NCBI GenBank assembly: GCA_040285855.1
Contig: JAUFOQ010000005.1
Location: forward strand, 1,798,001 to 1,862,000
Reading direction: 5' to 3'
Length of the DNA: 64,000 nt
Source of the DNA: Eukaryota sp. GEM-RC1
Lineage: Eukaryota
Position numbers and translations under genes: made by a program. Below the pieces are notes generated by a model. That model was not told the origin of the DNA. It saw only the letters and a list, made by a program, of their open reading frames with translations, and did not search any database. The stretch's first letter is position 1; each line of letters opens with the position of its first letter. Of the stretch, positions 1-64,000 are shown piece after piece.

Positions 1-1091
1 GCTGAATTTGGGTTCGAGGGGCTCAATGATGATACCATGTCTTGGATCCCAGGAACTGTCTGAGGGGAAACGGTACGTGTCTCCAGCATCCCTGTTGTAT
101 AACCCACCTAAGAATTGTTCGATTAGGGAAGGATTGATACCAGGTGGAACGTTCCTCAGCAAGTAATGACTACTTGGTGGCATGCGGTTCCTGATGACTG
201 GATGCCATGGACGGAATTTCGCAAGGAGCCACATGTCAGCATCAGAGATTGAAACGTTCTGATCATGTGGAGTTACCCATGGGATTAGTCTGTCGGGTAT
301 AGCGTCTCGATGGAAACCTATACCGTTAGACTCAACAAGTCTTTCTACTTCACGAGCGCGATCTTCAGGAGACATACGCATACGTAAAGCTTGTTGTTCC
401 TGTTCAACACGAAGCTTCTTCTCTGCTTCGGCTCTCATGGTCTTTTCTCTAGTTAAGGATTCTTGTAAAACTTGAATTGCCCTAACTACAGCAGGATCCC
501 TCTCTGGAGGAACTACTGTGTCCATACTATCATCTACTAATACATTCTCTTTATTATTTGAACTATTTGAAGAATTACTATTTGAAGGGAGGAAAGGAAG
601 GAGGAGGTCCATCTCGTACTACAATGGGTCCTTCTTGTTGAAGCGACGCATTGGAGGAGACTCCTTCCGCAGGAGTGAACTTGCTCAACAACCTTTCAAC
701 GTCGAGAGCAGGAAGAACATTCCTTTGATTGCCGCCAGCCTTATAGACTGGGGGTCTTACACCATCCTTGATGCCGCCAGGACTTGGGGGACTTACACCA
801 TTAGTTTCACCGCCACTGGGTGGGGGATCCACTATTCCGCCACTGGGTGGGGGACTTCGAATGCCCGAAGGACTTACATCGGATGAGCTGTCAGAGCATG
901 ACTCTGAGCTGGAGTTAGATTCAGACTCTTCACTAGAAGAGCTGGGAACGGGAACGGGTCTTCTTTTAACCATAACAAACAGACAATAATTATTGATACC
1001 AGAAGGTATGGGTAAAGAATGGGGGAAGGTAAAAGGTGTTTATAAAGTGAAATAACTGACTACGTAACCATACTAATACCTTTGGCTAACA
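1..1091 (-). mobile_element. 5' part of a short-LTR retrotransposon (Ty3/Gypsy-type): 5' LTR plus gag-like ORF1, running off the window
   Basis: On the minus strand it begins TGTTAGCC at 1091. ORF MVKRRPVP (973) is Ser/Pro-rich and continues after one frameshift (~580) open to base 1. It interrupts the duplicated unit; the empty-site allele gagttgattgtttcg is at 6608-6622. Confidence 0.7.
994..1091 (-). repeat. 98-bp 5' LTR (TG...ATCA)
   Basis: Similar to the TG...CA LTR at 61628-61717 (ggtattagtrtggttacgtag...tatttcactttataaacaccttttt core). Its 3' end overlaps the palindrome CAATAATTATTG (984-995). Confidence 0.7.
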
Positions 1092-1292
1092 TTGTTTCGT
1101 TTTTTAACTTCAATATTTTGTACTTTACTTCCAAACAAGACCCGATTGTGTTGTTTTATGTATTTAATTATAAAAGTATTATTTTATGACAGTTGTTACT
1201 ATTTGTTTTTTTGTCTAATGTTTCTAATTGTGTCGATAATGAAAAAACAAAAACGGTGACTAAAGTTTTGAAGGACAATTTTACTACTACTG

Positions 1293-1365
1293 CACTCTTC
1301 ACAACCAATTAGTCTGAATTCATAATGAGTCTGTATCATTTATAAGTCTGAATCAGACTAATTAT
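1293..1365 (+). repeat. Terminus of a TIR DNA element (CACTCTTCACAA... with AGTCTGAATCAGACT palindromes); also at 6815, 11668 and 19890
   Basis: Matches the reverse complement of the right end of the MITE at 56519-57019. Confidence 0.6.
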
Positions 1366-2791
1366 TGTTTGACCTCGTGAGGAGTGTTCATTACGGTTCA
1401 GTTAAATGGTGTTGTAGCCCTTTTTCAACTTTTGTTCCTAGACACTTTGACTTACTTGACGTATTCAGTCCGTTTCATCCATTATTAGCACTTGCGCGAA
1501 AGACAATTCGGCCACATATCAGTTTTTAAGAGGTACTGCGGTGGCGGATCAGTCCTGTTTGTGGATGTCTTTGGTATTCATCCACTATTTAAGGTGTTCG
1601 TCACCAGATCTTTGTTAGACAGATAAAGCAGAATCTGAAAATCCGTAACTATAACAAACTGGTTAAGTCTGACACTTTTTTTATAATGTGGAGGTATTTT
1701 AAGTTGATGAGCGAACAATTACAAATTGTATAATACACTGTCCAAAAAGATGAAACTCTTCATACACCCCATTTTGCTTACTTTTGTTTAGTGTATATCC
1801 ATGATTCTTGAAATAAACCGATTTTGAAGTATTTCTCTCTCTTTCATCGAGGTTTTACCCTCCTGATCTACTCATTGTCTTCACTTCAACCAGAGTTTGC
1901 TGTTTTTGAAAGGTATCATGTGTAACAATAACCGATCTTTACACACAACGAAGTTTTTTTTGAGGTGACCTGGATTATATCATTGATTTGCACAGCTTAC
2001 ACACATCAATGTAATGGAGGTGCAACGATACAGTAGAAGTGATGTCCGTCTATTCAGAGTAATTGTTAACGAAAGAGTTTTCACCATGTTAGATCTATTT
2101 TCATCTATAGTAGTTATTGACATGCAACTCAGATCATTAATTTCAGCCTTTTAGCCCGCGCCTATTTTGAAGACGAAATATATGAGTCAAACAACTCGTC
2201 AGCATCTAATATGTTACTTAAGTAAAATGTATAATACAAAATTTTAGAAACATATGCTAGGATGGTTTCTTTATCATGAGCACGTCCAAATTGAGTGTAT
2301 ATTGGTATGTTAGTGTAGAGAACATTTGCAACATCATATCAATTGTTAAAGATAGACTTTCCTTCAGTTAATGATAAACTAATGGTTGTTGATGTGATTA
2401 ATGTTGATGTTTGCAAAAAGTGCATTTACGCATACTGACAATGAAGTTTCTCCACTTCATTTTTCACAACAATTCAAGAGAAACAAATATGATATTCCCC
2501 GGACTGTTCTCAAACACAAAGAGAAAGTTTTTGTTATTGGAAGAAGAAAAAAAGGCAACCAGGACAAAGGACACAGTTGAATGATTTTAAACGTTTTACT
2601 ACGAGTTCAATATTATATGATGTTGTTTCAATGACAATTCTCCAAGAATGTTTCATGTAGGATGAAAAGAATTCGCTCACAGTAACGCTATTCTTCTGAA
2701 TAGAGAATTCTTGGTTATAAAACCAAGTGGGGATACAGATTAAAGTAAGATTGAGGATTTCAAGGGAAAATCGAACCAATTTTAAATATCT

Positions 2792-3199
2792 TTGTCTAAC
2801 TCAATTATAAGAAACAAGAGCAGAAGTCATTTGATCGGTTCTTGGTTGTTCTCTCAGGAAATAATTGTGGACTTTACTAAGGTTGATCCGTGTAACTCAA
2901 CTTCTGTTAACAGAATTTTAGACGAAAACTATTCATCTCTTGAAACTGTTCAAAAGAAAAAGACAGATCGTTATGTTGAATTAATTTCCAAGATTAATTC
3001 TCGCCGACACAATCCTTTTGTTTTGCATTCTTTTGCTATTTCTCTTTATGGGACGTTTTGCTTCTCGGTCAACAATTTCTCACAGATTTTGGCAGATTGT
3101 GTAAGCAATATGGAAAGAATTTTAATGAAAGTTACTGGAGAGGAAGGTTGTCGTTTTCCCTTTTCAAAGCATTGTCTGGGTATTTTGATTCGATTTTGA
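2792..3199 (+). pseudogene. Degenerate C-terminal restriction-like endonuclease (RLE) fragment of a CRE/SLACS-type non-LTR retrotransposon
   Basis: SRSHLIGSWLFSQEIIVDFTKVDPCNS aligns with SRGDLIGPWLSCQEIIMDFTTVDPCNS of ORF 34853. Confidence 0.75.
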
Positions 3200-3394
3200 A
3201 CCATCTTTTGCATTGAGACATGAATTTGAGATGATGTAGAGGGATTGGTATCGCATTTATTGATATTGATGATACATTGTAGTTTGTATTTGTATGAGTA
3301 CTAGTAAATAACATGCGTTTTCAGATTGTACTAATAATAGAAAGTCCTCATTTCTTAGACCTTTAATAGTCAACCCACGCTCTGATCCTTTAAA

Positions 3395-5864
3395 ATGAGT
3401 CGTTCGCTCCCTTCCACTGTCTCCTGTGTGGTGTCTAACTGTGATGAACTGTCGATATTAGCTTCATCCACACATCCTCCCTCTAAACGCATCCATGCTC
3501 AGCAGACTTTATTGGTTCTCATCCATCTCCACTTGCTGAGACGTCTTCTCAAGCGTACTTTCGAAGGTAATCATGATGGAACTAATCCTCAGCTCAGAGG
3601 TTTAAAAACAGCATTACCTACATTCTTTGGACAAGTTGGTTATGTAAGTCACCACTTCCTCGATTCTTCATTCCAAGCAGTTAAAGTGTATTTTCAATTA
3701 AACACCTTTCATGCTGATCTTGAACAGCTTTCCAAACTAATTTCACTTGCTTCTTTTTTTTGGAGTGGATCAACAATCTGTTTTCTTACACTCTGGCGAA
3801 ACTTTTGAACCTGAGAAGTTTCTTAGTTATTCTGGTATAATTACAGGATTGAGAATCGTACTAGTAGAACCCTCTGATTTAGAGTTTCTAAATAATTCTT
3901 CTTCTTTATTTCCACGTCTTAAGCAGCTAGAAGTAGAAGTAACGAGACGAAACACCTCTGTTTCTATGTTATTGATTGAAGCGTTGAAAACCAATACCAC
4001 AGTTACAGGTATTGATCTGAGATACAACTATATTGGAGCTGAAGGTGCCCAAGCTTTGGCAGAGGCGTTGAAAGTTAATGCTTCAGTTACAAGTATTGAT
4101 CTGACAAACAACTATATTGGAGCTGAAGGTGCCCGAGCTTTGGCAGATGCGTTGAAAGTTAATGCTTCAGTTACAAGTATTGATCTTCGTACAAACCGTA
4201 TCGGAGATGAAGCTGCCAGAGCTTTGGCAGAGACGTTGAAAGTTAATGCTTCAATTACAAGTATTGATCTGTGTTACAACTCTATTGGAGCTGAAGGTGC
4301 CCGAGCTTTGGCAGATGCGTTGAAAGTTAATGCTTCAGTTACAAGTATTGATCTTCGTACAAACCGTATCGGAGATGAAGCTGCCAGAGCTTTGGCAGAG
4401 ACGTTGAAAGTTAATGCTTCAATTACAAGTATTGATCTGTGTTACAACTCTATTGGAGATGAAGGTGCCCGAGCTTTGGCAGAGGCGTTGAAAGTAAATG
4501 CTTCAATTACAAGTATTGATCTAAGTTGCAGCTCTATTGGAGCTGAAGGTGCTAGAGCTTTGGCAGAGGCGTTAAATGTTAATACTTCAGTTACAAGTGT
4601 TAATCTAACTAGCAAGTATATTGGAGCTGAAGGTGCTAGAGCTTTGGCTTATGCGTTGACAGTTAATGCTTCAATTACAAGTATTGATCTAAGTGGCAAC
4701 TCTATTGGAGCTGAAGGTGCTAGAGCTTTGGCAGAGGCGTTAAATGTTAATACTTCAGTTACAAGTGTTAATCTAACTAGCAACTATATTCGAGCTGAAG
4801 GTGCTAGAGCTTTGGCAGAGGCGTTAAATGTTAATACTTCAGTTACAAGTATTTATCTGAGCTCCAACACTATTGGTGATGAAGGTGCCAGAGCTTTGGC
4901 AGAGGCGTTGAAAGTCAATGCTTCAGTTACAAGTGTTAAACTGATTTACAACTCTATTGGAGATGAAGGTGCCAGAGCTTTGGCAGAGGCGTTGAAAGTC
5001 AATGCTTCAGTTACAAGTGTTAAACTGATTTACAACTCTATTGGAGATGAAGGTGCCAGAGCTTTGGCAGAGGCGTTAAATGTTAATACTTCAGTTACAA
5101 GTGTTAATCTAACTAGCAACTATATTGGAGCTGAAGGTGTTAGAGCTTTGGCAGAGGCGTTAAAGGTTAATGCTTCAGTTACAAGTATTTATCTCAGCTC
5201 CAACACTATTGGTGATGAAGGTGCCAGAGCTTTGGCAGATGCGTTGAAAGTCAATGCTTCAGTTACAAGTGTTAAACTGATTTACAACTCTATTGGAGAT
5301 GAAGGTGCCAGAGCTTTGGCAGAGGCGTTGAAAGTCAATGCTTCAGTTACAAGTGTTAAACTGATTTACAACTCTATTGGAGATGAAGGTGCCAGAGCTT
5401 TGGCAGAGGCGTTAAATGTTAATACTTCAGTTACAAGTGTTAATCTAACTAGCAACTATATTGGAGCTGAAGGTGTTAGAGCTTTGGCAGAGGCGTTAAA
5501 GGTTAATGCTTCAGTTACAAGTATTTATCTCAGCTCCAACACTATTGGTGATGAAGGTGCCAGAGCTTTGGCAGATGCGTTGAAAGTGAATGCTTCAGTT
5601 ACAAGAATTGATCTAGGTGGAACCTCTATTGAAGATGAAGGTGCCAGAGCTTTGGCAGAGGCGTTGAAAGTGAATGCTTCAATTACAGGTGTTGATCTAA
5701 ACGAAAACTTAATTAGAGCTGAAGGTGCTAGAGCTTTGGCAGAGGCGTTGAAAGTTAATACTTCAGTTAAAAGTATTGATCTAAGATACAACGATATTGG
5801 AGATGAAGGTGCCAGAGCTTTGGCAGAGGCGTTGAAAGTTAATACCATAGTTCACATACATTAA
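3395..5864 (+). CDS. RI-like/NLRC3-like LRR protein, copy 1 (22 repeats); N-terminal ORF joined through a +1 frameshift in a T8 run at ~3754-3761
   Basis: 28-aa repeats LxxNxIGxEGARALAEALKVNxSVTSI. The N-terminal domain is contiguous in paralogs 4, 7 and 8. Confidence 0.9.
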
Positions 5865-8313
5865 ATACCTGTACGTATATAGTATATTTTTGTTATCGTC
5901 TATACACAATTTTTATCAGGTTATCAAAGTACATGTACTTAAAAAAGAGGATTCAGTCCTGTTATTTAAAATGAGAATCTGAATCAATTTCCACAAAGAC
6001 CAAAACATAATGTTGTTTACAATCACAACTGTAGAACAGAATCAGTACGATATCGTATCTATATTTTGTCTCATTCTCTAGAAGTTCGCGTCTTTTCAAT
6101 TCCCTAAGTCATTTAGTTATATAACTTCTTGGTTTATATTTTCTAGTCAAACTATACAACAACGAAAACCGAAACCCGTGTAAGTCAATGTTCTGTAGTA
6201 ACAAAGGAGATATCATCAGCTCTACATCAACCTCACAAATGATCAATTGTTATAGTAATTGTTGTACATATAACAGTTGTTTGTTATTTACTTGAAGATA
6301 CACCTACAGAGATCGTAAAATTGTATTTATTCCAGTTTTCACTTCGTTCCAGCCAGTGAAGGGTGTACTCTTTGTGCACTCCCCCAATCAAAACCACACG
6401 TCAGACCTCTTGAAAGAGAAGAATGGCTTCGTGTGTTCCAAAGAATAAGAATAAGAAATGTAATGTTGATGTATGCAGGGGTGTCAATACAGGATTGGTT
6501 TTCCAATACTGCAATCAGTATCGCTCCAATAATTACTGCCGTTATTTGAGGTGGTTTAGCATTTAATGTAACTATCTGGAGATATTGCAGCATTACCAAT
6601 ATACTTTGAGTTGATTGTTTCGTTTTTTAACTTCAATATTTTGTAATTTACTTCAAACAAGATCTGATTGTGTTGTTTTATGTATTTAATTATAAAAGTA
6701 TTATTTTATGACAGTTGTTACTATTTGTTTTTTTGTCTAATGTTTCTAATTGTGTCGATAATGAAAAAACAAAAACGGTGACTAAAGTTTTGAAGGACAA
6801 TTTTACTACTACTGCACTCTTCACAACCAATTAGTCTGAATTCATAATGAGTCTGAATCATTTATAAGTCTGAATCAGATTAATTATTGTTTGACCTCGT
6901 GAGGAGTGTTCATTACGGTTCAGTTAAATGGTGTTGTAGCCCTTTTGCTACTTTTGTTCCTAGACACTTTGACTTACTTGACGTATTCAGCCCGTGTCAT
7001 CCATTATTAGCACTTGCTCGGAAGACAATTCGGCCACATATCAATTTTGAAGAGGTACTGCGGTAGCGGATCAGTCCTGTTTGTGCATGTCTTTGGTATT
7101 CACACACTATTTAAGGTGTTCGTCACCAGATCTTTGTTAGACAAATAAAGCAGAATCTGAAAATTCGTAACTACAAGAAACTGGTTAATTCTGACATTTT
7201 TTTTTATAATGTGGAGGTATTTTAAGTTGATGAGCGAACAATTACAAATTGTATAATACACTGTCAAAAAGATGAAACTCTTCATACACCCCATTTTGCT
7301 TACTTTTGTTTAGTGTATATCCATGATTCTTGAAATAAACCGATTTTGAAGTATTTTTTTCTCTTTCATCGAGGTTTTACCCTCCTGATCTACTCATTGT
7401 CTCTACTTAAACCAGAGTTTGCTGTTTTTGAGAGGTATCATGTGTAACAATAACCGATCTTTACACACAAAGAAGTTTTTTTTGAGGTGCCCTGGATTAT
7501 ATCATTGATTTGCACAGCTTACATACATCATTGCAATGGAGGTGCAACGATACAGTAGAGGTGATGTCTGTCTATTCAGAGTAATTGTTGACGAAAAAGT
7601 TTTCACTATGTTAGATCTTTTTTCATCTATAGTAGTTGTAGACATGCAAATCAGATCATTAATTTCAGCCTTTTAGCCCGCGCCTATTTTGAAGACGAAA
7701 TATAAGAGTCAAACAACTCATCAGCATCTAATATGTTACTTAAGTAAAATGTGAAGTACACCATTTCAGAACCATATTCTAGGATGGTTTCTATATCATG
7801 AGCAAATATAAATTGGGTGTATATTGTGATTTTATTGTAGAGAACATTTGCAACATCATATCAATTGTTTAAGCTAGATTTTGTATCAATCAATGATGAC
7901 CTGACGGTTATTGATCTGATTACTGTTGATGGTTGCAAAAAAGTGCATTTAAGCATACTGACAATGAAGTTTCTCCACTTCATTTTTCACAACAATTCAA
8001 GAGAAACAAATATGATATTCCCCCGACTGTTCTCAAACATAAAGAGAAAGTTTTTGTTATTGGAAGGGGAAAAAAGGCAACCAGGACAAAGGAAACAGTT
8101 GAATGATTTTAAACGTTTTACTACGAGGTCAATATTTCATGATGTTGTTTCAATGACAATTTTCCAAGAATCTTTCATGTAGGATGAAAAGAATTCGTTC
8201 TCAGTAACGCTCTTCTTCTGCTTAGAGATTTTTTGGTTATAAAACCAAGTGGGGATACAGATTAAAGTAAGATTGAGGATTTCATGGGAAAATCGAACCA
8301 ATTTTAAATATTT

Positions 8314-8722
8314 TTGTCTAACTCAATTATGAGAAACAAGAGCAGAGGTCATTTGATTGGTTCTTGGTTGTTCTCTCAGGAAATAATTGTGGACTTTACT
8401 AAGGTTGATCCTTGTAACCCAACTTCTGTTAACAGAATTTTAGACGAAAACTATTCATCTCTTGAAACTGTTCAAAAGAAAAAATTAGATTGTAATTGGT
8501 GAATTAATTTCCAAGATTAATTCTCGCCGACACAGTCCTTTTGTTTTCCATTCTTTTGCTATTTCTCTTTATGGGACGTTTGGCTTCTCGGTCAACAATT
8601 TCTCACAGATTTTGGCAGATTGTGTAAGCAGTATGGAAAGAATTTTAATGAAAGTTACTGGAGAGGAAGGTTGTCGTTTTCCCTTTTCAAAGCATTGCCT
8701 GGGTATTTTGATTCGATTTTGA
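8314..8722 (+). pseudogene. RLE fragment of non-LTR retrotransposon (duplicate, frameshifted)
   Basis: Copy of 2792-3199. Confidence 0.7.
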
Positions 8723-8918
8723 ACCATCTTTTTGCATTGAGACATGAATTTGAGATGATGTAGAGGGATTGGTATCGCATTTATTGATATTGATGATACA
8801 TTGTAGTTTGTATTTGTATGAGTACTAGTAAATAACATGCGTTTTCAGATTGTACTAATAATAGAAAGTCCTCATTTCTTTGACCATCAATAGTCAACCC
8901 ACGCTCTGATCCTTTGAT

Positions 8919-10716
8919 ATGAGTCGTTCGCTCCCTTCCACTGTCTCCTGTGTGGTGTCTAACTGTGATGAACTGTCGATATTAGCTTCATCCACTCCTC
9001 CTCCCTCTAAACGCATCCATGCTCAGCAGACTTTATTGGTTCTCATCCATCTCCACTTGCTGAGACGTCTTCTCAAGCGTAATTTTGAAGATAATCATGA
9101 TGGAACTAATCCTCAACTCGGAGGTTTAAAAACAGCATTACCTACATTCTTTGGACAAGTTGGTTATGTAAGTCACCACTTCCTCGATTCTTCATTCCAA
9201 GCAGTTAAAGTCTATTTTCAATTACACACCTTTCATGCTGATCTTGAACACCTTCCCAAACTAATTTCACTTGCTTCTTTTTTTTGGAGTGGATCAACAA
9301 TCTGTTTTCTTACACTCTGGCGAAACTTTTGAACTTGAGAAGTTTCTTAGTTATTCTGGTATAATTACAGGATTGAGAATCGTACTAGTAGAACCCTCTG
9401 ATTTAGAATTTCTAAATAATTCTTCTTCTTTATTTCCACGTCTTAAGCAGCTAGAAGTAGAAGTAACGAGACGAAACACCTCTGTTTCTATGTTATTGAT
9501 TGAAGCGTTGAAAACCAATACCACAGTTACAGGTATTGATCTGAGATACAACTATATTGGAGCTGAAGGTGCCCAAGCTTTGGCAGAGACGTTGAAAGTT
9601 AATGCTTCAGTTACAAGTATTGATCTGACAAACAACTTAATTGGAGCTGAAGGTGCCCAAGCTTTGGCAGAGGCGTTGAAAGTTAATGCCTCAGTTACAC
9701 GTATTGATCTTTGTACAAACCGTATAGGAGATGAAGGTGCCAGAGCTTTGGCAGATGCGTTGAAAGTTAATGCTTCAGTTGTAAGTGTTGAGCTTCGTAT
9801 AAACCGTGTCGGAGATGAAGGTGCCCGAGCTTTGGCAGAGGCGTTGACAGTTAATACAACAATTACAAGTATTGATCTCAGTTGCAGCTCTATTGAAGCT
9901 GAAGGTGCTAGAGCTTTGGCAGATGCATTAAAGGTTAATGCTTCAGTTACAAATGTTAATCTAACTAGCAACTGTATTGGAGCTGAAGGTGCCAGAGCTT
10001 TGGCAGAGGCGTTGAAAGTTAATGCTTCAATTACAAGTATTGATCTAAGTTGCAGCTCTATTAGAGCTGAAGGTGCCAGAGCTTTGGCAGAAGCGTTAAA
10101 GGTTAATTCTTCAGTTACAAGTGTTATTCTAACTAGCAACAATATTGGTGATGAAGGTGCAAGAGCTTTGGCTTATGCGTTGACAGTTAATGCTTCAATT
10201 ACAAGTATTGATTTAAGTTACAACTATATTGGAGCTGAAGGTGTTAGAGCTTTGGCAGAGGCGTTAAAGGTTAATGCTTCAGTTACAAGTATTTATCTCA
10301 GCTCCAACACTATTGGTGATGAAGGTGCCAGAGCTTTGGCAGAGGCGTTGAAAGTGAATGCTTCAGTTACCAGTGTTGATCTAGGTGGAACCTCTATTGA
10401 AGATGAAGGTGTCAGAGCTTTGGCAGATGCCCTGAAAGTTAATGCTTCAATTACAGGTGTTGATCTAAACGAAAACTTAATTAGAGATGAAGGTGCTAGA
10501 GCTTTGGCAGATGCATTCAAAGTTAATGCTTCTGTTACAAGTATTGATCTGAGGAACAGCCACATTGGAGATGAAGGTGCTAGAGCTTTGGCAGATGCAT
10601 TAAAAGTTAATGCTTCTGTTACAAGTATTGATCTAAGATACAACGATATTGGAGATGAAGGTGCCAGAGCTTTAGAAGAGACATTGAAAGTTAATACCAT
10701 AGTTCACATAGATTAA
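8919..10716 (+). CDS. LRR protein copy 2 (14 repeats), +1 frameshift in T8 at ~9278-9285
   Basis: Same architecture as copy 1; the LRR ORF is exactly 8x84 nt shorter. Confidence 0.9.
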
Positions 10717-13197
10717 ATACATGTACGTGTATAGTATATTTTTGTCATCCTCTATACACAATATTTTTTTCAGGTTATTAAAATCAAGGTACTTAAAAAA
10801 CAGGACTCAGTTCTGTTATTTGAATTGAGAAACTGAATCAATTTCCACAAAGACCAAAACATAATGTTGTTTACAATCACAACTGTAGAATAGAATCAGT
10901 ACGGTATCATATCTATATTTTGTCTCATTCTCTAGAAGTTCGCGTCTTTTCAATTCCCTAAGTCATTTAGTTATATAACTTCTTGGTTTATATTTTCTAG
11001 CCGAACTATACAACAACGAAAACCGAAACCCGTGTAAGTCAATGTTCTGTAGTAACAAAGGAGATATCATCAGCTCTACATCAACCTCACAAATGATCAA
11101 TTGTCATATTAATTGTTGTACATATAATAGTTGTTGGTTATTTATTTGAAGATACACACCTACAGAGATCGTAAAATTGTATTTATTCCAGTTTTCACTT
11201 CGTTCCAGCCAGTGAAGGGTGTACTCTTTGTGCACTCCCCTAATCAAAACCACACTTCAGACCTCTTGAAAGAGAAGAATGGCTTCATGTGTTCCAAAGA
11301 AGAAGAAGAAATGTAATGTTCATGTATGCAGGTGTGTCAATACAGGATTAGTTTTCCAATACTGCAATCAGTATCGCTCCAATAATTGCTGCCGTTATTT
11401 GAGGTGGTTTAGCATTTAATGTAACTATCTGGAGATATTGGAGCATTGCCAATATACTTTGAGTTGATTGTTTCGTTTTTTAACTTCAATATTTTGTAAT
11501 TTACTTCAAACAAGATCCGATTGTGTTGTTTTATGTATTTAATTATAAAAGTATTATTTTATGACAGTTGTTACTATTTGTTTTTTTGTCTAATGTTTCT
11601 AATTGTGTCGATAATGAAAAAACAAAAACGGTGACTAAAGTTTTGAAGGACAATTTTACTACTACTGCACTCTTCACAAACAATTAGTCTGAATTCATAA
11701 TGAGTTTGTTTCACTTATAAGTCTGAATCAGACTAATTATTGTTTGACCTCGTGAGGAGTGTTCATTACGGTTCAGTTAAATGGTGTTGTAGCCCTTTGC
11801 AACTTTTGTTCCTAGACACTTTGACTTACTTGACGTATTCAGCCCGTGTCATCCATTATTAGCACTTGCTCGAAAGACAATTCGGCCACATATCAATTTT
11901 GAAGAGGTACTGCGGTAGCGGATCAGTCCTGTTTGTGCATGTCTTTGGTATTCACACACTATTTAAGGTGTTCGTCACCAGATCTTTGTTAGACAAATAA
12001 AGCAGAATCTGAAAATTCGTAACTACAAGAAACTGGTTAATTCTGACACTTTTTTTATAATGTGGAGGTATTTTAAGTTGATGAGCGAACAATTACAAAT
12101 TGTATAATACACTGTCCAAAATAGTGAAACTCTTCATACACCTCATTTTGCTTACTTTTGTTTAGTGTATATCCATGATTCTTGAAATGAACCAATTTTG
12201 AAGTATTTTTCTCTCTTTCATCGAGGTTTTACCCATCTGATCTACTCATTGTCTCTACTTAAACCAGAGTTTGCTGTTTTTGAGAGGTATCATGTATAAC
12301 AATAACCGATCTTTACACACAAAGAAGTTTTTTTTGAGGTGCCCTGGATTATATCATTGATTTGCACAGCTTACATACATCAATGCAATGGAGTTGCAAC
12401 GATACAGTAGAAGTGATGTCCGTCTATTCAGAGTAATTGTTGACGAAAAAGTTTTCACTATGTTAGATCTTTTTTCATCTATAGTAGTTGTAGACATGCA
12501 AATCAGATCATTAATTTCAGCACTTTAGCCCGCGCCTATTTTGAAGACGAAATATAAGAGTCAAACAACTCATCAGCATCTAATATGTTACTTAAGTAAA
12601 ATGTGTAATACAAAATTTTAGAAACATATGCTAGGATGGTTTCTATATCATGAGCACGTCCAAATTGAGTGTATATTGGTATGTTAGTGTAGAGAACATT
12701 TGCAACATCATATCAATTGTTAAAGATAGACTTTCCTTCAGTTAATGATAAACTAATGGTTGTTGATGTGATTACTGTTGATGTTTGCAAAAAAGTGCAT
12801 TTACGCATACTGACAATGAAGTTTCTCCACTTCATTTTTCACAACAATTCAAGAGAAACAAATATGATATTCCCCCGACTGTTCTCAAACATAGTGGAAA
12901 AGTTATAATTAATGGAAGGGGAAAAAAGGCAACCAGGACAAAGGAAACAGTTGAATGATTTTAAACGTTTTACTACGAGGTCAATATTTCATGATGTTGT
13001 TTCAATGACAATTCTCCAAGAATGTTTCATGTAGGATGAAAAGAATTCGTTCTCAGTAACGCTCTTCTTCTGAATAGAGATTTCTTGGTTATAAAACCAA
13101 GTGGGGATACAGATTAAAGAAAGATTGAGGGTTTCATGGGAAAATTGAACCAATTTTGAATATCTTTGTCTGACTCAATTATGAGAAACAAGGTCAA

Positions 13198-13566
13198 TTG
13201 ATCGGTTCTTGGTTGTTCTCTCAGGAAATAATTGTGGACTTTACTAAGGTTGATCCGTGTAACTCAACTTCTCTTAACAGAATTTTAGACGAAAACTATT
13301 CATCTCTTGAAACTGTTCAAAAGAAAAAATTAGATCGTTATGTTGAATTAATTTCCAAGATTAGTTCTCGCCGACACAATCCTTTTGTTTTCCATTCTTT
13401 TGCTTTTTCTCTTTATGGGAAGTTTGGCTTCTCGGTCAACAATTTCTCACAGATTTTGCCAGATTGTGTAAGCAGTATGGAAAGAATTTTAATGAAAGTT
13501 ACTGGAGAGGAAGGTTGTCGTTTTCCCTTTTCAAAGCATTGCCTGGGTATTTTGATTCGATTTTGA
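13198..13566 (+). pseudogene. RLE fragment of non-LTR retrotransposon (duplicate)
   Basis: Copy of 2792-3199. Confidence 0.7.
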
Positions 13567-13756
13567 ACCATCTTTTTGCATTGAGACATGAATTTGAGAT
13601 GATGTAGAGGGATTGGTATCGCATTTATTGATATTGATGATACATTGTAGTTTGTATTTGTATGAGTACTAGTAAATAACATGCGTTTCCAGATTATACT
13701 AATAATAGAAAGTCCTCATTTCTTAGACCTTCAATAGCACGCTTTGATCCTTTAAA

Positions 13757-15722
13757 ATGAGTCGTTCGCTCCCTTCCACTGTCTCCTGTGTGGTGTCTAA
13801 CTGTGATGAACTGTCGATATTAGCTTCATCCACACCTCCTCCCTCTAAACGCATCCATGCTCAGCAGACTTTATTGGTTCTCATCCATCTCCACTTGCTC
13901 AGACGTCTTCTTAAGCGTACTTTCGAAGATAATCATGATGGAACTAATCCTCAGCTCAGAGGTTTGAAAACAGCATTACCTACATTCTTTGGACAAGTTG
14001 GTTATGTAAGTCACCACTTCCTCGATTCTTCATTCCAAGCAGTTAAAGTCTATTTTCAATTACACACCTTTCATGCTGATCTTGAACACCTTCCCAAACT
14101 AATTTCACTTGCTTCTTTTTTTTGGAGTGGATCAACAATCTGTTTTCTTACACTCTGGCGAAACTTTTGAACTTGAGAAGTTTCTTAGTTATTCTGGTAT
14201 AATTACAGGATTGAGAATCGTACTAGTAGAACCCTCTGATTTAGAGTTTCTAAATAATTCTTCTTCTTTATTTCCACGTCTTAAGCAGCTAGAAGTAGAA
14301 GTAACGAGACGAAACACCTCTGTTTCTATGTTATTGATTGAAGCGTTGAAAACCAATACCACAGTTACAGGTATTGATCTGAGATACAACTATATTGGAG
14401 CTGAAGGTGCCCAAGCTTTGGCAGAGACGTTGAAAGTTAATGCTTCAGTTACAAGTATTGATCTGACAAACAACTTAATTGGAGCTGAAGGTGCCCAAGC
14501 TTTGGCAGAGGCGTTGAAAGTTAATGCCTCAGTTACACGTATTGATCTTTGTACAAACCGTATCGGAGATGAAGGTGCCAGAGCTTTGGCAGATGCGTTG
14601 AAAGTTAATGCTTCAGTTGTAAGTGTTGAGCTTCGTATAAACCGTGTCGGAGATAAAGGTGCCCGAGCTTTGGCAGAGGCGTTGACAGTTAATACAACAA
14701 TTACAAGTATTGATCTCAGTTGCAGCTCTATTGAAGCTGAAGGTGCTAGAGCTTTGGCAGATGCATTAAAGGTTAATGCTTCAGTTACAAATGTTAATCT
14801 AACTAGCAACTGTATTGGAGCTGAAGGTGCCAGAGCTTTGGCAGAGGCGTTGAAAGTTAATGCTTCAATTACAAGTATTGATCTAAGTTGCAGCTCTATT
14901 AGAGCTGAAGGTGCCAGAGCTTTGGCAGAGGCGTTAAAGGTTAATGCTTCAGTTACAAGTGTTATTCTAACTAGCAACAATATTGGTGATGAAGGTGCAA
15001 GAGCTTTGGCTTATGCGTTGACAGTTAATGCTTCAATTACAAGTATTGATCTAAGTTGCAGCTCTATTAGAGCTGAAGGTGCCAGAGCTTTGGCAGAGGC
15101 GTTAAAGGTTAATGCTTCAGTTACAAGTGTTATTCTAACTAGCAACAATATTGGTGATGAAGGTGCAAGAGCTTTGGCTTATGCGTTGAAAGTTAATGCT
15201 TCAATTACAAGTATTGATCTAAGTTGCAGCTCTATTAGAGCTGAAGGTGCCAGAGCTTTGGCAGAGGCGTTAAAGGTTAATGCTTCAGTTACAGGTGTTA
15301 TTCTAACTAGCAACAATATTGGTGATGAAGGTGCAAGAGCTTTGGCTTATGCGTTGAAAGTTAATGCTTCAGTTACAAGTATTTATCTCAACTCCAACAC
15401 TATTGGTGATGAAGGTGCCAGAGCTTTGGCAGAGGCGTTGAAAGTGAATGCTTCAGTTACCAGTGTTGATCTAGGTGGAACCTCTATTGAAGATGAAGGT
15501 GTCAGAGCTTTGGCAGATGCCCTGAAAGTTAATGCTTCAATTACAGGTTTTGATCTAAACGAAAAGTTAATTAGAGATGAAGGTGCTAGAGCTTTGGCAT
15601 ATGCATTAAAAGTGAATGCTTCAGTTACAAGTATTGATCTGAGGAACAGTCACATTGGAGCTGAAGGTGCCAGAGCTTTGGCAGAGGCGTTGAAAGTTAA
15701 TACCATAGTTCACTTAGATTAA
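13757..15722 (+). CDS. LRR protein copy 3 (16 repeats), +1 frameshift in T8 at ~14116-14123
   Basis: Nearly identical to copy 2 in the 5' half; 2x84 nt longer. Confidence 0.9.
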
Positions 15723-15847
15723 ATACTTGTACGTATATTGTATATTTTTGTCATCGTCTATATACAATTTTTTTCAGGTTATCAGATTCAAAGTAATTTT
15801 CAATAAGATTCAGTCCTATTATTCAAATTGAGAATCTGAATCTTTCT

Positions 15848-16665
15848 TGACATAACATCAACAGCTTCCACACGCCATAATCATATCAACGATATTCTCG
15901 AAGATAAATCCATGATTAAAAGTATAAACAGTCACCTCCACAATAATTTCGTAATTTTGAATTTGTTGGTTATTGCTGAAGATCTTCAAGAAAATGAGAG
16001 AATAAAGGAAGAACAAGACGCAGCTAACAGCAATCAATCAAATTAGAGACCATCCAAGTCCAATCAAACTAATCCGTTCAGTATTGGCATCCTGATCCTC
16101 AGGTCCTCTAAGTGTGCTACCAAGCAACATGGCACACACTTTGGTCTTTGCTTGGTCATTGAGACTCCTACATCATCATCCCTCAAGATCAAGAACATAG
16201 TCACTGGTATAGAAAACCAAGCTAGCATACATCAATGTAAGCCGGACAACTCCGACCTTCCATCTAACAATGGTATACATCAACAAGTTGCAACAGGTGA
16301 TACAGGAACAACATGTCATCTTCCAAGTGTTGGAACAGTTCCACTCACATGAAGGACTTATGTGTTTTTTTCTGTGGATTGGCGGTGATATCACAACAGT
16401 TTCCTCTTCTAGCATTAAAAAAACTGAAGCTTATATCGAGGTTTTAAAAAATAATACTAATCCTCCATAATTTTCCAGAAAGTGTTATCCAAGGCTAAAT
16501 ATAATAAAACTCCAATAGCAAAGAGAACTCAAAGAAGCGTTGTCTCGAAGAATAAGAAGAAGTAGTAGTAGCGTAGGTATGTAATAGTTAACTGCAATCA
16601 TAAACCATCTTAATTTCATTCCATACTTCCGTATCACTCCGACTTCTTACAACCTTAAAGCATCA
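15848..16665 (+). mobile_element. Internally deleted remnant of the Gypsy family found at 41943-47201, with a diverged 94-bp 3' LTR (16572-16665)
   Basis: 15848-15972 matches 43490-43620 (pre-protease), then jumps to match 46511-47201 (integrase C-terminus, chromodomain, PPT, LTR ending GCATCA). Confidence 0.85.
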
Positions 16666-17326
16666 CTATAACAAATTTAAAGAGTTCAATTGTCCACATC
16701 CAACCAAGATTCTTCTTTACATGATTTACTAGAAAGACGCATCTCATCTACTTAAAAAATGGTGATTTCAAGGGCAAAATACAATGAATCTTTACTAAAT
16801 CTTTGAAGACATTGGTCTACCAGTTTTGGAATGTGTTTCTGTTTTTGGTCTTTTCTGACATTCAAAAAGGAGGCTTTCTGTATAAATTCTGTATATTGAT
16901 TGAATTAATTCAAAGTAAGAGCATACTGTGATTACTGACAGTGTTCTCCCTCTCCAAGATGACTAACCAGAATCATTCAAAATGGTGTACTTGTGCAAAC
17001 GTATAAATAAGTAACATCCAATAAAAACTTGAGAAGAATCTGAGAAAAAAGCAGTTAGATCATCATGATGCAAATACAACACCATGTTATCGTTTTAGAT
17101 GAAAATCAATTTCTCGTTGAATAAGTGACAAGCTACCCAATACTGATAAGTAATACAGATATTTTGAAAACCACAGTACGTCATTTTCATGGCAGATCTC
17201 ATACCGTCTCCAAGAATGATTCATGATGGATAAAAGGATTAACTAACAGAACTGTTCTTCTGATGACTGGAGAGTTCGAACGGTGCTTGCTTTCAAAACC
17301 AAGTTGACATCATTAAGTTTGAGGGA

Positions 17327-18928
17327 ATGCAGAAAGTTTCTTCTGGATCAATAGCCTCACCTCGCCCTGATCCTTTGTTGAAAAGGAGTTGTTCATCCCC
17401 TTCCAGTGTCTCCTATCTGATGTCTGACTGTGAAGAACTGTCTGTATTGTCTTCATCCACACCTCCTCCCTCTAAACGTATCCATGTTCAGCAGACTTTA
17501 TTGGTTCTCATCCATCTCCACTTGCTGAGACGTCTTTTTAAGCGTACTTTCGAAGATAATCATGATGGAACTAATCCTCTACTCAGAGGTTTGAAAACAG
17601 CATTACCTGCATTCTTTGGACAAGTTGGCTATGTAAGTAATCACTTCCTTGATTCTTCATTCCAAGCAGTCAAACTGTATGTTCAATTACACACCTTTCA
17701 CGCTGATCTTGAACATCTTCCCAAACTAATTTTACTTGCTGCTTTCTTTGGAGTGGATGAACAATCTGTTTTCTTACACTGTGACAAAACAATTGAACGT
17801 GAGGAATTTCTCAATTATTCTGGTATAATTACAGGATTGAGAATCGTACTAAGGGAACCCTCTGATTTGGAGTTTCTCAATAATTCTTCTTCGTTATTTC
17901 CACGTCTTAAGCAGCTAGAAGTAGAAGTAACGAGACGAAACACCTCTGTTTCTATGTTATTGATTGAAGCGTTGAATACCAATATTACAGTTACAAGTGT
18001 TAATCTGGGTTTCAACTATATTGGAGCTGAAGGTGCCCGAGCTTTGGCAGAAGCATTGAAAGTTAATGCTTCAGTTACAAGTATTGATCTGAGATATAAC
18101 TCTATTGGAGCTGAAGGTGCCCGAGCTTTGGCAGAGGCGTTGAAAGTTAATGCATCAGTTACAAGTGTTGATCTACGTACAAACCGTATCGGAGATGAAG
18201 GTGCCAGAGCTTTGGCAGAGGCGTTGAAAGTTAATGATTCAGTTACAAGTGTTAAACTGATTTACAACTCTATTGGAGATGAAGGTGCCCGAGCTTTGGC
18301 AGAGGCGTTGAAGGTTAATGCTTCAGTTACAAGTATTGATCTAAGTTGCAGCTCTATTGAAGCTGAAGGTGCCAGAGCTTTGGCAGAGGCGTTGAAGGTT
18401 AATGCTTCAGTTACAAATGTTAATCTAACTAGCAGCTCTATTGGAGCTGAAGGTGCCAGAGCTTTGGCAGAGGCGTTGAAGGTTAATGCTTCAGTTACAA
18501 ATGTTAATCTAACTAGCAGCTCTATTGGTGATGAAGGTGCCAGAGATTTGGCAGAGGCGTTGACAGTTAATACTTCAGTTTCAAGTGTTACCTTGCGTTT
18601 CAATTCCATTGGAGCTGAAGGTGCCAGAGCTTTGGCTTATGCGTTGACAGTTAATGCTTCAATTACAGGTGTTGACCTAAGCGAAAACTTAATTAGAGAT
18701 GAAGGTGTCAGAGCTTTGGCAGAGGCGTTGAAAGTTAATGCTTCAATTACAGGTGTTGACCTAAGCAAAAACTTAATTAGAGATGAAGGTGCTAGAGCTT
18801 TGGCAGAGGCGTTGAAAGTTAATACTTCAGTTACAAGTATTGATCTGAGATACAACGATATTGGACATGAAGGTGCCAGAGCTTTGGCAGAGGCGTTGAA
18901 AGTTAATACCTTAGTTCACATAGATTAA
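17327..18928 (+). CDS. LRR protein copy 4 (11 repeats), uninterrupted 533-aa ORF
   Basis: N-terminal domain and LRRs are in one frame (GCT TTC TTT GGA at the site that is shifted in other copies). Confidence 0.92.
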   Translation: MQKVSSGSIASPRPDPLLKRSCSSPSSVSYLMSDCEELSVLSSSTPPPSKRIHVQQTLLVLIHLHLLRRLFKRTFEDNHDGTNPLLRGLKTALPAFFGQVGYVSNHFLDSSFQAVKLYVQLHTFHADLEHLPKLILLAAFFGVDEQSVFLHCDKTIEREEFLNYSGIITGLRIVLREPSDLEFLNNSSSLFPRLKQLEVEVTRRNTSVSMLLIEALNTNITVTSVNLGFNYIGAEGARALAEALKVNASVTSIDLRYNSIGAEGARALAEALKVNASVTSVDLRTNRIGDEGARALAEALKVNDSVTSVKLIYNSIGDEGARALAEALKVNASVTSIDLSCSSIEAEGARALAEALKVNASVTNVNLTSSSIGAEGARALAEALKVNASVTNVNLTSSSIGDEGARDLAEALTVNTSVSSVTLRFNSIGAEGARALAYALTVNASITGVDLSENLIRDEGVRALAEALKVNASITGVDLSKNLIRDEGARALAEALKVNTSVTSIDLRYNDIGHEGARALAEALKVNTLVHID

Positions 18929-21007
18929 ATACATGAACGTATATATTATATTTTTGTCATCGTCTATACACAGTTTTTTAAGGTTATCAAAATCAAAGTA
19001 CTTAAAAAAGAGAATTTAGTCATGTTATTTAAATTGATAATCTGAAGCAATTTCCACAAATACCAAAACAAAATGTTGTTTACAATCACAACTGTAGAAT
19101 AGATTCAGTACGTTATCATATCTATATTTTTTCTCATTCTCTAGAAGTTCGCGTCTTTTCGATTCCCTAAGTCATTTAGTTATATAACTTCTTGGTTTAT
19201 ATTTTCTAGCCGAACTATACAACAACGAAAACCGAAACCCGTGTAAGTCAATGTTCTGTAGTAACAAAGGAGATATCATCAGCTCTACATCAACCTCACA
19301 AATGATCAATTGTCATATTAATTGTTGTACATATAATAGTTGTTGGTTATTTATTTGAAGATACACACCTACAGAGATCGTAAAATTGTATTTATTCCAG
19401 TTTTCACTTCGTTCCAGCCAGTGAAGGGTGTACTCTTTGTGCACTCCCCTAATCAAAACCACACTTCAGACCTCTTGAAAGAGAAGAATGGCTTCATGTG
19501 TTCCAAAGAAGAAGAAGAAATGTAATGTTCATGTATGCAGGTGTGTCAATACAGGATTAGTTTTCCAATACTGCAATCAGTATAGCTCCAATAATTACTG
19601 CCGTTAATTGAGGTGGTTTAGCCTTTAATGTAACTATCTGGAGATATTGCAGCATTGCCAATATACTTTGAGTTGATTGTTTCGTTTTTTAACTTCAATA
19701 TTTTGTACTTTTCTTTAAACAAGACCCGATTTTGTTGTTTACTTTTTCAATGTATTTACTTATAAAAATATTGTTTTATGACAGTTGTTACTACTGTATT
19801 TGTTTTTTTGTCTAATGTTTCTAATTGTGTTGATAATAAAAAAACAAAAACGTTGACTAAGGTTTTGGAGGACAATTCTTCTACTACTACACTCTTCACA
19901 AACAATTAGTCTGAATTCATAATGAGTCTGTGTCACTTATAAGTCTGAATCAGACTAATTATTGTTTGACCTCGTGAGGAGTGTTCCTTATGGTTCAGTT
20001 AAATGGTGTTTTAGCCCTTTTTAAACTTTTGTTCCTAGACACCTTGACTTACTTGACGTATTCAGCCCGTGTCATCCATTATTAGCACTTGCTCGAAAAA
20101 CAATTCGGCCACTTATCAATTTTCAAGAGGTACTGCGGTAGCGGATCAGTCCTGTTTGTGGATGTCTTTGGTATTCATCAACTATTTAAGGTGTTCGTCA
20201 CCAGATCTTTGTTAGACAAATAAAGCAGAAGTTGAAAATCCGTAACTATAACAAACTGGTTAATTCTGACACTTTTTTTTATAATGTGGATGTATTTTAA
20301 GTTGATGAGCGAACAATTACAAATGGTATAATACACTGTCCAAAAAGGTGAAACTCTTCATACACCTCATTTTGCTTACCTTTGTTTAGTTTATATCCAT
20401 GATTCTCGAAATAAACCGATTTTGAAATATTTTTCTCTCTTTCATTGAGGTCTTACCCATCTGAACTACTCATTGTCTCTACTTAAACCAGAGTTTGCTG
20501 TTTTTGAGAGGTATCATGTATAACAGTAACCGATCTTTACACACAACGAAGTTTCTTTTTGAGGTGCCCTGGATTATATCATGCATTTGCACAGCTTACA
20601 TAAATCAATGTAATGGAGGTGCAACGATACAGTAGAAGTGATGTCCGTCTATTCAGAGTGATTGTTAACGAAAGAGTTTTCCCCATGTTAGATCTATTTT
20701 CATCTATAGTAGATATTGACGTGCAAATGAGATCATTAATTTCAGCCTTTTAGCCCACGCCTATTTTAAAGACGAAATATACGAGTCAAACAACTCATCA
20801 GCATCTAATATGTTACTTAAGTAAAATGTGAAGTACACCATTTCAGGACCATATTCTAGGATGGTTTCTATATCATGAGCAAATATAAATTGAGTGTATA
20901 TTGTGATTTTATTGTAGAGAACATTTGCAACATCATATCAATTGTTTAAGCTAGATTTTGTATCAGTCAATGATGAACTGACGGTTATTGATCTGATTAC
21001 TGTTGAT

Positions 21008-22221
21008 CAGGGACTGTCAAAAATATATTGCACTTTTGCAATAATTGCAATATTGTGTATTGTGTATTGCAATACTGTATTGCAGCCTCATTTTGTATTG
21101 CAATATATTGCAATAATTTCAATTTTGAACAATATTTTTGACCAATGTTTTTCTGTTACTTGAGACTTCTTTAGCAACATAATACACCAGTGATTATTTT
21201 GTGTACAATTGAAAGTCCATACTACAAGTAAGTAGTATCTGTCAGATCGATATGTTTATTCGGCACCCAATAAGGTAACCTTCCTACAAACTATGAAATT
21301 GTAAAAACAAACCAATAATACTAAGATTAAATCCAAACGACTTCATCACCACCCGGTAAAAGATTACGTTTATCAACATTAACCTTCACGCCAAACTTGT
21401 ACAATTTCTCAATTAATCTAGAGAAATAGAAAGGCATATTCCGATATATGGAAAACACTATACGGTTTTTCCATTCAGCCGCTCTAAACTTACGCTTCTT
21501 TTCTTTACACAATTCTTCGAAATCCTTGAAAAATTGATCACCAGCAGGACTAATAGATCCAAAAGAGAAACAACAAACGGTTGAAACACAAATTTGGAAT
21601 ATGAGTCAGATCTGACTAACAAATGTAAACCTAATGTCATTCTTCACATCATCTTACATGACACATCATTCTAGTCCCGTTCGAAAACAGATGGCAAAAG
21701 CCTACTATTCAACTATCTCCCGGAACTCAACTCAATCAATGTAATTCTGTTATAGTAAATGACGTGAGTAGTGATGATGATGAAGTTGAAGAAATTGCTG
21801 AACGCCCTGGACCTGTTTCCTCTGTTTAAAGATGTCTTAACTCGAATAAAAAAATTGAATTAATTTCTTTCCAGAAACATATAAATGTTGCAAAACGACT
21901 CTTCAGTAGAGCTCGAATGGCGCAAGTGTTGTCAAAACACTGCTTATCTAATGGGAATCTTGCCAATCGACTATTTCTGTCTGTAACTAGAGAGTATTAG
22001 GACATTAGATTGGTTCACAAGACGGTGAATCAGAAACTGCTCAAATTAGATATCACGTAATGATGTTTTTATGGTTTATCAGTGGAATTTAGACAATATA
22101 TACTCTCGTCAACAATATTTATATTGCTACCAATTATTGCAATATATTGCAGTATTGCAATACTGTATTGCAACTCACTTTGGCCGTGCAATATATTGCA
22201 ATATATTTTTGACAGTCCCTG
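21008..22221 (+). mobile_element. Non-autonomous hAT DNA transposon, 1214 bp
   Basis: 25-bp TIR CAGGGACTGTCAAAAATATATTGCA; 8-bp TSD CTGTTGAT (21000-21007 and 22222-22229); empty site at 7923. Subterminal ATTGCAAT arrays, and a remnant NVAKRLFSRAR...LANRLFL resembling the hAT dimerisation domain (~21884-21990). Confidence 0.92.
21260..21640 (-). pseudogene. 5'-truncated CRE-like non-LTR fragment (RLE C-terminus + 3' UTR) nested in the hAT element
   Basis: YSKFVFQPFVVSLL and WKNRIVFSIYRNMP resemble the C-termini of ORFs 34261 and 34853. Confidence 0.65.
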
Positions 22222-22613
22222 CTGTTGATGGTTGCAAAGAAGTGCATTTAAGCATACTGACAATGAAGTTTCTCCACTTCATTTTTCACAACAATTCAAG
22301 AGGAACAAATATGATATTCCCCCGACTGTTCGCAAACATAAAGAGAAAGTTTTTGTTATTGGAAGGGGAAAAAAAGGCAACCAGGACAAAGGAAACAGTT
22401 GAATGATTTTAAACGTTTTACTACGAGGTCAATATTTCATGATGTTGTTTCAATGACAATTCTCCAAGAATGTTTCATGTAGGATGAAAAGAATTCGTTC
22501 TCAGTAACGCTCTTCTTCTGATTAGAGATTTTTTGGTTATAAAACCAAGTGGGGATACAGATTAAAGTAAGATTGAGGATTTCATGGGAAAATCGAACCA
22601 ATTTTAAATATCT

Positions 22614-23022
22614 TTGTCTAACTCAATTATGAGAAACAAGAGCAGAGGTCATTTGATTGGTTCTTGGTTGTTCTCTCAGGAAATAATTGTGGACTTTACT
22701 AAGGTTGATCCTTGTAACCCAACTTCTGTTAACAGAATTTTAGACGAAAACTATTCATCTCTTGAAACTGTTCAAAAGAAAAAATTAGATTGTAATTGGT
22801 GAATTAATTTCCAAGATTAATTCTCGCCGACACAATCCTTTTGTTTTCCATTCTTTTGCTATTTCTCTTTATGGGACGTTTGGCTTCTCGGTCAACAATT
22901 TCTCACAGATTTTGGCAGATTGTGTAAGCAGTATGGAAAGAATTTTAATGAAAGTTACTGGAGAGGAAGGTTGTCGTTTTCCCTTTTCAAAGCATTGCCT
23001 GGGTATTTTGATTCGATTTTGA
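22614..23022 (+). pseudogene. RLE fragment of non-LTR retrotransposon (duplicate, frameshifted)
   Basis: Copy of 8314-8722. Confidence 0.7.
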
Positions 23023-23207
23023 ACCATCTTTTTGCATTGAGACATGAATTTGAGATGATGTAGAGGGATTGGTATCGCATTTATTGATATTGATGATACA
23101 TTGTAGTTTGTATTTGTATGAGTAACATGCGTTTCAGATTGTACTAATAATAGAAAGTCCTCATTTCTTTGACCATCAATAGTCAACCCACGCTCTGATC
23201 CTTTGAT

Positions 23208-24291
23208 ATGAGTCGTTCGCTCCCTTCCACTGTCTCCTGTGTGGTGTCTAACTGTGATGAACTGTCGATATTAGCTTCATCCACATATCCTCCCTTTAAA
23301 CGCATCCATGCTCAGCAGACTTTATTGGTTCTCATCCATCTCCACCTGCTGAGACGTCTTTTTAAGCGTTCTTTTGAGTACTGGTATAATCAGTACTCAT
23401 ACTATGATGGTCAAACTAGTCCTCCACTCGCTGCTTTGAAAACAGCGTTACCTACATTCTTTGAACAAGTTGGTTATGTAAGTAATCACTTCCTTGATTC
23501 TTCATTCCAAGCAGTTAAAATGTTTTTCCAATTACACACCTTTCATGCTGATCGTAAACACTTTCCCGAACTAATTTCACTTGCTTCTTTCTTTTGGAAC
23601 AGATCCACAATCTGTTTTCTTACACGCTGATGGACTTTTAGAAATTGAGAAATTTCTTAATTATTCTGGTATAATTACAGGATTGAGAATCGACCTAAGA
23701 AAACCCTCTGATTTAGAGTTTCTAAACAATTCTTCTTCTTTATTTCCACGTCTTAAGCAACTAGAAGTATCAGTGTTTCAACGCACCTCTGTATCTATGT
23801 TATTGATTGAATCTTTGAAAACCAATACTACAGTTACAAGTATTAATCTAGATTCCAACTCTATTGGAGATGAAGGTGCCGTAGCTTTGGCAGAGGCATT
23901 GAAAGTTAATGTTTCAGTTACAAGTATTGATCTGGAATACAACTCTATTGGAGATGAAGGTGCCAGGGCTTTGGCAGAGGCATTGAAAGTTAATGCTTCA
24001 GTTACGAGTGTTATTTTAAGTGTTAACTCAATTGGAGATGAAGGTGCCAGAGCTTTGGCAGAGGCATTGAAAGCTAATGCTTCAATTACAAGAATTAATC
24101 TAAGTATTAACTCTATTCGAGTTGAAGGTGCCAGAGCTTTGGCAGAGGCGTTAAAAATTAATACTTCAGTTACAAATATCAATTTAAACATTAACTCTAT
24201 TGGGGCTGAAGGTGCCAGAGCTTTGGCAGAGGCGTTGACAGTTAATCCCAGACTTAAAATAGAGGGAGTAAATCAAGTTAATAACTCTTAA
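23208..24291 (+). CDS. LRR protein copy 5 (5 repeats), +1 frameshift at TTCTTTTGG (~23592-23595)
   Basis: Same family; C-terminal cap VNPRLKIEGVN is like copy 8. Confidence 0.88.
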
Positions 24292-25362
24292 TTAGTTGTC
24301 GACATAAACTTGTTTTTTATACTGCATTTATGAAAATCACATGTGAATGAATACGATGTAAGTGTTTCTGAAGGTTTGTTCCGATTGTTAACAGTTTTAA
24401 TAATTTTTACTCAAATTACTTGAAACTTAAACGCTTTCAATTTTTGGTCATTCCCAAAGCTTCTCCTTCAGCAGTCGCAATGAATTTAAAATACATTAAT
24501 AATTCCGAAAAGGTCAGTTGATTTATTTTAATTTTAAATCATCACTGGATCATATTGTTGTAGCAAGTCCATTGTTCCAATGATTCCCTTCTAGAAAATA
24601 GTTTTGAATTTTGGTTCCATAAACATGCTATAATGGGAATAATTAAAATGAATTTTTGAATTACTGAATTATTGAATTTTTGATTTACTTGAACACTACT
24701 GTTGTGATTCTGACATTAACTCATTTTTGCTTGGATACCATCGTTTAAGGTTCATTTTGGAGACAGTCATTTTCGGAGGGCTGTATTGTAGCAATGATTC
24801 TGAACACCTCATCACCTCATCACGTCACGTCATTTTTGATCAAGAGACTCACGTTGTCTACAAGATTGGTTCATGATGGATTAAAAAGATTAACTGACAA
24901 TGGTTTTGGTGATAGTAGTACACTTACGACCAAAAAGTCTACCACCGCATTTCAACATTGGATCATTTTAATTGATTTAGGGTGTAAAATTACATTTATT
25001 TAATTTTGTCAGTCTCAGATACTCCAACATTTGAAATAACCACACATCTGCCAGACCACATCTTGGAGGTTGATGACTCCGTGTGTATCATATCAACATA
25101 AGGCTGAGACGCAATCTTCACAAATCGTGTGCTTGCATTTCTTTTCTTGTTGGACTACGTTCTTGTTGACGCACCTAATCATACAGTCCTCTATTCAGTC
25201 AATTGGATTAGAAATGGATGTAAGAATCTCTTTCAATTGTAGATAATATCTCATCACTAATTCGTGATCGTACTTTATTCCTTCAGTGATTACGCACAGA
25301 TAATTCTTTAAGATTTTACAGTTGGTCTTAGCTCGGCTGAGGAAAAAATACAAATTTCACTA

Positions 25363-25786
25363 CACCGATTGTTTCAATTAGTCTCACTAGAAAATAGTCT
25401 CAGTGAGACTAATTCTAATATCAGAGTTTCACTTTTGACCTCCAAAATATTTCTTTTTTTGTTTTTAACGAGAAAGATGCAACAAAAATACAAATGATTG
25501 AATGAGCTTTTACAGTAAGAAGAACTTTTATGCTGATAGGATCAAATTAACGTCTACTTAACCATATGATTCCCCTCTCACTCATCATTTCTTATAGCTT
25601 CAGTCGTAGCTTTAAGGTTCAGAGTATAAAATGATGCCATATTTATACAAATTTAGTGAGACTAATACAATTCCGAAATAATTAGCCTCACTAGAAATTA
25701 GTCTCGGTGAGACTAATTCCGATATATGACTAGTGAAAATGAAGTACCGAATTAGTCTCAGTGAGACTAATTGGAAACAGTCGGTG
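25363..25786. mobile_element. Tc1/mariner-type MITE with TA flanks
   Basis: TA|CACCGATTGTTTCAATTAGTCTCACT ... AGTGAGACTAATTGGAAACAGTCGGTG|TA, with repeated AGTCTCA-N-TGAGACT palindromes. Confidence 0.8.
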
Positions 25787-25989
25787 TAATTTTTTAATTG
25801 ATTTAAAGGAGAGTTCTACTGTGCATCAATTGATCATCAGTATTTACAGTATCTTTTGGAGAGATCGTCTCGTTTTTTCTACGAAACTCGTATTTCGTTC
25901 AATGTTTCAGTATTTCGACGCAATTTTGAAGAAACTCTTTGGAGTTTAAGACCATGTCATGAGATGGAATTGTATTGTTAATTTTGTTT

Positions 25990-26250
25990 ACGTTTTTTAG
26001 ACTTTGTGTTTTTTAAGAGATAAAAGATTTCCACAAGTGTATGGATTAATATTAAATGATCATCAATGGACCACTACAATGGGACTTCGTTGCTATTTAT
26101 GGTCATACAACTTGGCAAATGATCTTCAATGTAGCTCAGGAAAACAATTAATCTTTTCTCATTTGTTAAGTTGTAACCGCTACATAACTAATCGAACTTG
26201 CAGTATGATGCCGTAAAAGACCAAATGCATGTTATGTGTAAGTCCTACAA
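25990..26250 (+). pseudogene. Non-LTR retrotransposon remnant (pre-RLE zinc-knuckle region)
   Basis: LQCSSGKQLIFSHLLSC is a degenerate CxCx7HxxxC knuckle. Confidence 0.45.
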
Positions 26251-26271
26251 ATCAAATCTTAGTAATTACAA

Positions 26272-27766
26272 TCAATTAAGTTGACGTACACCCAGTATTT
26301 CAACTCTATGATTAACTTTCAACGCCTCTGCCAAAGCTCCGGCACCTTCATCTCCAATAGAGTTGCTACCTAGAACAAGAAGTGTAACTGAAGCATTAAC
26401 TTTCAACACATCTGCCAAAGCTCTGGCACCTTCATCTCCAATAGAGTTGCAATACAGATTAACACTTGTAACAAAAGCATTGACTTTCAACGCCTCTGCC
26501 AAAGCTCTGGCACCTGCAGCTCTAATAGAGTTTTGAGTCAGATTAACACTTGTAACTGAAGTATTAACTTTCAACGCATCTGACAAAGCTCTTGCACCTT
26601 CATCTCCAATATCGTTGAATCTCAGATCAATACTTGTAACTGAAGTATTAACTGTCAACGCCTCTGCCAAAGCTCTTGCACCTTCAGCTCTAATAGAGTT
26701 TTCACTTAGAACAATACTTGTAACTGAAGTATTAACTTTCAACGCCTCTGCCAAAGCTCTTGCACCTTTAGCTCTAATAGAGTTTTCACTTAGAACAATA
26801 CTTGTAACTGAAGTATTAACTGTCAAGGCCTCTGCCAAAGCTCTGGCACCTTCATCTCCAATATAGTTGCTAACTAGATTAACACTTGTAACTGAAGCAT
26901 TAATTTTCAACGCCTCTGCCAAAGCTCTGGCACCTTCAGCTCTAATAGAGTTTTCACTTAGAACAATACTTGTAACAGCAGCATTAACTTTCAACGCCTC
27001 TGCTAAAGCTCTAGTACCTTCATCACCAATTCTATAGTTGAAACCCAGATCAATACCTGTAACTGAAGCATTAACTTTCACCGCCTCTGTCAAAGCTCTG
27101 GCACCTTCATCTCCAATAGAGTTGTCCTCCAGATTAACACTTGTAACTGTAGTATTGGTTTTCAACGCTTCAATCAATAACAAAGAAACAGAGGTGCGTT
27201 GTGTCGCTACTTCTACTTCTAGCTGCTTAAGACGTGGAAATAAAGAAGAAGAATTGTTTAGAAACTCTAAATCAGAGGGTTTTCTTAGTACGATTCTCAA
27301 TCCTGTAATTATACCAGAATAACTAAGAAACTTCTCAAGTTCAAAAGTTTCGCCAGAGTGTAAGAAAACAGATTGTTGATCCACTCCAAAAAAAAAGAAG
27401 CAAGTGAAGTTAGTTTGGGAAGGTGTTCAAGATAAGCATGAACGGTGTGTACTTCAAAATAGACTTTAACTGCTTGGCATGAAGAATCAAGGAAGTGATT
27501 ACTTACATAGCCAGCTTGTCCAAAGAATGTAGGTAACGCTGTTTTCAAAGCAGCGAGTTGAGGAGGAATGTTAGTACGCTCGAGAAGACGTCTCAGCAAG
27601 TGGAGATGGATAATAATCAACAAAGTCTGCTGAACATGGATAGGTTTAAAGGGAGGACGTGTGGATGAAGACAATGCCGACAGTGCGTCACAGTTAGAAA
27701 TCACAGAGGCGAAACTGGAGGATGAACGACTCTTTTCAACAAAGGTTCAGGGAGAGGTTTGACCAT
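26272..27766 (-). CDS. LRR protein copy 6 (10 repeats), two frameshifts (~27731 and a T9 run at 27388-27396)
   Basis: ATG at 27766 (MVKPLPEPLLK, compare copy 7 MPSPHPEPLLK); ORFs 27309-27704 and 26272-27384. Confidence 0.85.
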
Positions 27767-27794
27767 TGGATGATGCAAAGATGGGAACTTTCTC

Positions 27795-28092
27795 AATACT
27801 GTGAATTTCACAACTGCTTACTACTACTAGTAGTAGTACTCCCCAATTATGAAATTCACTCCTGTTTTCACAGGTTGTAAGAGACATATAGCGTCATCTG
27901 ACAAAGATAATCATGATCTTCATCAACGGGCTACATCACTTAGATAGACCGACTGCTTACACTGCTCACACAGAACAAAGTTTCTTAGACTTAATCTATC
28001 TAAATGAACCTGACAAACATATCTACCGGGATAGATACATCACCAGATCGGTCTCAAAGTGGTTTTGTTTATCATTTCTACCGATCTCTCCA
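27795..28092 (-). ncRNA. Putative Fanzor omegaRNA scaffold
   Basis: Six consecutive stems directly 3' of the Fanzor stop: 28045-52/28080-87, 28019-26/28031-38, 27936-50/27993-28007, 27899-908/27916-25, 27861-74 (GAAA tetraloop) and 27801-15/27845-59. All non-Watson-Crick pairs in these stems are G-U on the minus strand. Confidence 0.75.
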
Positions 28093-30014
28093 TTAGACTC
28101 TCCCCGACATTACCTCAGGACAGACGTATCTTCCAGGCCACAACTCTGCTTTCTTCCTAGTCTGAATATTTTTAGCAGCGGAAACATCTCTGTCATATAC
28201 TTGATGGCAGTTGGCACAGACTCTCATTTGCCACCATCTGGTTGCTTCGTTTAGTGACATACAGCAGCTTGACAGTTTGCTAGTGTTGAATTCACTGGTG
28301 GGAAAGTGTTTTACTTCTTTTTGGTGATTCAGCCATTTCCGAAAGCATCGAGCTGATCCATATCTTTTAACTGTCCTGAAATGGGAAGGAAAGTTTGCTG
28401 AGCCAACAGCCAGATACAGTTCCTCTGGATGACCAGAAATCTCTTGAAAAGTATTCAGAGCTTCACGAAAGCGGCGTTCTCTGCGTCTTCGATTGTCGAA
28501 CTTAATCGACTTCCACTTTGACCGGTTACTCTCTTTGTACACCTTTTTTTCTTACCAAATTCCAGTGATTCAAATATAGGTAAATATTTTGCACGGAATA
28601 TTGGTTCGGTGACATTCTGAGAGGAGAAGGGTTTGTTCGAAACTGGTGGCCGGTAGGACACTTGATCAGTCCGTGGTTTTCTTCATTCGAATAGTAACCA
28701 CAAAGACGTGACTGACCAAGATCCACACCCACTAATGGGCCTTCAGGGATAATCTCCTGGGAAGTTGGAGGGCGACGGCGAGGCTTCTTTTTGATCCTTT
28801 TAAATTGATGGATTTGATGCAGTTGGCTTTAGGATCTTGCTGCATCTCAAGTTTTGTCCACCTCTTTTTCTTTTCTGGAGGCTCTCCTTCTTTCTCCAAG
28901 GTTGGCTCAGTCCGTTCAAATGTGATCAAAAGCTCATTTCCATTTGATTTGAGAGCTAACTTTCTGTAGTTTCCTTTGTAACTTTTCTTCCACATTTTGA
29001 ATTTTTCATGTGGACAATTTTTGAAAATTTTCTTCAAATTCTGGTTAAAAATTAAAAATCGATTGGCCCTAGTGCCTATAGCTGGAGGGAATCTTCCATT
29101 GCTTCTGAAGATGTTTGGAGGTACATCCAACAGTTTTGACCCTTTGTGAGGAGCTAAGGGGATCAGTCGGAGCCGTCTCCAATAATGGGAAAAATTACTT
29201 AAATACGTTTCTAAGAATTGTGCAATTGATAGGTTAAAGATAAACAATTCACGAATTTCTTTAGGAGAAACATTCATGTGTTCAGCAGAAGATAAAAGTC
29301 CTTCCGAGACAGGAAAACGATCGAAGAGATGGAAAATAAAATCGACAGCGTTAAGTAAAAAGATTTTTTTCGGACTGATTGTCAATGAAAACATTAACAA
29401 AAGAAGGAGCACTAAATGGAAGATTATGAAAGAGATTAAGAAGATGCGAAGAAAATTGACGATGTGTCTCAATGACCCGACAATAGGCATATAGAAAATT
29501 TTTAATCCAAGCTCTGGATATTTTGGGCAGAGAAGACTTAACATTAGCTGCCGACTGACGAGAACGGCAAGTAAACCACTGCGAAAGATTAGGGCTATTC
29601 ACCACAGAAAAAGTCTGTGTGGCTAGCCAGGAGTTTAAGAAATTCTGGAGGAGTAACCCATAAGTGAGTATATCAGAATTCCACTCAGAAATTAAAAAGT
29701 TTTGGTGTTCCAAAGTAAAAGGAGGAACAAAAGAAGCAGGGGACTCTGGTAGAAAACCATCATAGAAAACATTCAACAAAAGCCTTTGTCCTTTCGAAGT
29801 TTGAGGAGCAGGAAAGCTACTTTTGTTGATGACGGTCATGAAGAGATACCAGACATCCTGTCCGCAATAGCTCTGGCCGCTATAGGGAAAGTGAGAAAAA
29901 AAGAATGAAGAAGCAAAGAAGCTTCATGACAGACTGAATCTGGTGAACTGCTGAAGGTATAAGCAGCGAGTTCAGAGCACACGACCGAGTGAAACACTTA
30001 CGTGGTTGTGCCAT
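28093..30014 (-). CDS. Fanzor (eukaryotic TnpB-family RNA-guided endonuclease, probably Fanzor1-type), ~640 aa, split by at least four single-base frameshifts
   Basis: RuvC-I LVGVDLG; LAVGSANF at the canonical RuvC-II position with a relocated Glu in SEFNTSKLSSCC; zinc finger CC...CANC; RuvC-III DRDVSAAKNI. Start MAQPRKCFTRSCALNSLL at 30014. Confidence 0.85.
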
Positions 30015-32464
30015 GGTGTCGAAGTTTCCGGTCAAGCATAATCACTTTCCTTTCATCATTTTGAGTTTCCCATCCCTGTTATAGTCACACCTTTATAATT
30101 TGTAGCCTTGTCTTACATGGTCATTTGCTAGTCCTCGGTCCCCTCGTCCTATGTATCTGCAATGCTCTGACTCTCTTACTCCTACATCACTTGCTCTCGG
30201 TATCCTATTGCCATCTTCCCTTCTAGATTCCTTCCATACACCCACCACTTCCTGCTAGTCATCCCATTTCTTGTTTCTTAGCATCTCCCTTACAGTTTCT
30301 TTAGCTCTGCTTCCCCTTGTGATGTTCAAGTTTTTGCCTAGGGCTCTCCAATGAGGAAATCACTTACTAATGAGAAGACATTCTATCCAAACTTCGCTTC
30401 TCCTTCAACAACTAATCCACCCAGACGAAGAAGTCCCTTTGGATTGAATCTCATAAGATTCAACTTAAGAATTCGTTCTTTGCTCAATCATCAAGTTGAC
30501 AGCGTTGTGTATAGTAAATGTTCGCTTTGATTCTATGTTAATCAATTTGTCTAGAGTGTTATTAATAATGTGCTCATTATGTATTTTTTCGATTGAATAT
30601 TAGAACGTTTTAATACACTGTATTTTTGAAAAACTTCTTATTATGTATAGATCCTATCATGTTCATCTTAATCCCTTAAAGAATGGGTATTCATGTTCAC
30701 ACGTTCTGACAGTTTTTCAACAACTACAAAAAATAAGACAAATTGAAGAGAATCCCTCAATGCAAACAACTATATGTAACATCCTTTTCGTTAACCAAAA
30801 GAGTTGATACCGTTTCTTCCTGAACGAAGGATATGTGTGATGAGTTCCACTCAGAGTAGCCAAGTGCCTGTTGAGGAAGTTGTTATGTCTATGGATCTGG
30901 CTGACATTGAATCAGAAGAGGCGGATACCTTTCTGAAACTGGTCAGAGAGTCGAAGTGTCTATTTTTGTGATAGGAACTCACAGCAACCGTATAGCGAAA
31001 TCCACGAACAAGTGTGAATATAGAAGTATGATACCTCAAAGAATTCAAATCAAACCAATCGAGTTTTCCATGACAGCAATTGCACTAGGAGGTTGAAAAA
31101 GGTTACCGTAATATCATATAACCAGATATGACTAGATTCCCATCGATATGTATTATTCGTCATTTTTCAACTTTGAGAACTATAGAGAACTATATATAGA
31201 GAACTATCCGATCGATGATGTTAGAAGCGCAATATGTGTAGATTTGGTTAATTGTTTCTTAAAGTAAACGACATTGTGAAGAACTTGGAAAAATCAATTA
31301 CCTCTCAATTAAATTTCATTGTTTAAGGAATGTTAATGCTTCTGTAGAGAAGTACAAATTGTTTATCTGATGATCACTTAATGTAGCGTTTTTCAACTGT
31401 TTTTCCAGAAAAATACTAAAACAACAACATCGTACATCACTTGCAAATTCAGCAGTACACATACATTTACCCTGGAACATCGTAATTACTTCAGACTGAC
31501 CCAGATGTGACACACTACCATCAACTAATAATCTGAACCGTTGATATATACTGAATTACAGTCAACGCTATGTATCAAGGGTCGAGAAAAAATTTGCAAT
31601 TTCTTTTTGCCATAAAAAATGTACAAATAAATTATTGAAAAATCACACCATTCCAATGAATTATTACAATAAATGCAATATTTTGGTTAAAACAGGTCTG
31701 TAAACTTCAGATCAGTGAGTGATTGTTTGGTTTACTTCAGTTCGCTTAATTTTACAAGAACACGATTCATCTTCCATTTTGCTCACTGTTCACACCTATT
31801 TAATTCTCCTTTGCAAAAATTTTGTTACTTGCAATCACTACCTTTCTGAGAACCTTGTCCACAATCTTCTTGCTATTAGTCGGTTTGTGTCAGTAAATTG
31901 TTCAATTGTGTCAGAATTTCTGGCCATTAAAAATGTCTGATTTATTGATATTGTAATTTATTTAATAATATCGTCTTTTGTAGTGTCTTTGTACGGTAAT
32001 TTCGGTCCTTCTTTTAAGCAGTTTTTAAATTTCTTTGAAAATTTGTGTTCAGAGTTTGGCAAGAAGTTTACCAGATCGTACTGGAAGAGTAAATTTGCTT
32101 TTTTTTGATTTTTAAGTCTAAGTGTAGATATGTTGATTCCCTTTTGTCCAAGACTTGGACTCCAAGTTGTTGATGGTATTTACTTTTCGGAATTAAGTAG
32201 TTCGTTTGATAATTTGTTTTAATAGTCTTTATTTATTTGTTGTTTTCTTGTTTTGTGTATTTCTCCGCCCATAAATCCGCTTTTTTTTACTCTATAAGAG
32301 TGACAAAAAGAGAAAAAGTTCAAATATTTTAAATATATGGACTTTAAATGTAAAGAGACTCATTTCAATATTACAAATTTGAAGGTGACCAGTGTTTTGT
32401 TTAAATTCAAGCTGGAATTTGAAAGTTCAATAGTTATAACTTATAAGTGACTAACTCATATGTA

Positions 32465-33845
32465 TCACAACTTAAAGCTACTGTTTCTAAATAATGAAAT
32501 CCCAAAACAATTCATACAATCATAATATACAATGTTATTGTTGACTACTTTTTCAAATTCTATGTTGCACTTTCTATTACTTTCTTAATTCTATGACTAT
32601 AAAACCGTGCCAATCTAGCTCCATGCTCAGAACCCTCGTAAAGAGCTGTACAAGCCGAAACAATTTTTGTAAAAAGATAAGTTTGGAATTTCTTTCCCTT
32701 TTTGAAAACTCCAGTACCTGGAATTGGGGGTCCAAACTCAGGAATCTGATCCTTTCTCGCGACACAGAGCTGGTACCACGTTTTAACTCCAGGAACGTCA
32801 ACTTCCTCAAAATCTGATTCATCTCCTTCGTTTTGGTTGACGTCATCAGGAACGTCATCACCGTCTTCTAGACCAATTCCAGAAACTGACTCGGCATTTT
32901 CTTTTGACGAATTCTCCTCGAAAATTTCAGATTTTTTAAATCTTAAGAGTTTGGAACTATCTTCTTTTCAAGTTGCCGGACGACCTTGATAGTAATCACA
33001 ATCTGATTTTGCTGTGAGATCAACAACGACGGATCAAAAGTTGAATCTCGATCATTCAAAAACACAATCACAACTCCATCATTGCCTACATGACGTTTCC
33101 TAGCAATCTGCTGCTCATCACTTTCCGAAAAAGGAAGGTACGGTGCCACGTGGAACATAAACTCGTGCTCTTTCCATTCTCGATAAACTGATCTCCTTCC
33201 AGAATAGTCTTTAGTTGTACTAAGGCCACCATCATATCCTTTGAAACCTAATAATCTAACACGATCACCTAGCTCGTCAAGGAATTCTTCAAACTTCTCT
33301 GATACACGTTTGTTGGAGTAGATCTCGTTTTCAGAGGTCTGGTCCTTTTCGACGTACAAAACGCCTATTTTATGGACTTTACGATTGTGGTCAACTTCCT
33401 TCTCCATTTCTATCAGCTGTTGTACAAGTTCCTGAGTTGTAGGGATAGATGTGAGACGCAGCGTTGATGGAATGAGCGATCTTTCCACAATTGACGAGAC
33501 TACGTTGTTCATTGTGGGACCGATACAGAACAGTTTCCTCAAGAACGAGTTCTGAACTTCAGAGGACTCAATGTCACCCGAGTACATACCCGCAGATGAG
33601 CGATAGACTAAACGGAAGAATCGACATGATTGATAACGGAAGGAGAAGACAGATATCAGGATGGGATTGTCTTCGTCTGAAAGATCAGTGTAACTGGAAT
33701 GGTGGTGTGTTGTGAAATATGTTTGAAAGAAAGTATTTCGTTGGGAAGACTCTAGAGGTAAGTCTACGTCATCAGGAGCAAGTACATCTGGAGGAACAGT
33801 CTTTTCAATGACCCAAGATTTACTTGAGATGATGGAGTTTTGCAT
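32465..33845 (-). CDS. Rap/Ran-GAP domain protein (one frameshift in an A-run at ~32967)
   Basis: KIGVLYV, FEEFLDELG, GFKGYDGGL, MFHVAPYLP and RKRHVGND motifs; the shifted frame continues YQLCVARKDQIPEFGPPIP...VFKKGKKFQTYLFTKI. Confidence 0.9.
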
Positions 33846-34260
33846 TGGATACTGATAGTAGAGAAATCCTGTCAGGATATGATTGGAAAATTTCTAGTTC
33901 TTCAACATAGTACATGTAGTAGTATAGAGTAGTATGATGAACAATGTTCATACAGTACCATATGTTTTACAGTATATACACCCCCTCACACCAACACTGA
34001 TATTGTAAGCATTATAACAAAAGAATCTCAAAAGTACCAAATGTTCCAAAAGAAAATTAAATTGGATGTGTAAGCGAAACATCAACCAAGTTTAAAACAA
34101 AGTTGACCTGAATTGACTCTCAAAACTCAATTTTAGATTATCCGTTTTATAGTAGCTACATGTCAAAAAGAGTTCATCTATCAGCTTCCATTAGTAGGTA
34201 TTTTTTCCGGAACTTTTAAAATTTTAGAGATAGAACAAAACAAGTTGTTGCAAGAAATTT

Positions 34261-34833
34261 TTGCAATTTCGATCTGTTCTACATAACGCTGTTGGTGACG
34301 TTACTTATGAAATGTTCAAATCCTACAATTATAGTTGTAAAATTGAACCTCTTCTGAAACATTATAGTGACAATAACGTGTTTGATTCTCGGCGTGGTGA
34401 CTTAATTGCTCCTTTCCTGGATTCATCTCAAGTTGTGGTTGATTTTACTACAGTTGACCCGTTTGCAAAAGTCTACCAAGACTCCATATTGAATGATTCG
34501 AATGGTCATCTGGAAAAGGCTGAACACCGAAAGTGTTCAAATTATGCGGCCGCTTTGCAGAAGCTTAATGAAAATCTATATTCTAAGTTTTCATTTGTTC
34601 CATTTGCCATTTCAATTTTTGGTAATATTGGTCCAGCCGGTTTAAAGTTTTTGAGTGATTTTAGTCTTTTATGTCGTTCTAATGGCAAGGTGTTTAATAG
34701 CGCTGTATGGATTAATCGAATTATGTTCGCTCTTTGTAGAAGCATTCCCAAGTATTTATGTTCCATTTATTCGAAGTTGCATAGAGACAATTCTCGTGTT
34801 GATGTGGAGAATTTAACTTCTTTCATTTTCTGA
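34261..34833 (+). mobile_element. 5'-truncated CRE/SLACS-type non-LTR retrotransposon: uninterrupted RLE (PD-(D/E)xK) domain
   Basis: HNAV...KIEP...RRGDL...VDFTTVDP...AEHRKCSNY...FVPFAISIFGNIG. Confidence 0.8.
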
Positions 34834-34852
34834 ATTAGTATGTATTAATATA

Positions 34853-35431
34853 TTGTTGCAAATTAACTGTTGTATTATTCACAACAGTATCCGGGATACA
34901 TGTTTGGATATGTTTAAGGCTAATGGTTTTCATGGAAAAATTGAACCCTTACTTGCTAATCTTTCTGATCAGCCAAAAGTTGATAGAAGTCGTGGTGATT
35001 TGATTGGTCCTTGGTTATCTTGTCAGGAAATTATCATGGATTTCACGACTGTTGATCCTTGTAATTCAAGATCAATTTCCAAAATTTTTGATGATGATTT
35101 TTCTGCTCTTAAAGTGGCTGAAAAAGGAAAAAATACAAAGTACTGTCACTTAATTAACCAATTGAATGTTGACAGGTACAATTCTTTTGTGTTTCAACCT
35201 TTTGCGATGTCGATATACGGTAATATTGGACCAGCTGCACAAGGTTTTTTAACTTCCTTTGGTAAATTGTGTTCTGAGTATGGTAAAGTTTTCAATGAAA
35301 ATTTTTGGTTGAGTAGGTTAACGTTTGCGTTGTTTCGTTCAATGCACAGATATTTTAATTCAATTTTAGTTAAATTGTTCGGTGATGGACAGAAGGATCA
35401 TAGTTTAGATACTTTAGTTAGTGTCTGTTAG
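34853..35431 (+). mobile_element. Second, diverged 5'-truncated RLE domain in tandem
   Basis: HNSIRD...KIEP...SRGDL...MDFTTVDP...AEKGKNTKY...FQPFAMSIYGNIG. Confidence 0.8.
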
Positions 35432-35721
35432 TTATTAACCTCTGCAAATGCATTTATTTCACTGATTGATCATAAACCCCGTTTTTTTTAATTAACTCTT
35501 ATATAGAACAAAACATGGAAAAATAATTTGATGAAATCTATGAAACACTAAGGTACCGAACACCACAGTTCTTGTATAAGTTGACTTTAATTGACTTGAT
35601 CAACGTGGGCATCAATCCGAACAAATAATATAGACTCTAACACAATTACATGTATCAGATTAAAGATTCTGGTTGTATAAGGTTGTGCGCTAGACATACT
35701 CCTTCTTCAACATCTTTCTTC

Positions 35722-36305
35722 ATGGCTGATTCCTACCCTGATATTTGGGCTGATGCTGTAATGGCTGCTTATGCTGAGGTTAAACTGTCCAATGTCTCCA
35801 CCAAGTTTTTGACAACCTCTTTGTTGATCTTTGTAAGTTTCAAACCTGTATTGAGCATAAATACGAGCAAGTCTCATCACTACATAAACAACTCTATGAT
35901 GATAAAACCACCTTCACATCTCACTCTCTGAATCTAGCTGTGTCAGACTCCAACCTTTCTCTTCTTCAAGAACTGTCCACATCGTCTTCAACTCTACTCA
36001 AAGATCTCAATACTCTTGTTGCTAGTACCTCCGATTTGCTTTCTTCCACTGATGTTGATGTGAAAGGCGTGCTTCCTGCTCTAAGTGATCTACACAATGT
36101 CTTGTGTTCGGTTTCCTCTTCTTGGAATTCTTCTTTTCCTGATATGTCTACTCATGCTACAGCTTTGCACAATCTCATGTCCGACCTTCTTGCTATCAGA
36201 CACACCCTCCTAGAACTTTCTGATCAAATCAGTACAGCTTCAAAGTTAGTCAAAGAAGACCTATCTCTATCACTCTTGTTATCCCAAAAATCCACTGATT
36301 CTTAG
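35722..36305 (+). CDS. Hypothetical helical protein (two ORFs possibly joined by a frameshift or intron)
   Basis: ORFs MADSYPDIW... and 35940-36305 have coding-like composition but no recognisable motif. Confidence 0.3.
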
Positions 36306-36384
36306 TCACGTGATAATTTGATCCACATCAATTGTATTATATTTATTTATTCAAGTATATTCACATACACATTTTCTTCTTTTC

Positions 36385-37109
36385 TTACACCAATGTCCAG
36401 TCCTCATTGATGACTTTCGAGTTCGTGATTGAACCTGAAATGAAAATAAACTCCGAATCCTTCATTTCTAACCTCAACGACAAAAAGAATATCAGCAAGG
36501 AGAACACTGTGACGTATTGGAACAATGCGGCAATTGAATGTAGAAAAGCAGTCTCTGTATAGATTCGGGGAAGAAGAATGTGACCAATAGTGCCAATAAA
36601 CTGGATTATAATGATAGTTACTCGGAATCTAATCCAAAAAGGAAGTTTTCTTACCAGTAAAGATTCATTCCGATGTCTGCGGATTGAGAGAAATGAGATC
36701 AAAATAACAACTAATAGAAGACTGTAGAAAAATGAATGTGCACAGAATGAATGAACAACCTTGTTGTCATCGAGAGAGATTATGCTGAGTAAAGAAAGGT
36801 TAATAGAGCCGTAGTATGCGGCTATTTTGAAAAAGGCATAGGAGTCGTTTGGAATACTTTACTGAAGTGACTTCGCGGTAGACCAACAGCCAACTTTTAC
36901 ACATGAATCCAAGGAGAACAGCACTTAGAGTCAGGCCAAAAGCGAAGATCGCTCGAAAGGGGGAAGTATTGTCCTCCTTCCGATATGTAGATCAAGGTTG
37001 AATCGAAAGGAAAAGTAAGTTTGGCTCCGATTACGCAGAACAAGATACTTGTGACACTAAGTACAGAGCCGTATATAGGCAGTGTATCCAACTTTATAGA
37101 AGGTTTCAT
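36385..37109 (-). CDS. Frag1/DRAM/Sfk1-like multi-pass membrane protein (two homopolymer frameshifts, ~36960 and ~36832)
   Basis: Reconstructed YISEGG...AIFAFGLTLSAVLL...LLSIISLDDNKVVHSFCAHSFF...AALFQYVTVFSLLIFFLSL, with about six hydrophobic segments. Confidence 0.6.
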
Positions 37110-37314
37110 GATAGATCAGGGTATGGTGATTACATAGAAATGATCGATCATCAGTTGTGAAGGATTCGCAGGTCTCTGGAAAACAGATAACGTGTAGATT
37201 CAACAAATCACGAGCTGAACATTGAAGCGTAGGCTAAGATCGGCTCAACAACACAACTAGAGAGATAGGAAATTTACCTACTCTACATTGTAAAATATAC
37301 GAGTTTTCATTTGA

Positions 37315-37380
37315 AAAATACAAAAATACATAAAATACAAAAATACATAAAATACACTAAAATACAAAGTAAAATACAAA
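37315..37380. repeat. Imperfect AAAATACA tandem repeat
   Basis: About 7 copies visible. Confidence 0.8.
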
Positions 37381-37932
37381 CATCCACGTCAGTCAATCTT
37401 CATCTCCACGACTCAACGTTAACGGTACAGTAGTAGATTGTTGTCTACGTTTGCTTTTTTCCTGCAGTTGGTGACACCGTATCCAACATTAGCACATCGT
37501 CATGGATCTCCACTAACTCACCAATTCCATCATCTTCAACTTATACAACTTCCTGATTCTCTTGTTCAACATCAAGAAATTCATAAAATAGGTATAGAGT
37601 GGATTGGTGGTATAGATTGGGGAAGAGAAGTCATGAAGAGGGTCTGGTTCAAATTATTTGTTGAACTTTTTTTGTTTCATTTGTTCATCATCTATTCTGG
37701 ATTTGACTCTGAGAAGTGCAATCAGTTCATAAACATACGATCTCCCAAACCAAAAAGTACGACTAACTCTATCTAATCGATAGAATAGAGTCTACAATAT
37801 ACATGTACCAGTTTGCCTAATTAGTCTCACTGAGACTAATTTGCTGATGAGACTAAATATAAGATTACATTACCATTGTTTAGCACTATTGATTGCGAAA
37901 ACCTATTGATCATGTATGCTATGAGTCCCATA

Positions 37933-38455
37933 TGTCAGCCACAGATGTTAGTGAGATGTTACTAGTACGTATAATTTGATTTATAAACATCCTTTACCCT
38001 CCTCTTTACACCTTTAGGTATTAATAATTATTATCATCATGGTAAAAAAGAGGAATCTTACTACAGCTGCTCCTAAGAAAGGAGTTACTAACCGCAGACA
38101 GCCAGGTAGGTCTGTCAAAAAGACCAGAGTATCGAAGAGCTCTGCCACCCCGATCGAAGTGCCTACTGAATCCTCAGTAGATGAAGAGGACTTTGTGTCC
38201 GAACTCTCCTCACACGAGAGCCCATCTTCAAACGTTGATGGAAGTTCCTTGGCTTCTTCGGAAGCCGGCGAAACAACTGGTATAAGACCCTTGGGCTCTA
38301 CGGAGTCTGGCGGCAACCCTGGTTCTTTGGAGTCATCCATTGGACCAGAACAGGAAGATGCCGATATTCGTGAGTGGGGCTTTGACGATTACTCTTTCTT
38401 CAAGACTCGAGTAAACGTTGGCCTTCGAAGTACGGATCAGGGTGCTACGGTTTAA
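37933..38455 (+). mobile_element. 5' fragment of a short-LTR retrotransposon: ~91-bp LTR (37933-38023) + gag-like ORF MVKKRNL
   Basis: Starts TGTCAGCC; resembles the LTRs at 994-1091 and 59637; palindrome TAATAATTATTA at 38022-38033; ATG at 38039. Confidence 0.65.
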
Positions 38456-38459
38456 GGTT

Positions 38460-40268
38460 TTATCAAGGCGTTTAATAAACTGTAACCACCTGTCCTCGTG
38501 GTCTCGAACTTCATTGATCTTATTCCTCGCTGTAATGTATTCTCAGAACTGTGTCCTGAGAATGATTTCAATGAATAGTCCGCAGTGGTCTTTCGTTGTT
38601 CTGCATAGATAGGACATTTGTTGTTGAACTCAGAAATCTACCAGGCGGGGGACCCATCGCGTGTCAGCGTCGCTGGCGGCAATGCGGCCGATGTCAAAGA
38701 AGAAAATAGCTTGGCCCAAAGGTTTGTCGGCCGGCTGTTTGTAATCCGGTTGAACTAGGCAAAAGCTCATGTAATCCCCAATCCAATTGATCATGCCGTC
38801 AGGGTCGTCAAGAGTCTTTAGGAGAGGAGGGGTGATTGACTTGTTAAGGTCACTGTTCATGTCAGAGGGTAGTCGTTCCGTGAACTTCAGTACCGCGAAT
38901 GGCGTCTGAATGGGGGGAGGACTATCCGACTGAGCGGGAGTGTGAGCCTGAGCTTCTGGGGGAAACTGAGAGAGCTCCTAATCTTTGGCGGATGTTGTGG
39001 TCAACTTGGTGTCGGGGTGAAAATGGCAAGTGAGAGGGCTCTCTGTGCATTGCGTGTGGAATATTCTCTTTTAAACAGGTTCCTCCAGGACTATAAGGAG
39101 CATCTTCAACCAATGGAGAAGCGGTGTCCGAGTGATTGGTTTTTATTGCTGGAATGGTGTAGGAAGGGACTTCTACGTCGACGTAACTGTTGAGATCGTC
39201 AATCTCTCTTTCAATCTCTTCTGCATGTTCTTTTGAGAACGGAGTTTTCAACAGGTTATACGCTTGAGGAATGGTTACCAATGAATTTACACGGTGCTTA
39301 TTTATAATAAATCCAAGGAGCTTCCCTTGTGAGTTTTCAATAATGGCAGTCTCTGGGTAGAGGCTGATCCGGTTGTTGAAATACCTTTGATAGACCCTTT
39401 TAGCTGTTTAGTCGGTTTGAGGAGAAAACTGTCTTTCTCGTATGAAGGGTAGGTCTCACCATTGAGGCGGGATTGTGTTCTGAACTCTTGGCATTGTTCG
39501 GCATTGAAGTTTTGATACATTCGGCGTTTAGCTTCATGAATTTCTTTAGCCGAGGATCTCGTGGTTAACAAACCCGGGAGATTGGGATCTGTTCCAGGCG
39601 TGGTGAATCCTAGCACCGTGGTAGGTGGCTTTGGAGCAACTTTAGGTTTTGAAGTGTTCCAGACAAGTGGCACATGCAAAGGAGAAATTGAAAGACTGGA
39701 AGCAGGGTTTGTATGTGGTGTGACGGTGACAGGAGACGTTTTCTCTGGAGGGTATTCCTAATCGCTTTCCCTTGTGGTTTCACAACGTGAGTGGGGGAAG
39801 GGTTTTCGTTCTCGACAGGTGGAGTGGTAACCACCGGGGAGTCTACAACCTCATGTATGGTTTCCTCGGGAGGATTATTATTTTAGGGAGCGGATTCGTC
39901 AGGAGATTCGGGATCCGCGTCGGTTTCCTCGAAGTCTACCGTGTCATCCCAAGGTTTTCCGTCGGGTCCCAATTCGGTGTTTGGGGTGGAATTATCCTTG
40001 GCTGCCAGGTCAGAACTGGACTTAGGTGTACCTAGGTCGGAACTAGGGTTTTGTTTAGAGTCCAGGTCGGAACTAGACTTTGAGTTCTTGCCTAGGTCGG
40101 AACTAGGGCTTTGGATAGGGTTGTTTCCAGGAGTAAAGTGATCCGGAATACATACACATTCAGACTCTTCGCAGAGGTCACAATAATTATTGTTGGCCTT
40201 AGGTACCATGTAGATACATAAAGTGAATTTATTATACAAATAGGTCCTGATGAGTCATTACACTAACA
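38460..40268 (-). mobile_element. 5' fragment of another short-LTR retrotransposon: 78-bp LTR (40191-40268) + frameshifted gag-like region
   Basis: The minus strand starts TGTTAG at 40268, where homology to the duplicated unit stops, and ends CCAACA inside the palindrome ACAATAATTATTGT. Consecutive Pro/Ser-rich minus-strand ORFs with PSSDLG repeats follow. Confidence 0.55.
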
Positions 40269-41942
40269 GGATCCTTAAATGCCCTTTTTACAAACATTCA
40301 CAGTAATCACATCAACACTCGTTAGTTCATCATTGACTGATGCAAAGTCTAGCTTTAACAATTGATATGATGTTGCAAATGTTCTCTACAATAAAATACC
40401 AATGTACACCCAATTTTGATGTGCTGATGATATAGAAACCATCCTAAAATATGGTTCTAAAATTGTGTATTACACCTTTTAGTTAAGTAACATATTAGAT
40501 GCTGATGACTTATTGTTTGACTCCTGTATTTCGTCTTCAAAATAGGCGCGGGCTAAAAGGCTGAAATTAATGATCTGAGTTGCATGTCAATAACTATTAT
40601 AGATGAAAATAGATCTAACATGGTGAAAACTCTTTCGTTAACAATTACTCTGAATAGACGGACATCACTTCTACAGTATTGTTGCACACCTCCATTACAT
40701 TGATGTATGTAAGCTGTGCAAATCAATGCTATAATCCAGGGCACCTTGAAAAGAAACTTCTTTGTGTGTAAAGATCGGTTATTGTTATACATGATACCTC
40801 TCAAAAACAGCAAACTCTGGTTTAAGTAGAGACAATGAGTAGATCAGATGGGTAAAACCTCGATGAAAGAGAGAAAAATATTGCAAAATCGGTTTATTTC
40901 GAAAATCATGGATATACACTAAACAAAGGTAAGCAAAATGGAGTTTATGAAGAGTTTCACCCTTTTGGACAGTGTATCATACAATTTGTAATTGTTGGCT
41001 CATCAACTTGAAATACCTTTACATTATAAAAAAAGTGTCAGAATTAACCAGTTTGTTATAGTTACAAATTTTCAGATACTTCTTTATTTGTTTAACAAAG
41101 ATCTGGTGACGAACACCTTAAATAGTGGGTGAATACCAAGGAAATCCTGATACAGGACTAATCCGCTTCCAAAGTACCCCTTGAAAATTGATAAGTGGCC
41201 GAATTGTCTTTCGTGCAAGTGCTCATAATATATGACACGGGCTGTATACGTCAATTACGAAAAAATTGTCTAGGAACAAAAGTGAAAGGGATACGACACG
41301 ATTTAACTGAGAGCCATAATGAACACTACCAACGAGGAGTAGTAGAATTGTCCTCCAGAACCTCTTGGCTTCTTCATTATCAACAGAATTAGAAATATTA
41401 GACCAAAAAAACAAATAGTAACAACTGTCATAAAACAATACTTTTATAAGTAAATACATAAAACAACAAAATCGGGTCTAGTTTGAAGAAAAATACAAAA
41501 TATTGAAGTTAAAAAAAAATCAACTCAAAGTATATTGGCAATGCTCCAATAACTCTAGATAGTTATAATAAATGCTGAACCACCTCAATTAACGGCAGTA
41601 ATTATTGGAGCGATACTGATTGCAATAGTGGAAAACCAATCCTGTATTGACACCCCTGCATACATCAACATTACACTTCTTATCGTTCTTTTTTGGAACA
41701 CACGAAGCCATTCTTCTCTTTTAAGAGGTCTGACGTGTGGTTGTGATGGGGTGAGTGCACAAAGAGTACGGCCTTCACTGGCTGGAACGAAGTGAAAACT
41801 GGAATAAACACAATTTTACGATCTCTGTATGTGTATCTTCTAGTGTGAAATAACAAACAACTGTTCTATGTACGACAATTACTATGACAATTGATCATTT
41901 ATGAGGTTGATGTAGAGCTGATGATATCTCCTTTGTTACTAC

Positions 41943-42036
41943 TGTAAGTATATAATAGCTAATAGCAATCATAAACTATCTTAATTTCATTCCATACTTC
42001 CGTATGACTCTTACTTCTAACAACCTAAAAGCATCA
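41943..42036 (+). repeat. 5' LTR, 94 bp
   Basis: Identical to 47108-47201. Confidence 0.95.
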
Positions 42037-42188
42037 ATATATATTGGCTGATACGGCCAAGAAGAAACTCACCTCAGATGAATTCTCTGCTCTGTTCGGC
42101 GGAGTACCTTCTTCGGAAGGGTTAGGGAAACTCCCCTCCCCGAAAAGCAAGGGCTCTTCGAAGAGAAGACGCAAGCCCCAGTCAAAAT

Positions 42189-42515
42189 CCTCTCCTGAAA
42201 AGGATGGAGGTACTCCAAAACCCTCTCCTGAAAAGGATGGAGGTAATCCGAAAACCTCTCCTAAAAAGGATAGAGGTAATCCCAAACCCTCTCCTGAAAA
42301 GGATAGAGTACTCTCAACATCTCTCCTAAAAAGGATAGAGGTAATCCCAAACCCTCTCCTTAAAAGGATAGAGGTACTCTCAACATCTCTCCTAAAAAGG
42401 ATAGAGGTAATCCCAAACCCTCTCCTGAAAAGGATAAAGGTAATTCCAAACCCTCTCCTGAAAAGGACCATGAATCCATCCCAATACTCATGTGGAACCT
42501 CTCCTGAAAAGGATC
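42189..42515 (+). repeat. ~33-bp minisatellite in the gag-like region (CTCTCCT[G/A]AAAAGGAT core, ~10 copies)
   Basis: Encodes SPEKDGG(T/N)PKP repeats. Confidence 0.9.
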
Positions 42516-43589
42516 GATGGAACAACAAAGAAGACCCTCACAATTGGTGGACCTCTCATATAATGGGAGATGATATCCCCAATTCCTCTCCTACACAGGA
42601 TGATGGTACAATAATGCCTTCCTCATTGAAAAATGACTGAGGACCTTAATCCGAACTTTGTTATCAATTCTTGCTATAAAACAAGCTCAAACGTTTCGAC
42701 CAATTCCATTCCAATGGTGGAGACAATACTTCTATTATGTCTCTCTGTTGATGACCGGTTTCGATACCACATAGCTCTAGCATTAGTTTTCCCTCTCACA
42801 TTCCGTTCTTTGTGATTGAAGACATAAACTCTGTTTTCAAACAATCTCATACCACTTTGAACTGTTCAATGATAAAATTATCGTTTTTATTTACGAGATC
42901 CAGTCAAATTTCAATCCCATACATTGTTCACATAGATGAAATTCCGTTTTTTAACGAAGTCCAACCAAATTTCAATCCCATTCATGGTTCTCAACGATAA
43001 ATGACATTGCTTTACGACGTCCAATTCAACGTTTCAACGCCATTCATGGTGCACAATGATAAAATTCCGTTTTTCAATGCAAAAAGTCAATCCACATTCC
43101 ACTTACTTTGGTATCCCCATCGTTTACACTGACGTAGATCTAATCTATAAAGAGATAAGTCGACATAATGTTGCATTTCAACATATAGTTACTCTCTGAC
43201 AGTGATGAGAAACTCCGTCAATGGTCCAATCGACGTAATCCTCGTATCAGATCTGAAGAAAAACCCCAATCGCAAGAAGAATAGCAGATCTTCTAACTCT
43301 ACAACTCACAAGTTTAGTAGTAATGGTGGCCCTAATGTAGACAAATACTATAAGGAACCAAAACACCCCAACTGACGTGTATCCCTCTACCAAACAATAA
43401 TTCGTCATCCCTGTAACTGGAAATGCAGGAAATCGTTTGTGTAGGATCAACTCCGTAGATCCAATAAATCCGATCACTTTGATTTTTATTGACATAACAT
43501 CAACTGCTTCCACACTCCACAATCATATCAACGATATTCCAATCTCGATGATAAATCCATGATTATGAGTATAAACAGCAACCCTCACA

Positions 43590-45470
43590 ACAATTTCATA
43601 AATTTGAATTTGTTGGTTAACGATGTCTCAGTAACCGGAACCATCGATTCAGGCACATAAGTCACCGTCATCACATCCGACTTAGCCGAATCCCGCAAGA
43701 AGAAGATTTCACATGATACGATATCATACACTTCTGCAGATGGAAACCGTACATCGTCCTTAGGCACAGCCGAAGGTGTTCTTTCGTTCACACTGAATAG
43801 CGTAGCTAACCTAGTTTTCGTAATCATTCCTTCCCAATTGTTACCGGTAATAAACAATGCTCATTGGATTTGATTCACTCAACAAATTAGGGCTATTAAT
43901 AGAGGACAGTCTAGTAATCAAACTAGATAAAGAACATGACACCATTCTGAAAGATGAATTCGAATACGATCACATCACGAGCACTCACCCATCAGTGAAA
44001 TCAATCCGACACACCGATCATTCTTCATCATTCAACCCAGTTGAACCTGGTTGCACAATCACCTCGGTCAATCCTCTTCTAAATCAACAACTGTCATCCT
44101 TCTAGAAGAGTTCAGGATCATCTTCCAATCAGCACCTCACCCTGATGGAATAGATTGCCCACCACTAAGAATCCCCTTCCATGACGAATCAACTGTCGTA
44201 AAACGAAAACCTCGTTTCTTCAATCCTGAGAAACTAAAGACTGCCAATGGCATCTTTGATGAACTTATCGAACATGGATTCGTCGTGTCTTCCCCCAATC
44301 TAAGTTCTCAAACCCTATAGTACGCGTCACGTACCCTGATCATAGGAAACGACGTCTGACTGGAGACTACAGTGGTCTAGGAGGTGTTAACGATTTAACT
44401 GTCCCGATAACATCTGAACTACCCATCATCGCTGATGTGATTACATTCTTACCAGCAGCACACTTCATTGCAATCCCAGATCTCCCCAAAGCCTTTTGGC
44501 AACTCAAAATTGCCCCTCAAGATATGGACAAAACTGCTTCATCAATCCAGAGCTCCATTCGGCTTAAACCAAAATGTACCAGCCATTTTTCAGAACCTGA
44601 TGACAAGATCTTCGCAGTGGAAGGAGTCTTCATCTATTTAGATGATATCATTGTTATAGCTTCAGCGTTCGATGAATTTATAACTCGACTTCGAGCAGTT
44701 TTTAATAAAGCACAATCCGCCAGAGTATCCCTCGGCATCCACAAGTGCAAGTTTGTAACTCACAAACACCCAATCAAGATATCAGGTAGTATCTCCCACA
44801 CCAAAACCAGATTAATCGACGATGTCAGAATCAAAGCTGTTCTTGAAATTCCAACTCCCAAGACAGTGAAGGATGTCAGAAGCCTCGTAGGCTCCATCAA
44901 CTACATCAGAGACTGGTTACCAGGAATATCCAAGTTGATAGCCCCTATCATTGCCCTAACAAAAGGAAAACCAAAAGGCGTGAAATGGGAACCCAAACAT
45001 CAACAAGCTTTTGACTGATTCAAAAAAAGTTGATAGTCAATCAAATCCCCCTCGACCTTCCTGGTTCCACATTGCAACATCCTCATTAGCGCAGACGCTT
45101 CTGACTTAGCAGTGGGAGGAGTCATTTGGAACGAGACTACACCAAGTCCCTCCAGGTACTCCGCTGATAGAACGAAAGGTTCAACCTATAAGTTCTACAG
45201 CAAAAATACTGACCGAATCTCAGCTCAACTGGGCAACCATCCAGAAAGAGCTCTATGCTACTCTCCTTATCTTAACAGAATCGAGTCTGGCAAACTTCCT
45301 CAAGACTAGACACCTTACAATCTTCACAGATTACAAGAACCTAGCATATCTTATTTCGTGTCCCGATAAGAACAGAATAATCAAAAGATGGCTATTCGTG
45401 CTATCAGAATACCAATTCGACATAGTACACACATCCGGAGTAGACAACCATTGGGCAGACATGCTCTCAT
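43590..45470 (+). pseudogene. pol: pol: aspartic protease, reverse transcriptase and RNase H (frameshifts and stops)
   Basis: TIDSGT*VTVI, DLPKAFWQL, FIYLDDIIV, VRSLVGSINYIRDW, ADASDLAVGG, NHWADMLS. Confidence 0.9.
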
Positions 45471-45745
45471 GGTTATGTCCTCACTACAGTTCCCCCTCGC
45501 ATTCCGATGCTCAGCTCACTGATGATCCAGTAGCTCCTCCAAGAATTGACCACACAAACATCCCATCAATTAACAGTCTCCGTCAAGTTGCACAAAGAGA
45601 TCTTCCAATTTTTTGCAATTGGTGGAGCAGAATCCGTTCCAAACAGCGCAAAGCAATCGAATCAAACGAACCTTTCTTCATCAACACAACATTCCACGAT
45701 AGAGTACAGTTATAGTTAACTCCCAACAAGAAAATCCTGATCCCA

Positions 45746-47107
45746 TTGTCCCCCAGGGAATCCACCTTGCTAAACATCCATGGACTAGTTCAATCCGGTC
45801 ACCCCAGTTTATCCACGTCTATCAAAACTCTGAATGACAGCGACTACTGGTGGCCAAACATAAAAGATGATTTAACCAATCACATCAAGAACTGTCCTTC
45901 TTGCCAAAAGACAATTCCAATCAAAAGAGATCAAATCCCTCACTCAGGTTCCTTTTGGGCTGATAAGCCCTTCTCCAAAATCAATGTTGACTCTATTGGT
46001 CCATTATCCCCTGAAGCTGACGGCAACCGTTTTATTTTAGTATTCGTAGATTCTTTCACTAGATTCACAACATTAGTCCCAATAATCGATCTGAACGCCA
46101 AAGAAGCTGCTTATGCACTCGTGTTCAACGTTTGTGGTATATTTGGTATCCCCTACTCCATCCACAGCGATAACGGTCCCGAATTTGCTAACGCAACATT
46201 CAACGCAGTATGTCAACTGCTGGCAATTGAAAACTCCACGTCCATTCCACATTTTTCTCAATCAAACGGGCTAGTCGAGAGACGTCATCGTGATGTCTTA
46301 AGAAATCTTCAACGTTTCATAATCGACTTCGTTACATTCGACAACTGGGCTGAATACATTCCCTTCGTCCAACTCCAGCTTAACGCTACCAAGAACCGTT
46401 ACACCGAACACACTCCCTATGAACTTATGTTTGGGTCAACTTTCGGCCCTAAAGCAGATCCCAGTCTCATAATCAAAGCTCTAGAAGCATCCAATTTAAG
46501 CATCCCTTTTATTGAAGATCTTCAAAGAAAAAACGAGAGAATAAAGGAAAAGCAGGAATCAGCAAGTAGCAATCAATCGTCAAAGAGACCTCCTAAGTCC
46601 AATAAATCAAATCCTTTTGTAATTGGCGATCTGATCCTCGGATCCTCTAAGACTGCTACAAAGCTTCATGGCAAACACTCTGGCTCATTCCTGGTCATCG
46701 AGATCCCTTCACCATCATCCTTGAAAATCAAGAACCTCGTATCTGGTATTGAGTCCCAAGCCAGTGTACAGCAATGTAAGCTGTACAACTCCGATCTTCC
46801 ATCTAACCATGGTATACATCAACAAGTCGCAGCAGGTGATAAGGAAGAACATGTCATCATCCAAGTGTTGGATCAGTTCCACTCACATGAAGGACTTATG
46901 TGTTCTGTTCTGTGGTATGGCGGTGATATCACAACAGTTGCTTCTTCTAGCATTAAAAATACTGAAGCCTATGTCGAGTTCATGAAAAATAACAATAATC
47001 CTCCATCGAGTCCCAGAAAGAGAACCTCATCCAAAGCTAAACATAGTAAAACCCCAATAGCAAAGAGAACTCGAAGAAGCGTTGGCTCGAAGAAGGAGAA
47101 GAAGTAG
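45746..47107 (+). CDS. Retroviral-type integrase with C-terminal chromodomain (uninterrupted part of pol)
   Basis: H-x6-H...CPSC; INVDSIG, HSDNGPEF and NGLVER; tail HVIIQVLDQ...CSVLWYGGDIT. The stop codon abuts the 3' LTR. Confidence 0.9.
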   Translation: MSPRESTLLNIHGLVQSGHPSLSTSIKTLNDSDYWWPNIKDDLTNHIKNCPSCQKTIPIKRDQIPHSGSFWADKPFSKINVDSIGPLSPEADGNRFILVFVDSFTRFTTLVPIIDLNAKEAAYALVFNVCGIFGIPYSIHSDNGPEFANATFNAVCQLLAIENSTSIPHFSQSNGLVERRHRDVLRNLQRFIIDFVTFDNWAEYIPFVQLQLNATKNRYTEHTPYELMFGSTFGPKADPSLIIKALEASNLSIPFIEDLQRKNERIKEKQESASSNQSSKRPPKSNKSNPFVIGDLILGSSKTATKLHGKHSGSFLVIEIPSPSSLKIKNLVSGIESQASVQQCKLYNSDLPSNHGIHQQVAAGDKEEHVIIQVLDQFHSHEGLMCSVLWYGGDITTVASSSIKNTEAYVEFMKNNNNPPSSPRKRTSSKAKHSKTPIAKRTRRSVGSKKEKK

Positions 47108-47201
47108 TGTAAGTATATAATAGCTAATAGCAATCATAAACTATCTTAATTTCATTCCATACTTCCGTATGACTCTTACTTCTAACAACCTAAAAGCATC
47201 A
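47108..47201 (+). repeat. 3' LTR, 94 bp
   Basis: Identical to 41943-42036. Confidence 0.95.
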
Positions 47202-47553
47202 CTACAGAACATTGACTTATAAAGGTTTCGTTTTTCGTTGTTGTATACTTTGACTAGAAAATATAAACCGAGAAGTTATATAACCAAATGACTTACGGAA
47301 TTGAAAAACGACGCGAACTTCTAGAGAATGAGACAAAATATAGATATGATACTGTATTGATTATATTCTACACTTGTGATCGTAAACAACATTATGTTTT
47401 GGTATTTGTGGAAATTGATTCAGATTCTCAATTTAAATATCAGGACTAAATCCTCTTTTTTTAAGTACTTTGATTTTGATAACCTGAAAAAATGTTGTGT
47501 ATAGACGATGACAAAATTAAAATATATACGTACATGTATTTAATCTATGTGAA

Positions 47554-48726
47554 CTAAGGTATTAACTTCCAACACCTCTGCCGAAGCTCTTCTCTGGTAC
47601 CTAAAGGTCCAATATCGTCGTTGTCCCTCAGATCAACACTGGTAACTGAAGAATTCACTTTCAATGCATCTGCCAAAGCGCAGGCACCTTCATCTTTAAT
47701 AGAGTTGTTACGCAGAAGAATACTCGTAACTGAAGTATTGACTTTCAATGCCTCTGCCAAAGCTCTGGCACCTTCATCTCCAATACAGTTGCACCACAAA
47801 TTAACACTTGTAATTGAAGCATTGACTTTCAACGCATCTGCTAAAGCTTTGGCACCTTCAGGTCCAATAGAGTTGTGCCCCAGATTAATACTTGTAATCG
47901 AAGCATTGACTTTCAACGCATCTGCTAAAGCTCGGGCACCTTTAGCTCCAATAGAGTTTTGACACAGATAAACACTTGTAATTGAAGCATTAACTTTCAA
48001 TGCATCTGCCAAAGCGCAGGCACCTTCAGCTCTTATTGAGTTAGCACTTAGATCAATACTTGTAACTGTAGTATTGGTTTTCAACGCTTCAATCAATAAC
48101 ATAGAAACAGAGGTGCGTTGTGGCGCCACTATTACTTCTAGCTGCTTAAGACGTGGAAATAAAGAAGAGGAATTGTTTAGAAACTGTAAATCAGAGGGTT
48201 TTCTTAGTACGATTATCAATCCTGTAATTATACCAGAATAATTGAGAAAATTGTCAATTTCAAAAGTTTCGCCAGTGTATAAGAAAACAGATTGTTGATC
48301 TGCTCCAAAGAAAGAAGCAAGTGAAATTAGTTTGGGAATGTCTTCAAGATCAGCAGGTAAAGTGTGTAGTTGAAAATAGACTTTAACTGCTTGGAGTGAA
48401 GAATCAAGGAAGTGATTACTTACATAACCAACTTGTCCAAAGTATGTAGGTAATGCTGTTTTCAAAGCAGTGAGTTCAAGATTAGTTCGATCATCATCGT
48501 ATGAGTATGACCGAGACCAGAACTCAAAAGAACGCTTAAAAAGACGTCTGAGCAAGTGGAGATGAATAAGAATCAACAAAGTCTGCTGAACACGTATACT
48601 TTTAGAGGGAGGATGTGTTGTTGAAGACAATACCGACAGTTCGTCACAGTCAGACATCACAGAGGAGATACTGGAAGGGGATGAACGACTCCTTTTCAAC
48701 AATGGTTCAGGGTGAGGTGAGGGCAT
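47554..48726 (-). CDS. LRR protein copy 7 (5 full repeats plus a partial one, frameshifted C-terminal cap)
   Basis: 390-aa ORF. The family cap VNTLVHID* lies in another frame just downstream, and the upstream region is shared with copy 4. Confidence 0.9.
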   Translation of the reverse strand: MPSPHPEPLLKRSRSSPSSISSVMSDCDELSVLSSTTHPPSKSIRVQQTLLILIHLHLLRRLFKRSFEFWSRSYSYDDDRTNLELTALKTALPTYFGQVGYVSNHFLDSSLQAVKVYFQLHTLPADLEDIPKLISLASFFGADQQSVFLYTGETFEIDNFLNYSGIITGLIIVLRKPSDLQFLNNSSSLFPRLKQLEVIVAPQRTSVSMLLIEALKTNTTVTSIDLSANSIRAEGACALADALKVNASITSVYLCQNSIGAKGARALADALKVNASITSINLGHNSIGPEGAKALADALKVNASITSVNLWCNCIGDEGARALAEALKVNTSVTSILLRNNSIKDEGACALADALKVNSSVTSVDLRDNDDIGPLGTREELRQRCWKLIP

Positions 48727-50061
48727 TGACGGATCAAGAAACTTTCTAAACTTAATAATGTCAACTTGGTTTAGAAACCAAGCACCGTTTGAACTCTCCA
48801 GTCACTAGAAGAACAGTACTGTTAGTGAATCCTTTTAATCCATCATGAATCATTCTTGGAGACGGTATGAGATTTGCCATCAAAATGACGTAGCGTGGTG
48901 TTCGGAATAGATGCTGCATTATATCAGAATTAGAGAGCATATCAATTCTTCAATCCGAGTTATTGTTACAATTTTGTCGCTATTTCCACAACAATGATCA
49001 GAAATGTGTAGAAATAGTCCGTTCTTTTGATGACGTGTCACGTAGGATAAAGCTTACCTATTTGATAAGTTGTTGTGAATTCAAGGAACAGGAAAAATCC
49101 ATTTACAAAAAAAGAGACTTTTAACATGGCACTGTTAGCGAAGATAGCGAGACCAAGTAGATATCTTCACATCTGATGACGTGTCATTTAGTCTTCAGGA
49201 TTTCTCCGTTAACAATAAACTGTTCTTTCTTATATTTTAGTAATTCGACCTATTGACGAATTTAGTTTCGGTAAATGCCATGCTGTGTTGTTCTTACATA
49301 TCAGTCACCGAGTTCATTGTAATGAAATGATCTTCCTCAAGTGCTTCTAATCATCAATTATTTAGTAATCTACATAGATTTTAAATCTACATAATAGTGG
49401 AATTTTCATCTTGGGTTAGTCGTTTTTTAAATTTAATTGGATTTCCTCCAAGTTCATTTTCAGACTTTGGCCTGTGAAACCTTTTGATTAATCACTCTAA
49501 AGTACACAATCACTTTATGTTTCTAAGAATTAAAATGAGAATATTCATGTTTATGATAGATATAATGTCAGGTATCAGATTTTCCTACAATCAGTGGTAT
49601 TGTCACAAATTGCTGTCAAAAATGTATGTGAGTTAAAAATACATCATCAAAATGAAGAATCAATCTGTGATGGAAGTTTCAAGAGTAACATCATTCTGTT
49701 GTCATTGAAAATTTGGTTTGTACTACGCCATTTTTGCTAGTTTTCGACGTAGGTCAGACTAAGTTTATTGAACGAAGTGGTTATGTAAAACTAACAGAAA
49801 TGCTTACAGTATTTTAAACAGCTCGATCTTTACCATATTCGTCATTCATAACATTCCATGTATTGTTCAATGACACAACAATGTCGTTATTCCTGACCAG
49901 AAAAATGTAGTTAATGAATTACATCTATTACACTCAGAAAATTCCAGTATCTAAATAAAAATACATACTTTAAATTACACAAAGAAACTAAAGTCAAAAG
50001 TATTAACAAACACCATGGACCACACAAATTATATTACAACACAAACACTCATAAACATCAC

Positions 50062-51814
50062 CTACACGTGACCAATCTTTCTCAACTGAAGCTTCACCCG
50101 ATTAATCTCAGCCCTCAATGACTCCAACTCCCCTTCTAACTGTCTGCTCTTCCTCATCTTCTCAACTCTTTTCAGTGCCATACTGTCTAACCTATTCAAC
50201 ATCCCCACTTTTTCATCGACCTCCATCTGCATCGATCTGAGCTTTTCTTCTAGGGAGGAACTGGTCTGAATGATTGAATCAGAATCGTCAGCAAAAGGTC
50301 TCACAGTCTCTTCAGTTTTTAAACTCTTTCTAACCTGGGGTTTGGTCATTTGCTTTGACTTTCCCTTCCCCTTTGACTTGAGAAACTCGTCGAAACTCAT
50401 TGGAGGAGGAGGCTTATTGGGATCGTCATCAGGAATAGAAGAGTGGAGAACCATTAATTGTTGGTAGGTGCGATCAGCTTGATCTGTGAACTGATTGTGA
50501 GCAGGGGGTTTATAACTGGGGGTGGATTGGCTCTTAGTAGATGATTGTGATTGATAGGTCTGGTAGTCGTGTTTAGACTCCGATGCTGGTGGATTTGATT
50601 GAGGTGCGTGATGATGTGATTGTGACTGAGAGTTTGATTGGGGTGGCTGCGTGGGGACAGCTGGAGGTGTATATGGTTGAGGTTCATAAGTACTTTCCAT
50701 TTTCGGCATTTGATTGTTCATGGCACGTGGATAACCACCCATTCCACCACTGCTTAGAGACATTAAATGCATGTTTTCAGCCTTTAAATGACGGAAATTC
50801 ATGGAAAGAATTTGAATTTCACCCTCCAATTCTCGAATTTTGAGTCGAGAATTATTTAAATCTTCGGAAATTTTTGACCGTTGCTGCATTGACTCTGACA
50901 GTTGATTTTGCAAAACATCAACTTTTTTTTCAGAAAGCGACAACTCTTGATCCAGTTGTTTTAGACCGTTCGAAAGTGATTGATTCTCACCACGAGCTCT
51001 ACTTAAATCACTTTCCAGATTCGATATAGATGATTCTGACTGTGATAACTTGGTTTTCATATCAGCGAGCTCAGATTCCCTTTGTAAAATCACATCAGTT
51101 TTTGTTTGCATTTCTCTTGCCATTTCACCATCCTTTTTCCCAATCAAATCCTTCAATCGATTGATCTCTTCATGAGCCTTTCTATTTTCTTCCAATAATG
51201 ATTGTACCTCAGAACCATGCTTTGACGAGTCAATATTCATCCCTTGTTTTAAAGAGGAAACAGTGTGAGAAATGGAATCTAACTCCTCTTGAAGTGCTGA
51301 GATTTCTTCATCTTTCTCAGTTAAAAGTTGTTCTCTGTGGGATAGGCGGTCATCTTTCTCAGCCAATTCTTCAATCAATCGAGGGTCTGTCCACTCAGAT
51401 GTTTGAGTATCTGTATCGACGGTGGATATATCAGGGATAGTGTGGGGTTTGTCCACAAAAGAAGATTCGGGCTGAGGACGAAAAAAAGGAGAAGTAGCAT
51501 GAGTAGGCTGAGAGGGAGTGGATTCGAGTTGAGAGAGCATGTTAGAGAGATTGCGGTTATGGTCTTTTTGGGGGAGAGGATTTGGGAGTGGGCGAGGAAA
51601 TAGAAGGTGAATAGACCTGTTCAGCTTCCCACAACTGTAGGAGCGAAACTGCATCAGTAGGAAGGTCTGATGAGTGAGTAGGAGGGGGTGAATGATGTGA
51701 GATTGGAGGATAGTCAGGAACAGAAGACGGTTGCGATGTGACATGGCGACGTTCATTGATGACTCCTAAACCCAGCTGTTCCAGCATTTGAGACACTTCT
51801 TCGTCATGAGGCAT
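50062..51814 (-). CDS. Coiled-coil hypothetical protein (start 51814, frameshift in the C/A run at ~51570)
   Basis: Heptad-rich E/K/L/Q segments; ORFs 51557-51814 and 50062-51756 overlap at a homopolymer. Confidence 0.75.
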
Positions 51815-51890
51815 TTGTTGAAAATCGACTGGAATTGTTCAAAGGAAAAAGGTTTCTCTCAAACACAGACTGCTATACTAAGAGCTTCAA

Positions 51891-52788
51891 ATGACTCTTC
51901 TTTATCGACAACATGGACTTCAATTCCCACTTGATACTGTACAGATAATATCTTGGCTGCTTTTCGCCTTCTTTTCAGTCGGATTTTACTTTCTTCTACT
52001 CCCGTTCCTTCCTCATCTTGTCTATGACTTTGTAGTTATTCCTTACTCTGTATTTCTTTTATTTGGTATTGCTTTAAAGATTCTGTGTTCGTACATTGAT
52101 CCGAAAGATCCCAATGTAGAGTATGATAAAATCAGCAAGGCCTCGAAATCGCTGCCTCCGGGGTTTAGGGTCATTGACGAACACAGGTACTGCTGTATAT
52201 GTAAAACTTTTGTAACTGACAAAGCCAAACACTGTAAGCTTTGTAATAAGTGCGTGGAGCACTTTGACCGTATGTAAACGTGACCCTTCTTTAATCTTAG
52301 ATCACTGTAAGTACATCAACAACTGCGTCTCAAAGACCAGAAACTACAAACCCTTCTTTTGTCTCGTCATCATCATGTCAGTTCTCTCTCTATCAGTAGC
52401 AATTGGAACTTGTTTTATAGTCTTTCTCATTCTTGTCGGACCCCTACGACCAATGTTCAAAGTGGTCTCACTGCGGTGGCTTAGGATCATCGGGCTTTCA
52501 CTACTGGGCGTTCTATCGATCCCTGTTTCTTATTTGATTATCCAGTTACTTGTGTTTCATATTGGTTTGGTTCGAAACAAGATTACGACGTATGATTTTA
52601 TTGTTAGGTCGAGGAAACGTCGTGATCCGATACCCAAGAAGGTAATTGAACAAGAAGGAGAAGAAAAGACCACTGAAATACTACTTCGAAGGCCTACTTT
52701 AGATAATAATAGTGCAGGAAGTAGCACTGAGAAAGAAACATCACTGTGCACACCTAGTTGTATCATTAAGCCCACAAAGTTGGACTGA
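51891..52788 (+). CDS. DHHC palmitoyltransferase (ZDHHC1/11-like), two exons 51891-52269 and 52301-52788
   Basis: HGLQFPL N-terminus; YCCIC...KHCKLCNKCVEHFD|HHCKYINNCV; ITTYDFI. Confidence 0.93.
52270..52300 (+). other. 31-nt spliceosomal intron
   Basis: GTATGT...TTAATCTTAG; removal restores GAC CAT CAC TGT = DHHC. Confidence 0.93.
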
Positions 52789-53038
52789 TGGAGGTTGTTC
52801 TTGATGTTTGTTGTCGTTAGTATGTTCAATTGTGAACGTCTCTAAGGTTCGTCGATGCTGTGTGTTCGCAGATAGTAATGTACATTTCAATATGGAACAC
52901 ACTTATACTTAGCTTGTTGGTTCAACTGTCGCTCCTCAGTTTCATGCTTTTTTTGATAATTTTGAAGTTTCTTGACAATTTGTCTCACTAAATAAATTAG
53001 TCTCGTCGGCGAGTTAATCTGTGAATAATGACTTGTAA

Positions 53039-53176
53039 CAGGGATCGGAAAAAATATATTTATATTTATTGTCCACCAACAATATTTATTGGCAATAAGA
53101 GAACTGGAACAATATGATATTGTTATTGTACTTATTGCAATATATTGCAATATCAATATATTTTTTCCAATCCCTG
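53039..53176. mobile_element. 138-bp hAT-like MITE upstream of DPE2
   Basis: TIR CAGGGAT(C/T)GGAAAAAATATATT and ATTGCAAT motifs as in 21008-22221; the 8-bp flanks match only 5/8. Confidence 0.75.
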
Positions 53177-53300
53177 ACTGGTGTCACTCTTCAGAGTAGT
53201 AATTGATTGTACAATATTCCGACCGCTGACACATCACTGAATATTGGCCGTGTTTCAGTTTTCAAACACCTCTCCACATCCTGCTTCTTCTTCTTTACCT

Positions 53301-56150
53301 ATGCTGACTTTGGCCTTTCGTATCCACTACGCTACGGTTCCTGGAGAAACTGTTTGTGTTAGAGGAAACACACCTGAACTAGGTGACATGAATCGTACCA
53401 GTGCTCTTCGTCTTGTCTACCAAGGTGACGGGGAGTGGTTTGGTAGTGTTGATATTCCCGATGAGCACCTCAAGAAATCCCCTGATAACCACCTTAATGG
53501 AATTTCTTATCGCTACTATGTTTCTCGTCCATTCGTCGATCTTGAAGAACATGGAGACGATCGTGTCATCCACTTCCATCGTGACTCCCGTCTCATCCGA
53601 TGCAACGATACTTGGCGTCCATATCTCTCTGCAGAGGACTACATCGCCGAAAGAGCTGTTATGCGTCGTGTTCTATGCTATAGACAGTCCGCTGATCAAC
53701 CATTAGAATACCCACCTCTACCTCTATCAGGAAGTGTTTCCGTCCGCTTCTCCATCAACGTACCCCGCCTCGATCCCCACCACAAGGTTGTTCTCGTCGG
53801 AAGTTCCACTATTCTTGGTAGCTGGGACTCCCGTCTAGGCGTCCCTCTCCTTGACGGAACCTTCCCAATCTGCTCTGTTCATTTGAACATTCCCAATGAC
53901 AAGCTCAACTTCGAATACAAGTACGTCATTGTGGACAGTGAAGGCCATCCTCTTCATTGGGAGTCCTTCGAGAACCGTACCTTCTCCAAAGGGTTTATCC
54001 CTCCCTCTACTGACCTTCACAACACGATTTGCTTCCAGGATGATGGAACCTTCCGTTATCCCACTAGTGGCCAGTTCAAGGGTTTCGGTGTAATTTGCCC
54101 AATCTTTTCACTCCAAAAGTGAGACTTCTTGTGGTATTGGTGAGTTTAATGACTTAAAGTTGGCTTCTGACTGGCTGTCAGCAATGGGGTCCAAGTTAAT
54201 TCAAATTCTTCCCATTAATGATACCAGAGTCTTTGGGGACTTCAGAGATTCGTACCCGTATTCAGCCATTTCCGCGTTTGCTCTCCACCCTATCTACATT
54301 CATTTACAAGCTCTGCCTGGAATCACTGAAGAAATGTTGGAAGAAATCGATGAGTTTACAAAGAGATCAAATGACCCCAATGAGGTTGATTACGATCCCA
54401 GAATTCAATTCGACTATCCAAATACTATCAAATTTAAAGAAGAGATCATCCAACGAGCCTTTGACAACTGTATTGATTCCTTTAAAGATGATAAAGACTT
54501 CAACAACTGGGTAGACAACAGTAAGGCTTGGCTTCACTGGTACGCCACCTTCCTCTACTTTAGAAAGATCAACAATGAACCTAAGTGGGAGAACTGGCCT
54601 AAGGAACATACGACTAACCTTACAATGGAAAAGATTCAGTCGTTTTGTTCTCCTGATCATGCTGCTTACAAGGACATTCTTCTTGTTTTCTTCACGCAGT
54701 ATAACCTTCATCTACAGCTCTTGGAAGCTACTCAGTATGCAGCTAAGCACGGAGTCTGTGTTAAAGGTGATATTCCTATTGGAGTTGATAGAAACTCAGT
54801 AGATGCTTGGAAAGATCAAGATGAGTACAAACTTGATAGGTCAATCGGAGCTCCTCCTGATCCCTTCTCTGCCACTGGTCAGAACTGGCTTTTCCCTCCT
54901 TATGATTTCGATGTAATGCTATCAAAGAGTGATCCTCTAGCTTGGTGGACAACTAGAATGAAGCACATGTCAATTTACTTCCATGCTTTTAGAATTGATC
55001 ACGTCATTGGATTGTTCAGGATCTGGGAGATTAGAGCTGATGCGAAGACTGCAATCATGGGTCGTTTTGAGCCTACAATCAAGTTTTCCGAAAGTGATTT
55101 AAGAAATCAATATGGCCTCTGGGACTTTGAACGTCTCTCTCTTCCCTATGTTACTGAAGATATCCTTGGTAAATGGTTCGGGATCGACAAGGACGAAGTT
55201 CAAGGTCGTTACTTCATTCATCAACATGATAGACTCCAGTTTAAACCTGAACTACTGGTCTCAGAACTAGCAATGCTAAGTAAATTGGACGAGGATTTAG
55301 CAAAGGAAGTTAAGGAGAATCCTGACCAAGACAAGTATATGTTGGAATCCAAATACTTTGATTGGAAGAACAAACTGCTTAGTTTATGGAATGAACGAGT
55401 CTTAATTGAAGAAGAAGAACATGGGCAGGTGTTCTACTATCCTTTGTTTGATGCCAAGAAGACAACAAGCTTTAGACACCTTTCTCCTGGTGATCAAGCT
55501 ATCATTTCCACTATCCATGAGCTCTACTGCTACGGAACTATCCAGAATGACGTTTGGAAGTCCTCTGCTTACCGTAAACTACCTCAAATTGCTCATTGTC
55601 ACGACATGCTTGTCTGTGGAGAGGATCTTGGTGTAGTTCCTGCGTGTGTCGAGGAAACTCTAGAAGATCTACGTATTCTTGGTCTTAGAATTCAACGAAT
55701 GCCTCCCAACCCTAAGAAAGAGTTTGGTCATCCAGATGATCCTCAACTCTACAATTGGATGACTGTTTCATCTCCTTCTACTCACGATATGCCTTCTCTC
55801 CAGCACTGGTGCTTAGAGGATAGAGATCGTCTACAACGTTTCTGTAGTAATATTCTGGGAGTTCATGAGATTCCTGGAGCCTCGGACATTGCAATGAGAG
55901 TGTTTCAGCAGCATATCTATGGAAGGTCAATGTGGACCATTTTTTAGTTCAAGATTTGATTAGTATTTCTGATAGATTACGTTGGAAGGGAGATCCTGAG
56001 TTGGAACAAATCAATGTTCCTTCTGAAAGATGGCATTATTGGAGATATAGAATTCATCATCCTCTTGAGCAGTTGTTAGGTGATCGGGAGTTTATTAATG
56101 ACGTGAAGTCTTCTTTGATTAAGTCAAACAGATTTTCTGTTTATGGATAG
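53301..56150 (+). CDS. DPE2: 4-alpha-glucanotransferase (2x CBM20 + GH77), two homopolymer frameshifts (~54116 and ~55943)
   Basis: GNTPELG and VGSSTILGSWD CBM20 motifs; QILPINDT, DSYPYS, KGDIPIGV, GAPPD, GQNW, RIDHVIG, GEDLG, IQRMP, STHDM, INVP, WRYR. Confidence 0.92.
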
Positions 56151-56518
56151 ATTTGGTTAATTGTTTATAAAGTTGTCGTTTTTTATGCTTTTAATGTAAG
56201 CTGGGTTTCATGAAATCTTACATGATCCACAGAAGAGTCTTTTCTAGAAATACTTATTGATTTTTTAGTTTTGATCAACATTTACTTGACAAAAATGTAC
56301 GAAGTCAAACAAACCACATGAACTCAGAAAACTCGGGATATATTACGGAATCCAATTCAGTGGAGAGATACCTGTAAACTAGAACTGAATGTCATTAAAG
56401 AAAACGGTCAGTGTCATTCAACGCACAGAAGCCTTTCTTGATGGAAAACAGTAAGAGCTAAAAACAGCTTTTTGAAATCATTCCAGAAATTGTTGTAATG
56501 GTTGTAAACACAATACGT

Positions 56519-57019
56519 CACTCTGCACAACCATTAGTCTGAATCAGACTAATTATGAATGTCCAGTGAAACAGTACCGAACAATAATTACTCTGCATCT
56601 GACTAATTACTGATTCTGACTAATAAATAACTAGGAAAATTAGTCTGAACAGATATCTCAAAGAAAAGGAATTCCTTGGCCATCAATTGTTGTTATGTCT
56701 TCAGCAATGTTACATTGAACACCATGATCGTTGTTTGTACCGTCACATGTTGTTTTAAACAGAAGAAATTCAGACACAGCACTGGTCTGCTATCAGATTA
56801 TCTCTTAAAAATTGATTAGTCACCGCATTGTCCTTCAACAAAGTGTGAACACTGTGGGACAATGTTTGTATACGTAAATTCAAATAGTGTCTAGAAAATA
56901 TATGAAAGAATTCGACTGTGTAAAACATATCACTAAACTTTTTTGGACCTAAAGTGATCAAACAACAATTGGTCTGATTCAGACTAATTATGTATTCGGA
57001 CTACTTGTTGTGAAGAGTG
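56519..57019. mobile_element. ~500-bp MITE (TIR CACTCT[G/T]CACAAC, AGTCTGA-W-TCAGACT palindromes)
   Basis: Inverted termini; TA is present on the right flank only. Confidence 0.65.
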
Positions 57020-57558
57020 TAGTAGGTGGAATTAATAAAAACTTGGGGACTTATGAACATTTGCAAATGTTTAACACAGGAACATTCATTCACATATTCA
57101 CTGATTAAGACGTTTCAACTTTAATTCAAAATTCAACTTGGATCATGACTTTTTATAAACTTTCTTCAAGTGATCCACGTAATTAAAATATTATCATGAT
57201 TAATATTGATTGATATGATTATTTTGTACCTTGTCAAATTCAACCCCTTGAAGATGATCGTATGAACACACAATGAATCATTTTAGTCTGTTGCAAAACA
57301 GCCAGCTGCAATGGAATCCACCACTACTTGTGAAGAAAGGAGCAATTAGATTACCACCGGCTGCAAATGAGTTTATTTGCAACATCTGAAAGCAAATTGA
57401 TAACGTATCATACAGCTTTAATAATGTTGTTATGACTCTTTGCTGATAGGACGTCTCTGACTGCTAATCTATTTCTTCTGATGCGGTTCGGGGAATATAA
57501 ATGGCCAAATACAATGAAGGTATTAGTTCAAAGATGACACTTCTGTTCTTTCTCTACA

Positions 57559-58984
57559 ATGATCACACCTCGCCGTGAATCTTTGCTGAAAATGAGTCGT
57601 CCATCCCTTTTTAGTCTCTTCTTTGTGAAGTCTAACTCTGACGAGCTGTCGGTATTGCCTTCAACCAGACATCAACCCTCTAAACGCATTTCTGTTCAGC
57701 AGTCTTTGTTGATTCTAATTCATCTTCACTTGCTGAGACGTCTTCTCAAGCGTCATTTTGAATACGATGCTGATCAGAATCTCACTGATATGAAAACAGC
57801 ATTACCTGCATTCTTTGGACAAGTTGGCTATGTAAGTAATCACTTTCTTGATTCTTCATTCCAAGCAGTTAAAGTGTATTTCGAAGTTCACACCTTTCAT
57901 GCTGATCTTGAACCCCTTCCCAAACTAATTTCACTTGCTTCTTTCTTTGGAGCAGATTTACAATCTGTTTTTTTGCACGCTGCTGGAACTTTTGAACTTG
58001 AGAATTTTTTCAATTATTCTGGTATAATTACAGGATTGAGAATCAAACTAAGGGAACCCTCTGATTTAGAGTTCCTAAACACTGCTTCATCTTTATTTCC
58101 ACGTCTTAAGGAACTAGAAATAAAAGTGGCGAGACAACGTTCTTCCGTTTCTATGTTGTTGATTGAGGCGTTGAAAACCAATACGACAGTTACAAGTGTC
58201 ATTCTGGTTTGCAAGTCTATTAAAGATGAAGGTGCCAGAGCTTTGGCAGATGCGTTGAAAGTTAATGCTTCAGTTACAAGTATTGATCTCAGGGGAAACT
58301 CTATTGGAGCTGCAGGTGCCAGAGCTGTGGCAGAGATGTTGATACTTAATGTTTCCAGTTACAAGTATTGATCTTAGGGGAAACTCTATTGGATCTGAAG
58401 GTGCCAGCGCTTTAGCAGAGATGTTGAAACTTAATGTTTCAGTTACAAGTATTGATCTTGGTCACAACGATATTGGAGCTGAAGGTGCCAGCGCTTTGGC
58501 AGAGATGTTGAAACTTAATACTTCAGTTACAAGTGTTAATCTGGAGGGCAATTCTATTGGAGATGAAGGTACCACCGCTTTGGCAGATGCGTTGAAAGTT
58601 AATGCTTCAGTTACAAGTTTTGGTCTTAGATACAACTCTATTAGAGCTGAAGGTGTCAGAGCTTTGGCAGAGGCATTGAAAGTTAATACTTCAGTTAAAA
58701 GTGTTGATCTTCGTACAAACCGTATTGGAGATGAAGGTGCATGCGCTTTGGCAGATGCGTTGAAAGTTAATGCTTCAGTTAAAAGTGTTGATCTACTTCA
58801 TAATTATATTGGATCTGGAGGTGCTAGAGCTTTGGCAGATGCGTTGAAAGTTAATACTTCAGTTAAAATTGTTAATCTAGGTGGAAACTCTATTGGAGAT
58901 GACGGTGTGAGAGCTTTGGCAAAGGCGTTAAAAGTTAACCCCGGACTTAAAATAGTGGGAGTCAATCACCCTGATAACTCATAA
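57559..58984 (+). CDS. LRR protein copy 8 (9 repeats), one frameshift at ~58355
   Basis: gtttccagtt versus the family consensus gtttcagtt; cap VNPGLKIVGVN. Confidence 0.88.
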
Positions 58985-59636
58985 TTAGTTGTCGATATAA
59001 CATAAACGGATTTATGTGCAGAGAAAAACAAACAACAAGAAAACAACAAATAAATAATGACTGTTAAAACAAATTATCAAACGCACTCTCTGTTCCTAAT
59101 TTCAGAAGATAGTTACCACCAAACCAATTGGACAAACAAACTTAATTCCGCACCTAATAAGGTAACCTTCCTACAAAACTATGAAATTGCAAAAACAAAA
59201 ATTTGAAAAATTGGACAAAATAGAATCAACACATCTATACACTGACATGAAAGACGATATCATTGTGTCTCCGTGAATTCAAGGCAGAAACTTGATGTAC
59301 GTACTTAGACACTTTATCGTCCTCAGCATATTTTATTTTACTGGATCATTTGAAGTATTCAACATATTGGCAATATCGGAATGTGCAAAATTGAATTACA
59401 ATACAAGACCTTTGAACACCTAGACCAAATGATGAAAGTTAGCCTTATCTTTTTCTTTATCATCATATATTTTTAAACATACACATACCAAATGGTTACA
59501 AACTGAAACGCAGTCTTATGTTAACAAGCTATTCATGGCCTTTTGATTAAAAATATAACTCGCTTGCAAATTAGTGATGAAAGCAGATGCTGAATTACTA
59601 CTTATGTCTTGTAAAAAAGAACAGAAAGGAGGACTT

Positions 59637-59778
59637 TGTTAGCCACAGGTGTATTGAAATGTTACGAGTACTAATTTATAAACACTTTTTAATTTCCCCT
59701 CTGCTCCTTTATCATTATCATCATGGTAAAAAAGGAGAATCTTACTAGAGCTGATCCTAAGAAAGGAGTTACTAACCG
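59637..59778 (+). mobile_element. LTR + gag start fragment, same family as 37933
   Basis: TGTTAGCCACAG...ATGGTAAAAAAG...cctaagaaaggagttactaaccgc. Confidence 0.7.
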
Positions 59779-59990
59779 CTGCCAAATAGAGCACCCCTAA
59801 TACCAAAATAAAAGGGTGCTCTAAGATATAGCACCTGCCTAAGAGCACCTGCAATTATAAAAGGTGTCTATCTGGTCACACAAATGACAAGTAGCTATAA
59901 ATTAGAGCACCTGCCGAATAAAGCACCCATAAAACCAAGGGAAAAAGGTGCTCTAGAATGGAGCACGGTGCTCTATTAGGCAGGGTACAG
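59779..59990. mobile_element. MITE-like element with AGAGCACC/GGTGCTCT repeats
   Basis: ctgccaaatagagcacc ... ggtgctctattaggcag inverted termini. Confidence 0.55.
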
Positions 59991-60599
59991 TTTTTGGGTG
60001 ACTTATATGATAGTAGAGCTGGTGATACTTATTGGTTTCCTTTTACTTACTCTTGGGATCCTAGACATAATATCACCAATGATTTTTTAGTGCAGATATT
60101 CATCTGATGATGGTCAGTCAGTTGGAGATAAATACTTCGCCTTGCACTTTTATTCGTTGATCAATAAACACCAAGTTATACCACATTGTTTGTGTAACTA
60201 CCGAATGGCTCCCTTCTAGTCATCAGTATAGACACTAACTTGCGGCTACAAGAGTTCTTGATAGTTTGTCAACTTCAACGCAAGATGTTGACTCTGTGTC
60301 TGTTCAACCTTTCTCTGGATTTGGTGGTTCCCAATTTGTACTCCTGTTAGCTTCTCAAGCTATGTGTGAAAAAGTTACATGTAGACTTGCTCCGCACCTT
60401 TCTGATTCAACCAAATTAGATCGTGTTTAAAGATTCTCTCTTGGTGCAGTTTACAGACCTGAACAGGTTGCTAGCTTTACAAACGGTCTTAAAGATGGTA
60501 TCTTTACCCAAAAGTTTGAAGCTCAATTTGGTAAAGAAAGATTCATCAGCTTAGAAGAACCTTGCATATCTGATCTTAACTCCAAAGAAGAATAGTATT

Positions 60600-61717
60600 A
60601 TCAATAGATTCCAATTTTCTCTGACGTTGAGTTTGAGATAGAACATGCGGCTGGTGCAAACAATGAATGAACTGACATGTCATCACGTGTTATTGACAGT
60701 CGCCCAGTTGAAACCAGTGTTCGAAATGTGTCGAACACGTTCGGACACGTGTGCGGTTCGGATACGTGTTTCACATGTTCGTTTTGTTTTTGGACATGTG
60801 TTTGCTTGACTTAATGCTGACACAATCGGTCCACTCCCAAAAGATCAAAATGGAAACCAATTCATATTGGTGTTTGTAGATTCTTTCACCAAATACACCA
60901 TTTTGAGCTCCCTCGAAGAACTTAACAGTAGACAAGTAGAATATCGTCTAGTGTGAGATGTCATTGCCTTCTTTGGGACACCGTTTTGTGTCAAACAGAG
61001 ATAGTGGTACCCAATTTGCCAATGCCGTTTTCGAGACAACATGTAACCTACTGACGATTGAAGTAAATCATCCGATTTCACATTTCTCCAGGATGATGGG
61101 ATGGTGAAACCAACGTCACAGAAACGTTCTACAAAGCCTAGGTTGTTTCACTGTGTACTTAAATGATTATGACAATTTGTCTACGTAAATTTCAACTGTA
61201 CAATTGCAAATCAAAGCAACATGTAGTGATATGACTGAGCACCCATCTTAAGACACAAGTCCTGGAACAGATCCTAGTATTTGACTAGATGCTGTTGAGA
61301 AATCGACGCTGAATGTCCAAATTGCTGACGATACTAAAATGAATCTAGAAAAATTAACGAAGAAAAGAGATGAGTTAATGATTCGACAACAGTCAATCAA
61401 GCTCAAGAAGATTTCTGAATGTAGTAAATAATTTAGGATTAAAGATCCACTTTTGAAGTCTCGAAGACTAGTAAGCTCCACTATAATTACTCTGGGTCTT
61501 TCCCTGATGTCAAAATCGACCCGAAGTCGGCAATGTCTTTAAAAAATCTGATCACTTGTCATGTTAGTAAGACTAGCATGCATCAATGTAAGACCTTCCA
61601 ATGAAATGGAAATAGAAGAAGAGGTAATGTTATCCAGAGGTATTAGTGTGGTTACGTAGTTTGCTATTTCACTTTATAAACACCTTTTAGCTTCCCATTT
61701 CACCTGTTCCGGCATCA
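60600..61717 (+). mobile_element. Decayed Gypsy RNase H/integrase remnant followed by a purine tract and a 90-bp LTR (61628-61717)
   Basis: FEIEHAAGANN and ADTIGPLPKDQNGNQFILVFVDSFTKYT; LTR TGTTAT...GGCATCA. Confidence 0.75.
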
Positions 61718-61731
61718 CTAAATCAGACGAA

Positions 61732-62200
61732 CTACCATAAAAAGTGTGAACAAAATTCCAATTCTGGAAATGTTGCGTGTAGATGTGGTAAAATAGCACG
61801 TTTGACAGAGTTGAATGCGTTATTTAAGTCAAGAGTAAAAACAACATTGTCAATTTTCATGTTTGAAGAATGAGATGTCAAAGCTGCAACTGAAGTACCA
61901 TCAATTGTTTTAATTCCATACTGACAAAAGGGTGATAATTTCGGATCTCTGTTCAAAATTCTAGAGATGAGAAAATTCTAAATCTCGATTCCGCACCAGC
62001 AATTGGACAAATTGTCTTATTTTTTCACCAAAACTACAAAACGCGACGCACTGGGTACTTTTGGGGCAACAGTTTTCAACAATAAAACGTCATTGAAAAA
62101 CTTACAAATGTCATAAACAATAAGACAATGTTGTCTACAGACTGTTTGTAAAATATGAAATGCAATAACAGAAAGTCCAGAAGCTTTCCAGATGGCAACT
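61732..62200 (-). pseudogene. CRE/SLACS-type non-LTR reverse transcriptase remnant
   Basis: CQYGIKTIDG...TLDLNNAFNSVKR...FPEL. Confidence 0.75.
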
Positions 62201-62567
62201 TTATGATCAAGTTCGTTAAATTATCAGACAAAATAGGATTTGTCTCCGATATGTTGGACTAAGTGGAACTTCAATATGAAAGTTTTCCTTGAAATACGAT
62301 GATTGTACTTGAGAAACTCTATCGTCATCAACAAAGCTAGTGCATACGAGAAAAGAGAAGTGTAGCAGAACTATAACGACAACGAAGTAATTGCTGATAA
62401 ATATGCTTATCAGCGGATATTTTAGAAGGCTGTAAAATTTCTGGGTTTTTTTCAGGATTCTTCTATACTTCTTTGTTGAAGAAAAACAGGAATAATATCC
62501 CATTTTCCTAATTTCAAAGAGATTGTGATGGAGTGAAAACCAACAGAAAAAAGAATAGACGCTTTTG

Positions 62568-64000
62568 TGATGCTTGAATAAGAGAATACCTACTATGATT
62601 TATGTAGGAAGGAAAAGACTAAAGTAAAAAGTACAATTCTACGATAAGCTACTATCATTGCTCTTTTCTCTTTCAAGGTCTCTCATGACCTTTGAAAAGG
62701 GTAGCTATCGAGAATTGAAAGTAAGACTAATTATTTGAGAGAAGCCTTATACTTGGCGTAAGCAGAAGTCTTCTGCATGGTTGAGAAGGGTTCCCAGAAA
62801 GTGGAGCCATCAATCCATTCTACTTGGACATAAGAACCATCCAAGTCAAGGATACGCTTGAGTACCGTCTCTTCGGCATCAAGGGCAGCTACAGCTTTCA
62901 AATACTCCCTGTTAGAGGAACTAGAATGAAAATGCTTTTAAAGACGAGAAGAACAGGAGGTGGTGGTACCTGATATAAGATTCAGGATCTCAACCTTAGT
63001 TGAGTTTGGGAAGGTTTTAACGACTTCAAAGGGCCTCGCCAACGTCCATGTAGACGTCGAGGTTTCTCCACAATTCGGAGAACAAGATCACCTTCCTTGA
63101 ACTCTGGAAGATCATGTACACCAGAAGTAAGCGAATTGATGTAGGCTTGTTGATTCTTCTCTGATTCTTCCCACTTAGCCAGCAGGCTATGGGTCTTGGC
63201 AGCAAGCTCATCGATGAGAGGTAACGTGGTAGTGGAGGCTTTGTGAGCTTTAAGGGATTCGAGCAAGGTTAAGGGTGGCTTTCTTGGGTCAATATCGGTG
63301 CCAAACATTAATTGCCAAGGAGCAAACTTCGTAATTGAGTGATGTTGGCTATTTACTAAGAGCTGAACTAAAGGAATTTGAGCGGACCAATTGTTGTGGT
63401 TGTTAGTGTCGAAAAGATTGCGAATCAAATGCTTGTTGATCTCACGGTTTCGTCTTTCAACAAGACCGTTTGATTCATGCAGATATGGAATACTGAAGGA
63501 CGTGGTAACATTCAAGAATGCACACAGTTCCTGAAAGACTTTGTTTGCGAATTCTGGCCCGTTATCAGAATGAACAGCAGCAGGGATTCCATAGTGGCAC
63601 ATAACATCTTGGATAAAAGCAAAGGCGCATTTCCTGGCTGTAGCTTTGGGCACAGCACTCAAGATCGTGTAACGCGTAAAGGCGTCTACAAATAAAACGA
63701 CTCTACTATTGCCTAGAGAGTCAGTTGGCATAACCAGAGTATCCATATGAAGGCATGCGAATGGTTTGTGAAAATACAAAGAGCCATTGTGAGGAGCAGT
63801 TTTCTGACAACTGTGTCAGCATTTAACGTGGTTCTTAAGATCATCTAGCATGTTCGGCCAGTAGTAATCTGACTTAGACAGGGCTTTCGAGCAATTGGAG
63901 AAAGTTTCGTGACCGACGCGGTCGTAACCATGGCAGTTGAGCAGTATTTCAGATCGAAGGGAAGCAGGGATAAGGAGTTTTCCATGTTTGTTAGTAAATA
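62568..64000 (-). mobile_element. 3' part of another Gypsy element: integrase, chromodomain, PPT and 90-bp 3' LTR (62568-62657)
   Basis: LHMDT, HSDNGPEF, NGLVER; ETVLKRILDLDGSYVQVEWIDGSTFWEP; purine tract gaaagagaaaagag followed by TGATAG...AAGCATCA. Confidence 0.88.

Follow-up and report, generated by a model that had tools for sequence, protein, structure and literature searches.

The closest described systems are Fanzor1 (SpuFz1 of Spizellomyces punctatus, PDB 9cez/8gkh; GtFz1; PpFz1), Fanzor2 together with IS607 TnpB (mimivirus Fanzor2, PDB 9b0l), and IS200/IS605 TnpB together with Cas12f. Bao and Jurka described the Fanzor motif as D-X(125,275)-[TS]-[TS]-X-X-[C4 zinc finger]-X(5,50)-RD (PMC3627910). 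Later surveys report that the canonical RuvC-II Glu is replaced by Gly or Pro in Fanzor (PMC10530073), that the Gly-for-Glu swap is accompanied by a relocated Glu (PMC10530073, PMC10711439), and that in Fanzor this alternative Glu precedes the zinc finger by six residues (PMC10711439). DPG at RuvC-I has been described as a near-exclusive Fanzor fingerprint, TDG as the WED motif of Fanzor1, and D-hydrophobic-G as the ordinary RuvC-I motif of TnpB (PMC10711439). Fanzor1 is further characterised by an enlarged REC, a 3'-terminal omega-RNA conserved among copies and carriage by a eukaryotic DNA transposon, and Fanzors in general by TAM-dependent DNA cleavage under RNA guidance. PMC10432273 describes the biological role of Fanzors as unknown. 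A Fanzor HMM match from Carpediemonas is already tabulated in Table S2 of PMC10711439, and metamonads are therefore not a new supergroup for Fanzor.

The window analysed here is a 64,000-nucleotide stretch of contig JAUFOQ010000005.1, labelled Eukaryota sp. GEM-RC1, and its content is eukaryotic, comprising a leucine-rich-repeat (LRR) array, a Rap-GAP gene, a glucanotransferase gene, a GT-AG intron-like stretch and retroelement remains. The array holds eight LRR_6 paralogues (3386-24291, 26272-27793, 47554-48801 and 57538-58984), five of which lose the frame at one shared T-rich spot. Remains resembling non-LTR 3' ends, classed by eye, lie at about 2786-3199, 8341-8697, 13174-13566, 22641-22997, 26031-26251 and 34234-35431, four of them just upstream of LRR paralogues, and remains of LTR-retrotransposon reverse transcriptase and integrase are found at 44263-47107 (Pfam RVT_1, rve, Integrase_H2C2) and 62982-63815.

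On the minus strand, a broken gene of the Fanzor1 lineage extends from an ATG at 30014 to a stop codon at 28093-28095. Its breaks were mapped by frameshift-aware alignment of the window DNA to three uninterrupted full-length relatives present as gene models, P0024 (648 aa), P0028 (646 aa) and P0011 (651 aa). In these alignments, 599 of 635 aligned codons are identical to P0024 (94%), 584 of 633 to P0028 (identity to P0028 is also given as ~94%) and 358 of 626 to P0011. The same set of five breaks, read from the assembly sequence, is obtained against each of the three.

28093-30014, minus strand: broken Fanzor1-lineage gene in six in-frame pieces, corresponding to a 648-aa protein (comparison with P0024, P0028 and P0011)
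29935-29936, minus strand: break 1, an inferred 25-nt deletion outside any run, residues 27-35 lost (gap against P0024, P0028 and P0011)
29861-29862, minus strand: break 2, loss of a single base at codon 60, away from any run of 5 or more (alignment and run list)
29364-29370, minus strand: break 3, an additional base within an A7 run (alignment)
28788-28794, minus strand: break 4, one base missing at the A5 run 28788-28792, not at 28798-28801 (alignment)
28544-28550, minus strand: break 5, an additional base within an A7 run (alignment)
28858-28881, minus strand: basic cluster PPEKKKRW, inferred to be NLS-like, with two private changes, K389E and R394W

A preliminary description had stitched this locus into a protein of about 640 aa without in-frame stops by means of four single-base corrections, each placed in a homopolymer. 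All the motifs it named (VGVDLG, VGSANF, EFNTSKLSSCC, CANC and DRDVSAAKNI) are found on the minus strand between the ATG and the stop codon, and the four-break path indeed yields 639 aa free of stops. Comparison with the intact sisters, however, does not bear out the claim that four corrections in homopolymers suffice: three of the five breaks lie in A-runs (A5-A7) and breaks 1 and 2 fall outside homopolymers. Four fixes seemed enough because breaks 1 and 2 together shift the frame like a single fix at 29896-29902, a T7 run at which the alignment to the intact sisters needs no change. Along the four-fix path, agreement with the intact protein falls to 6 of 34 positions in residues 27-60 and to 3 of 6 in residues 411-416, so that one of the two reported NLS-like clusters, KRIKKKPRRRP, is partly off-frame (the sisters read LKGSKK[K/Q]PRRRP), whereas the other, PPEKKKRW, is in frame and appears as PPKKKKRR in the intact 646- and 648-aa sisters. 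The correct frame of the window copy contains no stop codon; left unedited, its ATG opens a frame of 44 residues. A GT...AG stretch at 30001-29951 was considered as an intron and dropped; it codes for residues conserved across families. The suspicion that annotation had missed the gene is borne out by the public gene model P0060, which, compared with window positions 28995-26275, fuses 87 residues from the middle of the Fanzor to the neighbouring LRR gene and leaves out the RuvC part, a mis-join that therefore hides the locus.

The catalytic and diagnostic positions of the window copy can be placed as follows.

28721-28723, minus strand: RuvC-I Asp D440 in D-L-G, near-invariant in alignment A3, at the end of a predicted strand
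28402-28404, minus strand: Gly G546, where the canonical RuvC-II Glu would lie (alignment and model)
28291-28293, minus strand: relocated RuvC-II Glu E583, six residues ahead of the first zinc-finger position, invariant in alignment A2
28207-28272, minus strand: zinc-finger region S-S-C-C ... C-A-N-C (C592/C593/C608/C611), the SxCC form being found also in P0062, L001 and L002
28186-28191, minus strand: RuvC-III Arg-Asp, R617 and D618 (sequence comparison)
28939-28947, minus strand: SNG at the position of the Fanzor1 WED 'TDG' motif (motif table)

The complete triad reported earlier, with a Gly at RuvC-II and the Glu moved in front of the zinc finger, is thus recovered in G546, E583, D440 and D618. 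G546 is near-invariant among 24 sequences and ends a predicted strand (541-546), the canonical position itself being inferred from the model. The motif of Bao and Jurka can be fitted throughout, with D440, 145 residues, T586-S587, the zinc-finger region, 5 residues and R617-D618. Membership of the TnpB/Fanzor family, as earlier proposed, is upheld by a match of the last open reading frame to Pfam Cas12f1-like_TNB above the curated cut-off (E 1.1e-6) and by the RuvC fold predicted for an intact sister. The DPG fingerprint is absent, RuvC-I reading DLG in the window copy, P0024, P0028 and P0011; DPG occurs in the sister families P0041, P0045 and P0068 and in P0061, L001 and L002, and DPN in P0057. 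The aligned WED position reads SNG, TNG or SDG here and TDG in P0061 and L002. In a tree of 16 rows, built from the C-terminal 390 residues with long branches meeting and reference Fanzors left out, the window copy joins P0024 and P0025; the DLG group as a whole (99/99) is nested within a metamonad clade (98/97). Because this group is nested among DP-bearing relatives, it is called a Fanzor1-lineage variant and not a canonical member: on sequence comparison, the window gene and its sisters belong to the Fanzor1 lineage with a DLG variant. Size, SNG at the TDG position and the lack of an HTH or TnpA favour Fanzor1; Pfam searches of P0024, the gene pieces and eight upstream ORFs detected neither the N-terminal HTH nor the serine-recombinase TnpA of Fanzor2/IS607.

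The preliminary description had proposed a structure comparison, which predicts a RuvC (RNase H-like) fold for the intact sister P0024. The model was built from a 24-sequence alignment and has a mean pLDDT of 57.9, with 259 of 648 residues under 50; the RuvC elements mostly reach 60-82, the WED region stays under 50, and a model made without the alignment has a pLDDT of 34. No Foldseek match reached E 0.001; the top-ranked entry is SpuFz1, a weak match (E 4.8e-3, 712 columns, TM 0.20), and every entry listed down to rank 27 is a Fanzor, TnpB or Cas12 protein. In VIA, residues 430-646 align with RNase H-fold proteins, several of which tie for the best rows; among them are TnpB 8h1j (Z 10.2, rmsd 4.5, 159 aligned) and mimivirus Fanzor2 (Z 9.5, rmsd 4.8, 173 aligned). 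The VIA alignment to GtFz spans 323 residues (Z 8.3, rmsd 20). Atlas gave a feature score of 0.98 and a TM of 0.61 over 497 residues to clusters of about 700-aa TNB-domain proteins, mostly from giant viruses. Searches of PDB sequences with phmmer and hmmsearch returned TnpB/Cas12 zinc-finger tails and no Fanzor chain.

Compared with the described systems, the window family shares with Fanzor1 a size of about 650 aa, the Gly at RuvC-II, the relocated Glu, the C-terminal RD, a motif at the TDG position, multiple copies without a linked transposase, a structured 3' region and an end-to-end, though weak, Foldseek alignment to SpuFz1. It differs in having DLG instead of DPG, SNG instead of TDG and an SxCC zinc finger, in its identity of about 13% to SpuFz1 and in the lack of detected terminal inverted repeats, and the window copy itself is broken. 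Fanzor2 and IS607 TnpB have the same rearranged RuvC site and align in the RuvC/TNB part, but this alignment covers only the C-terminal 200-230 residues; the N-terminal helical part of the window family is longer and lacks an HTH_OrfB domain, and no serine-recombinase TnpA match lies nearby. With IS200/IS605 TnpB and Cas12f, the family has in common Pfam Cas12f1-like_TNB, the RuvC fold and the D-hydrophobic-G motif, and it departs from them in the Gly replacing the canonical Glu, a eukaryotic host and about 200 additional residues, with no TnpA or CRISPR array seen. The Carpediemonas membranifera protein KAG9392881.1 is likewise a Fanzor-like protein from a metamonad but carries DPG, a comparison based on its row in Table S2 of PMC10711439.

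A search with the last open reading frame returned 5 of 141 candidates, all of them gene models labelled Eukaryota sp. GEM-RC1 or TZLM1-RC and standing for clusters of 82, 11, 5, 2 and 1 gene models. With P0002 as query, a full HMMER scan yielded 29 matches and added three TZLM3-RCL-labelled families and two distant metagenomic proteins. Many near-identical relatives occur across three related genomes. Dozens of dispersed copies are about 91-98% identical, and this multi-copy dispersal argues for mobility. The intact sisters are predicted to encode nucleases of the Fanzor type that cut DNA under RNA guidance. A third stand-alone family, the P0057 cluster (592 aa, DPN at RuvC-I, seven full-length models among 10 members), is a good candidate for an active element. 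One further copy, P0030, is interrupted by sequence related to the non-LTR-like remains of the window. Uninterrupted Fanzor1-like ORFs with DPG and SxCC are present on the metagenomic contigs L001 (214-2283, 689 codons) and L002 (646-2685, 679 codons). Scanning metagenome contigs with P0024 confirmed 0 of 43 stretches, and viral contig scans 0 of 25 and 0 of 3; profile A2 confirmed 4 of 37 metagenomic stretches, all distant at 25-38%. A preprint (10.1101/2023.05.03.539051) treats three metamonads, Skoliomonas sp. GEMRC, Skoliomonas sp. RCL and S. litria, whose nanopore assemblies were corrected with short reads, and the soda-lake habitat is given in PMC11603281. The labels GEM-RC1, TZLM1-RC and TZLM3-RCL presumably correspond to those Skoliomonas names, and the host of the window copy is likely an anaerobic soda-lake protist, a haloalkaliphilic metamonad.

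Downstream of the stop codon, the gene is followed by a structured region and a host gene.

27794-28092, minus strand: structured non-coding 3' region, a candidate for the omega-RNA and the right end, with an approximate boundary (folding)
27801-27859, minus strand: long terminal hairpin with 29-nt arms (z -6.67, 0 of 200 shuffles)
28013-28030, minus strand: six-codon echo PGRYVC of the gene's own C-terminal tail (28120-28137)
26272-27793, minus strand: host leucine-rich-repeat gene paralogue, limiting the element on its 3' side (BLAST, Pfam LRR_6)

The fold of 27780-28140 reaches -113.7 kcal/mol (z -5.37, 0 of 100 shuffles as good) and includes a long stem in which 27936-27948 pairs with 27995-28007; windows upstream of the gene fold no better than expected by chance. 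Part of the terminal hairpin may belong to the host, given a loose likeness to DNA upstream of LRR paralogues; the hairpin was also considered as a Helitron 3' end, which was not established. No second copy of the 3' region occurs within the window, and Rfam gave three weak matches to it, all far below the gathering score. The PGRYVC echo, which lies inside the candidate omega-RNA, differs from its source by four silent codon changes; a 6-residue match arises in 1 of 2000 shuffles (a post hoc figure), and the DNA-level alignment is within chance (137 of 500 shuffles). In BLAST comparisons, homology with six other LRR paralogues stops between 27739 and 27793, and the end of this homology at 27793 places the right end between 27793 and the stop codon. 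On the left, a piece shared with the 3' flank of another LRR gene (32122-32282) may bound the element. The earlier failure to find a partner transposase or a left end is repeated here: none of eight upstream ORFs has a transposase domain, no transposase was found in the window, and a search for terminal inverted repeats and target-site duplications between 27761-28100 and 30015-31600 gave no inverted match longer than 9 nt and no direct match longer than 11 nt.

Judged from the assembled sequence, the window locus is probably a decayed, dead Fanzor copy, and the enzyme is most likely not made. The stretch removed by break 1 is present in every full-length relative with an intact N-terminus and forms a well-predicted helix conserved between families, and this 25-nt deletion is a stronger argument for decay than the substitution test. 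In that test, private substitutions were counted against 12 GEM-RC1-labelled proteins after dense mismatch runs had been removed by script as frameshifted tails, and the window copy carries 25 in 635 residues, compared with 7 in 648 for P0024 (Fisher p 0.001) and 1 in 646 for P0028 (Fisher p 3e-7). Thirteen of the 25 fall at sites conserved between the two stand-alone families, 60% being expected without selection (p 0.27). Between 1.6 and 7 private changes per 100 residues are also found in other annotated copies, several of them partial gene models; the window copy is thus not alone in its load, and the private changes of P0024 also fail to spare conserved sites (4 of 7); the test is therefore weak when taken alone. 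The preliminary description had suggested that the gene may be intact in vivo, pointing to housekeeping genes with the same homopolymer indels. This comparison holds in part: the 4-alpha-glucanotransferase gene (53241-about 56200) has two frame switches, at about 54105-54120 and 55940-55945, and the Rap-GAP gene (32560-33893) has one at about 32965-32968, all beside short runs, deduced from frames and Pfam continuity and not from reads, and likely to be assembly errors, whereas what breaks the DHHC-motif gene is an intron-like GT-AG stretch of 31 nt. Run-adjacent frame switches, again inferred from frames, affect five of the eight LRR paralogues, and in light of these cases the three A-run breaks of the Fanzor copy may be sequencing miscalls. 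That every break is an assembly error and the gene intact is nevertheless very unlikely: such a reading would explain the position of three of the five breaks in A5-A7 runs, the similar switches in the glucanotransferase, Rap-GAP and LRR genes, and a stop-free correct frame with its catalytic residues kept, but it is opposed by the 25-nt deletion in a conserved helix, the single-base loss outside any run, the scrambling of residues 27-60 on the four-fix path, and 25 private substitutions that look unselected and do not spare conserved sites.

A dead protein gene might still leave a locus that makes an omega-RNA, loaded in trans by intact copies and directing cuts near the LRR array. This is unlikely, as the strongest hairpin of the candidate 3' RNA may be partly host DNA, even though the 3' region folds far better than shuffles, intact sisters exist, and 'ghost' omega-RNAs of Spizellomyces support SpuFz1 editing according to PMC10432273. 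It is highly improbable that the family as a whole no longer cuts and has become an RNA-guided DNA binder or a host-adopted gene marked by DLG and SxCC. The D-E-D triad is kept in full-length proteins of every family compared, and dozens of dispersed copies at the identities given above point to mobility and not to domestication; the shift from DPG to DLG in both stand-alone families and the replacement of the first zinc-finger Cys would suit a non-cutting protein, as would the lack of a transposase or ends near the window copy, but D-hydrophobic-G is the ordinary TnpB motif (PMC10711439) and SxCC is also found in unrelated Fanzor-like proteins.

If the window copy is a decayed member of a mobile family, an intact copy would produce a nuclear protein of 646-651 aa together with an omega-RNA from its structured 3' end. 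Sequence immediately flanking the element on the right would serve as guide and direct the complex to cleave the site that lacks the element; when the break is repaired from the copy that carries it, the element would be maintained or would spread. This scheme is modelled on Fanzor biology as given in PMC10432273 and PMC11423790. Since no transposase was found in the window, mobilisation would proceed by a transposase in trans or by recombination. The window copy would have sat directly upstream of an LRR gene of the tandem array and then decayed without selection.

In a sister species, an Exo1-like nuclease appears to be joined in frame to a Fanzor, an arrangement seen in predicted gene models. 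In P0068 (1323 aa, TZLM3-RCL label), XPG_N and XPG_I domains precede a complete Fanzor. The N-terminal part of P0068 matches human Exo1 (E 3e-38), and the active-site acids, which we take to be the seven catalytic acids of Exo1, line up in this alignment. The same Exo1-Fanzor junction is spanned by P0063, P0066 and P0087, and also by P0086, P0054 and P0074 of a second family, about 50% alike, while P0095 and P0096 span the linker and the Fanzor. Both the Exo1 active-site acids and the Fanzor triad appear to be kept in the fused families, and the two families group together in the 16-row tree (89/92), which suggests a single capture of Exo1. At residues of about 90-99 of P0068, and also in P0064 and P0066, the peptide GDVEPNPG, presumably 2A-like, is followed by Met, not Pro, directly before the start of Exo1. 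Within the window, residues 1-580 of P0068 gave no tblastn match at E 1, and a word search with the Exo1 part returned nine proteins, none of which comes from the two genomes with stand-alone families, a result that counts as weak evidence. As a tentative and possible scenario, this metamonad Fanzor1 lineage would spread by guided cutting and copying, and one branch would have captured Exo1 as an N-terminal fusion, giving an enzyme that combines 'cut and resect' in a single chain and biases repair toward homologous copying of the element, with the window branch as the unfused sister.

The literature search returned no paper on Fanzor in metamonads, and among the matches listed Fanzor occurred together with Exo1 in editing reviews. 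Among these matches, in which subscription papers are thinly covered, no title or abstract refers to a natural Fanzor fusion or a Skoliomonas Fanzor. The word 'Fanzor' is absent from the main text of the Skoliomonas genome preprint (10.1101/2023.05.03.539051), and the readable supplementary files of two other Fanzor surveys contain no metamonad or XPG match. The Exo1-Fanzor fusion, not found in print in this search, would be new. The window locus itself adds little, because it most likely represents a defunct copy of an enzyme type already known, and it is the intact sisters and the Exo1-fused relatives that deserve attention. The locus points to intact Fanzor1-lineage proteins of 646-651 aa in likely haloalkaliphilic metamonads, in which dozens of copies per genome are enough to define the ends, the omega-RNA and the TAM from assemblies alone. 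Resection commits a break to homologous repair, and a natural Exo1-Fanzor fusion, if true, would therefore make the homing hypothesis directly testable.
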